A stretch of DNA of 42,405 nt from Gammaproteobacteria bacterium. GTDB taxonomy: Bacteria; Pseudomonadota; Gammaproteobacteria; Steroidobacterales; XN24. Of the stretch, positions 1-42,405 are shown one piece after another (position 1 is the stretch's first letter; each line of letters starts with the position of its first letter). The stretch is from contig JBATKC010000097.1 in NCBI GenBank assembly GCA_049669065.1, positions 1 to 42,405 on the forward strand, written 5' to 3'. A program made the position numbers and the translations under genes. The notes under the pieces are model-generated. The model worked only from the letters and a program-made list of their open reading frames with translations, did no database searches and had not been told where the DNA came from.

Positions 1-2
1 GC

Positions 3-1826
3 CTTGCCGGCTGCGACCGCGACGCGAGCCCGCAGCCCCGGCAAGCTGCCGAACCGATCGAAGCTGTGGCGGTTTCTGAGGCGCCGGCCGAGTCCGCGGC
101 GGCGTTTATCGCCCGCGCCAATGCCGAAATCGATGAACTGGACCTGGAGCAGGGCGCAGCGTCCTGGGTCAGCGTCACGTATATAAATGAGGACACCGCG
201 CTGCTGGCCTCGAAGGCCAACGCCCGGATCGGTGAGCTGATGGGTCGCCTGATCGCTGAGTCCGAGGCTTATCAAGGCGCGGAGATGGATGCCGAGACGG
301 CGCGCATGATGACGATGCTGCGACGCGCGGACTACATGCCCAAGCACATGTCGGTGCCGTCCGACCCGGATCGGCTGCTCGAGACCACCGAGATTCAGAG
401 CCGCATTGCGGGCATGTATGGGGCCGGCAAATACTGTCCTGATGGCCCAAAATCCTGCCGTACGCTGCAGCAGCTCTCGGAAGTGTTGGCCAGCTCCCGG
501 GACTACGATGCCCAGCTCGAGGCCTGGCAAGGCTGGCGAACGGTCTCCCCGGCGATGCGCGCAGACTACCGGCGCTTCGCCGAACTGACCCGCGAAGGCG
601 CCGGCGAACTCGGCTACAGCGACATGGGCGAGATGTGGCGCTCCGGCTATGACATGAGCCCGGGCGAATTCGAGATCGAAGTGGAACGTCTGTGGGGACA
701 GGTCGCACCGCTCTACGAAGCACTGCATTGCTATGTCCGCGACGAGCTGACCGACAAATATGGCGCCGATCGCGTCCCGCCCGGAGGCCCGATCCCGGCG
801 CATCTGCTCGGCAACATGTGGTCTCAACAGTGGGGCCGGATCTACGATATCGTCGAGCCCTATCCGGGCGTCACCAATCTGGACGTGACCGCGGCGCTAC
901 GCGGCAAGGACTATGACGCGTTGAGCATGACGCAGACCGCCGAGGGCTTTTTTACATCGCTAGACATGCCGGCACTGCCGGAGATCTTCTGGGCGCGCTC
1001 GATGTTGACCCGGCCACGGGATCGGGACGTGGTCTGTCACGCCAGCGCGTGGAACATGAACCCGGCAGAGAACGATGTCCGCATCAAGCAATGCATCGTC
1101 CCGACCCAGGTGGAATTCGAGACGGTCCACCACGAGCTCGGGCATATCTATTACTACCTGGCCTATAACCACTTGCCAAATCTGTTCCGCAAGGGTGCCC
1201 ATGACGGTTTTCATGAGGGCATCGGCGATACCCTCAACTTGTCGATGACCCCCGGCTATTACGCCCGCATCGGTCTGATCCCGGCGCAACCCGAAAGCGA
1301 AGAATCCGTGATCAACCAACAGATGCGTCTGGCATTGAACAAGATCGCGTTCCTGCCGTTTGCCAAGCTGGTGGATCAGTGGCGTTGGGGCGTGTTCTCC
1401 GGCGAAATATCGCCCGATCAGTACAACGCCGCCTGGTGGGAATTGCGTACCCGCTACCAGGGCATCGTGCCGCCGGTGGAGCGTAGCGAAAAAGATTTCG
1501 ATCCGGGCGCCAAGTACCACGTGCCCGCCAACACGCCATATGCCCGTTATTTCCTGGCGCACATCCTGCAGTTCCAGTTCCACAAGGCGCTGTGCGAAGC
1601 CGCCGGGCATAAAGGACCGCTGTACAGCTGCTCGATCTATGACAGCAAGGAAGCCGGCGAGAAGCTCTGGACCATGATGGGCTACGGCAGCAGCCAGCCC
1701 TGGCAGGACACGCTGGAAGCCGCCATCGGGACCCGCGAGATGGACGCTTCGGCGATCGTCGATTACTTCGCCCCGCTGATGGCCTGGCTCGAACAGAAGA
1801 ACGCGGGCAAGACCTGCGGCTGGTAA
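3..1826 (+). CDS. Peptidase family M2 (angiotensin-converting-enzyme-like) zinc dipeptidyl carboxypeptidase, probable lipoprotein; 5' end lies outside the window
   Basis: HHELGHIYYY (HExxH) is followed by HEGIGD, with the Glu 24 residues after the second His. This is the same arrangement as ACE (HEMGH...HEAIGD). The ORF track starts at GTG 66, but the frame stays open back to nt 3. It reads L-A-G-C at nt 3-14 (a lipobox), so the true start and signal peptide are upstream of the window. Confidence 0.85.
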   Translation, partial: LAGCDRDASPQPRQAAEPIEAVAVSEAPAESAAAFIARANAEIDELDLEQGAASWVSVTYINEDTALLASKANARIGELMGRLIAESEAYQGAEMDAETARMMTMLRRADYMPKHMSVPSDPDRLLETTEIQSRIAGMYGAGKYCPDGPKSCRTLQQLSEVLASSRDYDAQLEAWQGWRTVSPAMRADYRRFAELTREGAGELGYSDMGEMWRSGYDMSPGEFEIEVERLWGQVAPLYEALHCYVRDELTDKYGADRVPPGGPIPAHLLGNMWSQQWGRIYDIVEPYPGVTNLDVTAALRGKDYDALSMTQTAEGFFTSLDMPALPEIFWARSMLTRPRDRDVVCHASAWNMNPAENDVRIKQCIVPTQVEFETVHHELGHIYYYLAYNHLPNLFRKGAHDGFHEGIGDTLNLSMTPGYYARIGLIPAQPESEESVINQQMRLALNKIAFLPFAKLVDQWRWGVFSGEISPDQYNAAWWELRTRYQGIVPPVERSEKDFDPGAKYHVPANTPYARYFLAHILQFQFHKALCEAAGHKGPLYSCSIYDSKEAGEKLWTMMGYGSSQPWQDTLEAAIGTREMDASAIVDYFAPLMAWLEQKNAGKTCGW

Positions 1827-1834
1827 CCCCATGA

Positions 1835-1866
1835 CAGCCCGGCACCGGCCGGGCTGTTGGTTTTTT
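1835..1866 (+). terminator. Rho-independent terminator downstream of the M2 peptidase gene
   Basis: 9-bp GC-rich stem CAGCCCGGC / GCCGGGCTG (1835-1843 / 1848-1856) with a 4-nt loop, followed by TTGGTTTTTT. Confidence 0.7.
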
Positions 1867-1882
1867 CGCTGGAGTCACATCG

Positions 1883-3823
1883 ATGAGTAATGCCGCGCCG
1901 CTGCCGCAGCTGACCGTCAAGGCGATCGTGCTGGGCATCATCCTGTCGATGGTCCTGGCCGGCGCCAACGCCTATCTGGGCCTTTTCGCGGGCATGACTG
2001 TGTCTGCCTCGATCCCGGCTGCGGTGATCTCGATGGGTATCCTCAGCCTGTTCCGCGAATCCAACATCCTCGAGAACAACATCGTGCAGACTGCGGCCTC
2101 GGCCGGTGAGTCAGTGGCCGCCGGTGTGATCTTTACCATCCCCGCGTTGGTGCTGCTCGGCTACTGGGATGCGTTCGACTATTGGTGGGTGTCGGTCATC
2201 GCCGGGCTGGGCGGTCTGCTCGGTGTGCTGTTTACCATCCCTCTGCGCCGCTCGCTGATCGTCGAAGAAGGGCTCGCCTTCCCGGAAGGCAAGGCCACCG
2301 CGGAAGTGCTCAAGGTCGGTGACGACCCCAAGAGCGGGGTAGTCCAGCTGGCGCTGGCGGCGCTGGCCGGCGCGGTCACCAAACTCGCCGCCTCCGGGCT
2401 GCGCCTGTGGAGCGAGACCGCACAGGCGGCGACCTTTGCCGGCAACGGTATCGCCTATATCGGCACCAACCTGTCGCCGGCGCTGCTCAGCGTCGGCTAT
2501 ATCGTCGGTCTGAATATCGCCACGCTGGTCTGCGCCGGCGGCGCGATCTCCTGGTTTATCGCGATCCCGATCTACAGCTCCCTGTATCTGGAGACCGATC
2601 CGGTGCTGATGCAGATGATGGCCGAGGGCGCCAGCGCCACCGACGTGGCGTTCCAGATCTGGACCTCGCAGATCCGTTATCTCGGTGTCGGTGCGATGTT
2701 GATCGGCGGCATCTGGGCATTGATCTCGATGCGCGGCTCACTGGTCTCCGGCGTACGCAGCGGACTCAAACAGATGTCCGCTGGAACCAGCGCAGTCGTC
2801 CACCACAGCGAGCGCGACACGCCGATGCAGTTCGTGCTCGCCGGCATCGCGCTGTTCGTGATCCCGATCTTTTTTGTCTACAACAACATCAGCGACAGCA
2901 TCGGTCTCGGCGTCAGTCTGCCGATGACGCTGATCATGGTGGTGGCCGGGTTCCTGTTTTCCTCGGTCGCGGCCTATATGGCGGGTCTTGTCGGCTCGTC
3001 GAACAATCCCATCTCCGGTATCACCATCGCCACCATCCTGTTCTCCTCGCTGGTGCTGCTGTGGCTGATGGGGCCGGAGAGCATCGGCTCGACCGTGGGC
3101 CCCGCCGCCGCGATCATGATCGGCGCCGTGGTCTGTTCCGCGGCCGCGATCGCCGGCGACAATCTGCAGGATCTGAAGGCCGGCTACATCCTCGGCGCGA
3201 CACCCTGGAAACAGCAGGTGATGCAGGGCGTCGGCGTGATCTCCGCGGTGCTGGTGATGGCACCGATCCTCAATCTGTTGCTGCAGGCCTATGGCATGGG
3301 CACACCCACCGAAGCGCACCCTAACGCGCTGCTCGCGCCCCAGGCCATGCTGATGGCATCGGTGGCCAAAGGCGTGTTTGGGGCTGGACTGCCCTGGAAC
3401 ATGGTCGCCATCGGTGTCGGTATCGGCGCGGTAATCATCGCGATTGACGAGTATCTGAAAAAGCGCGAGACGAAATGGCATGCGCCGGTGCTGGCGGTGG
3501 CCGTCGGGATCTATCTGCCGCTGGAATTGTCGGTGCCGATCTTTGCCGGCGGTCTGATCGCCGCCGCGGCCGAGCGTTTGAACGCGCGCCACGCGGATCC
3601 AGCCGCGCGTGAGCGCAATGCGCGCATTGGCATGCTGACCGCCGCCGGTCTGATCACCGGCGAAGCCCTGGTCGGGATCTTCCTCGCCATCCCTATCGTG
3701 CTGAGCGGCGACGCCGGCATACTGGCCATCGCTGATGAGCCGTTTGGTGGCACTCCCGGGCTGATCGTGGTGGCGGCGCTGGGCTGGTGGATGTACAAGG
3801 CGGCCACGCGTCGGCCCGGCTGA
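1883..3823 (+). CDS. OPT-superfamily oligopeptide transporter
   Basis: 646-aa polytopic membrane protein. The N-terminus (LTVKAIVLGIILSMVLAGANAYLGLFAGMTVSASIPAAVISMGIL) and the overall length and helix pattern are typical of bacterial OPT family transporters. Confidence 0.8.
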   Translation: MSNAAPLPQLTVKAIVLGIILSMVLAGANAYLGLFAGMTVSASIPAAVISMGILSLFRESNILENNIVQTAASAGESVAAGVIFTIPALVLLGYWDAFDYWWVSVIAGLGGLLGVLFTIPLRRSLIVEEGLAFPEGKATAEVLKVGDDPKSGVVQLALAALAGAVTKLAASGLRLWSETAQAATFAGNGIAYIGTNLSPALLSVGYIVGLNIATLVCAGGAISWFIAIPIYSSLYLETDPVLMQMMAEGASATDVAFQIWTSQIRYLGVGAMLIGGIWALISMRGSLVSGVRSGLKQMSAGTSAVVHHSERDTPMQFVLAGIALFVIPIFFVYNNISDSIGLGVSLPMTLIMVVAGFLFSSVAAYMAGLVGSSNNPISGITIATILFSSLVLLWLMGPESIGSTVGPAAAIMIGAVVCSAAAIAGDNLQDLKAGYILGATPWKQQVMQGVGVISAVLVMAPILNLLLQAYGMGTPTEAHPNALLAPQAMLMASVAKGVFGAGLPWNMVAIGVGIGAVIIAIDEYLKKRETKWHAPVLAVAVGIYLPLELSVPIFAGGLIAAAAERLNARHADPAARERNARIGMLTAAGLITGEALVGIFLAIPIVLSGDAGILAIADEPFGGTPGLIVVAALGWWMYKAATRRPG

Positions 3824-3841
3824 CCGGCACGCGAACCGCAC

Positions 3842-4738
3842 ATGTCCGCGAGCCCAACCGGAGCCACCCGGGGCCAGTTGATCGCCGCCTGGATTGTCGT
3901 CTACGGCGTCTGGAGCTCCACGTATCTGGCGATCCGGATCGCGGTGATGGATATCCCGCCGGGGCTGCTGGCAGGCATCCGCTTCGCCGTGGCTGGTCTG
4001 TTGCTGATCGGCGTCTCGATGCTGCGCGGCGCGTCTATTCCACGACAAAAACGCGATTGGTCGGTCATCGCGATCATGGGCATCGCACTGGTCACGGTGG
4101 GCAATGGCGCGGTGACCTGGGCTGAACAATGGGTGCCGTCGAATCAGGCGGCCTTGTTGATCGCGAGTTCTGCGTTCTGGATGGCCTGGTTCGGCAGCTT
4201 TGGACCAAAGGGCACGCCGATCAGCCGTGGCACCTGGCTGGGGATCGCGGTCGGATTTGCAGGCGTTGCGCTGCTGGTTCTGCCCCAGGGTCCCGGCGAG
4301 GTCCGCCAATTGTTGCCGATGGCCGCGATCGTGGCGTCGTCGTTGTTCTGGTGCGGCGGCACCATCTACGGCCGCAACGCCGGGCTGGAGATGTCACCAT
4401 TGATGCTGGCCGGCTGCCAGATGCTGATCGGCGGTCTGATTCTGCTGGTCATGGGGCTGATGGCCGGGGAGGCGGCCAGGGTGGCCTGGACCACAGCAGG
4501 CGTCGGGGGTCTGGTCTATCTGACCCTGTTCGGCTCCTGCCTGGCCTACGGCACCTATGTCTGGCTGATCCGCCACACGACCCCGGCGCGGCTGTCGACC
4601 ATCGCCTATGTCACCCCGGCATTCGCCACGGTGCTCGGATGGTGGGTGCTCGACGAGGCCCTGACCGGCACCCAGCTGACCGGCATGTTTGTCACCCTGT
4701 TCGGAGTGGTGATCGTGGTGCAGTCCAGTCGCGGGTGA
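3842..4738 (+). CDS. EamA/DMT-family transporter
   Basis: 298-aa protein with about 10 hydrophobic helices arranged as two EamA-like halves. It starts 19 nt after the OPT gene. Confidence 0.75.
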   Translation: MSASPTGATRGQLIAAWIVVYGVWSSTYLAIRIAVMDIPPGLLAGIRFAVAGLLLIGVSMLRGASIPRQKRDWSVIAIMGIALVTVGNGAVTWAEQWVPSNQAALLIASSAFWMAWFGSFGPKGTPISRGTWLGIAVGFAGVALLVLPQGPGEVRQLLPMAAIVASSLFWCGGTIYGRNAGLEMSPLMLAGCQMLIGGLILLVMGLMAGEAARVAWTTAGVGGLVYLTLFGSCLAYGTYVWLIRHTTPARLSTIAYVTPAFATVLGWWVLDEALTGTQLTGMFVTLFGVVIVVQSSRG

Positions 4739-4838
4739 TTGCGGTTTCCATATCAAGCCAACCGCGCCTGGCGTATGATGATCTGACTAGTTTCTAAGGG
4801 CTGCCACGCTGGCGGGCCCGCTCACCGGTCATCCTCCC

Positions 4839-5489
4839 ATGCTCAAGAACCCGGCTGAATACACGCTGGCCGAAGAATTGACCCACGCGATCACCCATGG
4901 CGCCGGCGTGATCCTGAGCATCGCGGGTCTGACCTGGATGCTGTTTCTGTCGATCGCCGCCGCCGATCCCTGGCGTATCGTGGCCAGCTCCGTTTACGGG
5001 GCCAGCCTGATCGCGCTGTTCCTGGCCTCGACGCTTTATCACGCCTGGCCGGCGTCGCCGCGGAAACATCTGTTCAAGCTGCTGGATCATTGCGCGATCT
5101 ATCTGCTGATCGCGGGCACTTACACGCCGTTTGTGCTGGTTGCGATGCGCAACGGCACCGGCTGGTGGCTGTTCGGCGCCATCTGGGCGCTGGCCACGGC
5201 CGGGATCATCACCAAACTGTGGCTGCGGCACCGCTACCCGAAGATGTCGTTGTTCAGCTATCTGGCGATGGGCTGGCTGGTGGTGATCGCCGCGCCCCAG
5301 TTATCGGCAGCCATCGGCACGGACGCGATGACCTGGGTGGTGGCGGGCGGCATCAGCTATACGGTTGGCGCGTTGTTCTATGCAGCGACCCGGCTGCCAT
5401 ACAACCATGCCATCTGGCATCTGTTCGTGCTCGGCGGTGGCGTGTGCCATTTCCTCGCCGTCACCCTGTACGTGCTCCCGGTCGCATAA
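4839..5489 (+). CDS. trhA: Hemolysin III / PAQR family membrane protein
   Basis: 216 aa with 7 predicted TM helices. PAQR-type His motifs are present: EELTHAITHG near the N-terminus, HCAIYLLIAGTYTP, and NHAIWHLFVLGG near the C-terminus. Confidence 0.85.
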   Translation: MLKNPAEYTLAEELTHAITHGAGVILSIAGLTWMLFLSIAAADPWRIVASSVYGASLIALFLASTLYHAWPASPRKHLFKLLDHCAIYLLIAGTYTPFVLVAMRNGTGWWLFGAIWALATAGIITKLWLRHRYPKMSLFSYLAMGWLVVIAAPQLSAAIGTDAMTWVVAGGISYTVGALFYAATRLPYNHAIWHLFVLGGGVCHFLAVTLYVLPVA

Positions 5490-5498
5490 CGCAATCTT

Positions 5499-5546
5499 AA
5501 AAAGTGTCAGGTTTATTTTCGGGCGAAAGTAAACCTGACACTTTTT
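5499..5546. terminator. Bidirectional rho-independent terminator between convergent genes
   Basis: Perfect 17-bp stem AAAAAGTGTCAGGTTTA (5499-5515) / TAAACCTGACACTTTTT (5530-5546). A-run and T-run flanks make it functional in both orientations. It lies between the stops at 5489 (+) and 5572 (-). Confidence 0.85.
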
Positions 5547-5571
5547 ATCCGCCGGGAGAAAGCGCGATCGA

Positions 5572-7437
5572 TCAGCGCCGCATGGCCGGATAGTCGATGA
5601 TTGTTGCCGGCGGCCACACAACATCGGCTTCCTCGAGCCGCTGTTTGAATACCGGCGTCGCCTCCAGATCAAACGGTGCGCCGCACAGACACTCACTGAT
5701 GGCACCGATCAGCATCATCGGGCCCATGGGTAATCTGTCGAACCAGGCCGCCGCCTCGTTCGCCGCTTCCCGCTGCCCGGTGACCGCGTTGAGTTGCAGC
5801 GTGTGGTACATCTTCAGCCAGGGTCCGGACCCGGCTATGACCTCAGCAGCCCTCGCCCGGGCGGACTCCATATCGCCGCTTGCGGCGTCCACCAGCGCCA
5901 GCTTCAGCTCCCGGTTCCAGAGATCGCGGCTGGCCGCGCGTTCCCGCGCCTCTTCATATCGTTGTTGGGCGAGCAGCGCCATCACCAGCCCCGCTTCAAG
6001 GAACGGATCATCCGGCTTGATGTCCAGGCCGCGGAGCGTCAGCTCGATGGCCTCGTCCTTTCGTCCGATCCAGAGCGCGGACAGGCCAGCCGAATAATAA
6101 TAATAGAAATTCAGCGGGTCGCATTCGATCATCGCCTTTGTGTAGGCAAGATATTCTTCGGCCTTCCCGAACGGCGGCGCCAGCTCGATCCACACCCCCT
6201 CGGCGCAGCTCCTCGAGGCCAGCGCGGCATCAAATCGCTCAGGCAGCGCACGCCAGTTATCCGATGCCATGGTCCGGTCGACTTCTATCAGCGCGCGCTC
6301 GTCTGCCGAGGACACATTGGCGATAGCAGCGTCCAGGTCATTCATGTAAGCGGCATAGGCCAGCTGTCGCTCTGCGTCCTCTACCCCGTATAGCGTCGTC
6401 CGGTGGGCATGGTAATCACTGCGCATGAAGTAGGCGCTGGCGAAACGCGGCTCCAGGCGCAGGGCTTCGGTAAACCATTCTGCCGCCTCGGCCATGGTCG
6501 GCATGTCGATCTCGTGGCTGTGTGCCTGCCAGAACCTGGCCTGGCCTTTCTGGAAGGCGATAAACGCCTCGACGTCGCGCACCCCGGCGGTCTGCATGCG
6601 CCGTCGTTGCTGGTCGTCCAGCACCACTCCGAGCGCACGGGATACGCTCTCGGCGATATCGGTCTGGACCTCGAACGTATCCTCCATGGTCCGGTCATAG
6701 GTCTCGGACCAGAGATGATAGCCGTCAGCGGCCCGGATCAGCTGGGCGGTAATGCGCGCCTGGTCTCCGGAGCGCCGCACGCTGCCTTCGAGCACATGGG
6801 CGGCATTCAGCGTTTCGCCGACCTCGCGCACATCCGCATTCTTGCCCTTGAACTGGAACGAGGAGGTCCGCGCCGTGACCTGCAGACCGGGGACGCCGGC
6901 GAGGAAGTTCAGGATTTCCTCGGACAGGCCATCAGCGAAATACTCGTTCTCCGGATCGGCACTCATATTGACGAATGGCAGCACGGCGATCGAACGAACT
7001 GGCGGCGGTGCAAACTTCGCTGCCGCCAATGCGGCCGGATCCGCGACGGGAATCGGTTGCGTGGTTTCGGCAGCGACGTCTGCCACCTCCGGCTGCTCCG
7101 GCAACATACGGTCGACCGCCACCGTTGCGATGGCGAGCACGAGCAGCACGGCAATCAGGATATTGATCCGCGTGGTCTTGGCGGAGACACCCGTCGTGCG
7201 GTCCATATCCCGTTCGCGCTTTAGCCCCTCGGGCGTCATCTCGAACACCCAGGAAAAAATAACTGCGAGCGGGAAACCGAGCACCAGCAGCGCCAGCACC
7301 AGACGGAGCCAGGAGGCGGGCAGTTCGAGCGCATCGAACAGCACGTCGGCGACCTGCAGGATCAGCCACGCAGCGACGAGATAGAGCAGGGCGACCTTAA
7401 AGACGTTACGTCGCTTGAGTTCTTCGAACAGAGACAT
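5572..7437 (-). CDS. Membrane-anchored TolB_N-like (COG5616-type) domain plus TPR-repeat protein, paralog 1
   Basis: N-terminal FEELKRRNVFKVALLYLVAAWLILQVADV helix pair. This is followed by IAVLPFVNMSADPENEYFADGLSEEI...TARTSSFQFKGK...LEGSVRRSGDQARITAQLIRAADGYHLWSETYDR, and then TPR-like helical repeats. The region is clearly paralogous to 12217..14358. Confidence 0.8.
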   Translation of the reverse strand: MSLFEELKRRNVFKVALLYLVAAWLILQVADVLFDALELPASWLRLVLALLVLGFPLAVIFSWVFEMTPEGLKRERDMDRTTGVSAKTTRINILIAVLLVLAIATVAVDRMLPEQPEVADVAAETTQPIPVADPAALAAAKFAPPPVRSIAVLPFVNMSADPENEYFADGLSEEILNFLAGVPGLQVTARTSSFQFKGKNADVREVGETLNAAHVLEGSVRRSGDQARITAQLIRAADGYHLWSETYDRTMEDTFEVQTDIAESVSRALGVVLDDQQRRRMQTAGVRDVEAFIAFQKGQARFWQAHSHEIDMPTMAEAAEWFTEALRLEPRFASAYFMRSDYHAHRTTLYGVEDAERQLAYAAYMNDLDAAIANVSSADERALIEVDRTMASDNWRALPERFDAALASRSCAEGVWIELAPPFGKAEEYLAYTKAMIECDPLNFYYYYSAGLSALWIGRKDEAIELTLRGLDIKPDDPFLEAGLVMALLAQQRYEEARERAASRDLWNRELKLALVDAASGDMESARARAAEVIAGSGPWLKMYHTLQLNAVTGQREAANEAAAWFDRLPMGPMMLIGAISECLCGAPFDLEATPVFKQRLEEADVVWPPATIIDYPAMRR

Positions 7438-7554
7438 AGAGATTCAGGCTATCCCGTGACTGGCAGGATCATGGCCGAAGCGGGCGATTTTGTCGAACCT
7501 GGCGAAGTGGATTAAGCGATCACGACATGCCGGCGAGCATGTTCTTGCAGCAGC

Positions 7555-7578
7555 AAAAAACCCCGCGGAAGCGGGGTT
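7555..7578 (-). terminator. Rho-independent terminator of the coiled-coil gene
   Basis: The plus strand reads AAAAAACCCCGC-GGAA-GCGGGGTT. On the minus strand this is a GC stem followed by a U-run, about 100 nt downstream of the stop at 7675. Confidence 0.75.
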
Positions 7579-7674
7579 CTTGTTCCAGCGTACCGAGATG
7601 TTGGATCAGTCAGCCGGTTTTTGGTGGGCGTGCCATGACGCAGTCCGTCCATAGCACGTCGTTATCTGTCGGAC

Positions 7675-7947
7675 TCAAGCGACGAGACGCGTCACCTCAT
7701 CCTTGAGGCGGCTGGCCTGCTCCTCGGTCGAATCCTTGAGCCGGGCGAGCTGCTGCTCGGCAGCTGTTACCTTTTTTCGCAAGCTGTCGACGTTGGACCA
7801 CAGTTTTTTCCGGATATCCGCTTCGGCTTTTTCGGCGTCGGCGTGGGCTTTCTCGCTCTTGGCCTTGGCCTCGGCCTTGTCGATGTCGGCCTTCCATTCA
7901 TCGAGTCGGGCCTGGAGCTGTTGCTCGAGGTTGTCTTTAATATTCAT
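7675..7947 (-). CDS. Small (90 aa) Lys/Glu/Ala-rich coiled-coil protein of unknown function
   Basis: Clean ATG ORF with heptad-like charged sequence (DEWKADIDKAEAKAKSEKAHADAEKAEADIRKK...) and its own terminator. It sits immediately downstream of dps on the same strand. Confidence 0.6.
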   Translation of the reverse strand: MNIKDNLEQQLQARLDEWKADIDKAEAKAKSEKAHADAEKAEADIRKKLWSNVDSLRKKVTAAEQQLARLKDSTEEQASRLKDEVTRLVA

Positions 7948-8003
7948 GTTATCGATTTCTCCAATGTGGTTCTTAAACGGGATTTCGAATGCTCGTCAGG
8001 TTG

Positions 8004-8034
8004 GCGGCGCCTGCCCTGGGCAGCCAGGCGCCGC
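8004..8034 (-). other. Strong GC stem-loop between dps and the coiled-coil gene (no U-tract)
   Basis: Perfect 10-bp stem GCGGCGCCTG (8004-8013) / CAGGCGCCGC (8025-8034) with an 11-nt loop, 17 nt after the dps stop. The structure is visible directly in the sequence. Its function (attenuator, mRNA 3' stabiliser or processing site) is unknown. Confidence 0.5.
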
Positions 8035-8050
8035 ATCGGCGATGTCTGCC

Positions 8051-8554
8051 TCAGGCGAGCATCGAACGCAGCATCCAGATGTTCTCCTCGTGCTGTCCGA
8101 TCCGATGGGTCAGCAGGTCCGCGGTCTTGACGTCGTCAGACTCTTCGGCTCGCTTGACCGCTTCACGCAGGCTCCGGGCGCATCGCTCGTTGCCTTCCAC
8201 TAACCACTGGATCATCTCCTTGGTGGACTGGGGTTCGGGCTGATTCGGCAGCTGCGAGAGCGAGACCATGCGGCGCAAACCACCGGGGGCCGGAAAACCG
8301 ATCGCCCGGATCCGTTCGGCCAGGTTATCGACGGCGTCAGCCAGATCGCCATACTGGGCCTCGGTCAGATTGTGCAGGCTGTAGAACAACGGTCCGGTTG
8401 CGTTCCAGTGGACCGACTGCGTATCTCCGTAGAGCATATAGGTGTCTGCGAGAGCGACGGACAGGTCGTTGGCCAGGGCTTTTCTGTCCTGCCGATCGAC
8501 ACCGATCTCAACGGGTGTTTCGTGAGCCTTGCTAGCATATAGTCGTGCACTCAT
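8051..8554 (-). CDS. dps: Dps (DNA-binding ferritin-like protein, starvation/oxidative stress)
   Basis: HWNATGPLFYSLHNLTEAQYGDLADAVDNLAERIRAIG contains the Dps inter-subunit ferroxidase ligands (H..H..D..E). 167 aa. AGGAGG RBS upstream of the ATG. Confidence 0.9.
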   Translation of the reverse strand: MSARLYASKAHETPVEIGVDRQDRKALANDLSVALADTYMLYGDTQSVHWNATGPLFYSLHNLTEAQYGDLADAVDNLAERIRAIGFPAPGGLRRMVSLSQLPNQPEPQSTKEMIQWLVEGNERCARSLREAVKRAEESDDVKTADLLTHRIGQHEENIWMLRSMLA

Positions 8555-9025
8555 AGGGAGAGATTCCTCCTGATCAGGTCAAATAAAAATCGAATTTGGC
8601 GTACAGACAAACGGGCGCAGCCCGCGTCGGTTTTCGGCGGATCAGAAGGCGAAGGAGATGATGAGGCCAAGGATGGCGATCAGGCAGGCATGAGCCAGGA
8701 AGAGGGCTCTTGGAGGGCGTCGAATACTGATGATCAAACCTCGAGGATTGCTTAAGTGGCTGATAAATATAGCAAATAATCCCGGCAATGTCAAAAGCCC
8801 GGGTGGGCGATGCTGTGAACAGAGACCGGAACCCATGCGAGCTGCCTCGATCGCCTCTCCCCGGGCTTCCCCCTTTTTGTTGCTGAACCGTCGAAGCGAC
8901 GAGGATGGATGGGGATCATCCAGTCGTGTTTAGAATACCCCTCTCCCAGTAGCCGGCACGGCAGGATCTCCATTCCGCCAATTCGTTACATGTGCCTGTA
9001 AGCCGTCGCGCCGGCTTCGTGGACT

Positions 9026-11266
9026 TTGCCAACGCCAACAGACGGACTACTCATGACGCGTGCACGGACACAGATCGCTAACAGCATCCGCCCGGCGGCG
9101 GGCGGGTTCCGCGGTCGCCAGCGTGATCTACCTACTTTTTACTACCGGCGGCACTTTCTGGAGCTGCTGGATTTCGTCTCAGCCCATTACGGGCACGTCC
9201 TCTCGACAGAGGAGCACGGGCTGATCGACGCGTTCGGACAGCTGGATCACAATGCCCAGTGCCTCTATGTACGGCTGGTCAATCGCAAGGGTCGGATCTT
9301 CGCCACCAACAAACTCAGATATCCGGAGATCGGAGACCTCGAGCGGCCGCTGGTGGAGCTAAGGTCCGCAGCCTGGGTCGGGTCGCCGGGACCCGGGCTT
9401 TTCGAGGACCTGCTCGCATCATTGACCAAATCCGAGATCTACACCGCTGTCGCACCATCTTTCCCGGGACTCAGCCGATCGCTCAAGAAAGCGGAATTGA
9501 TCAACTTCGTGCATCAGCACTGCGACCCGTCGGCGTTCATGTCCAGCGTCGACCGCAGCCGGCTGCTGGTCCAGCGGCGGGTGGATTGGGTGCGTTTTCT
9601 TCTGTTTCTGTATTTTGGGGAGTGCCGCGACGGGCTGTCTCGTTTCACCATGCGTGATATGGGTCTGGTCCGCACCCATGCATTTACGGACGCCTATGAG
9701 GCACGCTTCTCGGACCGTGAAGAAGCACTGCAGACCTACTATTTCGCCAGCCGCATCAGGATCTTCGACCACGGCACAGAGCGCGAGCGTGAAAGGCTGA
9801 CTGACGAAGTGCCGACGTGGCCGGAGCCCGTTTTCGAGGCCGCCGCGCGGCTGCGCGATCGGCTCGCCTACACCGTGGGACGCGAGCAGGAAAAAGCCGG
9901 CGCGGCCGATGCGGCCATGCGCTTCTACGCACGCGGCGACTCGGCCGAATGCAGCGAGCGGATCGCGCGTCTGCTATTGGCGAAGGGACAGCGAGAACAA
10001 GCGCGGCGGCATCTGGAGGCCTGTCTGGACAATCCGCGTAGCGATGAGGAGTGGTTCTTCGCCAACGACCTTTATCAACAGAAGTTCGGTCGCAAGCGCA
10101 CCTCGTCGCTGACCGACGCGCTGCGCGCCGCGGATACAATCGAACTGGACGAGGCCCATAGCGGCAACCCCGAACAGGCGGCGATCTCGCACTTTGAGAG
10201 CTGCGGCCAACGCGCGTTCCGCGCGGAAAATACCTTGTGGCGGTCGCTGTTCGGGTTGTTGTTCTGGGATGAGTTATTCGCCGCGGATTCGACAGTACTG
10301 CATTCGCCATTCGAGGGCTTGCCGTCATCGCTCCGGGACGGTTCGTTTTACGCACTGCATGCATCGATCATCGAAGATAAACTGGCCGATCTGTCGAATG
10401 TCGAAGACACAAAACGGCGCTTGCTCAAAACCAGCACCCGTTACTTCGGCACCGCGAACGGTGTATTCCGCTGGCGCCGATCGATGGCGGAAAAGGTGTT
10501 CGCGTTGCTCGATCATGCCGAAGCGGTCGCAGTCGCCGGCATCCTCAGACGGATGTGTCGTGGGTATCCCGATACCCGCTACGGTTTCCCCGATCTGCTG
10601 GTGATCGACGAAGACGGCGCACGCTTTGTCGAGATCAAGGCGCCGGGCGATCAGCTCCGACGCAATCAGCTGGTGCGCCTGGAGCAGCTGCAGGAGGCGG
10701 GTCTGCGTGCCGGCGTTTTGCGGATCCGCTGGGTATTGGATCCGGAGCAGACCTACGTGGTGGTGGACGTGGAGACCACCGGCGGCAGCGGCGAACAACA
10801 TCGGATTACCGAACTGGCCGCGGTCAAGATGCGCAACGGCAAAGTCGTCGATCGCTTTCAGAGCCTGGTCAATCCGCAACGGCTGATCCCGCCGAAGATC
10901 ACCCGTCTGACCGGCATCACCGACGAAATGGTGGCCGGCGCGCCACAGTTTGCCGATATTGCCGATGAGTTCGCCGCATTCATCGGCGACGCGATCTTCG
11001 TCGCGCACAACGTCAATTTCGACTTCGGTTTCGTGAGCCGGGAGTACGCGCGTCTTGGGCACCGCTTTCGCCACGCAAAGCTCTGCACCTGCTCCTCGAT
11101 GCGCCGGCTCTATCCGGGCCTGCCGTCGTACAGCCTCGGCGCCCTGTGTGCCGAGTTCGATGTGCCGCTCAAGCAGCACCATCGAGCCCTGTGCGATGCG
11201 GAGGCGGCGGCCGATCTGCTGCTGCTGGTCAATGAGAAACGTGCGGAGGCGTTGGCGCGGAGTTGA
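9026..11266 (+). CDS. FAN1-like VRR-NUC (PD-D/ExK) nuclease fused to a C-terminal DnaQ/epsilon-type DEDDh 3'-5' exonuclease domain
   Basis: The N-terminal region (YYRRHFLELLDFV...CLYVRLVNRKGRIFATNKLRYPEI) resembles the FAN1 SAP/TPR region. The VRR-NUC core is GFPDLLVIDEDGARFVEIKAPGDQLRRNQ (about nt 10580-10670). From about nt 10750 the sequence reads YVVVDVETTG...FVAHNVNFDFGF...HRALCDAEA, i.e. ExoI/II/III motifs of the DEDDh type. The start could be TTG 9026 or ATG 9053. Confidence 0.8.
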   Translation: MPTPTDGLLMTRARTQIANSIRPAAGGFRGRQRDLPTFYYRRHFLELLDFVSAHYGHVLSTEEHGLIDAFGQLDHNAQCLYVRLVNRKGRIFATNKLRYPEIGDLERPLVELRSAAWVGSPGPGLFEDLLASLTKSEIYTAVAPSFPGLSRSLKKAELINFVHQHCDPSAFMSSVDRSRLLVQRRVDWVRFLLFLYFGECRDGLSRFTMRDMGLVRTHAFTDAYEARFSDREEALQTYYFASRIRIFDHGTERERERLTDEVPTWPEPVFEAAARLRDRLAYTVGREQEKAGAADAAMRFYARGDSAECSERIARLLLAKGQREQARRHLEACLDNPRSDEEWFFANDLYQQKFGRKRTSSLTDALRAADTIELDEAHSGNPEQAAISHFESCGQRAFRAENTLWRSLFGLLFWDELFAADSTVLHSPFEGLPSSLRDGSFYALHASIIEDKLADLSNVEDTKRRLLKTSTRYFGTANGVFRWRRSMAEKVFALLDHAEAVAVAGILRRMCRGYPDTRYGFPDLLVIDEDGARFVEIKAPGDQLRRNQLVRLEQLQEAGLRAGVLRIRWVLDPEQTYVVVDVETTGGSGEQHRITELAAVKMRNGKVVDRFQSLVNPQRLIPPKITRLTGITDEMVAGAPQFADIADEFAAFIGDAIFVAHNVNFDFGFVSREYARLGHRFRHAKLCTCSSMRRLYPGLPSYSLGALCAEFDVPLKQHHRALCDAEAAADLLLLVNEKRAEALARS

Positions 11267-11295
11267 TCGTCCGGTCCCGCGATAATGTGTCCAAC

Positions 11296-11323
11296 AAAAA
11301 ACCCGCCACTTGGGCGGGTTTTT
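11296..11323. terminator. Bidirectional rho-independent terminator
   Basis: AAAAA-ACCCGCC-ACTTG-GGCGGGT-TTTT lies between the convergent stops at 11266 (+) and 11345 (-). Confidence 0.8.
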
Positions 11324-11344
11324 CTCACTCTGAACCGGTAAGAC

Positions 11345-11890
11345 TCAGACCTGGCGGCGGCGCCTCGTCAGCCCGAATCCGAGCAGGCCGGCACCCAGCA
11401 GCGCCAGGCTTGTGGGTTCCGGCACCTCGTATTCGATCACGAAGCCATCCATCACTGCCCTGTTCTCCATGTCGTCCCAGAGTCCGACGTCGGGCCAGTA
11501 GTGCAGCCAGTGCTGCGTCTCATTCACCCCGTTGTTCGGCTCACCAGGCGCCCAGTTGGTGTAATCCCACTCTTCACCCGTCACCCAGGCCCAGACGCTT
11601 TCGTCAACGTCGGGAAATGGCTGATAACCCCCGAGCCAGTAGCGCTCGCGATTACCAACGCCCTGGTCGTCGACGAGGCCTGCAACGAAGTCGTTTTCCG
11701 CTTCGGAGGTGATCGTGACCAGGTGGCCGCCCATGCCCTCAGCCAGGGTCCGCGCTTCATCCCACGTCAATGAGCCTTCGAAGGTAAAGATGTCGTAGGT
11801 ATTGCCGTTCCCGTCCCAGGTCACCGGCGTGGCGTGGGTCGTCGAAGCAAAGCCGAGTAGAAGAGCGGCGATTGCGATGCGGTAATTCAC
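11345..11890 (-). CDS. Secreted C-type-lectin-domain protein with C-terminal PEP-CTERM sorting signal
   Basis: CTLD-like sequence WDEARTLAEGMGGHLVTITSEAENDFV...YWLGG...WAWVTGEEWDYTNWAPGEPNN...GLWDD. The C-terminus is VPEPTSLALLGAGLLGFGLTRRRRQV (PEP motif, TM helix, Arg cluster). I place the start at GTG 11890, which has GGAG 10 nt upstream and gives the signal peptide NYRIAIAALLLGFASTTHA. The ORF track extends to 11974. Confidence 0.8.
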   Translation of the reverse strand: MNYRIAIAALLLGFASTTHATPVTWDGNGNTYDIFTFEGSLTWDEARTLAEGMGGHLVTITSEAENDFVAGLVDDQGVGNRERYWLGGYQPFPDVDESVWAWVTGEEWDYTNWAPGEPNNGVNETQHWLHYWPDVGLWDDMENRAVMDGFVIEYEVPEPTSLALLGAGLLGFGLTRRRRQV

Positions 11891-12171
11891 AGTGAGGGGT
11901 CTCCACTGATGGCCATTCGGTAATTGAGAAAATTTGTTCAAATAAGACAGAGCAATTTTCGGGCCAAATCTCAACCCTCTGTTTTTAAAGAAGATAATTT
12001 AACTGTTAAACAGCAAGTGTAAACCGCACCGACATTTTCGCCTTGTTTTGGTCAAGTTGTGTAAGAAACCCCAACACAGGGCCAAGCCGCGAGCCCTGGC
12101 CTCCCGGCGTCACGCGGACTTCGGCCGCAGTCATGGCGGACCCATCCCGATATGACTCGGATGACTTGGGG

Positions 12172-12194
12172 AAAAACCGACCAGTATCGGTCGG
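12172..12194 (-). terminator. Rho-independent terminator of TPR paralog 2
   Basis: On the minus strand: CCGACC-GATACT-GGTCGG followed by TTTTT, about 25 nt after the TAG stop at 12217-12219. Confidence 0.7.
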
Positions 12195-12216
12195 CAGCGC
12201 ACGCGAAACGCTCCGG

Positions 12217-14358
12217 CTATGGCGCCAATTCCTCGCCCCGGAGAGCATTGACCCGATTCAGCTGGGCTTCCATATCGGCCTCGATCTCCGTGAGGACGGC
12301 CTGGTAACGCGGATCACCGTGCAAACTGGCCAGGTTGTTATTGCGCTCTGTGCCGATGCGCCAACCCGATCGCCATCCCTCCCCGACTGCCCTTGCCAGC
12401 AGATCCAGCGCAAATTCCCGGTCTCCCATCAGCGCGTGGATTTCCACGTCGCTGATACCGTAGCCGCTGAATCCGAGACGCGGCCGCGTCTGGATTGCGG
12501 AGAGAGCTCCCTGCAACAGGATCTCGGCATGGTCACGCTGGCCAGCCCTGATCAGGACGTTGGCGATTTCGATCGCCCAGCCGAAGTTGGTCGCATCGAT
12601 GACCGGCGCCTCGTTTTCAAAAAGATCAGGCTTCGCCTCACGATATCGCTCCAGGGCTACGGAGATATTTCCGTCCCGGTAGTCCGCATCGCGCAGGATC
12701 AACAGCGATAACCAGTTGTCCGGCGCCATCTCGAGCATGGCATTGGCCGCGTTGACGGCGTCCTCCTGTTCGCCGGTATGTCGGGCCAGATAGATCGCCG
12801 CCCACAAGGATGAATACTGGTTCGGGGCCATATCCATCGCGTGTCGCATCCAGCGCTCGCCGGCCTCGAAGTCACCCAGGTCCAGATAGACCATGCCCAG
12901 CCAGCGGGCGTGGTCAGGATTCCCCGGATCGATGTCGATCGCCTTGTAAAGCCAGTCGACGGCTTCGTCCAGCTGTCCAAAAACTTCCCAGTACAGATCC
13001 GCCATGATGGTGTAGGCGCGTGGATAATCCGGATCGATGTCGATCACGCGCTGGCAACGCTCGCGCACTTCCTCGAATCGCCCGAGCTCATGCAGGTCTT
13101 CCACCACGGCCATGTTGATCGGGGTCGACAGCGGATCCAGCCCCAGCGCGGTCTGGTGTAATTCCAGCGCGGCCTCGACCCGCCCAAAACCCCGCTTCAT
13201 CAACATGCCGTATCCAAGATACGCCGGGGCATAGTTCGGGCTGAGTTGTATGGCGCGCTGGTAGGCGGTTTCGGAGCCGGTAAAGTTGCCCTGCAGCAGG
13301 CGCAGCCCACCCATGCTCGAATACGCTTCCCCGAGTTGACGATCCAGCTCCAGAGCCCGCTCCAGTGCCGGTTCGGCCTGTTTTTGAACCGCCTGTGTGT
13401 CCAGTCCGCCGTAAGAACCCAACAACGCATAGGTATCGGCCAGCCCGACGTAAGCCAGGGCGAAATCCGGATCGAGCTGAATGGCCTCGGCAAAGTGTCC
13501 GGCCGCCTCCTGCAGCGAGCCGCTGGTGCGGCGGGCCATCATCTGGCGGCCAAGCAGATAGGCATCGTAGGCGGCGATATTGTCGGTGGGTCGGCGGCTC
13601 AGCCGGCTTTGCTCTGCGCCCAGCAGTGACACCTTCAGCGATTCGACCACTTTGGTGGCGATCTCGTCCTGGATCGAAAAGACATCATCGATCTGGCGGT
13701 CAAACGTCTGCGACCAGATATGGTATCCATCGCTGGCGTTGATCAGCTGCACGGTGATCCGGATCGTGTCACCTGCTTTCCTGATGCTACCTTCCAGCAC
13801 CGATTTGACCCCGAGCTCGCTCGCGATCTGCCCGATCGCCACATCCTTGCCCTTGAAATAGAACGATGATGTGCGCGCGGCCACGTGGAGATCGGAGATC
13901 TGTGCAAGCCGATGCAACAATTCCTCAGATATGCCGTCGCTGAAGTGTTCCTGAGCGGGATCGCCGCTCATATTGACGAACGGCAACACCGCGATAGAAG
14001 CTTCGGTATCGCGACCCAGCCACCATTTATCGAAAGCGAAAAACCCTACGGCGGCAGTGAGCAACGCGATAACGATAAAGTCCATCCGCCGTCCCGTGAC
14101 ATGGCTTATGGACTCGGACCGATCGACGTCTTTTTCCCGCTTCACACCCCCCGGCGTGATTTCGTAGAACCAGGCCAGCATCAGAGCCAGCGGAAATCCG
14201 CCCGCCAGCACGCCCAACACGACCCGTCCCAGCGACGGATCCAGCCCGGCCAGACCGATCATCACCTCGGCCACCTGCATGATCAGCCAGGCGGTCACCG
14301 CATACAGCGCCGCCATCCGCGGGACATTGCGGCGCCTGAGTTCAAAAAATAGTCGCAT
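12217..14358 (-). CDS. Membrane-anchored TolB_N-like (COG5616-type) domain plus TPR-repeat protein, paralog 2
   Basis: FFELRRRNVPRMAALYAVTAWLIMQVAEV...IAVLPFVNMSGDPAQEHFSDGISEEL...AARTSSFYFKGK...LEGSIRKAGDTIRITVQLINASDGYHIWSQTFDR, followed by many TPR-like repeats. I take the start at ATG 14358 (MRLFFEL), by analogy with paralog 1. The ORF track extends to 14394. Confidence 0.8.
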   Translation of the reverse strand: MRLFFELRRRNVPRMAALYAVTAWLIMQVAEVMIGLAGLDPSLGRVVLGVLAGGFPLALMLAWFYEITPGGVKREKDVDRSESISHVTGRRMDFIVIALLTAAVGFFAFDKWWLGRDTEASIAVLPFVNMSGDPAQEHFSDGISEELLHRLAQISDLHVAARTSSFYFKGKDVAIGQIASELGVKSVLEGSIRKAGDTIRITVQLINASDGYHIWSQTFDRQIDDVFSIQDEIATKVVESLKVSLLGAEQSRLSRRPTDNIAAYDAYLLGRQMMARRTSGSLQEAAGHFAEAIQLDPDFALAYVGLADTYALLGSYGGLDTQAVQKQAEPALERALELDRQLGEAYSSMGGLRLLQGNFTGSETAYQRAIQLSPNYAPAYLGYGMLMKRGFGRVEAALELHQTALGLDPLSTPINMAVVEDLHELGRFEEVRERCQRVIDIDPDYPRAYTIMADLYWEVFGQLDEAVDWLYKAIDIDPGNPDHARWLGMVYLDLGDFEAGERWMRHAMDMAPNQYSSLWAAIYLARHTGEQEDAVNAANAMLEMAPDNWLSLLILRDADYRDGNISVALERYREAKPDLFENEAPVIDATNFGWAIEIANVLIRAGQRDHAEILLQGALSAIQTRPRLGFSGYGISDVEIHALMGDREFALDLLARAVGEGWRSGWRIGTERNNNLASLHGDPRYQAVLTEIEADMEAQLNRVNALRGEELAP

Positions 14359-14467
14359 TGTTAAAGAGTTAGTTGACCACCAACACCAGCGCAAGCCGGC
14401 AGAAGGCCTCAGCCAAGCCTGCCATCCGGGCTAGTATGGCCTTGCACTGTGAAAGAGGGGGAAATCC

Positions 14468-14956
14468 ATGGCCAATCGTTATCTCAAAATAACGCTGGTC
14501 GCGCTGGTCGGCCTGATGGCGCTGCTGTATGCGCTACAGAACCTCGTCAATATCCAGGCAGCGCTTCAGGTCGTCGGCATCGTTCCCGGGATGTCCGGTC
14601 ACGAGTACTATCCGGCCTCGATCGGACCCGCGGTGACGAGCCCGATGCTCGTCTGGCTGGCGTTGACAGTCATTATCGCCACCGAGCTGGCAGCGGGCGG
14701 ATTTGCGCTCAAGGGCGCGTGGGATCTTTGGTCGTGCCGAAAGGCAGCGCCAGCGGGATTCAACGGCGCCAAACAGAACGCCTTGTTGGGTTGCGGTCTG
14801 GGCGTCGTCGTCTGGTTCGGGTTTTTCGGCGCGCTCGGCGGCGCGTACTTTCAGATGTGGCAGACCGAGCTGGGCACCATGTCGATGGACGGCGCATTCC
14901 AGTACTTCGCGTCCTGCGCCTTGATCCTGATCTTCGTGAACATGCCTGATCAATGA
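14468..14956 (+). CDS. Small integral membrane protein (DUF2165-like)
   Basis: 162 aa with 4 hydrophobic helices. The GGAYFQMWQT motif resembles the GGEWFxMWQS motif I associate with DUF2165. GGGGGA RBS-like run upstream. Confidence 0.55.
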   Translation: MANRYLKITLVALVGLMALLYALQNLVNIQAALQVVGIVPGMSGHEYYPASIGPAVTSPMLVWLALTVIIATELAAGGFALKGAWDLWSCRKAAPAGFNGAKQNALLGCGLGVVVWFGFFGALGGAYFQMWQTELGTMSMDGAFQYFASCALILIFVNMPDQ

Positions 14957-14984
14957 GTCAGGCCCGGATAAGACAGCAACAACG

Positions 14985-17138
14985 CTAGAGGAACGGCTCG
15001 GCCCGTTTGATCAGATCGTCAAGCCCGGGTTCATCCGGATCGATCGGCTTGCCCGGGTGGATGATCGAGACCTGACAGCTCTCTGCCGCCTCCACCAGCT
15101 GGGCATAGGTCCCCGCGCCGCGGTCGGCGATGTAGGCCTGACGGTTCTCGTCATAGGCAAACATCTTGTCGTTGATCTGGGTGCATTCGTTGCAGGTCGT
15201 GCAGCGGGGCGTCTCGATATACGCCTCGTCCGGTGACGGTTCTGCGGTGTCCTCGATCGGCGCTGCTTCCGGAGACGCCTCAGGCTGTGCGGATATAGCG
15301 GGCGGTTCTGGCGCCGCGTCGGTCGCCAGTTCCGCTTCCTGTTCACGCTCCCTGCGCGCCGCCTCCAGCAGTCGCTGCGCGTGAGAATTATGGATGCCAC
15401 CGAACTCTTGCAGGCTATGCCAGGCTTCGCGGCACCGGCGCGCCTCGCGGAGCAGTCTTTCATCGACCAGCACATGCTGCAGATTATTTTGCCCGTCGAC
15501 CATCAGAATACAGGGAATCTTCTCGGTCTCGCTGTCATTTTCGGCGGCAAGTGCCTCGCCGACAGAGATCATCTGCTCATCGCGTGCATTCGCCGGCACG
15601 CGGGCGAGGTGCCGGGCGAAACGCTCGTCCAGCGCTGCGAAATCGACAAAGGTAAACGCGATCGCTTCCGTGACGCCGCGCCGTTCCCGATCCTCGTAAG
15701 AAAACAAATGCAGCGGCCAGTCCAGATCCGTCTGTGGATTACCGCTCAGGAAGAAACGCGAAGCGAGATCGGCACCGGCTACAGGGCTAAATGAAAATAT
15801 CGGGAACGCCCGGGATTCGACAGCGGCCGCCGCCAGCAGGTAAGGCGGCAGATTCCCGGCGAAGCCCGATGCCCCGCTGAATACGCTGAAAATGGTGGTC
15901 CCCTGAAATGCGAGCCCTTCGGCAATCCAGTCCCTGCATCGAAGCAGGTGGGAGGCGGGCGCCTGCAACACATAGACCTCATTCAGACCCATCGCCATAT
16001 TGGCGAAGTGCAGCGCGCTACGGCCAAATCCGTGGGGCTCAAGGCCGGGCAGAGCCGCCTGCAGGATATCGTCCGTCTGCACCAGGATCTTCATCGGCAG
16101 ACCCGATGACAGCAGCTCCATCAGCGCGGCCTGCTCATTCGCATCCATGGTCGCCGCGTTGACGCAGACCAGATAATCAGCGAACGGCGCGAGGTCCTCC
16201 GGCGCCAGCCCGTCCGCGCCATACTCCTCGAAGTAGGGGTCATGCCTATCCTCGCGGTAATCGCCGGCAATCTCGAGGTCCGCTATCGCGATGGCTCGCG
16301 CCACATCAACCAGGATGGGGTAGCGCTCGCGCCAGGCGTCGAGCGCGGCCACGCAGCTATCGAAGCGAAATGCCTGCGGCTCGAAATCATAGGTCCCGAG
16401 CGCGCTGAGCAGCCGCTCCAGCCGGCGGCGACGCGTTTCGGTAATCGTCGTCTGGTTTGCGGTGCGGACCAGCAGTGCGGACATGGCCTGGAAGTCGAAA
16501 CTCATCGCATCCGAACCGCCGATAGCGGCCTCCAGCGATTCAGCACTGCGGCCGCGTTCCGAGCGGGCGACATCCGCTTTCAGGATGTCGCTCAGGCGCT
16601 GCACCAGCCTGGCGATCTGATCGCGGAGCCGGGCTGCCTTGTGTTCCTGAGCCACTTGCCAGGCGTGACCCAACAGCCGTGACGGCAGCCGGGTATCACA
16701 GCCAGCGATCACCCCGTCTACATTCAGAGCAGCGCGCGCCCGCTCGAGACTGCCACGCAAATCCGCGTCTTCGTCTGCGCCGATCCGTGCTGCGGCCAGG
16801 TCCCACTGCTTCGACAACACCTCGCCGCCACCACCTGCGGCAGCTCGACGCAGGGCGGTCTCGAGACGCAGTAAATGACGACTCAGACGCTCACCGTCCT
16901 CTCCGTGTGTAATCTGCCGAAGTAGCGTATCGAAAAGCCCGGACAGCGACTGCACGCACTCTGCAGGGCTCGCATGCTCGAGCAATACCAGCGGATAATC
17001 GTGCCGCAGCGAGTCCAGATCGCAGTACCGGCTCAGCAGGGCCGGTATCAGATCCATCCCCTCGACGGGCTCGAGTTCAGCCCCGGGCCGCTTGCCGGTC
17101 AGATAAAAAGCCACCCGGGCCTGGCGCACGGTGTCCAT
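14985..17138 (-). CDS. Uncharacterised 717-aa protein: degenerate PFOR-like central region, Pro/Ala/Glu-rich linker, C-terminal single-cluster ferredoxin domain
   Basis: It starts 22 nt after korB on the same strand. C-terminal module (nt 14988-15215): IETPRCTTCNECTQINDKMFAYDENRQAYI...AESCQVSIIHPG, i.e. CxxCxxC...C of mono-cluster ferredoxins. It is preceded by EQEAELATDAAPEPPAISAQPEASPEAAPIEDTAEPSPDE. I recognised no other cofactor motif. Confidence 0.75.
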   Translation of the reverse strand: MDTVRQARVAFYLTGKRPGAELEPVEGMDLIPALLSRYCDLDSLRHDYPLVLLEHASPAECVQSLSGLFDTLLRQITHGEDGERLSRHLLRLETALRRAAAGGGGEVLSKQWDLAAARIGADEDADLRGSLERARAALNVDGVIAGCDTRLPSRLLGHAWQVAQEHKAARLRDQIARLVQRLSDILKADVARSERGRSAESLEAAIGGSDAMSFDFQAMSALLVRTANQTTITETRRRRLERLLSALGTYDFEPQAFRFDSCVAALDAWRERYPILVDVARAIAIADLEIAGDYREDRHDPYFEEYGADGLAPEDLAPFADYLVCVNAATMDANEQAALMELLSSGLPMKILVQTDDILQAALPGLEPHGFGRSALHFANMAMGLNEVYVLQAPASHLLRCRDWIAEGLAFQGTTIFSVFSGASGFAGNLPPYLLAAAAVESRAFPIFSFSPVAGADLASRFFLSGNPQTDLDWPLHLFSYEDRERRGVTEAIAFTFVDFAALDERFARHLARVPANARDEQMISVGEALAAENDSETEKIPCILMVDGQNNLQHVLVDERLLREARRCREAWHSLQEFGGIHNSHAQRLLEAARREREQEAELATDAAPEPPAISAQPEASPEAAPIEDTAEPSPDEAYIETPRCTTCNECTQINDKMFAYDENRQAYIADRGAGTYAQLVEAAESCQVSIIHPGKPIDPDEPGLDDLIKRAEPFL

Positions 17139-17160
17139 GTTCTATCGCTCCGTTAACCAC

Positions 17161-18126
17161 CTACGCGGTCGGCCACACCGTGAACTTGTCGAGCTCGGCG
17201 TCCAGCCCCGCCTTGACGAATTCCGTGGTGCGCAGGTAGTCGGTCTCTCGCAAGTCCTCGTAACAGGGTACCTGGGGATTGCGATACAGGATGCCGACCG
17301 GTATCGCGTCGGTGATCGATGCGATCTCACGCGCCCGGTCCAGGTCGGACGGATCGTGGCGCTCCTGATTCCGATAGACGCGCGCCAGGGCTGGACTGAC
17401 CCGGATGCCGTCCTCATGATGCACCAGGTGGATTCGGTCCGGATCGTGGAGCCAGGGCTCGAATAGGCTGGGCAACCACTCGGGACAGCGCTGGACGATG
17501 CGGATAAACGAAAAACCGCGGTGCCTGAACGCCGCCGTGACGATGTCGTAGAGGACCTCCGGGATCCAGTCCACGGCCTGAGCGACGAAAGATGCGTTTT
17601 GCACCCCCAGGGTCACGGTCAGAGGTTGCATCGCCTCGAGGAACGCGCCGTGGGGTGTGGTGTTGCTCTTCAGCCCCTTAGGCGACGTCGGCGACGCCTG
17701 CATCTTGGTCAGGCCATAGATCTGATTGTCGTGCAGGAACACCGTCATGTTCATGTTGTAGCGGATGGCGTGGATCCAGTGAGCTGCGCCGATGCTGCAG
17801 CAATCGCCGTCGCCAGTATTGACGAACACGTGCAGGTCCTTGCGCGCCATCCGTACGCCCTCGGCCAGCGGTAAGGCGCGCCCGTGGATGCCGTGGAATC
17901 CATAAGTCTTCATGTAGTGGGGGAACCGGCTGGAGCAACCGATACCGGATACGAAAACCGTCTTCTCCGGTCTGAGTTGCTCGTCACGACACAGGCGCTG
18001 GACAGCCGCCAGGATGGCGTTGTCGCCGCATCCGGTGCACCAGCGCGGCACGCCACTCTGGTAGTCCTCGAGTTCGTGACGCTGTTCGTATAGCTTCAGC
18101 AGACAGTGGCTTGCGGCAGTGGCCAT
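17161..18126 (-). CDS. korB: 2-oxoglutarate/2-oxoacid:ferredoxin oxidoreductase, beta (TPP-binding) subunit
   Basis: Cys ligands are present at CTGCGD and GIGCSSRF. The TPP motif is TGDGDCCSIG...HDNQIYGLT. 321 aa, matching two-subunit KorAB enzymes. Confidence 0.9.
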   Translation of the reverse strand: MATAASHCLLKLYEQRHELEDYQSGVPRWCTGCGDNAILAAVQRLCRDEQLRPEKTVFVSGIGCSSRFPHYMKTYGFHGIHGRALPLAEGVRMARKDLHVFVNTGDGDCCSIGAAHWIHAIRYNMNMTVFLHDNQIYGLTKMQASPTSPKGLKSNTTPHGAFLEAMQPLTVTLGVQNASFVAQAVDWIPEVLYDIVTAAFRHRGFSFIRIVQRCPEWLPSLFEPWLHDPDRIHLVHHEDGIRVSPALARVYRNQERHDPSDLDRAREIASITDAIPVGILYRNPQVPCYEDLRETDYLRTTEFVKAGLDAELDKFTVWPTA

Positions 18127-18130
18127 AGAC

Positions 18131-20077
18131 TTATCCTCGGTGCGGCGCGTTGCCGCCAGTCTGATCGTGTGGATCGAGTCGTTTCCGTATTACCTGACAG
18201 ATCGCGCCCGGTTTGATCGGCGCGCCCCGCACCTGCGTCCAGCAGTCCACATCCGCCAGATAGCGGGATCTCAACAACATCGCCAGCGCCGAATAGCGCC
18301 GGTTGTGCTCATCGATAAACCGGTCCTGAGTGCTGTCACTCCAGTTCGTTTCGATGGTCATGACCTGGTCAAAACGCCGCATGATCTCATCGATCCCGGG
18401 CGCCATCGGTTGCAGGAATTTGAGATGCAACGAGGCTACCCGGTAGCCCTCGCTGCGCATGCGCTCCACCGCCTCTTCGACCGCCCCGCGGGTGCTGCCC
18501 CAACCGATGAGCAGCAGCTCACCGCTGTCGTCACCGAACACCGCCGGCGGCTTGAGTGTCTTCTGCAGCGCTGCCAGTTTGAGGCTGCGGGCACGCAGAC
18601 CTTCCTCGTTGATGTCCGGATCGTAGGCGACATGGCTGTCGCGATCGTGCGCCAGCCCGGTCACCGTATGCATGCCGCCTGGCTGGCCGGGCACGATACG
18701 GCGGGCCAGCCCGGTGTCCGGGTCCCAGTCATAGGGCCGCGTGCCGGCCGCGACCGGGCTCTGATCCACCGGCGGGGCCATCCACGCCTCGTTGAATTCG
18801 GGCCGCCGGAAGGGCGTCTGACCGGTCGCCAGGCTGGCGTCGGATAATACGACGACCACCATGTTGAAGGTCTCCGCGATCTTGCGCGCAGTAATCACCG
18901 AGTAGAAACAGTCCTCGACCGTGCTCGCCGCCATCACGACTTTTGGCGCATCACCATGGCTGCCGAACATCGTCGTCAGAAGGTCCCCTTGCTCGACCTT
19001 GGTCGGCTGGCCGGTGCTCGGCCCGCCGCGCTGCACATTCACCACGACCAGCGGAATCTCGGCCATCACTGCGAGACCGATAGCTTCCTGCTTGAGCGAA
19101 TACCCGGGACCCGAGGTGATGGTGACGGTGCATTTGCCGGCGTACGAGGCGCCGATAGCGAATGCGCAGGCGGCGATCTCGTCCTCCGCCTGATGAACCA
19201 CGCCGCCGACCTTCTCGAACACTTCGGCCAGATAATGCGACGCCGAGGTAGCCGGCGTGATCGGGTACATGGCGCAGATCTCCATGCCCGAAGCCAGAAC
19301 ACCGAGCGCGAGCGCCGTATTGCCATTGACGACGACCTGTGCCTCGGTAGCCGGCGTGGCCGGGATACGGTATTTGAATGGCAGATTGCGTTCTGCCCAG
19401 TCGCAGCCGGCCTGAAGCAACACGATGTTGCTATCGATCACCTCGCGCGACTTCTTGCGGAAAGTCAGCGCGATCTGCTCACGCGCCAGGTCCATATCGA
19501 GGCTATAGATATTGCACAGCATCCCGAGAGCGAACATGTTTTTGCCACGAGCCGCGTCCGGCGCGGCGCGTTTGCATTCCCGCTCCATCGGGATCTCGAT
19601 CAGCAGGTACCCGGCCGAGACCAGTTGCTCACAGGTATCTGCATAGGCAGAAGCGATGCGTGGATCGGTCTCGTCACGCCACTTGTCCTCGAGCAGGATC
19701 GTGCACCCGGGCTTTAGTTCCCCGGCGCGGACCCGGCCGAGCAGCACCTGCTCGTTGAACGCCACCACGAGATCGGTCTCATCACCGCCATTTGTCACCC
19801 GCTTCGAGCCCAGGCGGATGCGGTTGCCGCTGGCGCCGGCCACGCTCCTCGCTGGCGGCCGGATCTCAGCCGGGATGATCTCGACGGTCCAGACGCCATT
19901 GCCCATGCGCGCTGCGATGGCGCCCAGCGATTGTCCGCAGCGTTGAGCGCCTTCGCCGGAATCGCTGATGATCTCGATCACGTGTTGCTCGATATCGCTG
20001 ACTGACTTGACCAGCCGCGGTGTCCGCGAGCTGATCGGCTGCGGGCTAGCGGCCGGGGATATGTTGGTCTGGTTCAT
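18131..20077 (-). CDS. korA: 2-oxoglutarate/2-oxoacid:ferredoxin oxidoreductase, alpha subunit (fused gamma+alpha domains)
   Basis: 648 aa. The N-terminal gamma-like domain contains GEGAQRCGQ. The alpha domain contains MYPITPATSASHYL. There is a 4-nt gap to korB. Confidence 0.9.
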   Translation of the reverse strand: MNQTNISPAASPQPISSRTPRLVKSVSDIEQHVIEIISDSGEGAQRCGQSLGAIAARMGNGVWTVEIIPAEIRPPARSVAGASGNRIRLGSKRVTNGGDETDLVVAFNEQVLLGRVRAGELKPGCTILLEDKWRDETDPRIASAYADTCEQLVSAGYLLIEIPMERECKRAAPDAARGKNMFALGMLCNIYSLDMDLAREQIALTFRKKSREVIDSNIVLLQAGCDWAERNLPFKYRIPATPATEAQVVVNGNTALALGVLASGMEICAMYPITPATSASHYLAEVFEKVGGVVHQAEDEIAACAFAIGASYAGKCTVTITSGPGYSLKQEAIGLAVMAEIPLVVVNVQRGGPSTGQPTKVEQGDLLTTMFGSHGDAPKVVMAASTVEDCFYSVITARKIAETFNMVVVVLSDASLATGQTPFRRPEFNEAWMAPPVDQSPVAAGTRPYDWDPDTGLARRIVPGQPGGMHTVTGLAHDRDSHVAYDPDINEEGLRARSLKLAALQKTLKPPAVFGDDSGELLLIGWGSTRGAVEEAVERMRSEGYRVASLHLKFLQPMAPGIDEIMRRFDQVMTIETNWSDSTQDRFIDEHNRRYSALAMLLRSRYLADVDCWTQVRGAPIKPGAICQVIRKRLDPHDQTGGNAPHRG

Positions 20078-20082
20078 AGGCT

Positions 20083-21582
20083 TCAGGCAGATGTCCGTAT
20101 GCGGACGAAGTTGCGCTCCCTCAGATCGATGCCGAACAGGGTGTCGGCGCCCGGTGCCAGATACGGCGCGTCCGCATCGCGGATGCCGAGATAGCGCCGC
20201 ATTTTTCGCGCCGCCTTGCGACCGGCGCCCATGGCCTCGATCACCGTCGCCGCCCCGGTGACGATGTCACCACCGGCGAATACACCCGGCATCGACGTGG
20301 CCAGGTCTTCGTCGGTCTCGATGTAGCCCCATTTGTTTAGCGAGAGCTTCGACGTTTGTCCGATGATCGGATTGGCGTTGGTGCCGATGGCGACGACGAC
20401 CAGGTCGACGTCGATATCGTGCTCGCTTTCACCGACCGGCACCGGTCGGCGCCGACAGGAGTCATCCGGCTCGCCGAGTTCCATGCGCACGCAGCGGAGG
20501 CCACGCACGCCCCCCTCGCCGTCGTCCAGGACGGCGACCGGATTGGTGAGCCACTTGAACTGGATGCCTTCCTGCTCTGCGTGATGGACTTCCTCGGCCC
20601 GCGCCGGCGCTTCCGCGCGGCTGCGTCGGTAGATACAGAAGACCTCTTCGGCGCCTAGTCGCAGACACACGCGCATCGCATCCATCGCGGTATTGCCGGC
20701 ACCGACGACCGCGACACGCCTGGCCGGAGGCATCGGCGTGTCGTAGGCAGGGAATTCTCTGGCGCGCATCAGGTTGCAGCGGGTCAGCAGTTCGTTAGCC
20801 GACAACACGCCATTGAGGGAATCGCCGGGCACACCGAGCATGTTGGGGTAGCCGGCACCGGTGCCGATAAAGACCGCATGGAAACCGAGCTCGTCGATCA
20901 TCTGCTCGATGGTGAACAGCCGCCCGACCAGCGTGTTGCACTCGAAGTGGACGCCGAGCTTCTCGAGGTTGCCCATCTCCGCATCGATCACCTCATTGGG
21001 TAAGCGGAAATCCGGGATGCCATAACGCAACACACCACCGGATTGATGGAAGGCCTCGTAGACGGTGACTTCGCAACCCGCTTTGGCCATGTCGGCGGCG
21101 CAGGCCATGCCGGCCGGACCGGCGCCGACGATGCCGATGCGAAAACCCGCGGATTCGATATAAGGGACGTTGGCCCAGCCGGCGGTAATGGCCATGTCAC
21201 CGACAAAGCGCTCGAGCCTGCCGATCGCCACGGGCTCCAGGGTATCGCCGACCGTGCACACGCCCTCGCATTGGGTCTCCTGGGGACACACGCGTCCGCA
21301 CACGGCCGGTAGCAGGTTGGTGGTGGTGATGACGTCGTAGGCGCCGCGGAAGTCCTTTTCGGTGAGCCTTTGGATAAACGCGGGGATATTGACACCCACC
21401 GGACAACCCGCGACACAGGGCTGTTCGGGACACATCAGGCAGCGATCCGCCTCGACCAGGGCCTCCTCTTTGCTATAGCCGTGGGAGACCTCATCGAAGT
21501 TCGTGATCCGCTGACCGGGTTCCTGCTCGGCGACCGGTGTGCGTGCCTGCGGGATCGTGCGGATGGTCCGTTTCTTTGCCAC
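20083..21582 (-). CDS. GltD/NfnB/SudA-like NAD(P)H-dependent iron-sulfur flavoprotein (glutamate synthase small-subunit homologue)
   Basis: Two 4Fe-4S-type Cys clusters (CLMCPEQPCVAGCP and CGRVCPQETQCEGVC). Dinucleotide folds are IGIVGAGPAGMACA and VAVVGAGNTAMD, with GGDIVTGAATV near the C-terminus. GTG start 6 nt after the upstream stop. Confidence 0.85.
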   Translation of the reverse strand: MAKKRTIRTIPQARTPVAEQEPGQRITNFDEVSHGYSKEEALVEADRCLMCPEQPCVAGCPVGVNIPAFIQRLTEKDFRGAYDVITTTNLLPAVCGRVCPQETQCEGVCTVGDTLEPVAIGRLERFVGDMAITAGWANVPYIESAGFRIGIVGAGPAGMACAADMAKAGCEVTVYEAFHQSGGVLRYGIPDFRLPNEVIDAEMGNLEKLGVHFECNTLVGRLFTIEQMIDELGFHAVFIGTGAGYPNMLGVPGDSLNGVLSANELLTRCNLMRAREFPAYDTPMPPARRVAVVGAGNTAMDAMRVCLRLGAEEVFCIYRRSRAEAPARAEEVHHAEQEGIQFKWLTNPVAVLDDGEGGVRGLRCVRMELGEPDDSCRRRPVPVGESEHDIDVDLVVVAIGTNANPIIGQTSKLSLNKWGYIETDEDLATSMPGVFAGGDIVTGAATVIEAMGAGRKAARKMRRYLGIRDADAPYLAPGADTLFGIDLRERNFVRIRTSA

Positions 21583-21588
21583 GCTCGA

Positions 21589-22494
21589 TTACTTTCCGCT
21601 CTCGGGCGACGGCGCCCGTGCGCCCTCGGGCTGCTGTGCCATGCGGCAGTGCTCCGACCAGCGCTCCATGGCGGCTTTTTCCTCGTCCGAGAAACGACGC
21701 AGCCGGGCCATCAGGTCAGCGAAATCCACCTGATGGCCGTCGAAGTCCGGTCCATCGACACAGGCGAATTTGACCTGGTCGCCGACCTTGACCCGACAGC
21801 CCCCGCACATGCCGGTACCGTCTATCATCACCGGGTTCAGCGATACCATGGTCTTGATCCCGTAGGGGCGGGTCATCTCCGCGGCACCCTGCATCATCAC
21901 CGGCGGCCCGATCGCCACACATTCATCGATATCCGGATGCGTCTCCAGCGCCAGCCGGATGCCTTCGGTGACGCGGCCCTCGACGCCAGCCGATCCATCG
22001 TCGGTACAGACGATGACTTCATCGCAACAGGCCTCGAATTTTTCTTTCCAGAAGATCAGGCTGCTGGTGCGGAAACCCAGCACCGCGATCACGCTGGCGC
22101 CATTCTCCTTGAAAGACCGGGCCTGAGGATAGATCGGCGCGACGCCGAGACCGCCACCGACACAGAGCACCTTGTGTCCCTGGCCGAGCTCGCTGGGCAT
22201 ACCCATGGGTCCGACCATGCCGTGCAGACAACGGCCCACGGTGCAGATCTGCTGCATCTCGCGAGTCGATTTGCCCACCGCCTGGATGACCAGGGTGATG
22301 GTGCCCTGGTCGCGGTCATAGTCTGCGATAGTCAGCGGGATCCGCTCGCTGTGCTCGTGGGCCATCACTATCACGAACTGGCCCGGCCGGGCCGCCTTCG
22401 CCATCATCGGATGATAAATCTCGAGCAGATACGTGGCGTCCGAGAAGTCTTCCCGCGCCACGATCTCGAATCTCGATCGCTGGTCGCTATCCAT
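21589..22494 (-). CDS. NfnA/SudB-like FAD/NAD-binding 2Fe-2S subunit (dihydroorotate dehydrogenase electron-transfer-subunit family)
   Basis: FNR-like fold (RIPLTIADY, VLCVGGGLGVAPI) and a C-terminal cluster motif MCGGCRVKVGDQVKFACVDGPDF. It is the first gene of the operon. Confidence 0.8.
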   Translation of the reverse strand: MDSDQRSRFEIVAREDFSDATYLLEIYHPMMAKAARPGQFVIVMAHEHSERIPLTIADYDRDQGTITLVIQAVGKSTREMQQICTVGRCLHGMVGPMGMPSELGQGHKVLCVGGGLGVAPIYPQARSFKENGASVIAVLGFRTSSLIFWKEKFEACCDEVIVCTDDGSAGVEGRVTEGIRLALETHPDIDECVAIGPPVMMQGAAEMTRPYGIKTMVSLNPVMIDGTGMCGGCRVKVGDQVKFACVDGPDFDGHQVDFADLMARLRRFSDEEKAAMERWSEHCRMAQQPEGARAPSPESGK

Positions 22495-22724
22495 CTCAAC
22501 AGGTTCCCCGTATGCAGCCGGTGGCCTCCGGCATCCGCGGTATCCATCAGGGTCAAGCGTAGCCCTGATCCGGACGGTTCACACCTAGATGTTAGTCGTA
22601 CCCCGGGTAAGAAAATCTGTGTGGAAAGTCAGCACCGCAGGCCAGGGGACCATCCGGGGTGTGGACCGGGTGCATCCGGGCGGGTTCGGGGCACGGGATC
22701 CAGATCGAGCGCCGGATCCCGACC

Positions 22725-23483
22725 TCAGCCAGCGGGCTTTTTGAACAGCAGGGTGAATCGGTCAGTGTTACCCCTGACCGTGCGCCGGCCCACTTCGTAG
22801 CGCAGCGCGTCGTCGGGCCGATAATGCAGATCGCTCCAGTCGACGAACTCGAACCCCGCCTCCAGCGCCTCGTGGATCATCCGTACCGGGTCGACGCGCC
22901 GCCTGTTCTCGGGGCCATCAGGCTCCATGTGACGCCGGGAGTGATCCACGACGCCATAGAGCCCGCCGGGCCGGAGCGCCTCGAACACCGCCTCGTTGAG
23001 ACTGGCCCGACCCGCCGGGGTCAGGTTGTGAGCATTGCGGAAGGTCAGGACCAGATCCAGGTCTTCCTGCCAGAACGAGAACGGTTCCAGATCGAAGACG
23101 CCTCGGATGCCGGTCGAGCTCATCAGCGGATTTACATCGAGCACCTGCGCCGTGGCCAGTTCCGGCGTCCGGGCGATCACGTCCTGGATCCGGTCTGTGG
23201 ACAGCGCGAGATACAGCTCCCCGCGTTCCGCCAGCACCGGAGCCAGCAGCTTGGTATACCAGCCGGTGCCAGGGAACAGCTCAAGCACCCGCATATCGTC
23301 CCGCAAGCCCATAAACTCAAGGGTTTCCGTCGGGCGGCGATTCGCGTCCCTGGCCTTCTCCGCCTCGGTGCGTATGGAGCTATCCATCGCGGCGGCCAGC
23401 TTGCGGTGCCACGATGCGTCCGCGCCCGTGGCGGGATGCGCGACCGATAAGCCCATGACCACGAGCAACACGATTTTTCTCAT
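22725..23483 (-). CDS. Secreted class I SAM-dependent methyltransferase-like protein
   Basis: I place the start at ATG 23483 (AAGGAG RBS), giving the signal peptide MRKIVLLVVMGLSVAHPATGA. Motif I-like VLELFPGTGWYTKLLAPVL is present. The ORF track's upstream extension to 23594 lacks an RBS. Confidence 0.7.
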   Translation of the reverse strand: MRKIVLLVVMGLSVAHPATGADASWHRKLAAAMDSSIRTEAEKARDANRRPTETLEFMGLRDDMRVLELFPGTGWYTKLLAPVLAERGELYLALSTDRIQDVIARTPELATAQVLDVNPLMSSTGIRGVFDLEPFSFWQEDLDLVLTFRNAHNLTPAGRASLNEAVFEALRPGGLYGVVDHSRRHMEPDGPENRRRVDPVRMIHEALEAGFEFVDWSDLHYRPDDALRYEVGRRTVRGNTDRFTLLFKKPAG

Positions 23484-23664
23484 CGGTATCTCCTTGCGAT
23501 CGGGCGATGTTCTAACGCGGCGCGCACTACCGCAAGCCCGCTGCCAGGTCCCGAGGGATCGTCCGGAGTCTCTTGGCTGTACTATCCTTTGCAAGGGAAT
23601 CAGCGCCGATCAGGCCCCTTCGGGGCCGCGCCCGTATGCGCCCACTTTTTTGGGAGGACCAAGG

Positions 23665-24168
23665 ATGAAAAGCAAGATTCATACTGTGCTGTGCTGTGCT
23701 CTGCTGCTCGCCATATCGGCATCGGCGGCCGCCGAAGACGCGACCTTCGAGATCACGGTGATGACGCCGGATACCGCGGTCAAGGTTGCCCAGGCCGCAC
23801 TTGCGGACTGTCGCAGCAAGGGTTTTCAGGTGGCGGTGGTCGTGGTCGACCGGATGGGCGTGCCGCAGGCGATGATCCGCGATCGCTATGCGGGGCCGCA
23901 CACGCCGGATACCGCCTTCCGCAAGGCCTGGACCGCGGTGAGTTTCCGGGAATCCACCCTGCTCATGTCCGAAAACACGGGAGCGGGATCGCCCCAGGCT
24001 GGAGTCAGGCATGTTACCAATGCGCTGATGCTCGGCGGCGGCGTGCCGATCGAGGCGGGTGGCTCGATCGTCGGTGGCGTAGGCGTCTCCGGCGCTCCCG
24101 GCGGGGATGAGGACGACGTATGCGGCCGGGCGGGGATCGAGGCCGTTATGGCGGACCTGGAGTTTTGA
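23665..24168 (+). CDS. Secreted GlcG/HbpS-like (DUF336) heme-binding-family protein
   Basis: ATG 23665 with a GGAGG RBS. The signal peptide is MKSKIHTVLCCALLLAISASAAA. GlcG-like sequence follows: VAVVVVDRMGVPQAMIRDRYAGPHT...GGGVPIEAGGSIVGGVGVSGAPGGDEDD. The long ORF-track extension (from 23035) runs antisense to the methyltransferase gene. Confidence 0.8.
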   Translation: MKSKIHTVLCCALLLAISASAAAEDATFEITVMTPDTAVKVAQAALADCRSKGFQVAVVVVDRMGVPQAMIRDRYAGPHTPDTAFRKAWTAVSFRESTLLMSENTGAGSPQAGVRHVTNALMLGGGVPIEAGGSIVGGVGVSGAPGGDEDDVCGRAGIEAVMADLEF

Positions 24169-24648
24169 TCAGGGTTTGATCAGCACGTAGCCCTGGCGCA
24201 CCCGCTCGACGATGTGGGCCGCGCCGGTCTGCACCGGGATGGTGTGCTCGTTGAGTTCGGGCCGTTTGCCGGTGTTGCGCTCCCAGGTATCGATGGTATT
24301 CATACAGCCGACGAAGCGCACGCCGCTTTCCACCAGGCTGGAGATCCGTTGCTCGCGCGGGTTACCTGCGACCAGCAGCGTCATGCCGGCACCGAATGCG
24401 ATGATCTCGATATCGACCAGATCCGGGCTGCCGTAGTGCTTGATCAGGTTGTTGGCGATGTTCAGCACGGCGTCCTGTTTGTCGGGGTCCTGTTCGCTCA
24501 ATTGCAGGATGATAAAGGTCTCGGCGAAGGGCTTTTCCTCGCTGACCGGTGCCTCACCGGCGATCGCTCCGGTCATCGACGCCACTGACAATACTGCGGC
24601 GCTCGCGACGCCACATAGAAGAGTGCCTATCATGGAGATCAGAGGCAT
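24169..24648 (-). CDS. DsrE/DsrF-like (COG1416-type) sulfur-relay-fold protein with N-terminal hydrophobic signal or anchor
   Basis: IILQLSEQDPDKQDAVLNIANNL...IEIIAFGAGMTLL...VRFVGCMNTI matches the DsrE-fold pattern, including the conserved Cys. It starts 21 nt after soxB on the same strand. Confidence 0.65.
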   Translation of the reverse strand: MPLISMIGTLLCGVASAAVLSVASMTGAIAGEAPVSEEKPFAETFIILQLSEQDPDKQDAVLNIANNLIKHYGSPDLVDIEIIAFGAGMTLLVAGNPREQRISSLVESGVRFVGCMNTIDTWERNTGKRPELNEHTIPVQTGAAHIVERVRQGYVLIKP

Positions 24649-24669
24649 GGATAAATCCTGGCGTTGCCC

Positions 24670-26445
24670 TCAGGAAGGATAGTCGGAAATGCCGGGATTG
24701 TTCTCCACGTTCTTCAGCACCGGCGTGTTGAGCCGATCCACGCGGATGGTTTTCTCGGACCGCAGGTATTCTGCGACCACCTCCCAGACCGGGCGCCCTG
24801 GAGACTCGGATCCGACCGTGGCCCAGCCGGTCACCTTGTATTGTTTACCGGCCTCGATGAGTTCGCCGGAATCCAGCGTCATATTGCTGATCCGGCTGCC
24901 AATGTCTGCGAGCGGATCGCAGACATAGTTCATGCCGCCGAGCCGGACCATGTCACCGCCCTGCTGATAGTAGGGATCGGGGTTGAACAGGTTATCGCAC
25001 ACGTCCTCGAGGATCAGCTTGAGCTCCTCGCCGGTCATGTCCCGGACATAGGTTTCCGGATAGGTGATACAGGTCTGGTCCAGCAACCGTTCCATGGTGA
25101 TCGGATCACCGGGCAGGATGCTGGTGCCCCAGCGGAAACCCGGCGACAGGGCAATCTGGGCGTCTTCCACCGCCATCAATCCGTCACAGATCACCTGGTC
25201 GAAGGTGCCGCTGAAATTGCCGCGCCGGTACAGGACCGTCTCGGCGATCGCCAGCTGTTCATCCAGTCGCTCCCGGTACGGTGCCCGCATGTCTTCGATG
25301 TAGGCCGCCATCTCCGCATCGGCAGGCAGAAGATCGGAGAAGATCGGCAGCAGCCGATAGCGGAAGTCCCGCACCCGGCCCGGTCCCAGGTCCAGATCCA
25401 GCACCGCGAGGAACTTGCCGTTGGAGCCGGCGTTGGTGACCACGGTCGTGCCGCCGGCCGCATTCTTGACGAGGCTGGGGACCGGCATGCCGTCGTGGGT
25501 GTGGCCACCGAGAATGAAATCGATACCGGAAGTGGCCGAGGCCAATTTCAGGTCCACGTCCATGCCGTTATGCGACAGCAGGACCACCGCCGCGGGATCG
25601 AGTCCTTGACGGATCTGGTCGACCAGAGCCTGGAGCTCATCGGCACGGATGCCGAAGGTCCAGTTCGGGATAAAGCGAGACGGGTTGGCGATCGGCGTGT
25701 ATGGGAATGCCTGACCGATCACGGCGACCCTGTTGCCGCCGATCTGTCTCATCGTGTACGGGGGAAACGCGTGACCCTCCTCGTCAAAGGCCGGCACATC
25801 GAAAAACGCCGCGTCGTCGGTGAGCTTGACATTTTGTGCCACGAACTCACCGTTGAAACTCTCGACATTGGCGCGAATCTCGTCCTCCAGATAGGTGAAC
25901 TCCCAATGGCCGGTCATGATGTCGACGCCGAGCAGGTTGCAGGCATCCACCATGTCGCGGCCCCGGGTCCACAGCGCGGTCCCGGAGCCCTGCCAGGTAT
26001 CGCCGCTATCAAGCAGCAGCGCCTCTCCACCAGGCGCCTCGGCACGGAGTTTCTTCACCAGCGTAGCCAGATGAGAGAAACCGCCCACCTTGCCGAGGCG
26101 ACGTGCCTCGGACTCGAAATCGAGGTAGGTGAATGCATGGCCATCCGGGGTGCCCGAAGGGATGTCCGCATACCGGAGCAGAGCCTCCCCAACCAGGTGC
26201 GGCAGCTTGCCCTCGCGGTCCCCTACGCCGATGTTGACGTTGGGTTCGCGAAAATAGACCGGCATCAACTGCGCATGGCAGTCGGCAAAATGCAGGATCC
26301 GGCCGTTGCCGAACGACGTCATGTCATACATGCCGCCCAGTCCGGCCGCTGCATTGCTGCGACGTCCACGGCCCGAAGCACAACCAGCCGTACTGCCCGC
26401 GAGCACACCCATGCCCAGCAGGCGCAGGAATTCCCTACGTTCCAT
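24670..26445 (-). CDS. soxB: SoxB thiosulfohydrolase (dimanganese 5'-nucleotidase-family)
   Basis: Tat signal MERREFLRLLGMGVL. Metallophosphoesterase motifs are HFADCH, DSGDTWQGS, GHWEF and GGHTHD. 591 aa. Confidence 0.95.
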   Translation of the reverse strand: MERREFLRLLGMGVLAGSTAGCASGRGRRSNAAAGLGGMYDMTSFGNGRILHFADCHAQLMPVYFREPNVNIGVGDREGKLPHLVGEALLRYADIPSGTPDGHAFTYLDFESEARRLGKVGGFSHLATLVKKLRAEAPGGEALLLDSGDTWQGSGTALWTRGRDMVDACNLLGVDIMTGHWEFTYLEDEIRANVESFNGEFVAQNVKLTDDAAFFDVPAFDEEGHAFPPYTMRQIGGNRVAVIGQAFPYTPIANPSRFIPNWTFGIRADELQALVDQIRQGLDPAAVVLLSHNGMDVDLKLASATSGIDFILGGHTHDGMPVPSLVKNAAGGTTVVTNAGSNGKFLAVLDLDLGPGRVRDFRYRLLPIFSDLLPADAEMAAYIEDMRAPYRERLDEQLAIAETVLYRRGNFSGTFDQVICDGLMAVEDAQIALSPGFRWGTSILPGDPITMERLLDQTCITYPETYVRDMTGEELKLILEDVCDNLFNPDPYYQQGGDMVRLGGMNYVCDPLADIGSRISNMTLDSGELIEAGKQYKVTGWATVGSESPGRPVWEVVAEYLRSEKTIRVDRLNTPVLKNVENNPGISDYPS

Positions 26446-26482
26446 GCGTCTCCCTCGCGACCGCCAGGCGGTCGCCGCTCAG

Positions 26483-26794
26483 CTATTTGACGACGGCCGC
26501 TCTCCAGGCATCCGCCTGCTGTCTCGCCTGGGCTATCGAGGCCTCGCTATGCAACCGGGCCTGGTCGCACAATTTGACGGCCTTGGCGAAATCCCCCGCC
26601 TTGGCCGCGTCACCGGCCTTCGCGATCAGAGGCGCCACCGTGTTCCATTCGTAGTGCAGCTCGGCTGACATCTTGCGGGCCTCTTCGGCGGCCGCACAGG
26701 ACTTGGTATAGCCGTTCTCGTCGGCTGCCTGCGCCGTCGCCGCCGACAGCGCGACCAGGAGTGCGGCCCCAGCGATAAATATCTTCTTCGTCAT
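26483..26794 (-). CDS. Small periplasmic helical protein in the soxA-soxB gap; candidate SoxAX-binding protein (SoxK/SAXB-like)
   Basis: 103 aa. Signal peptide MTKKIFIAGAALLVALSAATAQA. GAGGA RBS. It occupies the same position as soxK (between soxA and soxB) in Chlorobaculum tepidum. Its partner SoxA is the mono-heme type. I cannot verify sequence identity with SoxK. Confidence 0.45.
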   Translation of the reverse strand: MTKKIFIAGAALLVALSAATAQAADENGYTKSCAAAEEARKMSAELHYEWNTVAPLIAKAGDAAKAGDFAKAVKLCDQARLHSEASIAQARQQADAWRAAVVK

Positions 26795-26819
26795 CTTCCG
26801 TTCCTCGCCTGATGAAGGC

Positions 26820-27647
26820 TCATTTACGCGCGCCGGGGCCGTTAACTTCCATCCCGTTGCTCATGTAGGTAAGGAAGTACTCCAGATTGCGGTAGTCCTC
26901 ACCCTGGGCCGCCAGCGGTTGCGCGCGGACCTGTTTGTTGCAGCCATCGAAGCGGCGATGCAGCGTGCCCATGTCGTCCCACTTGGAGCGATAGACCGGG
27001 AAGTGGGTCGGATGACCCAGCGCCGGGCTGAGCTTGTCGGCTCGCACCATCATGCCCGGGTTGTAGACATGGCAATCGGCGCAGGAGAAATTGAGCTGGC
27101 CGCGTTTGGAATAGTAGAACTCCTTGCCCGCTTCATAGGCCTGCATTGCCCGGGGATCGTCGGGTATCACGATATTCAGCTTGTTACCGCGGGACGTGTA
27201 TGCCATATACGCGGAGATCGCAGCGATGGGCCCCTTTTTGTAACCGTAGGGCTCTTCGCCGTTCTTTTGCCGGCATTCGTTGATCTCCAGCTCAAGGGTC
27301 TTGACCTGGCCGCTCCCGGCATCGAAGTAGGGGTAGTTCTGCCGGATGCCGATGCCGCCGTTGGGGAAACAATCCGCATAGGTCTTGCCATTGGCGAACG
27401 GCGTCTCGAACAGCTCCTTGCCCTCGCCCAGGGCCAGTTCGTAGGGCGCAAATTCCTCGATTGTCAGCCACTGTTCGTAAGCAGCTTCGTCGATCGCATA
27501 GACGCCGTTGACATAGTCTTCCACGGCCACCTTCGGGAACCGCTTCTGGTAGTACTGGATGAACGCCTCCCGATCATCCTCCGGGCTGGCCCAGGCCAGA
27601 CCGGCGATCAGCGCCACGCCCAGCAGGATCGTGATCATTTTTTTCAT
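26820..27647 (-). CDS. soxA: SoxA, mono-heme cytochrome c subunit of SoxAX
   Basis: Signal peptide present. There is a single heme motif, CADCH. The conserved distal Cys ligand context is HRRFDGCNKQVRAQP. No second CxxCH is present. Confidence 0.9.
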   Translation of the reverse strand: MKKMITILLGVALIAGLAWASPEDDREAFIQYYQKRFPKVAVEDYVNGVYAIDEAAYEQWLTIEEFAPYELALGEGKELFETPFANGKTYADCFPNGGIGIRQNYPYFDAGSGQVKTLELEINECRQKNGEEPYGYKKGPIAAISAYMAYTSRGNKLNIVIPDDPRAMQAYEAGKEFYYSKRGQLNFSCADCHVYNPGMMVRADKLSPALGHPTHFPVYRSKWDDMGTLHRRFDGCNKQVRAQPLAAQGEDYRNLEYFLTYMSNGMEVNGPGARK

Positions 27648-27671
27648 CTCTCGCTCCTCCGGTGGGGCCGC

Positions 27672-27986
27672 CTACGAAAGCGTCAGTTCTTCCGACGCCG
27701 TCTCGCCCTTGTTATCCACCCAGTTCATTTTCAGCGTGTCGCCAGCCTTGGCGCCGCTGACATTGAAGGCGAAATAAGGGTTCTTTGATACCGCCGGCCC
27801 AAAATTCGCCGTCATCACCACCTTGCCGTTGAGTTCGGCCTTGACCTCGGTGATGTAATGGGCCGGAACGGTCTCACCTGTCTTGCTGTCCTTGCGGGTG
27901 CCGGTCTCCATTTCATGTTTCATCAAGGTCTTCACCTCGGCCATATCGCCGTTCAGCTTGGCCTTCATTCGGATGCCACTAGCCAT
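27672..27986 (-). CDS. soxZ: SoxZ, sulfur-compound chelating subunit
   Basis: 104 aa. IRMKAKLNGDMAEVKTLMKHEMETG...HYITEVKAELNGKVV is typical SoxZ sequence. It lies directly downstream of soxY. Confidence 0.9.
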   Translation of the reverse strand: MASGIRMKAKLNGDMAEVKTLMKHEMETGTRKDSKTGETVPAHYITEVKAELNGKVVMTANFGPAVSKNPYFAFNVSGAKAGDTLKMNWVDNKGETASEELTLS

Positions 27987-28007
27987 GATTGATTCCTCTT
28001 GTCGTGC

Positions 28008-28454
28008 TCAGCCGCCGCAGCCGCCGATCGTAACCTTGACTTCCTTGGTCGCCGTGTAGAGCTTGCCGTCGGCCTTGACCACCGCGATCACGTTTGACGT
28101 CTTACCCATCTTCAGCCGGGTCGAGACATCAGCCACAGCACCCGGTCCCATATCGAACGACGCAGCCAGCGGCGAGGGATTGTTCTCGACGATGATGCTG
28201 ATCGACTCGACCCCGTCCAGGGTGCTCGATACGGACACCGGTACTACGCGGCCGTTCTCGGCGATGTCGGGCGCGTTCAGCGCCACCGCACTGCTTTCGC
28301 TGGCGTCGGTGGTCCCGAACAACGCATTCATGGCGTCGTCCCGGCTGCCCGCCTTGAATGCTTTTTCAGGCCACGCCAGCAGCGCGCGCGGCAAAGCCAA
28401 CAGGACCGCCGCGGCAGCGGCACCCCTCAAGAACAGTCTTCTGCTAACTCCCAT
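28008..28454 (-). CDS. soxY: SoxY, sulfur carrier protein
   Basis: Tat signal SRRLFLRGAAAAA and the diagnostic C-terminal GGCGG swinging-arm motif (VKVTIGGCGG). Confidence 0.95.
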   Translation of the reverse strand: MGVSRRLFLRGAAAAAVLLALPRALLAWPEKAFKAGSRDDAMNALFGTTDASESSAVALNAPDIAENGRVVPVSVSSTLDGVESISIIVENNPSPLAASFDMGPGAVADVSTRLKMGKTSNVIAVVKADGKLYTATKEVKVTIGGCGG

Positions 28455-28481
28455 GAGATTCTCTCCGTTTGTCTTACGCGC

Positions 28482-28856
28482 CTACTGCACGTAGATGAAT
28501 TCGGTGACGAGATCGATCTCGTCTTCGCTGAGGATCAGATGCTTGCCGAACGGCGGCATGGTCGACATCGGGTTGGCCTCTGTCGAGTCCCAGATCTGGG
28601 CCCGCAGTTTCGCCTTGTCCGGATAACGCATGGCCATGGCCACCAGCGGCGGACCGATGTTACCGGGCAGATCACCGGTGGCTATCATGTGACAGGCCAG
28701 GCAGTTGCCCTTCTTGCGGTCGAAGGCGATCCCCTTGCCCTGCTCGACAGCACTCGGCGTTTCTTCCGCCAGGGCGCCGGCAGCGGGCAGTAACAGCGCG
28801 CCCAGGGCGCACGTCACGGCGGTCACGACAGCCGCGATCCATCTCTTGCTCATCAT
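28482..28856 (-). CDS. soxX: SoxX, mono-heme cytochrome c subunit of SoxAX
   Basis: 124 aa. Signal peptide present. Single CLACH heme motif. MPPFG Met-ligand region. Confidence 0.9.
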   Translation of the reverse strand: MMSKRWIAAVVTAVTCALGALLLPAAGALAEETPSAVEQGKGIAFDRKKGNCLACHMIATGDLPGNIGPPLVAMAMRYPDKAKLRAQIWDSTEANPMSTMPPFGKHLILSEDEIDLVTEFIYVQ

Positions 28857-28890
28857 CGACTCCTCCCTTCGGGCCGGTTGGCTCCGGCCA

Positions 28891-29946
28891 CTATTCTGAC
28901 GAATTGTCCACCATGTATCGTACCGCGGCCCCTACCTCGTCATCGGTAAGCATCACCTGGCCACCCTTGGGCGGCATGTAGCCCGCGCTGCCCTGATAGC
29001 CGTTGATGGCATGGTCCACCAGCACGTCCAGGCCCTGGGCCGATCGCGTCTGCCACTGACCGGCGTCGCCGACGATGGGTGCGCCGGCCAGCCCACCCCT
29101 GTGACACGTCGCGCAGGCCTGCTGATAGATGTTCTGCCCCAGGTTCGGATCGACCGCCGCCGCGGGGCTGCCAGCGAGATCGTCTTCGGCTTTGAAATGC
29201 TCGACCGGGGTCACGCCTAGCTCGGTGGAATCGCCGGTGATCGAAATCTCGGCGGGATCCTTGCAGTCGTCCATGCACGCCACGTTCTGCACGTCGGGCC
29301 GGGGATCGACAAAGAAACCATCCTGATTCGGCATCTCGATAGTGGAGAAATTTGCCTGGGTCAGTACGAATTCATCATCGACAATATCATTCAGATACAA
29401 GACATAGGCCACGATAGCATAGACCTCATCGTCGGCCAGGGATTGTGGCTCGTAGAACGGCATCGCGCGGTGCACATAGTCCCAAAGCGTGCTGGCATAC
29501 GGCCAGTAGCTGCCCACGGTCTTCTCGGGCCGGGACTCGGTCAGGGAATCGAAGCCGCCGGCGAGCTTCGGCCAGCGGCCCTCGCCCTCGCCGAATACGC
29601 CGTGACAGGCGGCGCATTTCTCCTCATACAAGCCTTCGCCGTCGGCCACGGAACCACTACCCGGCGGCAAACCCTGACCATCCGGGCGGATGTCGATATC
29701 CCAGCCGGCGATCATCTCTGGTGTCGCGGTCTCGCCGAATCCGTAGTAACCGACCCGCCGCGGGTCCGGCTTGGGGCGGAACGCGAGGCTGATTTCTACC
29801 GCCTCCACATCGGGGCCAATGCTCGGGCCCTCCGGCACCTTCTGAATATCGGCGGCCAGCGCCAGCGCCGTAGCTCCGAGGCTTACGAGCGCCAGCACCC
29901 GGGCGAAGACGCGGGTCCGTCGGCAGACCCTAGTCGATCTGGACAT
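28891..29946 (-). CDS. soxD: SoxD, di-heme cytochrome c subunit of sulfane dehydrogenase SoxCD
   Basis: Two CxxCH motifs (CAACH, CATCH). 351 aa. Signal peptide present. Its start overlaps the soxC 3' end by 17 nt. Confidence 0.85.
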   Translation of the reverse strand: MSRSTRVCRRTRVFARVLALVSLGATALALAADIQKVPEGPSIGPDVEAVEISLAFRPKPDPRRVGYYGFGETATPEMIAGWDIDIRPDGQGLPPGSGSVADGEGLYEEKCAACHGVFGEGEGRWPKLAGGFDSLTESRPEKTVGSYWPYASTLWDYVHRAMPFYEPQSLADDEVYAIVAYVLYLNDIVDDEFVLTQANFSTIEMPNQDGFFVDPRPDVQNVACMDDCKDPAEISITGDSTELGVTPVEHFKAEDDLAGSPAAAVDPNLGQNIYQQACATCHRGGLAGAPIVGDAGQWQTRSAQGLDVLVDHAINGYQGSAGYMPPKGGQVMLTDDEVGAAVRYMVDNSSE

Positions 29947-31246
29947 TGGTCACCTCCCCCGTCTCGGCCAGCCGCCAGGTATGGATCGAGTTCTTGTGGT
30001 AAATAGACTCGACACCGCGCAGCGCCCGAAGCTGGGTCAGGGTCGGCTGGACGTAACCCGTCTCGTCGATGGCGCGGCTCTGCAGCAACGCCGGGCTGCC
30101 GTCCCAGTCCCACATAAAGCTGAAACGCGTCAGAGCCTTGGGTAGCACCAGGCCTTTTAATTCGGCGCGCCGCCAGTTGACGCCGCCGTCGAGGGAAACG
30201 TCTACGCTCCGGATCCGCCCGCGACCCGACCAGGCCAGTCCCTCGATCTCGTACCGGCCCCGTTGGGTCAGCGGCTTCTCGGGGCACGGGAACGTAATGA
30301 CCGAGTTCGTCTCCTGGGTGAATGTGAACTTGCGCGCGCGGCCGTCGGGCATCAGGTCCGTGTACTTCGAGGTCTCCTCACGCTGATACCAGGGCTGATC
30401 GCCGACTTCCAGCCGCCGCAGCCATTTGACGCTGGTGTTGCCCTCCCATCCGGGATTCAGCAGACGCACCGGATAACCCTGTTCCGGGCGTAACGCCTCG
30501 CCATTTTGGGCGTAGACGACCAGGGTGTCGTCCAGCGCCTTCTCCAGCGGGATGCTGCGCGTCATCGCCGCTCCGTCCGCGCCCTCCGCCAGAATCCAGG
30601 CCGCGCCTTTTTTCAGGCCCACTTCCTCCAGCAATACGGATAGCGGCACGCCGGTCCATTCGCAGCAGCTCAACATGCCGTGGGTGAACTGCAATGCCTC
30701 CATCTGCGCACCGCGCCACTCCATACCCCCGTTGGCGGGACACTCGATAAAGCGGATGACCGACACGCTGGGAAAACGCATCAAATCGTTCATGGTCAGC
30801 ATCACAGGGCGCTCGACCATACCGTGGATCATCAGGCGGTGTTGTTCCGGATCGATATCCGGCACGCCGGCATGGTAGCGCTCGAAGACCAGGCCATTGG
30901 GCGTGATGATGCCCTGCAATTCAGGCAAGGGCGTAAAGCTGATCGAGCTGATGTTGTTGGCGGTCAGCCAGGGCACCGTGCGCCGGATCACGCTGCCCTC
31001 GAATTCCGAGGGCATGCCGTACGGAACGGTCACAACGCCTCTGCCGAGGCTCCGTGTCCATGGGGGAATATTCGGCGGTAAGGCGTCATTGGACTCGACC
31101 GCGGCCAGCACCGGCCCGGCCGCAGTGGCTCCCGCGAGCGCCAGGCCACGCAGCAGGAATGCCCTGCGTTCGGGCAGGGGAAGGCTGTTTGCCTTCTCCG
31201 CCACCAAAGTCAAAATGTCCGCGGGCTCAGGGCGCCCTTTCGACAT
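29930..31246 (-). CDS. soxC: SoxC, molybdopterin sulfane dehydrogenase subunit
   Basis: Sulfite-oxidase-family fold. Tat signal ERRAFLLRGLALAGATAAG. I place the start at ATG 31246 (GGAGGAG RBS) rather than the track's 31321. Confidence 0.9.
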   Translation of the reverse strand: MSKGRPEPADILTLVAEKANSLPLPERRAFLLRGLALAGATAAGPVLAAVESNDALPPNIPPWTRSLGRGVVTVPYGMPSEFEGSVIRRTVPWLTANNISSISFTPLPELQGIITPNGLVFERYHAGVPDIDPEQHRLMIHGMVERPVMLTMNDLMRFPSVSVIRFIECPANGGMEWRGAQMEALQFTHGMLSCCEWTGVPLSVLLEEVGLKKGAAWILAEGADGAAMTRSIPLEKALDDTLVVYAQNGEALRPEQGYPVRLLNPGWEGNTSVKWLRRLEVGDQPWYQREETSKYTDLMPDGRARKFTFTQETNSVITFPCPEKPLTQRGRYEIEGLAWSGRGRIRSVDVSLDGGVNWRRAELKGLVLPKALTRFSFMWDWDGSPALLQSRAIDETGYVQPTLTQLRALRGVESIYHKNSIHTWRLAETGEVTNVQID

Positions 31247-31325
31247 GCCTCGCTCCTCCCGGTCAGACAGGCTTGTGCCTGTTCTTTCTATGTCCGGGCC
31301 GAGCTCCAGAACACAGCTCAACCAC

Positions 31326-31450
31326 TGCTGCGCTGCAATAGCCGCATCGCGGTTAGCTTCGGAGATTGGGCCCGCTTAGATTAACTTCACTGAATATAAG
31401 ACAGACCTGATCAAAAGTCATACCCCGGCCGCCAGAGTTGCAGCGCAGCA
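31326..31450. repeat. 13-nt perfect inverted repeat bracketing the intergenic region upstream of soxC
   Basis: TGCTGCGCTGCAA at 31326-31338 and its exact reverse complement TTGCAGCGCAGCA at 31438-31450, 99 nt apart. The pair spans almost the whole gap between the thioredoxin-like gene stop (31464) and the soxC leader. Confidence 0.6.
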
Positions 31451-31463
31451 AAAAAAGCGGCGC

Positions 31464-31994
31464 TTAATCCGACATGGATAGGCGCAGGGTTTCCGTTGCA
31501 CGTTCGATCGCCTGGTCGAGGTAGAACAGGTACAACTCTTCATTGCTGATGCCGATCAGTCGCTCGTGCAGCTCTTCGCCCTCCGGACCGACCATCAGCA
31601 CCACGGGTGCAAAGAATGCCTCATAGCGATCGGCGACGGCGAACGGGCTGACCTGGTCGCCGCCAAAATCCAGCAGATCCGATCCTGTGTCGATAACCAG
31701 CTCGCGGATGATGACCCGGTCTTCGTATTCGCCGCTGATGATCATCGGCACGATCACCGCGCGTTTGAGCAACGCACAATAGCCGCATTGCTCGCGGGTG
31801 AATACCAGCATCAGAGGCCGGCCCGTGGCCGCGGCCAACCGGGCGTCGGCAGCCAGATCCGCCGCCAGGGGCACTGATCTGTCCTCGCTTGCGGCCGCGT
31901 TACCGGCAATGACCAAAGCCATCAACAGCCATCGCAGCACTCGGCCTCCGACCCGCCGCCCGAATATCACGGCGCGCCCAAACCGCCGAGCCAT
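31464..31994 (-). CDS. Periplasmic thioredoxin-fold protein (CGYC motif)
   Basis: MLVFTREQCGYCALLKR is a CxxC in thioredoxin-fold context. An N-terminal hydrophobic signal is present. The start is ATG 31994 or ATG 31922. The ORF-track extension to 32255 overlaps the upstream hydrolase gene. Confidence 0.65.
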   Translation of the reverse strand: MARRFGRAVIFGRRVGGRVLRWLLMALVIAGNAAASEDRSVPLAADLAADARLAAATGRPLMLVFTREQCGYCALLKRAVIVPMIISGEYEDRVIIRELVIDTGSDLLDFGGDQVSPFAVADRYEAFFAPVVLMVGPEGEELHERLIGISNEELYLFYLDQAIERATETLRLSMSD

Positions 31995-32908
31995 GCCTCG
32001 ACGGCCTCCACCAAATCGTAAGCGTACAGGTCGCGGAAGAAATGATCGGCGCCGTCGATCTCGACAAAATCCAGCCGGGAATCGCCTTGATATTCGATCA
32101 CCGCCTTGCCCACGCCCCGGCTCGGCGGATCCTCGCTGCCGGCGAAGATCAGGACCGGCAAGCCAGTGCCCGCAGCAAGGGCCAGGGTGTCGAATCCCGG
32201 CTCGTCGGCGTAATAGGAGAGGAATGAAGCCGCGGTAACCTGTGCGTGATCGCAATGCAGATAGGGGACGGGCCCGAGCAGTTCGTCTCCCCGACCGGAA
32301 TCGACCAGTTCGGCGGCCCGCTCCAGCAGCGAGGCCAGGGCCTGACCGCCGCGCTCCGCGTAGCCGGCTGCCAGGGCATCGTTATCACGGATTCCCGGTG
32401 CCACCAGCACAAGCGCCTTCGGTGCCGGCAGCGCTTGCGACGCGGCGTATCGGGCCACCTGGTTGGTCCCGCGGGAATGCCCCAGCAACACGCTGTCCCG
32501 ACGGTCGCGGTCCTCCAGCCAGCGGAACCAGGCAGCGAGCTCATCCACTGCATCCCCGTGCCGGTGGCCGTGAACGACGCCACAATCCAGCATGCCATAG
32601 CGGTCGTCGATACCGAGGGACAGACTCACCCTGAGACTCTCGATCCGGTACTCGGCGAACACCGCGGCCAGGGTGGCCATGATCTCCATATTGGCGTGGG
32701 CCATGGTCCCATGCAGCATCAGGACAGTGGCGCGGGGCTCATCCACCTTTGTCCACCAGCCGTTGAGCTTGCGGTCCTCGAGCCGGGTCTGAACCTGGAC
32801 CCCCGGCTCCGCCGCCTGCGGCACGTCCGAAGGGCCAAACATGGTCAGTACAGACAGGGCCAGGGCTGGCAGATAGGGCAGCGGACGTAGTGGGATCTGT
32901 TTGGTCAT
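31967..32908 (-). CDS. Secreted alpha/beta-fold hydrolase
   Basis: GHSRG nucleophile elbow and an HGTMAH oxyanion-region-like motif. Signal-like N-terminus. The ATGA start/stop overlap with the upstream gene (32905-32908) indicates translational coupling. Confidence 0.7.
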   Translation of the reverse strand: MTKQIPLRPLPYLPALALSVLTMFGPSDVPQAAEPGVQVQTRLEDRKLNGWWTKVDEPRATVLMLHGTMAHANMEIMATLAAVFAEYRIESLRVSLSLGIDDRYGMLDCGVVHGHRHGDAVDELAAWFRWLEDRDRRDSVLLGHSRGTNQVARYAASQALPAPKALVLVAPGIRDNDALAAGYAERGGQALASLLERAAELVDSGRGDELLGPVPYLHCDHAQVTAASFLSYYADEPGFDTLALAAGTGLPVLIFAGSEDPPSRGVGKAVIEYQGDSRLDFVEIDGADHFFRDLYAYDLVEAVEAWLGGLGAP

Positions 32909-34452
32909 CTGTTTCCAACCGTCTCCAGCAGCAGCGGGGAGACCAGACGCTCCACCGGCACAAAATTATCCATGAGAACCGGCAGGGCATCCATCGGCAT
33001 CCCGGTATTTAGCACCGGGTCGGTGACGCGCAACCAGCTTCGGTCGAGACCCTGACGGGATTCCAGCACCGCAGGGAGCGGGGCGCCGTCGGAAGCAGAG
33101 ATCACATAGGTCGCGCGACTGCGCTCGGCCGGGATGCGGTGCAGCCACACATCGACGCGATCAAATGACCCCGCCAGCGTCTTGACGATGCTCTTGACCA
33201 GCCTCGGATCCGGAAACACATCCACCACATTCAGCACATAGATACCATCATGCGCGAGTCGGGATCTGACCAGCGCGACATACTCGCGCGTGGTCAGATG
33301 ATAGGGTACGGCAACGTCATGAAACACATCGCCGACGATCGCGTCGTAGGAGCCCGGCGTCGCCTGCTGCAGGGCGACGCGAGCGTCCGTGTGTTCCACG
33401 GTCATCGAGTGAGGATCGAGAAACAGCAGCCGCTCCGCGATCCGGGTCACTGCCGGGTCCAGCTCGGCGACCTCGACCCGTGCATCGGGGAAGGCCGTGA
33501 TCACGGCGCGCGGCTGGCTGAAAGCCCCGCCGCCGGCAAAGAAATAGCGTGCTCCGCTCGCGCGCTCACCGAGATGCCTTCGTACCAGTTCATCCATCAG
33601 GTGCGAGTAAGGCGCGAACAACAGACGTCCGTCGGGCCCATAGCTGATGCCGTGGATCAGGTGATCGAGGATCAGCGTGCGGCTGCCCGCGGGCCGGCCT
33701 TCACCGCCAGTCTCGACCACGCGGATGCAGAAATACTGGCTCTCTTCAACACACGGATCGCTCATCCCCTGACGCGATACCGACACGGTAAAGATCAGCG
33801 CGGCGATCAGCGCGGCCGTGGCCAGGATGCCCTGCGCAGCGCGCACCATCGGCACGGCCAGCAACAGCAGAGAGACACCGGCCCCCACGATCACGGTCCG
33901 GGTACCAAAATACTGGATTAAAAGAAAACCGGTGGCGAATGTGCCGAGGATGCTGCCGAGGGCCGCCAGCGCATGCATGCGTCCGACGATGTGCCCCGAG
34001 CGCGGATCCAGACGCAGCGCCAGAGTCGTCAGCATGGGGGCGATCAAACCGAGGCAGGCGGCCGGCAGAAAGAACAGGCCGAGAGCAAGCAGAACGCTGG
34101 CCGACATCAGGTCGAGGGGACGACCCTGGACCAGCGGTGCCACGACAGTGAGGAGCAGCACGATCCCCAGTGTTGCCAACGCCGCCGCAGCGAGTCCGAT
34201 GGCGACGTGTCGTTCAGTGGCGCCGGCGTCTGCCCAGCGTCCACCAACCCAGTTACCCAGCGACAGGCCGGCCAGCACCACGCCGATGATGGAGGTCCAC
34301 GAGTACAAAGAGACCCCGACATAAGGTGCGATCAATCGACCGGCTGCGATCTCCAGCACCATCACGATAGCCGAAGACAGGAATACGATCGCCCCATAGA
34401 CGATCAGCCTGTTCCTGTCGGCTGACCGGGAATCTCCGCTCGGTCCCTCCAC
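32905..34452 (-). CDS. Fused polytopic-membrane / spermidine-synthase-like (class I AdoMet-fold) protein
   Basis: The N-terminal half has about 7-8 hydrophobic helices. The C-terminal half contains YFFAGGGAFSQPRA, VAELDPAV and DAIVGDVFHD, as in spermidine-synthase-like proteins. The start is uncertain. I use GTG 34452 because the track's start (34602) overlaps the upstream TlpA-like gene. Confidence 0.7.
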   Translation of the reverse strand: MEGPSGDSRSADRNRLIVYGAIVFLSSAIVMVLEIAAGRLIAPYVGVSLYSWTSIIGVVLAGLSLGNWVGGRWADAGATERHVAIGLAAAALATLGIVLLLTVVAPLVQGRPLDLMSASVLLALGLFFLPAACLGLIAPMLTTLALRLDPRSGHIVGRMHALAALGSILGTFATGFLLIQYFGTRTVIVGAGVSLLLLAVPMVRAAQGILATAALIAALIFTVSVSRQGMSDPCVEESQYFCIRVVETGGEGRPAGSRTLILDHLIHGISYGPDGRLLFAPYSHLMDELVRRHLGERASGARYFFAGGGAFSQPRAVITAFPDARVEVAELDPAVTRIAERLLFLDPHSMTVEHTDARVALQQATPGSYDAIVGDVFHDVAVPYHLTTREYVALVRSRLAHDGIYVLNVVDVFPDPRLVKSIVKTLAGSFDRVDVWLHRIPAERSRATYVISASDGAPLPAVLESRQGLDRSWLRVTDPVLNTGMPMDALPVLMDNFVPVERLVSPLLLETVGNR

Positions 34453-34474
34453 CTGGCTGCAGTCTTGCGGGGCG

Positions 34475-35014
34475 TCAGCCGCCCTCGCGCTCCTTGCCCA
34501 GCGCCTGGTCCAGCGCCTCGCGGACCTCTTCGTCCCAGACTTCCGCGATCGCCTTCCCCGGCGGCGCACGGGTCGGACCGCGACGGTAGACCACTGTGCC
34601 AAGTTGATCCACGACTATGATGCCGGGCGCGCTAAAAACACCGTAGTCGTCGGCCACCAGGTCGCCCAGCGGCAACACGGTGAAGTCGTAGCCCAATTCG
34701 GCCATCATCTCCACCGGATCGCCATCGTCCTTGAAGTCGATAGCGTAAACCCGGACGCCGTATTTAGCATAATCCGCCACGACCTGGTCCAGATAGGGCA
34801 TAACGGCCTTGCAGTAAGGGCACCAGGTGGCCCAGAAAAGCAGGATACTGGCCTGGCCCGTCGCGTCCTTCGGGAAAGAGAACGCCTCGCCCTCACCCGT
34901 TTGCAGCTCAAACGGTGGCGCGGCCATGCCTGGCATGACCGTGGCGGCCATGGCCGCACCGGTCGCGATCGACAAGCATACGGCCGTTAACACGCAGACA
35001 AGCTGTCTCACCAT
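34475..35014 (-). CDS. TlpA/ResA-family periplasmic thiol:disulfide oxidoreductase
   Basis: ILLFWATWCPYCKAVMPYL (WCxxC). Start at ATG 35014 with a GGGAGA RBS, giving the signal peptide MVRQLVCVLTAVCLSIATGAAMA. Confidence 0.8.
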   Translation of the reverse strand: MVRQLVCVLTAVCLSIATGAAMAATVMPGMAAPPFELQTGEGEAFSFPKDATGQASILLFWATWCPYCKAVMPYLDQVVADYAKYGVRVYAIDFKDDGDPVEMMAELGYDFTVLPLGDLVADDYGVFSAPGIIVVDQLGTVVYRRGPTRAPPGKAIAEVWDEEVREALDQALGKEREGG

Positions 35015-35163
35015 TGATCTCCCTGAGCCTGGATGACGGAACATATTGCAGCAGGAGGGTCCTCGTCCACTCGAGGTTCCCCTGTCTTCCAGCCGATCCG
35101 CAGCCGCGGAGCAGGCTTCACCGTTGGCCCCGATGCGAAATCCTGTGTTCCTCCGACTGTCGA

Positions 35164-35547
35164 TCAATCGGTGTCAATCCGCCACGGCGGAGAACGCCGG
35201 TTCTCGCCGGCCGCGTACAGACAGATTTCGTTGCCGGAAGGATCCTTGAGCCGTGCCTCGCGCCACAACCAGCGCTGGTCCTCGGGTCCACCGTCGAATA
35301 CCAGGCCCGCTGCCTGCAGCCGGGTCACGGTCTCGTCCAGGTCACGGCACTCAAAATAGACGGTCAGCCCGGTCGTATCCGGCGCCTGCCCGACCCGGTG
35401 GACCGAGAACGTGCTGTCGCCATCGGGACACTCGAAACGTGCGTAACGGGGCACCGAATCGACGATCAGCTTGAGGCCCAGCGCACGATAAAACGCGACC
35501 GATGCGGCCACGTCCGTCGCCGGGACCGTCACCTGATTGAGATCCAC
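35164..35547 (-). CDS. VOC-family (glyoxalase/bleomycin-resistance/dioxygenase fold) protein
   Basis: 127 aa. LNQVTVPATDVAASVAFYRALGL is a typical VOC beta-alpha-beta-beta-beta start. GTG start. Confidence 0.75.
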   Translation of the reverse strand: MDLNQVTVPATDVAASVAFYRALGLKLIVDSVPRYARFECPDGDSTFSVHRVGQAPDTTGLTVYFECRDLDETVTRLQAAGLVFDGGPEDQRWLWREARLKDPSGNEICLYAAGENRRSPPWRIDTD

Positions 35548-35550
35548 GCG

Positions 35551-35928
35551 TCAGTCCCGCCGGATCACCATCACCTCATATTGGCCCTTCGGGCCGATGA
35601 AGTTGGAGGCGAGGCCGCTGAAGATACTGACCAACAAGGCTCCGAACAACGCCGCCCAAAAACCGGACAGCTGGAAACCGTCGAGCAGAGACGCCACCAG
35701 GCCGAGCATGGCCGCATTGACGACCAGCAAAAAAAGCCCAAGCGTGACGATGCTCAACGGCAGCGTCAGGATCACGGCAATAGGCCGCAACAGCGCGTTG
35801 ACGATCCCCAGCCAGAACGCCGCCCAGAGCAAGGAACCGGTGCTCTGAAACATCATTCCGGGGACGATCGCGGAGGCCAGCCACATGGCGCCGGCGGTGA
35901 TCAAAAATCGGATCAAAATGCCCTGCAT
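35551..35928 (-). CDS. Phage-holin-family-4 / DUF360 (YvlD-like) small membrane protein
   Basis: 125 aa. LIRFLITAGAMWLAS...LGIVNALLRPIAVILTLPLSIVTLGLFLLVVNAAML...FWAALFGALLVSI matches the YvlD-type pattern. Confidence 0.75.
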   Translation of the reverse strand: MQGILIRFLITAGAMWLASAIVPGMMFQSTGSLLWAAFWLGIVNALLRPIAVILTLPLSIVTLGLFLLVVNAAMLGLVASLLDGFQLSGFWAALFGALLVSIFSGLASNFIGPKGQYEVMVIRRD

Positions 35929-35955
35929 GGGCGCACCTCCTCGTGTGCCACAGCC

Positions 35956-36672
35956 TCAGTCGGGCTGCGGGTGAAAGATCTGCTCCAGCTCCATATGAGT
36001 CAATGCGCGGATCTGGCGCAACAGGTACCAGAGCGCGACGATCATGATGGCCATGGACGGTAACACGATCACCGGATAACTCAGCGCGGTCATCCGCCCC
36101 AGCTCTTCGTTGAACGCGGTCGAACCTGCCGGGCTGCGTACGATCATCCGTGCGAGGATAAAATTCAGCGTCGATGACAGGAAAAATGAACCTGCCAGCA
36201 GCCACGAGGCCGTGACCAGGCTGCGCTCAAAGCGCGCGTGGTTATCATACGCATCCAGCGCTGCGTCCACCGCGGGAACGTTGATGATCTTCTCGTTATA
36301 AAGCAGTGAGCGCACGATAGGAAATCGGGTGCGTGTAGAGACGATCACCGCCAGCCCGATCACTGCTGGCACCGCGGCCTCCTTGACCGCAAGCCACTTC
36401 GGATCCAGCTCGAACAGACCGATGCCGCCGGTGAGCAATGTGCTGACGACACCCAGCGCCGAGATAAAATTGAAGCGCCGGCAACGCACCGCATCCTGGA
36501 TGCCGTAGACCAGCGGGAAGGCCAGCGCCACCAATAGCCCGTAGACCGGCCCGAGATATGCCTCGCCGCTCAATTTCATCAGCACCAGCGCCGGGATCGC
36601 GATATTGATCAGCAGGCTGATCCACGGATTCTCTGGCCGCTGGGTAACGGTTTTTTCGCTGGTCTGGTTCAT
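35956..36672 (-). CDS. Polytopic inner-membrane protein of unknown function
   Basis: 238-aa ORF with about 6 hydrophobic helices and GC3-rich codon usage consistent with its neighbours. I recognised no motif with confidence. Confidence 0.6.
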   Translation of the reverse strand: MNQTSEKTVTQRPENPWISLLINIAIPALVLMKLSGEAYLGPVYGLLVALAFPLVYGIQDAVRCRRFNFISALGVVSTLLTGGIGLFELDPKWLAVKEAAVPAVIGLAVIVSTRTRFPIVRSLLYNEKIINVPAVDAALDAYDNHARFERSLVTASWLLAGSFFLSSTLNFILARMIVRSPAGSTAFNEELGRMTALSYPVIVLPSMAIMIVALWYLLRQIRALTHMELEQIFHPQPD

Positions 36673-36703
36673 CGCTGTCCGGGTTCGGCTCGAGCCGGGG
36701 CGG

Positions 36704-37630
36704 TTATTCTAACCCGGCCGGGTCGGTGATCCGTTCACCTGGCGTCTCCGGCAAGGAGTCGTCCCCGGGGTCCTGATGGATCAGCACATCGGCGCCCGGG
36801 AAGCCCGCGCGAATACGGTCTGCCACCTCGTCGCCGATCCGATGGGCCCGGGCCAGGGTCATGCGTCCATCCAGTTCCAGGTGCATCTGGATAAAGCGGG
36901 TCTGGCCCGCCTGACGCGTCCGCAACTCGTGCACCGCACGTACGTGTTCATGATCCAGCGCGATGCGCGCGATCTCCTGCTGGACGTCTTCGGACAGTTC
37001 ACGATCCATCAGATGGTCTACCGCCTCGCGGCCGATGCCGTAGGCGCCGTACAGGATCATCACGCCAAGACCAAGTCCGAACACCGGGTCCGCCCAGCGC
37101 ACGCCCCATGCGGCCAGACCCAGCGCAAGGATCACCGCCATGTTGGTAAACAGATCCATCACGTAGTGCAAGGAATCGGCACGGATCGCGAGCGAGTTTG
37201 TGCGGCGGATCACATAGCGCTGGACTCCGATCAATAACAAGGTCGCCAGCGTCGCGAAGATCATCACGCCGATACCCTGGGCCACGCCTTCCACCGGCTG
37301 CGGGTGAAGCAGCCGGTCGACCGCCTCGAACAAAAGCAGCACAGCGGTGCCGGCGATAAACGCCGACTGCGCGAGACCGGCGAGGGATTCGGCTTTGCCG
37401 TGGCCAAAGCGATGCTCCTCATCGGCCGGCTGCAGCGCGTAGCGGACCGCCAGCAGATTGACGATCGACGCGGCCGCGTCCATCAGCGAATCCAGCAACG
37501 AGGCCAGCAACGCAACCGACCCCGTGTTGAGCCAGACCACCAGCTTGACCGCGATCAGCACACCGGCGGTGGCCACGGACCAGACCGTGGCAAGTCGCAG
37601 CAGCCGGGCATTCTCCGCAGAGGTGATCAA
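36704..37630 (-). CDS. fieF: Cation diffusion facilitator (FieF/YiiP-type Fe/Zn efflux) transporter
   Basis: [54 protein letters not shown] closely parallels E. coli FieF (TGSVSILAALVDSLVD...[24 protein letters not shown]). TTG start 1 nt after the upstream stop. Confidence 0.9.
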   Translation of the reverse strand: [308 protein letters not shown]

Positions 37631-37631
37631 G

Positions 37632-37925
37632 CTATTCGTGGTGGTGCCCGATCGGGCCCTCGGAGAACAGGGTCTCCTTTAGTTCAGCATCAAAAGTCGG
37701 ATCGCGGCGGCGGATCCATTCGAGCACCATCGCCGCATGCTCTTTCTCTTCGTCCCGGTTGTGGGCGAGGATGGATTTGAGCTCCTCATCGTGACAGGCA
37801 TCCACGCGCTGGTTATACCAGTCCACCGCCTCGAGCTCTTCCATCAGCGAGATAATGGCCCGGTGCATGTCGCGGGTCGCCTTGCTCAGTTCTTCTACCG
37901 GCTCGTGGTAGCCCTCATTCGCCAT
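37632..37925 (-). CDS. Encapsulated-ferritin (EncFtn)-family ferritin-like protein lacking a C-terminal encapsulin-targeting peptide
   Basis: HEPVEELSKATRDMHRAIISLMEELEAVDWYNQRVDACHDEELKSILAHNRDEEKEHAAMVLEWIRRRD carries the EncFtn ExxH / EExxH di-iron motif pattern. The protein ends 6 aa after the conserved EGPI, with GHHHE. Confidence 0.8.
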   Translation of the reverse strand: MANEGYHEPVEELSKATRDMHRAIISLMEELEAVDWYNQRVDACHDEELKSILAHNRDEEKEHAAMVLEWIRRRDPTFDAELKETLFSEGPIGHHHE

Positions 37926-37960
37926 CGTCGATCTCCTCTCTGGGAAAACTCAGGGATCAA

Positions 37961-38842
37961 TCAGTAAATCATCGGCAGGAAGTTCTGCTCTTCGATCGGC
38001 GAGCGGACATAGATCTTGCTGGTATCCCGGCGCGGCAATGTCAGCGGGTCTGGCATCACGTCCTGATAGGGGATCTTGCTCAGGATGTGATGGATACAGT
38101 TGAGCCGCGCTCGCTTCTTGTCGTCGGCCGGCACCACCCACCACGGTGACTGTGGTGTGTCGGAGAACTTGAGCATGTCGTCCTTGGCCCGGGAGTACTC
38201 CCGATACAGCCGCCGCGATTCCAGATCCATCGGACTCAGCTTCCAGCGTTTCATCGGGTCATGGATGCGCGACTGGAAACGGCGTTCCTGCTCCTCGTCG
38301 CTGACCGAGAACCAGTATTTGAGCAGGATGATGTCGGAGCGGATCAACATACGCTCGAACTCCGGCACCTCGCGGGCGAACTCGAGATATTCCTCGCGGG
38401 TACAGAATCCCATCACCCGCTCGACCCCGGCCCGGTTGTACCAGCTCCGATCGAACAGCACCATTTCGCCGCCTGCCGGCAGCTGGGCCACATAGCGCTG
38501 GAAGTACCACTGGGTCTTTTCGCGCTCGGTGGGCGTCGGCAATGCCGCGATCCTCACCACCCGCGGGTTGACGCATTCCATGATGCGCTTGATGGCGCCC
38601 CCCTTGCCAGCGGCATCGCGGCCCTCGAACAGGACCACGACCTTGAGCTTTTCGTACTTGACCCATTCCTGCAGCTTGACCAGTTCTTCCTGGAGCATGC
38701 TCAGATGCTTGTTATAGATGGCGCCCCTCAGCTTGCCTTTCTTGGTGTACCAGCTTTTTCGCTCCTCCGGCACATCGAACTTGGGGCATTCTCCGACCAC
38801 GCCGGCGCCGGGCGCGTCCAGCTGCTTTTTCTTGCTACTCAT
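37961..38842 (-). CDS. ppk2: Polyphosphate kinase 2 (single-domain PPK2)
   Basis: Walker A in PPK2 context (VVVLFEGRDAAGKGGAIKRI), plus FDRSWYNRAGVERVMGF and the lid region. Confidence 0.9.
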   Translation of the reverse strand: MSSKKKQLDAPGAGVVGECPKFDVPEERKSWYTKKGKLRGAIYNKHLSMLQEELVKLQEWVKYEKLKVVVLFEGRDAAGKGGAIKRIMECVNPRVVRIAALPTPTEREKTQWYFQRYVAQLPAGGEMVLFDRSWYNRAGVERVMGFCTREEYLEFAREVPEFERMLIRSDIILLKYWFSVSDEEQERRFQSRIHDPMKRWKLSPMDLESRRLYREYSRAKDDMLKFSDTPQSPWWVVPADDKKRARLNCIHHILSKIPYQDVMPDPLTLPRRDTSKIYVRSPIEEQNFLPMIY

Positions 38843-38956
38843 TGTTCCAATGACCTATTCTTCTCCCTTCACCACTATAACTTCCGCAGGCCCGGCTCGC
38901 GAGACTCTGCGTCATCCGGGTGAACAAATCTGCCAGTCAGCCCGACAATACAGACT

Positions 38957-40831
38957 ATGGGTTTTCTTAGAAAACTGACGCTACCCACGATCATCGTCAT
39001 CCTCGGTTGGGGCTTCTGGATGAACGACGATTTTCTCCGCCTTGCCGCGGGCGTCGCGTTGTTTATGTTCGGCATGCTGCTGCTGGAAAAGGGCTTCCAG
39101 GCCTTTACCGGCGGCATCCTTGAGCGCGTACTGGAGGCCAGCACCGGGACCCGGCTGCGCAGTATGGGCTTCGGTCTGGTGACCACCGCGCTGATGCAGT
39201 CGAGCTCGCTGGTGTCGCTGATCACGATCACCTTCCTTTCCGCCGGGCTGATTGGCCTGGCGGCTGGCATCGGCATTATTTTCGGCTCCAACATCGGCAC
39301 CACCACCGGTGCCTGGCTGATGGCGTCCTACGGCGTCAAAATCGATCTGGCCACCTACGCCCTGCCGATGGCGGTGTTCGGCATCTTGTTCATCTATCAG
39401 AAGGACGGCAAGCAGAAGGGCGTTGGCAACGTGCTGCTCGGTATCGCCTTCCTGTTTATCGGCATCCAGTTTATCAAGGACGGCTTTGAGGCAGTCAGCC
39501 AGGGCATGGATCTGGCCCGGTTCGCGCTCGACGGCTATCTCGGCGTGTTCGCCTTTGCCGCAGTCGGCATCGTCGCCACCGTGATCATGCAATCCAGCCA
39601 CGCGGTGCTGATGCTGACCATCGCGGCCCTGGCCGCGGATCAGGTGTCGTACTTCAACGCGCTGGCGCTGGCCATCGGTGCCAACGTTGGCACTACGATT
39701 ACGGCGATACTCGGCGCCATGGGAGCCAATGTGGCGGGCAAGCGGCTGGCGGGTGCGCATCTGATATTCAACTTCACAACAGGGCTGATCGCCATCGCTT
39801 TTATCGGGCCGCTGGCGACCCTGGTCGACGAGGTATCGGTATGGCTCGGCATCGCCAGCGACGATTACACGCTGAAGCTCGCGGTCTTCCACACGATATT
39901 CAACGTCGTGGGTGTCGTGATCATGCTCCCGCTGATTGACCGGATGGTCGTTTTTTTACAGCGGATGCTGCCCGAGCAGATCGTGGTCGACGGTATCGAG
40001 CAGCCACGTTTCCTGGTTGACGCGCTGGTCGACTACCCCGATGCGGCGCTGGTGGCGCTGACCCGCGAGTGTCAGCACCTGGGGATGAACGCGATCGAGA
40101 TCATCGCCTATGCGATCGGACTGCATCGAAGCAACCTGCTCGGGGAAGAGCCGGTCGAAGCACTGGTCGCACGATCCAAAACCATCGAGCACATCCGGCT
40201 CAAACACCTTTATCGGACGCGTATCAAGGCCATCTACAGCGCCATCCTAGAGTTCTCAGGCAAGGCGCAACCACGCATGTCCGGCGCGGATGCGGAAACG
40301 ATGCACGAGTTGCGAAACGCGGCCCGTACGCTGGTCGAGGCCATCAAGACACTCAAGCTGCTGCGCAAGAATATGGCCTTCTATATCGCCTCGGACAACG
40401 CCTATATGCGTGATCAATATGACCGCATGCGGGTACATCTGGGCAATCTGATCCGATCGATCTTCGAGCTGCGCGAGATCGAGGATATGACCGAGGTAAA
40501 GGCGCGGCTCAAGCGGCTGAACCAGGCAGTCGCGGCGGACGATGCAGTCGCTAACGGCACGCTCGATCGCCTGATCCGCGATGAATTGATCACCGCTCAG
40601 ATGGCGTCATCGCTGATGAACGACACCGGCTATGCCTCCACTATCCATCATCGCCTGGTAGACGCGGCCGAGACCATCTTCGGACTCGCGCGGAAATTCT
40701 CGGAAGTGTCCCTCGAACTGCAGGACGACGACGGTATGCCATTGGCGGAGCGTCAGCTTATCGCGAAGATGCTGCGCGAGGGCCAGGACGAAATAGACAG
40801 GGCGGTAGAAGAGATGCGGCGTGGAGCGTGA
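38957..40831 (+). CDS. Na+/phosphate cotransporter (NptA/YjbB family) with C-terminal PhoU-like helical domain
   Basis: Duplicated Na/Pi-cotransporter repeats (ALMQSSSLVSLITI / VIMQSSHAVLMLTI, GSNIGTTTGAW / GANVGTTITAI), then a soluble helical C-terminal region of about 250 aa. Confidence 0.85.
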   Translation: MGFLRKLTLPTIIVILGWGFWMNDDFLRLAAGVALFMFGMLLLEKGFQAFTGGILERVLEASTGTRLRSMGFGLVTTALMQSSSLVSLITITFLSAGLIGLAAGIGIIFGSNIGTTTGAWLMASYGVKIDLATYALPMAVFGILFIYQKDGKQKGVGNVLLGIAFLFIGIQFIKDGFEAVSQGMDLARFALDGYLGVFAFAAVGIVATVIMQSSHAVLMLTIAALAADQVSYFNALALAIGANVGTTITAILGAMGANVAGKRLAGAHLIFNFTTGLIAIAFIGPLATLVDEVSVWLGIASDDYTLKLAVFHTIFNVVGVVIMLPLIDRMVVFLQRMLPEQIVVDGIEQPRFLVDALVDYPDAALVALTRECQHLGMNAIEIIAYAIGLHRSNLLGEEPVEALVARSKTIEHIRLKHLYRTRIKAIYSAILEFSGKAQPRMSGADAETMHELRNAARTLVEAIKTLKLLRKNMAFYIASDNAYMRDQYDRMRVHLGNLIRSIFELREIEDMTEVKARLKRLNQAVAADDAVANGTLDRLIRDELITAQMASSLMNDTGYASTIHHRLVDAAETIFGLARKFSEVSLELQDDDGMPLAERQLIAKMLREGQDEIDRAVEEMRRGA

Positions 40832-40837
40832 GCCATC

Positions 40838-41548
40838 CTAACGATTCGGCGACACGGCCTCGAGACGCATGCCGAAGGTCTCGTCCTCTGCTGCGACCAC
40901 GGCCATGTCAAAGCGATCCAGATCCATGCAGGCATCGAAGTCCGCCGCCGGAAACCAGGGCAGCTCCGGGTCGAAAAATCGCTGACCGCTCGGATCGTTG
41001 CGGATACGTTCGCGCAGCACCGAGAAGTCAGGGGCTTTGCCGAACAGCGTTGCGCGCAGGTAGTCGGCGCAAAGCAGGTCCTCCAGCGCCGGCTCACTGG
41101 CGTTCCAGCCCAGCGCCACCAGGCTGATATGGTCGGCGCCCAGCCTCTGCAGATGGCGGACGATGGCAGCGGCGGTGAGGAAGCTGCCAGCGAGCACTGG
41201 TGAAGCGCCCGCATCGACGGCCGCCAGCAGACCCTGGGTGCCGGCGCTTGTACGGTGAACCAGCACGCGTCCGGACAGGTCTGCATCGCGCAAGGCTGAT
41301 GGCGAGTTGCCGTATTCAAAATCGGGCAGCCGCTTCCCGTCTCGCTCGCCGGCAAGCACGACCCGCGAGTCCCGTTCGCGCCAGCGCAGAGCCTCCTGCT
41401 CGGTGCGTACCGGCACCACGCGGAGCGCGCCGCGCATCAAGGCCCATGGCACAAGAGAGAATGCCCGGAACACATCGATGACAACGGTCGCGCCGGTCGC
41501 CTTTGCGGCTCCGTCAAGAAATTGGAGGATCTGAACCTGTGGCTTCAC
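40838..41548 (-). CDS. comB: 2-phosphosulfolactate phosphatase (ComB) family protein
   Basis: 236 aa. TVVIDVFRAFSLVPWAL...GERDG...FEYGNSP matches the ComB-family N-terminal pattern. Confidence 0.7.
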   Translation of the reverse strand: MKPQVQILQFLDGAAKATGATVVIDVFRAFSLVPWALMRGALRVVPVRTEQEALRWRERDSRVVLAGERDGKRLPDFEYGNSPSALRDADLSGRVLVHRTSAGTQGLLAAVDAGASPVLAGSFLTAAAIVRHLQRLGADHISLVALGWNASEPALEDLLCADYLRATLFGKAPDFSVLRERIRNDPSGQRFFDPELPWFPAADFDACMDLDRFDMAVVAAEDETFGMRLEAVSPNR

Positions 41549-41620
41549 GGTAGCGGCAGCGGCCTTGTTTTTATCGATCGGTAGGCGCGTCTTTTTTGAT
41601 CGCTGATCCAGACTCGGGAC

Positions 41621-42405
41621 TCAGACACCGGGTGGGCGCCGCAGAAAATCGAATGCGAGACTGATACGGCGGGCGGGCCCCGCAAAAGGCAGGGTGCGGT
41701 GATAAAAATAGGACGGAAACAGATACATCCGGCCCGCCACCGGCTTGAATGCGTGGACTTCCGGCACAGCCGCCTTGTGGAATTCCTCCGGCGGCAAGCC
41801 GAATTCGATCCATCCATCATGGCTTTGTTGCCCGTCGCCCAATGTCGGCGGCAGCTCGACATAATAGACGCCGCTCAGCCATGCTGCGGGATGGATATGC
41901 GGCAGCTGGTGGCCGGCGGTATCCATCACCACCGCCCACATTGTCAGCTGATGCCGCCCGGGCACCGCGCCCGGAAACGAGCGTTCGGGGTCAGGCGCGA
42001 GTCGCTTCAGATAGTCGTTGGCGGCTGCCTGCGCGGCTTGCTCAAGGTGCGCCATGGGCCCCTTGTTGTCACCCAACAGGTTGCCGGTGTGACGCCCCCT
42101 GCGGGTGGCGTGGCCGACGGGCTCATAGGCCAGCGTCGGATGTTTGAGCAGATGCGTGGTCAATGCTGCGTTAAAAGATCCGATCGAGTCATAGCCCGGC
42201 GGCGGCGCAAGATCCACGCTCATCAGCAACCGTGAGGGGTCCAGCAGCGTGGCGGCCTCGCCGGACCGCCCGAGACCGGTCAGCGCCAGGGCCCGGGCTG
42301 CCAGAAGGGATGGATGACTTGGGTCGATGCGCTGCCCGCGCTCGATCTCATCGAGTGCCTGCTGGATGTCTCCCCTGGCCAGCAGCGCTTCGGACAGGCG
42401 GACAC
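41621..42405 (-). CDS. TPR-repeat protein with C-terminal putative 2OG-Fe(II) oxygenase (TIGR02466-like) domain; 5' end outside the window
   Basis: C-terminal HIHPAAWLSGVYYVELP...YLFPSYFYHRTLPF matches the TIGR02466/2OG-FeII_Oxy_5 pattern. The frame is open upstream of the track's TTG (42229) to the window edge. There it reads TPR-like sequence (VRLSEALLARGDIQQALDEIERGQRIDPSHPSLLAARALALTGLGRSGEAATLL). Confidence 0.7.
   Translation of the reverse strand, partial: VRLSEALLARGDIQQALDEIERGQRIDPSHPSLLAARALALTGLGRSGEAATLLDPSRLLMSVDLAPPPGYDSIGSFNAALTTHLLKHPTLAYEPVGHATRRGRHTGNLLGDNKGPMAHLEQAAQAAANDYLKRLAPDPERSFPGAVPGRHQLTMWAVVMDTAGHQLPHIHPAAWLSGVYYVELPPTLGDGQQSHDGWIEFGLPPEEFHKAAVPEVHAFKPVAGRMYLFPSYFYHRTLPFAGPARRISLAFDFLRRPPGV

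Follow-up and report, generated by a model that had tools for sequence, protein, structure and literature searches.

Here we describe a widespread, previously uncharacterised protein family, represented by a 717-residue protein that is encoded at the end of a five-gene operon in a gammaproteobacterial contig (42,405 nucleotides, the whole of which is called the window below). We favour, with moderate confidence, the reading that this protein is a paralogue of pyruvate:ferredoxin oxidoreductase (PFOR) without catalytic activity, in which the GDG Mg/TPP motif and at least one proximal-cluster cysteine are gone, and that it acts as a KorAB-associated scaffold for a tethered [4Fe-4S] carrier. On this reading the body of the protein would descend from the TPP-binding part of PFOR (domain VI onward) and would have gained a helical region. 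The functional evidence consists of synteny and conservation, from which we infer the role: since the gene always stands right after korAB, its product is probably the built-in electron carrier of that 2-oxoacid oxidoreductase.

KorAB enzymes of the two-subunit type are widespread among aerobic and microaerobic Proteobacteria, chemosynthetic symbionts, and mycobacteria. For a large clade, a carrier subunit that is conserved and specific to the enzyme would explain how low-potential electrons pass between KorAB and the rest of the cell. The family is present in at least 563 species genomes. If the carrier truly joins KorAB to the NfnAB-like flavoprotein encoded beside it, the 2-oxoglutarate/succinyl-CoA step would be connected to the NADH and NADPH pools with no need for free ferredoxin, and this would bear on the CO2-fixing direction of the step, on NADPH balance, and on how OFOR enzymes function under oxygen. 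The protein would also be a clear case of a PFOR-derived pseudoenzyme scaffold.

The operon order is nfnA-nfnB-korA-korB followed by the gene under study, all on one strand with spacers of 4-22 nt (Table 1). The gene begins 22 nt past the korB stop codon and is followed by a convergent DUF2165 gene, while a 230-nt gap lies upstream of the nfnA-like gene. The ORF list, the korB spacing, and the convergent neighbour all bear out the initial annotation, which had called this the terminal gene of a five-gene operon; terminator and promoter scans at the operon ends found nothing useful. The korB product has an intact TPP motif (GDGD...N) and matches the beta subunits of StOFOR and MmOGOR in the PDB (E 1e-48). 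The best PDB match of KorA is the alpha subunit of Magnetococcus OGOR (E 4e-78), and by this comparison KorA is nearest to the single-cluster (alpha-beta)2 OGOR. The first two genes encode close homologues of the NfnAB enzymes of Thermotoga maritima (4YLF) and Pyrococcus furiosus (5JCA): the NfnB-like subunit matches best the large subunit of T. maritima NfnAB (4ylf_B, E 6e-159) and next P. furiosus NfnI, and the nfnA-like product scores 373 bits against NCBIfam NF004862, whose cut-off is 220.

Table 1. Coordinates of the operon genes and of the segments of the 717-residue protein, numbered along the window
Feature	Position (nt)	Strand	Basis
717-residue protein, complete CDS	14985..17138	(-)	ORF list and translation; stop codon 14985-14987
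Ribosome-binding site GGAG of this gene	17148..17151	(-)	9 nt before the ATG (17136-17138), within the 22-nt spacer after korB; sequence read directly
korB, 2-oxoacid:acceptor oxidoreductase beta subunit, directly upstream	17161..18126	(-)	Pfam TPP_enzyme_C and PFO_beta_C; NCBIfam PorB_KorB
korA, fused gamma-alpha subunit	18131..20077	(-)	Pfam POR and POR_N; NCBIfam TIGR03710 above cut-off
nfnB-like large subunit, GltD-like, FAD and two [4Fe-4S]	20083..21582	(-)	Pfam Fer4_20 and Pyr_redox_2
nfnA-like small subunit, PyrK-like, FAD and [2Fe-2S], first operon gene	21589..22494	(-)	Pfam DHODB_Fe-S_bind
N-terminal domain, residues 1-140, mixed alpha/beta	16719..17138	(-)	AF2 secondary structure, pLDDT about 90-97
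Helical region, residues 141-310	16209..16718	(-)	Onset where PFOR domain VI would begin; hhalign to giant PFOR-like protein
Degenerate TPP-binding (PP) alpha/beta core, residues 311-470	15729..16208	(-)	PFOR-parallel stretches; profile and Foldseek matches
Beta-sheet subdomain and two long C-terminal helices, residues 471-607	15318..15728	(-)	AF2; hhalign alignment reaches residue 586
Flexible Pro/Ala/Glu-rich tether, residues 608-640	15219..15317	(-)	Low pLDDT; composition; variable length
Mono-cluster [4Fe-4S]-type ferredoxin domain and conserved tail, residues 641-717	14988..15218	(-)	Pfam Fer4_13; D. africanus Fd I match

The C-terminal domain is the part of the protein whose nature is clearest. 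The initial annotation had read it as a CxxCxxC...C mono-cluster ferredoxin, and this is supported by a Pfam Fer4_13 match (PF13370, 24.9 bits against a gathering cut-off of 24.5, with relatives at 30-35 bits), by near-invariant ligands, and by similarity to ferredoxin I of Desulfovibrio africanus (1FXR/1DAX), the nearest solved relative, which has the same cysteine pattern. The four ligands (Cys646, 649, 652, and 688) are conserved in 76/76, 75/76, 76/76, and 76/76 family members respectively, so they have not been lost in orthologues; Q and P are about equally frequent as the residue that follows the last of them. The match to ferredoxin I reaches E 5e-6 by sequence profile, and Foldseek superposes the domain on 1FXR with a TM-score of 0.85 and an rmsd of 1.1 A over 59 residues, at 30% identity. 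Ferredoxin I is the natural acceptor of PFOR in D. africanus. It is a free protein of 64 residues, however, whereas the domain described here forms one chain with a scaffold of 640 residues and ends in an additional conserved tail of 23 residues (HPGKPxxPxEPGL..L..RAEPF, residues 694-717).

Between the body and this domain runs a linker that had been described as flexible, rich in Pro, Ala, and Glu, and about 40 residues long, and both composition and modelling agree with the description. Residues 596-639 are 66% Pro/Ala/Glu, and the tether is disordered in both AlphaFold models (pLDDT below 50 at 608-655 in one, and at 615-630 in AF2). The disordered tether itself measures 30-45 residues in this protein, and the spacer varies from 35 to 111 residues across the family and is the least conserved segment. 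Its proposed likeness to the swinging arms of 2-oxoacid dehydrogenase E2 subunits, in which a Pro/Ala-rich linker lets a small carrier domain travel from one active site to another, holds as an analogy only: here too a flexible Pro/Ala-rich linker bears a small carrier domain, but there is no homology, no lipoyl (biotinyl-like) domain was found in Pfam and NCBIfam scans, and the cargo is an Fe-S cluster instead of a covalently bound substrate.

The ancestry of the body is harder to trace. The initial annotation had noted by eye that its central stretches parallel the C-terminal TPP-domain tail of PFOR. Searches of PDB sequences with the single sequence and with an earlier profile of 25 sequences found ferredoxin I only and not PFOR, but a family profile built from 76 sequences aligns to residues 978-1118 of Moorella PFOR (E 5.5e-4) and recovers the parallel on the very stretches named. 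In this alignment LssGlpiKvLv is paired with LASGANVNVLVLDTEVY, the stretch MAMGLNEVYVLQ with LGLMAMSYGYVYVA, GpALfsvysG with GPSLIIAYAPC, and AaaaAleSRafPafvydP with EAKKAVEAGYWPLYRYNP. An hhalign comparison of the family with a KorB alignment assembled from the loci places VCVNAATMD opposite VFVNTGDGD, in the expected GDG register, at a non-significant E of 0.38, and a broader profile of the family gave a spurious C-terminal match to KorB; the KorB alignment is too shallow (Neff 1.7). Taken together, the sequence comparisons give modest support to the short form being a homologue of PFOR.

Structure comparison points the same way. Foldseek, which had been suggested as a check on the idea of a PFOR-like fold, was run on two AlphaFold models (pLDDT 79 and 92), and for both the top matches are PFOR/OFOR chains only (PFOR at E 4.6e-5). 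On both models the first 18 matches (E <= 1e-3 on one of them) are PFOR without exception, and beta subunits of oxalate oxidoreductase, PFOR, and OGOR come next. The TM-scores against PFOR/OFOR are low (0.15-0.36) because the match covers only part of the protein. As modelled, the alpha/beta core shares the PP-domain fold of PFOR domain VI and of the beta subunit. When set beside the solved PFORs of D. africanus (1B0P) and M. thermoacetica (6CIN), the protein has the same alpha/beta core fold with alignable stretches after the TPP motif, but a helical region of about 170 residues, with long helices at 151-192 and 262-291 in the AF2 model, fills the first half of domain VI. The short form lacks domains I-V altogether; where PFOR has domain V, with two clusters, inside the chain, this protein has a tethered, C-terminal, mono-cluster ferredoxin.

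Relatives of other lengths place this architecture in context. The initial annotation had treated the protein as an orphan and knew of no characterised protein with its architecture. The description as an orphan fails, since one search alone returned at least 971 homologues and, when grouped at 50% identity, the family forms no fewer than 2,656 clusters; full-length homologues are 53-82% identical to the protein. Nor is the architecture an isolated invention, as it corresponds to the C-terminal half of a full-length, diverged PFOR paralogue. Longer relatives of up to 1,460 aa retain degenerate PFOR domains I-III, and their N-terminal half is collinear with domains I-III of D. africanus PFOR, although Pfam detects PFOR_II there and not POR_N. 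In giant PFOR-like proteins of about 1,530 aa, which keep Pfam-recognisable domains I, II, III, and V, the module stands in place of domain VI: residues 141-586 align with residues 988-1455 of one such protein (hhalign, E 1e-28), whose collinearity with D. africanus PFOR reaches residue 792, and residues 471-607 still belong to this shared module. The N-terminal domain (1-140) is common to all family members, long forms included, with alignment from about profile position 5. We had entertained the possibility that these residues are a degenerate domain V and dropped it; the alignment to the giant protein stops short of that region.

Existing resources say little about these proteins. Cluster members are named only 'ferredoxin' or 'hypothetical protein', Pfam matches Fer4_13 only and NCBIfam gives no meaningful match, so profile searches do not place the whole protein in a characterised family, and neither library has a model for the 640-residue body. 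Literature searches turned up no study that characterises the protein or a Kor-Nfn complex, and neither the profile libraries nor the solved structures characterise the protein; a paper on Rhodopseudomonas palustris AadN and a preprint on Ferrigenium concern other proteins.

Whether the body could still be an enzyme depends on the fate of its catalytic positions. The absence of the GDG...N motif, and with it the idea of a pseudo-TPP domain, survived closer inspection: in a register taken from the non-significant hhalign alignment and from the spacing to the stretch aligned with Moorella PFOR, the GDG-equivalent positions 327-329 read N-A-A (N327-A328-A329, nt 16152-16160), and they vary across the 76 sequences of the family without any Asp being conserved. 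Pfam finds neither TPP_enzyme_C nor POR_N in the short or long forms. Only one proximal-cluster cysteine of PFOR could be aligned, that of the 'APC' motif; it falls on Ala423, which is A, S, D, or N across the family. Outside the ferredoxin, the only partly conserved cysteines are C147 (67/76), C262 (52/76), and C569 (38/76). Given these frequencies, a second Fe-S cluster ligated by the three was considered and dropped; C147 may be a relic of the PFOR CxxC site. An enzymatic function of its own, through a non-TPP cofactor or through TPP bound in a non-canonical way, would make the operon a carrier of two activities. The body is indeed well folded and conserved, and the domains retained by the giant proteins leave room for some relatives to be active, but we regard this explanation as very improbable, because the Mg/TPP ligands are unconserved, the 717-aa form has no PYR domain (domain I or alpha subunit) to partner with, POR_N is undetected even in the long forms, and no enzyme-family model of Pfam or NCBIfam matched.

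Gene neighbourhood supplies the link to KorAB. Whether orthologues always lie 3' of korB could be answered at 70 loci with enough upstream sequence, and korB is directly upstream at all 70. Within the Beta- and Gammaproteobacterial clade sampled, the full five-gene order is kept in 48/48 loci. At five further, distant loci, long and mid-length relatives also follow korAB, but nfnAB is missing there, and an RnfB-like Fe-S protein and a PFOR-like protein of about 1,530 aa come next instead. KorAB therefore emerges as the conserved partner and Nfn as one of several alternatives. The proposal that the protein shuttles electrons to NfnAB consequently stands in part: the linkage is complete in the Beta- and Gammaproteobacteria, but Nfn cannot be the universal partner, as it is unlinked in the distant lineages. 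Across loci the median identity of the protein is 52%, against 72-77% for the four enzyme subunits; such faster evolution fits a scaffold, but it also fits a looser functional tie.

Alternatively, the protein would simply be a dedicated soluble ferredoxin of KorAB, oxidised by any acceptor in the cell and forming no stable complex, with a body that serves stability or oxygen protection and neither docking nor shuttling to Nfn. Strong conservation is confined to the ferredoxin and its tail (0.67-0.69 identity, against 0.33-0.39 elsewhere), the partner genes vary by lineage between Nfn and RnfB-like, and many carriers of the gene are aerobes or microaerobes (Rhodoferax, Ramlibacter, and sulfur oxidisers among them), in which shielding a low-potential cluster would help. 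We nevertheless hold this to be unlikely. Over thousands of clusters the family has kept a body of 640 residues, modelled at pLDDT above 90 and rich in invariant positions, which would be costly as an appendage, and the tether-plus-scaffold design together with the strict adjacency to korB points to a bound subunit.

As a bound subunit, the protein would work as follows. Its body would dock on KorA2B2, a two-subunit type that contains only one cluster and lacks a ferredoxin domain of its own, and the tethered ferredoxin would move back and forth from the cluster of KorB to the ferredoxin site on a partner module. For the operon described here, this module would be the NfnAB-like flavoprotein encoded in it, and the protein probably links KorB to NfnAB; in other lineages the partner would be the RnfB-like protein. 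With NfnAB, the five proteins would couple 2-oxoglutarate/succinyl-CoA plus CO2 to NAD(H) and NADP(H), and free ferredoxin would not be required. Elsewhere among OFOR enzymes the delta subunit or domain V (PorD, KorD, OorD; two [4Fe-4S] clusters) relays electrons outward from the TPP-adjacent cluster. The KorAB encoded here is of the type that lacks this subunit or domain, and the protein likely fills the same role of an enzyme-attached Fe-S relay, but with a ferredoxin of another family (Fer4_13, one cluster). Delta and domain V are packed in the enzyme, whereas this ferredoxin sits on the long disordered tether of a separate pseudo-beta protein.

Nfn enzymes require ferredoxin as a third substrate. 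The known ones, to our knowledge, use free ferredoxin and are not themselves encoded alongside an OFOR; in this operon, by contrast, the ferredoxin domain is co-encoded and mounted on a scaffold. A tentative extension, which we think possible but on the whole doubtful, is that the five genes form a single machine, in which a bifurcating Nfn is hard-wired to a 2-oxoglutarate:acceptor oxidoreductase through the ferredoxin that the dead PFOR scaffold carries on its tether. Such a machine could use NADPH, and NAD+ as its second acceptor, to power the reductive carboxylation of succinyl-CoA to 2-oxoglutarate, or, in reverse, 2-oxoglutarate and NADH could yield two NADPH, in either case with no free ferredoxin, in aerobic and microaerobic Beta- and Gammaproteobacteria including relatives of sulfur-oxidising symbionts. 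One precedent for coupling a KorAB-type enzyme straight to a flavoprotein that reduces pyridine nucleotides is the NADP+-dependent 2-oxoglutarate oxidoreductase of Azoarcus evansii, which reportedly consists of KorAB and a flavoprotein subunit; it is said to have three subunits, none of them a pseudo-PFOR/ferredoxin.

The body also has conserved residues that are not ligands (R443, Q392, P446, and W474), and their conservation could reflect a binding or a catalytic role. A further rival reading is that of a regulatory or sensory subunit, whose cluster would sense oxygen or redox state, or whose PP-like Rossmann core would bind a nucleotide or CoA, and which would switch the activity or direction of KorAB. 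Pseudoenzymes often turn into regulators, and a Rossmann-like core with invariant R443, Q392, and P446 would suit such a function. Still, the ferredoxin domain resembles a true electron carrier with an established role as PFOR partner in D. africanus, a flexible tether is typical of shuttling domains, and Pfam and NCBIfam scans found no ligand-binding motif, so a regulatory subunit seems quite improbable to us. What speaks for it from physiology is that, in the Riftia symbiont, the neighbouring genes respond to sulfide, oxygen, and nitrate supply. The same symbiont offers an expression lead for the favoured carrier reading: its 'PFOR-like ferredoxin', WP_006475426.1 (Ca. Endoriftia persephone L0Y14_RS16070), is a candidate relative of the 717-residue protein by name and neighbourhood, and one study (PMC11636981) describes its gene as adjoining KorA(3)/KorB(3) and shifting in expression with them.

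The 717-aa protein (X) ends a five-gene operon, as initially proposed, since nfnA is preceded by a 230-nt gap and an unrelated gene for a secreted methyltransferase-like protein, and a convergent DUF2165 gene follows X. The four upstream genes lie on the same strand with spacers of 4-6 nt, and 22 nt separate the korB stop from the X start, with a GGAG 9 nt 5' of the ATG. The NfnB-like subunit has close homologues of solved structure in T. maritima NfnB (4ylf_B, E 6e-159) and P. furiosus NfnI, and the nearest relative of KorA is the Magnetococcus single-cluster (alpha-beta)2 OGOR (E 4e-78).

Features of the window and of loci from other genomes that carry X homologues (L-numbers)
Locus	Position	Strand	Feature	Domains or motif
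window	66-1826	+	full-length Peptidase_M2	angiotensin-converting-enzyme family, E 5e-214
window	1883-3823	+	OPT oligopeptide transporter
window	5572-7437	-	ORF, 621 aa	no Pfam match at E <= 1e-5
window	9026-11266	+	746-aa fusion	FAN1-type HTH, VRR-NUC nuclease, RNase T-type exonuclease
window	12217-14394	-	725-aa protein	TPR repeats, hydrophobic N-terminus
window	14985..17138	-	X, ORF, 717 aa
window	14988-15056	-	C-terminal tail of X, residues 695-717	PGKPxxPxEPGL..L..RAEPF
window	17161-18126	-	korB, 2-oxoacid:acceptor oxidoreductase beta subunit	TPP_enzyme_C, PFO_beta_C
window	18131-20077	-	korA, fused gamma-alpha subunit	POR, POR_N; TIGR03710 above cut-off
window	20083-21582	-	GltD/NfnB-like flavoprotein	Pfam/NCBIfam; PDB homologues
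window	21589-22494	-	PyrK/NfnA-like flavoprotein	Pfam/NCBIfam
window	24670-31321	-	sulfur-oxidation genes	SoxB-like (5_nucleotid_C), SoxA, dihaem cytochrome c, molybdopterin SoxC-like oxidoreductase
window	32905-34602	-	ORF, 565 aa	no Pfam match at E <= 1e-5
L082; L084; L085; L087	13845-14711; 3868-4764; 10855-11721; 7719-8573		RnfB-like protein, ~285-300 aa	PF04060 'FeS', 2x[4Fe-4S]
L084; L085; L087	4733-9328; 11708-16288; 12499-17055	+ (L084)	giant PFOR-like protein, ~1,520-1,530 aa	domains I, II, III, two Fe-S motifs
L087; L088	2233-4359; 2256-4382	+	708-aa protein	TPP_enzyme_C, PFO_beta_C, POR_N

Pfam and NCBIfam scans recognised nothing in X beyond a C-terminal Fer4_13 domain, and a 25-sequence profile matched only ferredoxin I in the PDB, with no PFOR. 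A profile of 76 diverse family members (32-50% identity to X) matched Moorella PFOR 978-1118 (E 5.5e-4), and this alignment paired exactly all four stretches that had been likened to PFOR by eye. The AlphaFold models from 25 sequences (pLDDT 79) and 76 sequences (pLDDT 92.3, pTM 0.83) gave the same Foldseek outcome; for the latter, all 18 matches at E <= 1e-3 were PFOR chains (best 4.6e-5), followed by the beta subunits of oxalate oxidoreductase, archaeal PFOR, Sulfolobus OFOR, Magnetococcus OGOR and H. pylori Oor. The low TM-scores (0.15-0.36) reflect a match confined to ~180-450 of the 717 residues. By profile and predicted fold, the PFOR-like core is real.

The cofactor sites of this core are lost. 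The GDG motif for TPP/Mg, reported missing by the initial annotation, is replaced by N327-A328-A329, variable and with no conserved Asp among the 76 members, in a register drawn from a non-significant hhalign alignment and from spacing in the Moorella PFOR profile alignment; KorB, in contrast, retains GDGD...N and its cysteines. The cluster-ligand Cys of the PFOR 'APC' motif aligns to Ala423, and a second conserved Fe-S cluster in the body (X minus tether and ferredoxin) seems unlikely, as the other body cysteines are kept in only 67, 52 and 38 of the 76 members. In the AlphaFold model, long helices replace the first half of the would-be domain VI. Two rival explanations, both less likely than the carrier reading given below, are that X is a regulatory pseudoenzyme, or that it is a still-active enzyme using another cofactor.

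The ancestry of the body can be read from longer relatives. Some family members reach 1,236-1,460 aa, with a PFOR_II domain in the extra N-terminal half, which in one of them (P0215) is collinear with D. africanus PFOR (138-350 to 137-347, 509-566 to 499-556; E 3e-5); POR_N, the domain completing the TPP site, was not detected in these long forms. Gene clusters of distant members also encode proteins of ~1,530 aa in which PFOR domains I, II and III and two Fe-S motifs are recognisable. These giants run parallel to D. africanus PFOR as far as residue 792, and their last 470 residues show homology to X 141-586 (hhalign probability 99.8%, E 1e-28). The X module therefore occupies the place of PFOR domain VI, and the window protein is a diverged PFOR paralogue reduced to its C-terminal half. 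In L084, L085 and L087 the giants sit a few genes downstream of korAB-X and the RnfB-like gene, with the X-like module replacing domain VI and 'GQAG' at the GDG place; they may represent another type of PFOR paralogue that lacks TPP. The 708-aa protein looks like a beta-alpha fusion; its gene is flanked by korA and a second korB, with an X homologue downstream.

The flexible Pro/Ala/Glu linker described earlier is evident at residues 596-639 (66% Pro/Ala/Glu). The spacer from the last conserved body motif to the ferredoxin spans 35-111 residues across the family; no other segment is so poorly conserved, and no other region of the better model has pLDDT < 50. The mono-cluster CxxCxxC...C ferredoxin also stands: besides its Fer4_13 match, it resembles D. 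africanus ferredoxin I (E 5e-6; TM 0.85, rmsd 1.1 A over 59 residues, 30% identity), and Cys646, 649, 652 and 688 are kept in 76, 75, 76 and 76 of 76 members. Its conservation, like that of a 23-residue tail (HPGKPxxPxEPGL..L..RAEPF), is roughly double that of the body (0.67-0.69 vs 0.33-0.39 identity), as might be expected for a module fitting several partner surfaces. The tail, which falls outside the Fer4_13 model, is conserved nearly like the cluster-binding part and could be a docking motif. A less likely rival reading is that X is a free, enzyme-specific ferredoxin whose body merely stabilises or protects it.

X is no orphan, as it had been called: a word-indexed search returned at least 971 homologues, many full-length at 53-82% identity and named at source only 'ferredoxin' or 'hypothetical protein', and an exhaustive profile search over representatives at 50% identity gave 2,656 clusters at E <= 1e-3 (1,173 at E <= 1e-30). 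Scanning one genome per GTDB species found relatives in at least 563 genomes, mostly Betaproteobacteria (Burkholderiales, Rhodocyclaceae, Rhodoferax, Ramlibacter, Propionivibrio, Sulfuritalea), with some Gammaproteobacteria. Among 81 loci from species-representative genomes plus one close relative, all 70 with > 1 kb of upstream sequence place X directly 3' of korB in the same orientation, and all 48 with > 5.8 kb show the order nfnA-nfnB-korA-korB-X. X evolves fastest of the five proteins (median identity 52% vs 72-77%). The proposed kor/nfn synteny thus holds in the sampled loci, but its nfn part does not extend to distant long and mid-length members, which likewise lie downstream of korA-korB and at whose loci nfnAB was not found. 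Since korAB is kept there, KorAB appears to be the invariant partner. In these lineages an RnfB-like Fe-S protein lies directly 3' of X, with a giant PFOR-like protein nearby; the RnfB-like protein is a candidate alternative partner of the tethered ferredoxin.

Two-subunit OFORs of this type have one cluster and lack an internal ferredoxin domain. Building on the fold, the missing TPP and cluster sites, the intact mono-cluster ferredoxin on its tether and the strict korAB linkage, all established here, we infer that the X body would dock on KorA2B2 while the tethered ferredoxin would carry electrons between KorB and a partner, here NfnAB. With Nfn chemistry, oxidation of 2-oxoglutarate and NADH could yield two NADPH, or NADPH could drive 2-oxoglutarate synthesis; either direction is possible. 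We think it probable that X is a dedicated carrier subunit; its membership of a hard-wired Kor-Nfn machine is a good deal more doubtful.

A full-text literature search found no paper characterising X or a Kor-Nfn complex. In a Riftia symbiont transcriptome, a 'PFOR-like ferredoxin', WP_006475426.1 (RS16070), directly follows KorA(3) and KorB(3), and its expression drops with theirs under sulfide or oxygen limitation (PMC11636981); it is a lead, as a possible X orthologue. X is an unnamed pseudo-PFOR scaffold of wide distribution that bears a tethered ferredoxin and is specific to KorAB operons; being made of known modules, it is not categorically new, though uncharacterised. It yields a testable prediction of how two-subunit OFORs connect to pyridine nucleotides. 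Apart from 'orphan', the initial observation is confirmed, and its interpretation is partly supported.

The sox genes around the operon, which also flank it in L001, the closest relative, indicate a sulfur-oxidising gammaproteobacterial host. The adjacent Peptidase_M2 and OPT transporter genes are an uncommon pairing for a sulfur-oxidising bacterium. The 746-aa nuclease fusion keeps its relative position in L001, and the TPR-repeat protein is kept 3' of X in L001 (87%) and L002 (80%), which are the closest relatives, but not in the betaproteobacterial loci.

Follow-up and report, generated by a model that had tools for sequence, protein, structure and literature searches.

A tag-less encapsulated-ferritin-like protein encoded one nucleotide upstream of a FieF-like exporter, an arrangement of one bacterial family

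Encapsulated ferritins carry a C-terminal targeting peptide with the consensus L/F-x-V/I-G-S-L-K behind a disordered linker. Without their shell, the EncFtns oxidise Fe(II) yet cannot store iron (PMC11202242). A tag-less class of EncFtn-like proteins has been described under two names, as 'Non-EncFtn' (eLife 2016;5:e18972; PMC5012862) and as 's-FLP' (PDB entry 3K6C; Biomolecules 2024;14:624; PMC11202242), and the protein of PDB entry 3K6C, NE0167, forms decamers in the crystal (PMC11202242). No published activity or phenotype was found for any s-FLP in the literature searched. A different ferritin-like protein associated with metal export is MbfA (Er-VIT1), the membrane-bound ferritin-like iron exporter of Bradyrhizobium and Agrobacterium (PMC4902296).

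The window analysed here, a 42,405-nucleotide stretch of a gammaproteobacterial genome, contains an s-FLP gene directly followed by a gene for a cation diffusion facilitator (CDF). The features discussed below are, in window coordinates:

35956..36672, minus strand, VC0807-family membrane protein, 31 nt downstream of the CDF (NF041646, 184.6 bits)
36704..37630, minus strand, FieF/YiiP-like cation diffusion facilitator, 308 aa, TTG start (PF01545, 149.5 bits; PF16916, 87.1 bits)
37631..37631, minus strand, single-nucleotide spacer between the s-FLP stop codon TAG and the CDF start codon TTG, read from the sequence
37632..37925, minus strand, s-FLP gene, 97-aa tag-less EncFtn-like ferritin-like protein with the C-terminus GPIGHHHE (PF22277, 147.9 bits)
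37926..37960, minus strand, 35-nt spacer between PPK2 and s-FLP with a strong Shine-Dalgarno site, GAGAGGAGA, 7 nt before the s-FLP ATG
37961..38842, minus strand, polyphosphate kinase 2 (PPK2), first gene of the co-directional block (PF03976, 351 bits; TIGR03707, 364.6 bits)
38874..38879, minus strand, conserved TATAGT -10-like box, 32 nt upstream of the PPK2 ATG in a 114-nt divergent intergenic region
38957..40831, plus strand, divergent Na/Pi-cotransporter-family protein, 624 aa (PF02690, 144.7 bits)

The s-FLP also scores above the cut-off of TIGR04535, the 'encapsulin-associated ferritin-like protein' model (133.5 bits; cut-off 125), but the match spans only positions 1-90 of the 114 in the model; positions 91-114 are unmatched and the tag-bearing part is thus absent from the protein. 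Its best match in the PDB is 3K6C (151.8 bits, E 4e-44, residues 1-94 aligned), while the tagged EncFtns 5DA5, 5N5F and 7OE2 reach at most 117.9 bits (E 1.6e-33 for 5DA5, the Rhodospirillum rubrum protein), and by this ranking it is closer in sequence to NE0167 than to the tagged proteins. The symmetric di-iron ferroxidase ligands of R. rubrum EncFtn (Glu32, Glu62 and His65) and the nearby Tyr39 are all present: residues E30, E60, H63, Y37, E29, E32 and W36 of the s-FLP correspond to R. rubrum E32, E62, H65, Y39, E31, E34 and W38. The first six of these, di-iron and entry-site positions, show no variation among 210 distinct homologues, and the entry-site Trp36 is kept in 208 of the 210. The first-pass annotation, which saw in the protein a close homologue of EncFtn, is borne out, and the di-iron ligands are intact. 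The word ferroxidase is nevertheless transferred from the tagged EncFtns, by analogy with which the s-FLP would have this activity.

The protein ends in EGPIGHHHE, five residues past EGPI and with no targeting peptide; the first-pass annotation had the GHHHE ending right but counted six residues. Compared with the class motif LFT(D/E/N)KPIAH(E/K/D), its C-terminal segment, LFSEGPIGHHHE, retains Phe87 and His94 and has Gly-Pro-Ile-Gly plus extra His in place of Lys-Pro-Ile-Ala. All s-FLP tails in the window's family are rich in His and Asp (GHHHE, GHDHDHD, GHHDDHGH), and His-rich variants like GPIGHHHE are also found in the s-FLPs of other lineages. A co-variation of the His-rich tail with the presence of the CDF can be dismissed, as the tails of family members that lack the CDF are equally His/Asp-rich. 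The s-FLP is not the sole ferritin of the organism either; the genome has three PF00210 ferritin-family genes.

The first-pass annotation regarded the protein as a truncated or unusual EncFtn. It is instead a member of the s-FLP / Non-EncFtn class already described, which we delimited as proteins of about 94-102 aa with a C-terminus no more than about ten residues past the last helix and no targeting peptide. The closest 80 genomic homologues are all 94-102 aa when counted from the conserved N-terminus, homologues number in the thousands (more than 8000 in databases, with roughly 600 or more genomic s-FLP loci), an s-FLP gene is found in about a fifth of the genomes sampled from the bacterial class and s-FLPs at least 80% identical occur across phyla. 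Cultured carriers include Nitrosomonas europaea, Parahaliea maris and Solimonas fluminis. A tree of short and tagged EncFtn-like proteins (210 cores, 92 columns) had support for only 11 of 206 branches and did not resolve the short and the tagged proteins into separate clades. What the survey adds is data on a protein class that is very common but unstudied.

The genes for PPK2, the s-FLP, the CDF and the VC0807-family protein are separated by gaps of 35, 1 and 31 nt, and a scan found no terminator-like sites in these three short spacers; its other matches lay inside coding sequence or upstream of PPK2. From their spacing, the four genes are probably co-transcribed. The TATAGT box is the sole conserved block in an alignment of eight loci of the family and is a candidate promoter element, with no TTGACA-like -35 element near it. 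Inspection of the divergent promoter region by eye gave no convincing Fur or Pho operator, and only the TATAGT box stood out.

The CDF consists of a Cation_efflux transmembrane domain and a ZT_dimer cytoplasmic domain, the C-terminal domain spanning residues about 210-308. Its best solved relative is Escherichia coli FieF/YiiP (PDB entry 2QFI; E 5e-85), to which it aligns end to end. It falls below the cut-offs of both NCBIfam FieF equivalog models (NF050169, 383.6 bits with a cut-off of 420; NF007064, 366.6 bits with a cut-off of 447), and we therefore call it FieF-like and not an equivalog. In the alignment with 2QFI the residues of the YiiP sites A (D, D / H, D), B (QPADxxHxFGHGKAE) and C (H..H..H..IHQDP) are identical; we take the YiiP numbering of these sites to be D45, D49, H153 and D157 for A, D68 and H75 for B, and H232, H248, H261, H283 and D285 for C.

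The junction of the two genes reads ...CAC CAC CAC GAA TAG c TTG ATC..., so that the FieF-type CDF begins with a TTG codon 1 nt past the s-FLP stop on the same strand, and the coordinates and tight linkage reported by the first-pass annotation stand. The 20 nt that precede this TTG contain no Shine-Dalgarno-like motif. The junction varies among relatives: the two genes may be 1 nt apart, abut directly or overlap in TTGA, or the CDF may have no canonical start at all; where a start can be assigned it is TTG or GTG at -4 to +18 nt, and in four relatives no canonical start precedes the conserved N-terminal ARLLRLAT motif of the CDF. FieF orthologues that are not linked to an s-FLP, from three related families, start normally with ATG or GTG. 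Judging from the spacing, the CDF is probably translated in coupling with the s-FLP, and the apparent lack of initiation signals of its own argues for integrated expression. Ahead of the s-FLP stop, the reading frame of the CDF stays open over 47 to >89 nt, which can be explained by the many CAC and GAC codons for His and Asp in this region. Fusion of the two proteins by frameshifting or read-through was considered and rejected, as the frame offset differs among relatives (0, 1 or 2).

Within the window's family the block has the order PPK2, s-FLP, optionally FieF, and VC0807. PPK2 lies immediately upstream of the s-FLP in all 24 loci and a VC0807-family gene is likewise present in 24 of 24, whereas the CDF adjoins the s-FLP in 15 and does so in no other family surveyed. 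The complete block is kept across five genera, with CDF identity down to 58%, and the divergent Na/Pi-cotransporter-family gene is syntenic in nine loci of the family. The remaining nine genomes keep PPK2, s-FLP and VC0807, with the VC0807 gene directly behind the s-FLP, and have no FieF orthologue anywhere (best CDF match at most 31% identical). Order-level relatives have both s-FLP and FieF, unlinked; in G076, G077 and G087 the two are on different contigs. Outside the family no CDF lies within 3-4 kb of any of 165 short s-FLP loci, and the neighbourhoods are essentially random, with about 100 Pfam families among about 75 neighbours per side. The first-pass annotation suggested a ferroxidase-CDF partnership and named a failure of the pair to co-occur in related genomes as evidence against it. 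Outside the family the adjacent pair does not recur, and inside it the recurrence is partial, where 15 of the 24 loci have the pair and nine genomes have lost FieF. The linkage is an arrangement of one bacterial family and not a general two-protein system; as a lineage-specific operon of two known protein families, the pair opens no new mechanism.

Among the 165 loci outside the family, phoU lies beside the s-FLP in three (two of them in Chromatiaceae) and ppk1 in one; the lineages with these neighbours include Chromatiaceae and Competibacterales. A general link of s-FLPs to phosphate or polyphosphate genes was set aside, since such cases are too few and too phylogenetically clustered for the claim.

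Could the s-FLP still be the cargo of a shell? The possibility has been raised that the short tail of s-FLPs acts as a targeting signal that has escaped recognition (PMC11202242), in which case the protein would be loaded into a shell encoded elsewhere. The conserved C-terminus of the class (LFTxKPIAH), of which His94 is kept here, is compatible with this, as is the short linker of fusion-type EncFtns, which is sterically compatible with encapsulation (PMC11202242). Profile searches of the window's genome with PF04454 and NF041155 found no encapsulin, and the gene downstream of the s-FLP is the CDF; NF041162 (family 2a encapsulin) gave no match either, although this model was silent in every control genome too. 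Because the genome is a MAG of 92% completeness, split into 456 contigs, we extended the search to 15 more genomes from the family: none of the 16 has a shell gene by PF04454 or NF041155, including two that are 100% complete and belong to the window's genus. A family-1 encapsulin is also absent from 49 of 50 other genomes with an s-FLP. In our survey of 213 EncFtn-like loci, a shell gene adjoins 21 of the 24 long proteins, most of which end in a TVGSLK/IGSLK-type tag, and none of the 189 short ones. The s-FLPs essentially never co-occur with an encapsulin, and we regard the hidden-cargo possibility as close to refuted. The result bears on a question posed by the 2024 review, namely whether the short tails conceal targeting signals (PMC11202242), and it agrees with the first-pass annotation, which had found neither a targeting peptide nor an encapsulin to load the protein.

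At the other extreme, and along the lines of the first-pass annotation, FieF might have in the s-FLP a dedicated partner whose task would be to buffer, sense or present metal at the cytoplasmic domain of the exporter; the two genes would then be an analogue of MbfA. The very tight spacing, the apparent dependence of CDF translation on the s-FLP and the retention of the pair across five genera all speak for such a partnership, and the His/Asp-rich tail may, judging from the architecture of the EncFtn ring, point outward where tagged EncFtns have their targeting peptide. MbfA offers a precedent, in which a ferritin-like domain works with an iron exporter and interacts with Bfr (PMC4902296). A dedicated partner is nevertheless quite unlikely: the 165 outside loci have no CDF nearby, the nine family genomes without FieF keep the s-FLP with the same kind of tail, FieF orthologues work unlinked in related families and in E. 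coli, and the unconserved frame offset leaves no fusion product. Alternatively, the CDF may simply have landed behind the s-FLP in the ancestor of the family and stayed there by inertia, the two genes having unrelated roles. The confinement of the arrangement to one family, the dispensability of the CDF within it and the essentially random surroundings of s-FLPs elsewhere would all be expected in that case. We consider this unlikely too: the s-FLP and the CDF both handle metals, the initiation signals that the CDF seems to have lost argue for integrated expression, and a role in metal homeostasis would also suit the polyphosphate and phosphate genes of the block.

The explanation that we favour, and hold to be rather probable as a whole, lies between these two: a cytosolic, shell-free s-FLP is co-expressed with FieF, the two acting as helpers and not as an obligate complex. 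The s-FLP would be a two-helix protein that pairs to build the di-iron ferroxidase centre. In the window's family, which comprises uncultured sulfur-oxidising Gammaproteobacteria, the block would probably be transcribed from the conserved candidate promoter upstream of PPK2. With its weak TTG start, no ribosome-binding site and a position 1 nt past the s-FLP stop, the CDF most likely depends for its translation on ribosomes finishing the s-FLP, which would yield much soluble s-FLP and little exporter. The block would then serve against metal overload and oxidative stress through three arms that act independently: the s-FLP may bind or oxidise labile Fe(II), FieF may export excess Fe(II), Zn(II) or Cd(II), and PPK2 may turn over polyphosphate, a metal chelator. 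The s-FLP and FieF are thus likely to be parallel metal-stress genes and not an obligate ferroxidase-exporter pair. Counting against the explanation, the product of a ferroxidase is Fe(III) whereas CDFs move divalent ions, and neither activity is an obvious supplier of the other. Gene order kept in a single family, moreover, can persist by inertia even where the genes share no function. Transport of Zn and Cd by YiiP is well documented, and together with the His-rich tail this leaves room for zinc as a possible substrate in place of iron.

A bolder version of the favoured explanation, which we rate as very unlikely, would make the s-FLP the organiser of a shell-free iron module: its ring of ten subunits with His/Asp-rich tails would take up Fe(II) or Zn(II), oxidise the iron onto polyphosphate supplied by the always adjacent PPK2 and, by obligatory termination-reinitiation, set the amount of FieF for overflow. 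If true, this would parallel, in the absence of a shell, the iron-phosphate core of encapsulins, and the phoU and ppk1 genes beside s-FLPs in Chromatiaceae and Competibacterales would be a second trace of a link between s-FLPs and phosphate. The window's family, with PPK2 always upstream and an iron/zinc exporter often downstream and apparently translationally slaved, gives the clearest contextual hint to the function of a shell-free EncFtn-type ring, a weak one that is confined to this family.

Compared with R. rubrum EncFtn (Rru_A0973; PDB entry 5DA5), the s-FLP belongs to the same fold family (PF22277) and has identical ferroxidase ligands, Tyr and entry-site residues. The R. rubrum protein has a disordered tail of about 45 residues ending in SLGIGSLK and its gene lies directly upstream of a family-1 encapsulin gene, whereas the s-FLP has no such tail and adjoins no shell gene; in the R. 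rubrum system iron is stored only by way of the shell, a route closed to the s-FLP. As a precedent MbfA comes closest, with its dimerising, half-ferritin di-iron domain tied to a divalent-iron exporter, and the comparison is one of functional analogy: in MbfA the domain is of the erythrin family and covalently fused to a VIT1/CCC1 transporter, while the window encodes an EncFtn-like protein and a CDF as separate genes, in an association that is lineage-restricted and dispensable. The CDF aligns with E. coli FieF/YiiP (2QFI, 3H90) and Shewanella YiiP (5VRF) throughout the six transmembrane helices and the C-terminal dimerisation domain, with the three metal sites conserved; it differs from the E. 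coli protein in scoring just under the equivalog cut-offs and in its TTG start, which abuts the upstream ORF and lacks a Shine-Dalgarno site. The closest described relative of the s-FLP is NE0167 of Nitrosomonas europaea (3K6C), a crystallised protein of about 95 aa that is 80% identical, forms a ring of ten subunits and likewise has no targeting peptide, no shell and the same ferroxidase-centre (FOC) residues. The two differ at the entry site, where the window's s-FLP keeps the Trp (MEELEAVDWY) and NE0167 has Leu, and the GPIGHHHE terminus differs from the class consensus KPIAH(E/K/D). Members of the class generally stand alone in variable contexts, whereas the gene described here lies inside a PPK2-s-FLP-FieF-VC0807 block.

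The gene pair reported in the first-pass annotation is borne out: the ORF coordinates stand, the small tag-less EncFtn-like protein (s-FLP) matches the EncFtn-like family PF22277 with 147.9 bits in a profile search, and the cation exporter encoded downstream (CDF) contains both PF01545 and PF16916. The two genes lie in a co-directional block of four, namely PPK2 (polyphosphate kinase 2), s-FLP, CDF and the gene for a VC0807-family membrane protein, with spacers of 35, 1 and 31 nt, and the co-directional run continues past VC0807. The features are as follows ('the family' and 'the class' being those of the window's organism).

38843-38956, divergent: intergenic region between PPK2 and the Na-Pi-cotransporter gene (eight-locus comparison)
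38874-38879, minus strand: TATAGT -10-like box, the sole conserved element of this region at eight family loci
37632-37925, minus strand: s-FLP ORF, 97 aa (ORF listing)
36704-37630, minus strand: CDF ORF, 308 aa (ORF listing)
35551-35928, minus strand: small membrane protein of the PF04020 'phage holin 4_2' family, past VC0807
35164-35547, minus strand: glyoxalase/bleomycin-resistance-fold protein, starting 4 nt after the PF04020 protein ends
8054-8464, minus strand: classical ferritin-family gene (PF00210, 78.6 bits)

The s-FLP/CDF junction reads ...GGG CAC CAC CAC GAA TAG c TTG ATC ACC..., with the CDF TTG start 1 nt past the s-FLP stop, as had been claimed. A strong Shine–Dalgarno sequence (GAGAGGAGA) precedes s-FLP, and no Shine–Dalgarno-like motif was found before the CDF TTG. 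In relatives the CDF starts with a TTG 1 nt past the stop, a TTG in a TTGA overlap or a GTG at 0, 13 or 18 nt, and at four loci no ATG, GTG or TTG lies ahead of the conserved N-terminal segment ARLLRLAT; in three related families, by contrast, the unlinked FieF orthologues begin with an ordinary ATG or GTG before this segment. This pattern of starts and the missing Shine–Dalgarno motif fit a CDF that would be translated by reinitiation after s-FLP. A conserved frameshift or read-through fusion of the two proteins was excluded, as the frame offset between them varies (0, 1, 2). A scan found no terminator-like site in the three short spacers of the block; its matches elsewhere fell within genes or ahead of PPK2. 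The TATAGT box lies 32 nt upstream of the PPK2 ATG and has no TTGACA-like -35 element at the eight family loci, which suggests an activator-dependent promoter.

The CDF aligns end to end with Escherichia coli FieF/YiiP (PDB entry 2QFI; E = 5e-85) and has identical residues at YiiP metal sites A, B and C. The earlier naming of the gene as fieF is supported to this extent, but the protein scores slightly below both NCBIfam FieF equivalog cut-offs and we therefore label it FieF-like.

TIGR04535 matches s-FLP (133.5 bits) over model positions 1-90 of 114 only and leaves the tag-bearing C-terminal part unmatched, confirming that the localization peptide is absent; the protein ends five residues after EGPI rather than six, the only slip in observation. 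The closest solved structure is NE0167 from Nitrosomonas europaea (PDB entry 3K6C; 95 aa, E = 4e-44, aligned over 1-94), which forms the same decamer (Eren et al., 2024; PMC11202242), and the tagged EncFtns of Rhodospirillum rubrum (Rru) and H. ochraceum score behind it (~1e-33). The tag-less proteins were set apart from EncFtn as 'Non-EncFtn' in the ferritin tree of He et al. (2016; PMC5012862) and named 's-FLP' in the review of Eren et al., which gives LFTD(E/N)KPIAHE as a putative, uncharacterized tail and leaves encapsulation undecided; in the literature searched only these two papers mention the s-FLP class, and the large 2021 encapsulin census (PMC8346489) does not discuss it. The s-FLP class is very large, with more than 8000 database proteins at E 1e-3 (the best 120 being 94-112 aa long and 72-100% identical) and at least 592 matching genomic loci; 101 of 400 genomes sampled evenly from the window's taxonomic class have a PF22277 gene. 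Across 210 distinct aligned homologues, the equivalents of Rru Glu32, Glu62, His65, Tyr39, Glu31 and Glu34 never vary and that of Trp38 is kept in 208. All seven are present in the window's s-FLP, so the loss of di-iron ligands that would have refuted the first-pass reading is not seen. By homology the protein is predicted to be a cytosolic ring-forming di-iron protein. Short relatives with 79-96% identity to it (L003-L082) occur in MAGs labelled Gamma-, Beta- and Alphaproteobacteria, Acidobacteria, Spirochaetaceae, Cyanobacteria, Acidimicrobiia and Haliangium. For a 95-aa protein whose role is uncharacterized, this amounts to conservation of unusual strength or to wide horizontal spread.

Profile searches with PF04454 and NF041155 found no encapsulin in the window's genome. 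As this MAG is only 92% complete (456 contigs), the PF04454 search was extended to relatives: none of 16 family genomes has a match, two of these being 100% complete and from the window's own genus, and among 50 other genomes with a close s-FLP homologue only a spirochaete has an encapsulin, on another contig. We also surveyed 213 EncFtn-like loci (the 80 closest genomic homologues, 23 from relatives, 109 from the even class sample and the window). The long proteins (at least 112 aa; n = 24) mostly end in tags of the ...TVGSLK or ...IGSLK type, and for 21 of them an encapsulin lies no more than 3 kb away; none was found near the 189 short proteins. The resolution of a tree of the 92-residue core neither supports nor refutes separate clades for short and tagged proteins. 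Hidden encapsulation of the window's s-FLP is essentially excluded. Two results of the survey may prove of more use than the s-FLP/CDF pair: the clean separation of long, mostly tagged, shell-associated proteins from short, shell-less ones, and the near-total lack of encapsulins in genomes with an s-FLP.

Several loci depart from the usual forms. L182 (G204:C6:11005-17253, plus strand) has a single 421-aa ORF, from about locus position 3001, that joins an EncFtn-like domain (PF22277, residues 6-88) to a full encapsulin (PF04454, residues 138-399) with no targeting peptide. It looks like a bacterial EncFtn-encapsulin fusion within the window's class; the 2021 census gives all Flp-fusion encapsulins as archaeal (PMC8346489). 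Alternatively, the linker could contain a frameshift that arose in assembly. At L215 (G363:C197:2954-9205, minus strand) the EncFtn-like domain is in frame with the C-terminal half only of an encapsulin (PF04454 positions 116-252), so that the shell operon here has been either degraded or rearranged. The 122-aa protein of L170 (G191:C20:62265-68513, minus strand) has in place of the targeting peptide a basic tail rich in Lys, Pro and Ala (...KAEKPAAKPKAAPKAKKPTPKSE), similar to histone-like, nucleic-acid-binding tails, and no encapsulin was found within 3 kb. The genome of a relative from the same order has an EncFtn fragment (model positions 2-39) adjoining an encapsulin broken into two pieces (G075:C72:12013-12634), apparently a shell operon in decay, and keeps an intact s-FLP on contig C98.

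One s-FLP each is present in 23 of 25 family genomes (five genera). PPK2 is immediately upstream and VC0807 downstream at all 24 family loci (one, L019, placed in the family by synteny), and a FieF-like CDF lies between s-FLP and VC0807 at 15. The nine CDF-less loci all belong to one genus, in whose genomes no FieF orthologue was found anywhere (best CDF match ≤31% identical). A search with the window's CDF found none within 3-4 kb of 165 short loci outside the family; among the loci surveyed the pair thus recurs only within the family. Three order-level relatives carry a FieF orthologue (46-60% identical) on a contig other than that of their s-FLP. The absence outside the family, the loss within it and these unlinked copies together indicate that the two genes are gained, lost and placed independently. 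Their adjacency is a family-level arrangement, for which the simplest account is presence in the family's ancestor and a single later loss. No report of a PPK2-s-FLP-FieF-VC0807 operon was found in the literature searched; FieF and the tag-less proteins, including their structure, had been described before, and the new element is this family-specific operon with probable translational coupling, a small addition.

Outside the family the neighbours of the short proteins are essentially unconstrained (~100 Pfam families among ~75 neighbours on each side). The commonest, at about 5-6 loci, is a cluster of rubrerythrin, an Fe-S CCG-domain protein and DUF3501 (such neighbours occur at L024, L027, L033, L052, L081, L010 and L059). 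phoU adjoins s-FLP at L023, L080 and L059 (two Chromatiaceae and one Competibacterales MAG), ppk1 at L056 (Thiorhodococcus) and katG twice; none of these numbers is large enough to establish a link firmly.

Tagged EncFtns oxidize Fe(II) at a di-iron site in the dimer interface but need a shell to retain the mineral (PMC11202242, PMC7762939). We consider the block to be probably a co-expressed metal and oxidative-stress module with three parallel activities, in which s-FLP would lower labile Fe(II), FieF would export excess divalent metal and PPK2 would handle polyphosphate. s-FLP would not be the only iron store, as the genome has three classical ferritin-family genes; the two outside the window also match PF00210, and one has an in-frame TGA. 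There is a small but real chance that the arrangement is pure synteny, with no function shared by s-FLP and the CDF. The proposal of the first-pass annotation, that s-FLP is a dedicated ferroxidase or metal-presenting partner of the exporter, is unlikely, since the two genes are distributed independently of each other. The tails of all family s-FLPs are His/Asp-rich (GHHHE, GHDHDHD, GHHDDHGH and others) with or without a CDF, so this feature does not track the exporter. A dedicated partner does have a precedent in MbfA (PMC4902296), although there a single protein combines the ferritin-like domain with a VIT1 exporter, whereas in the window s-FLP and the CDF are separate genes.
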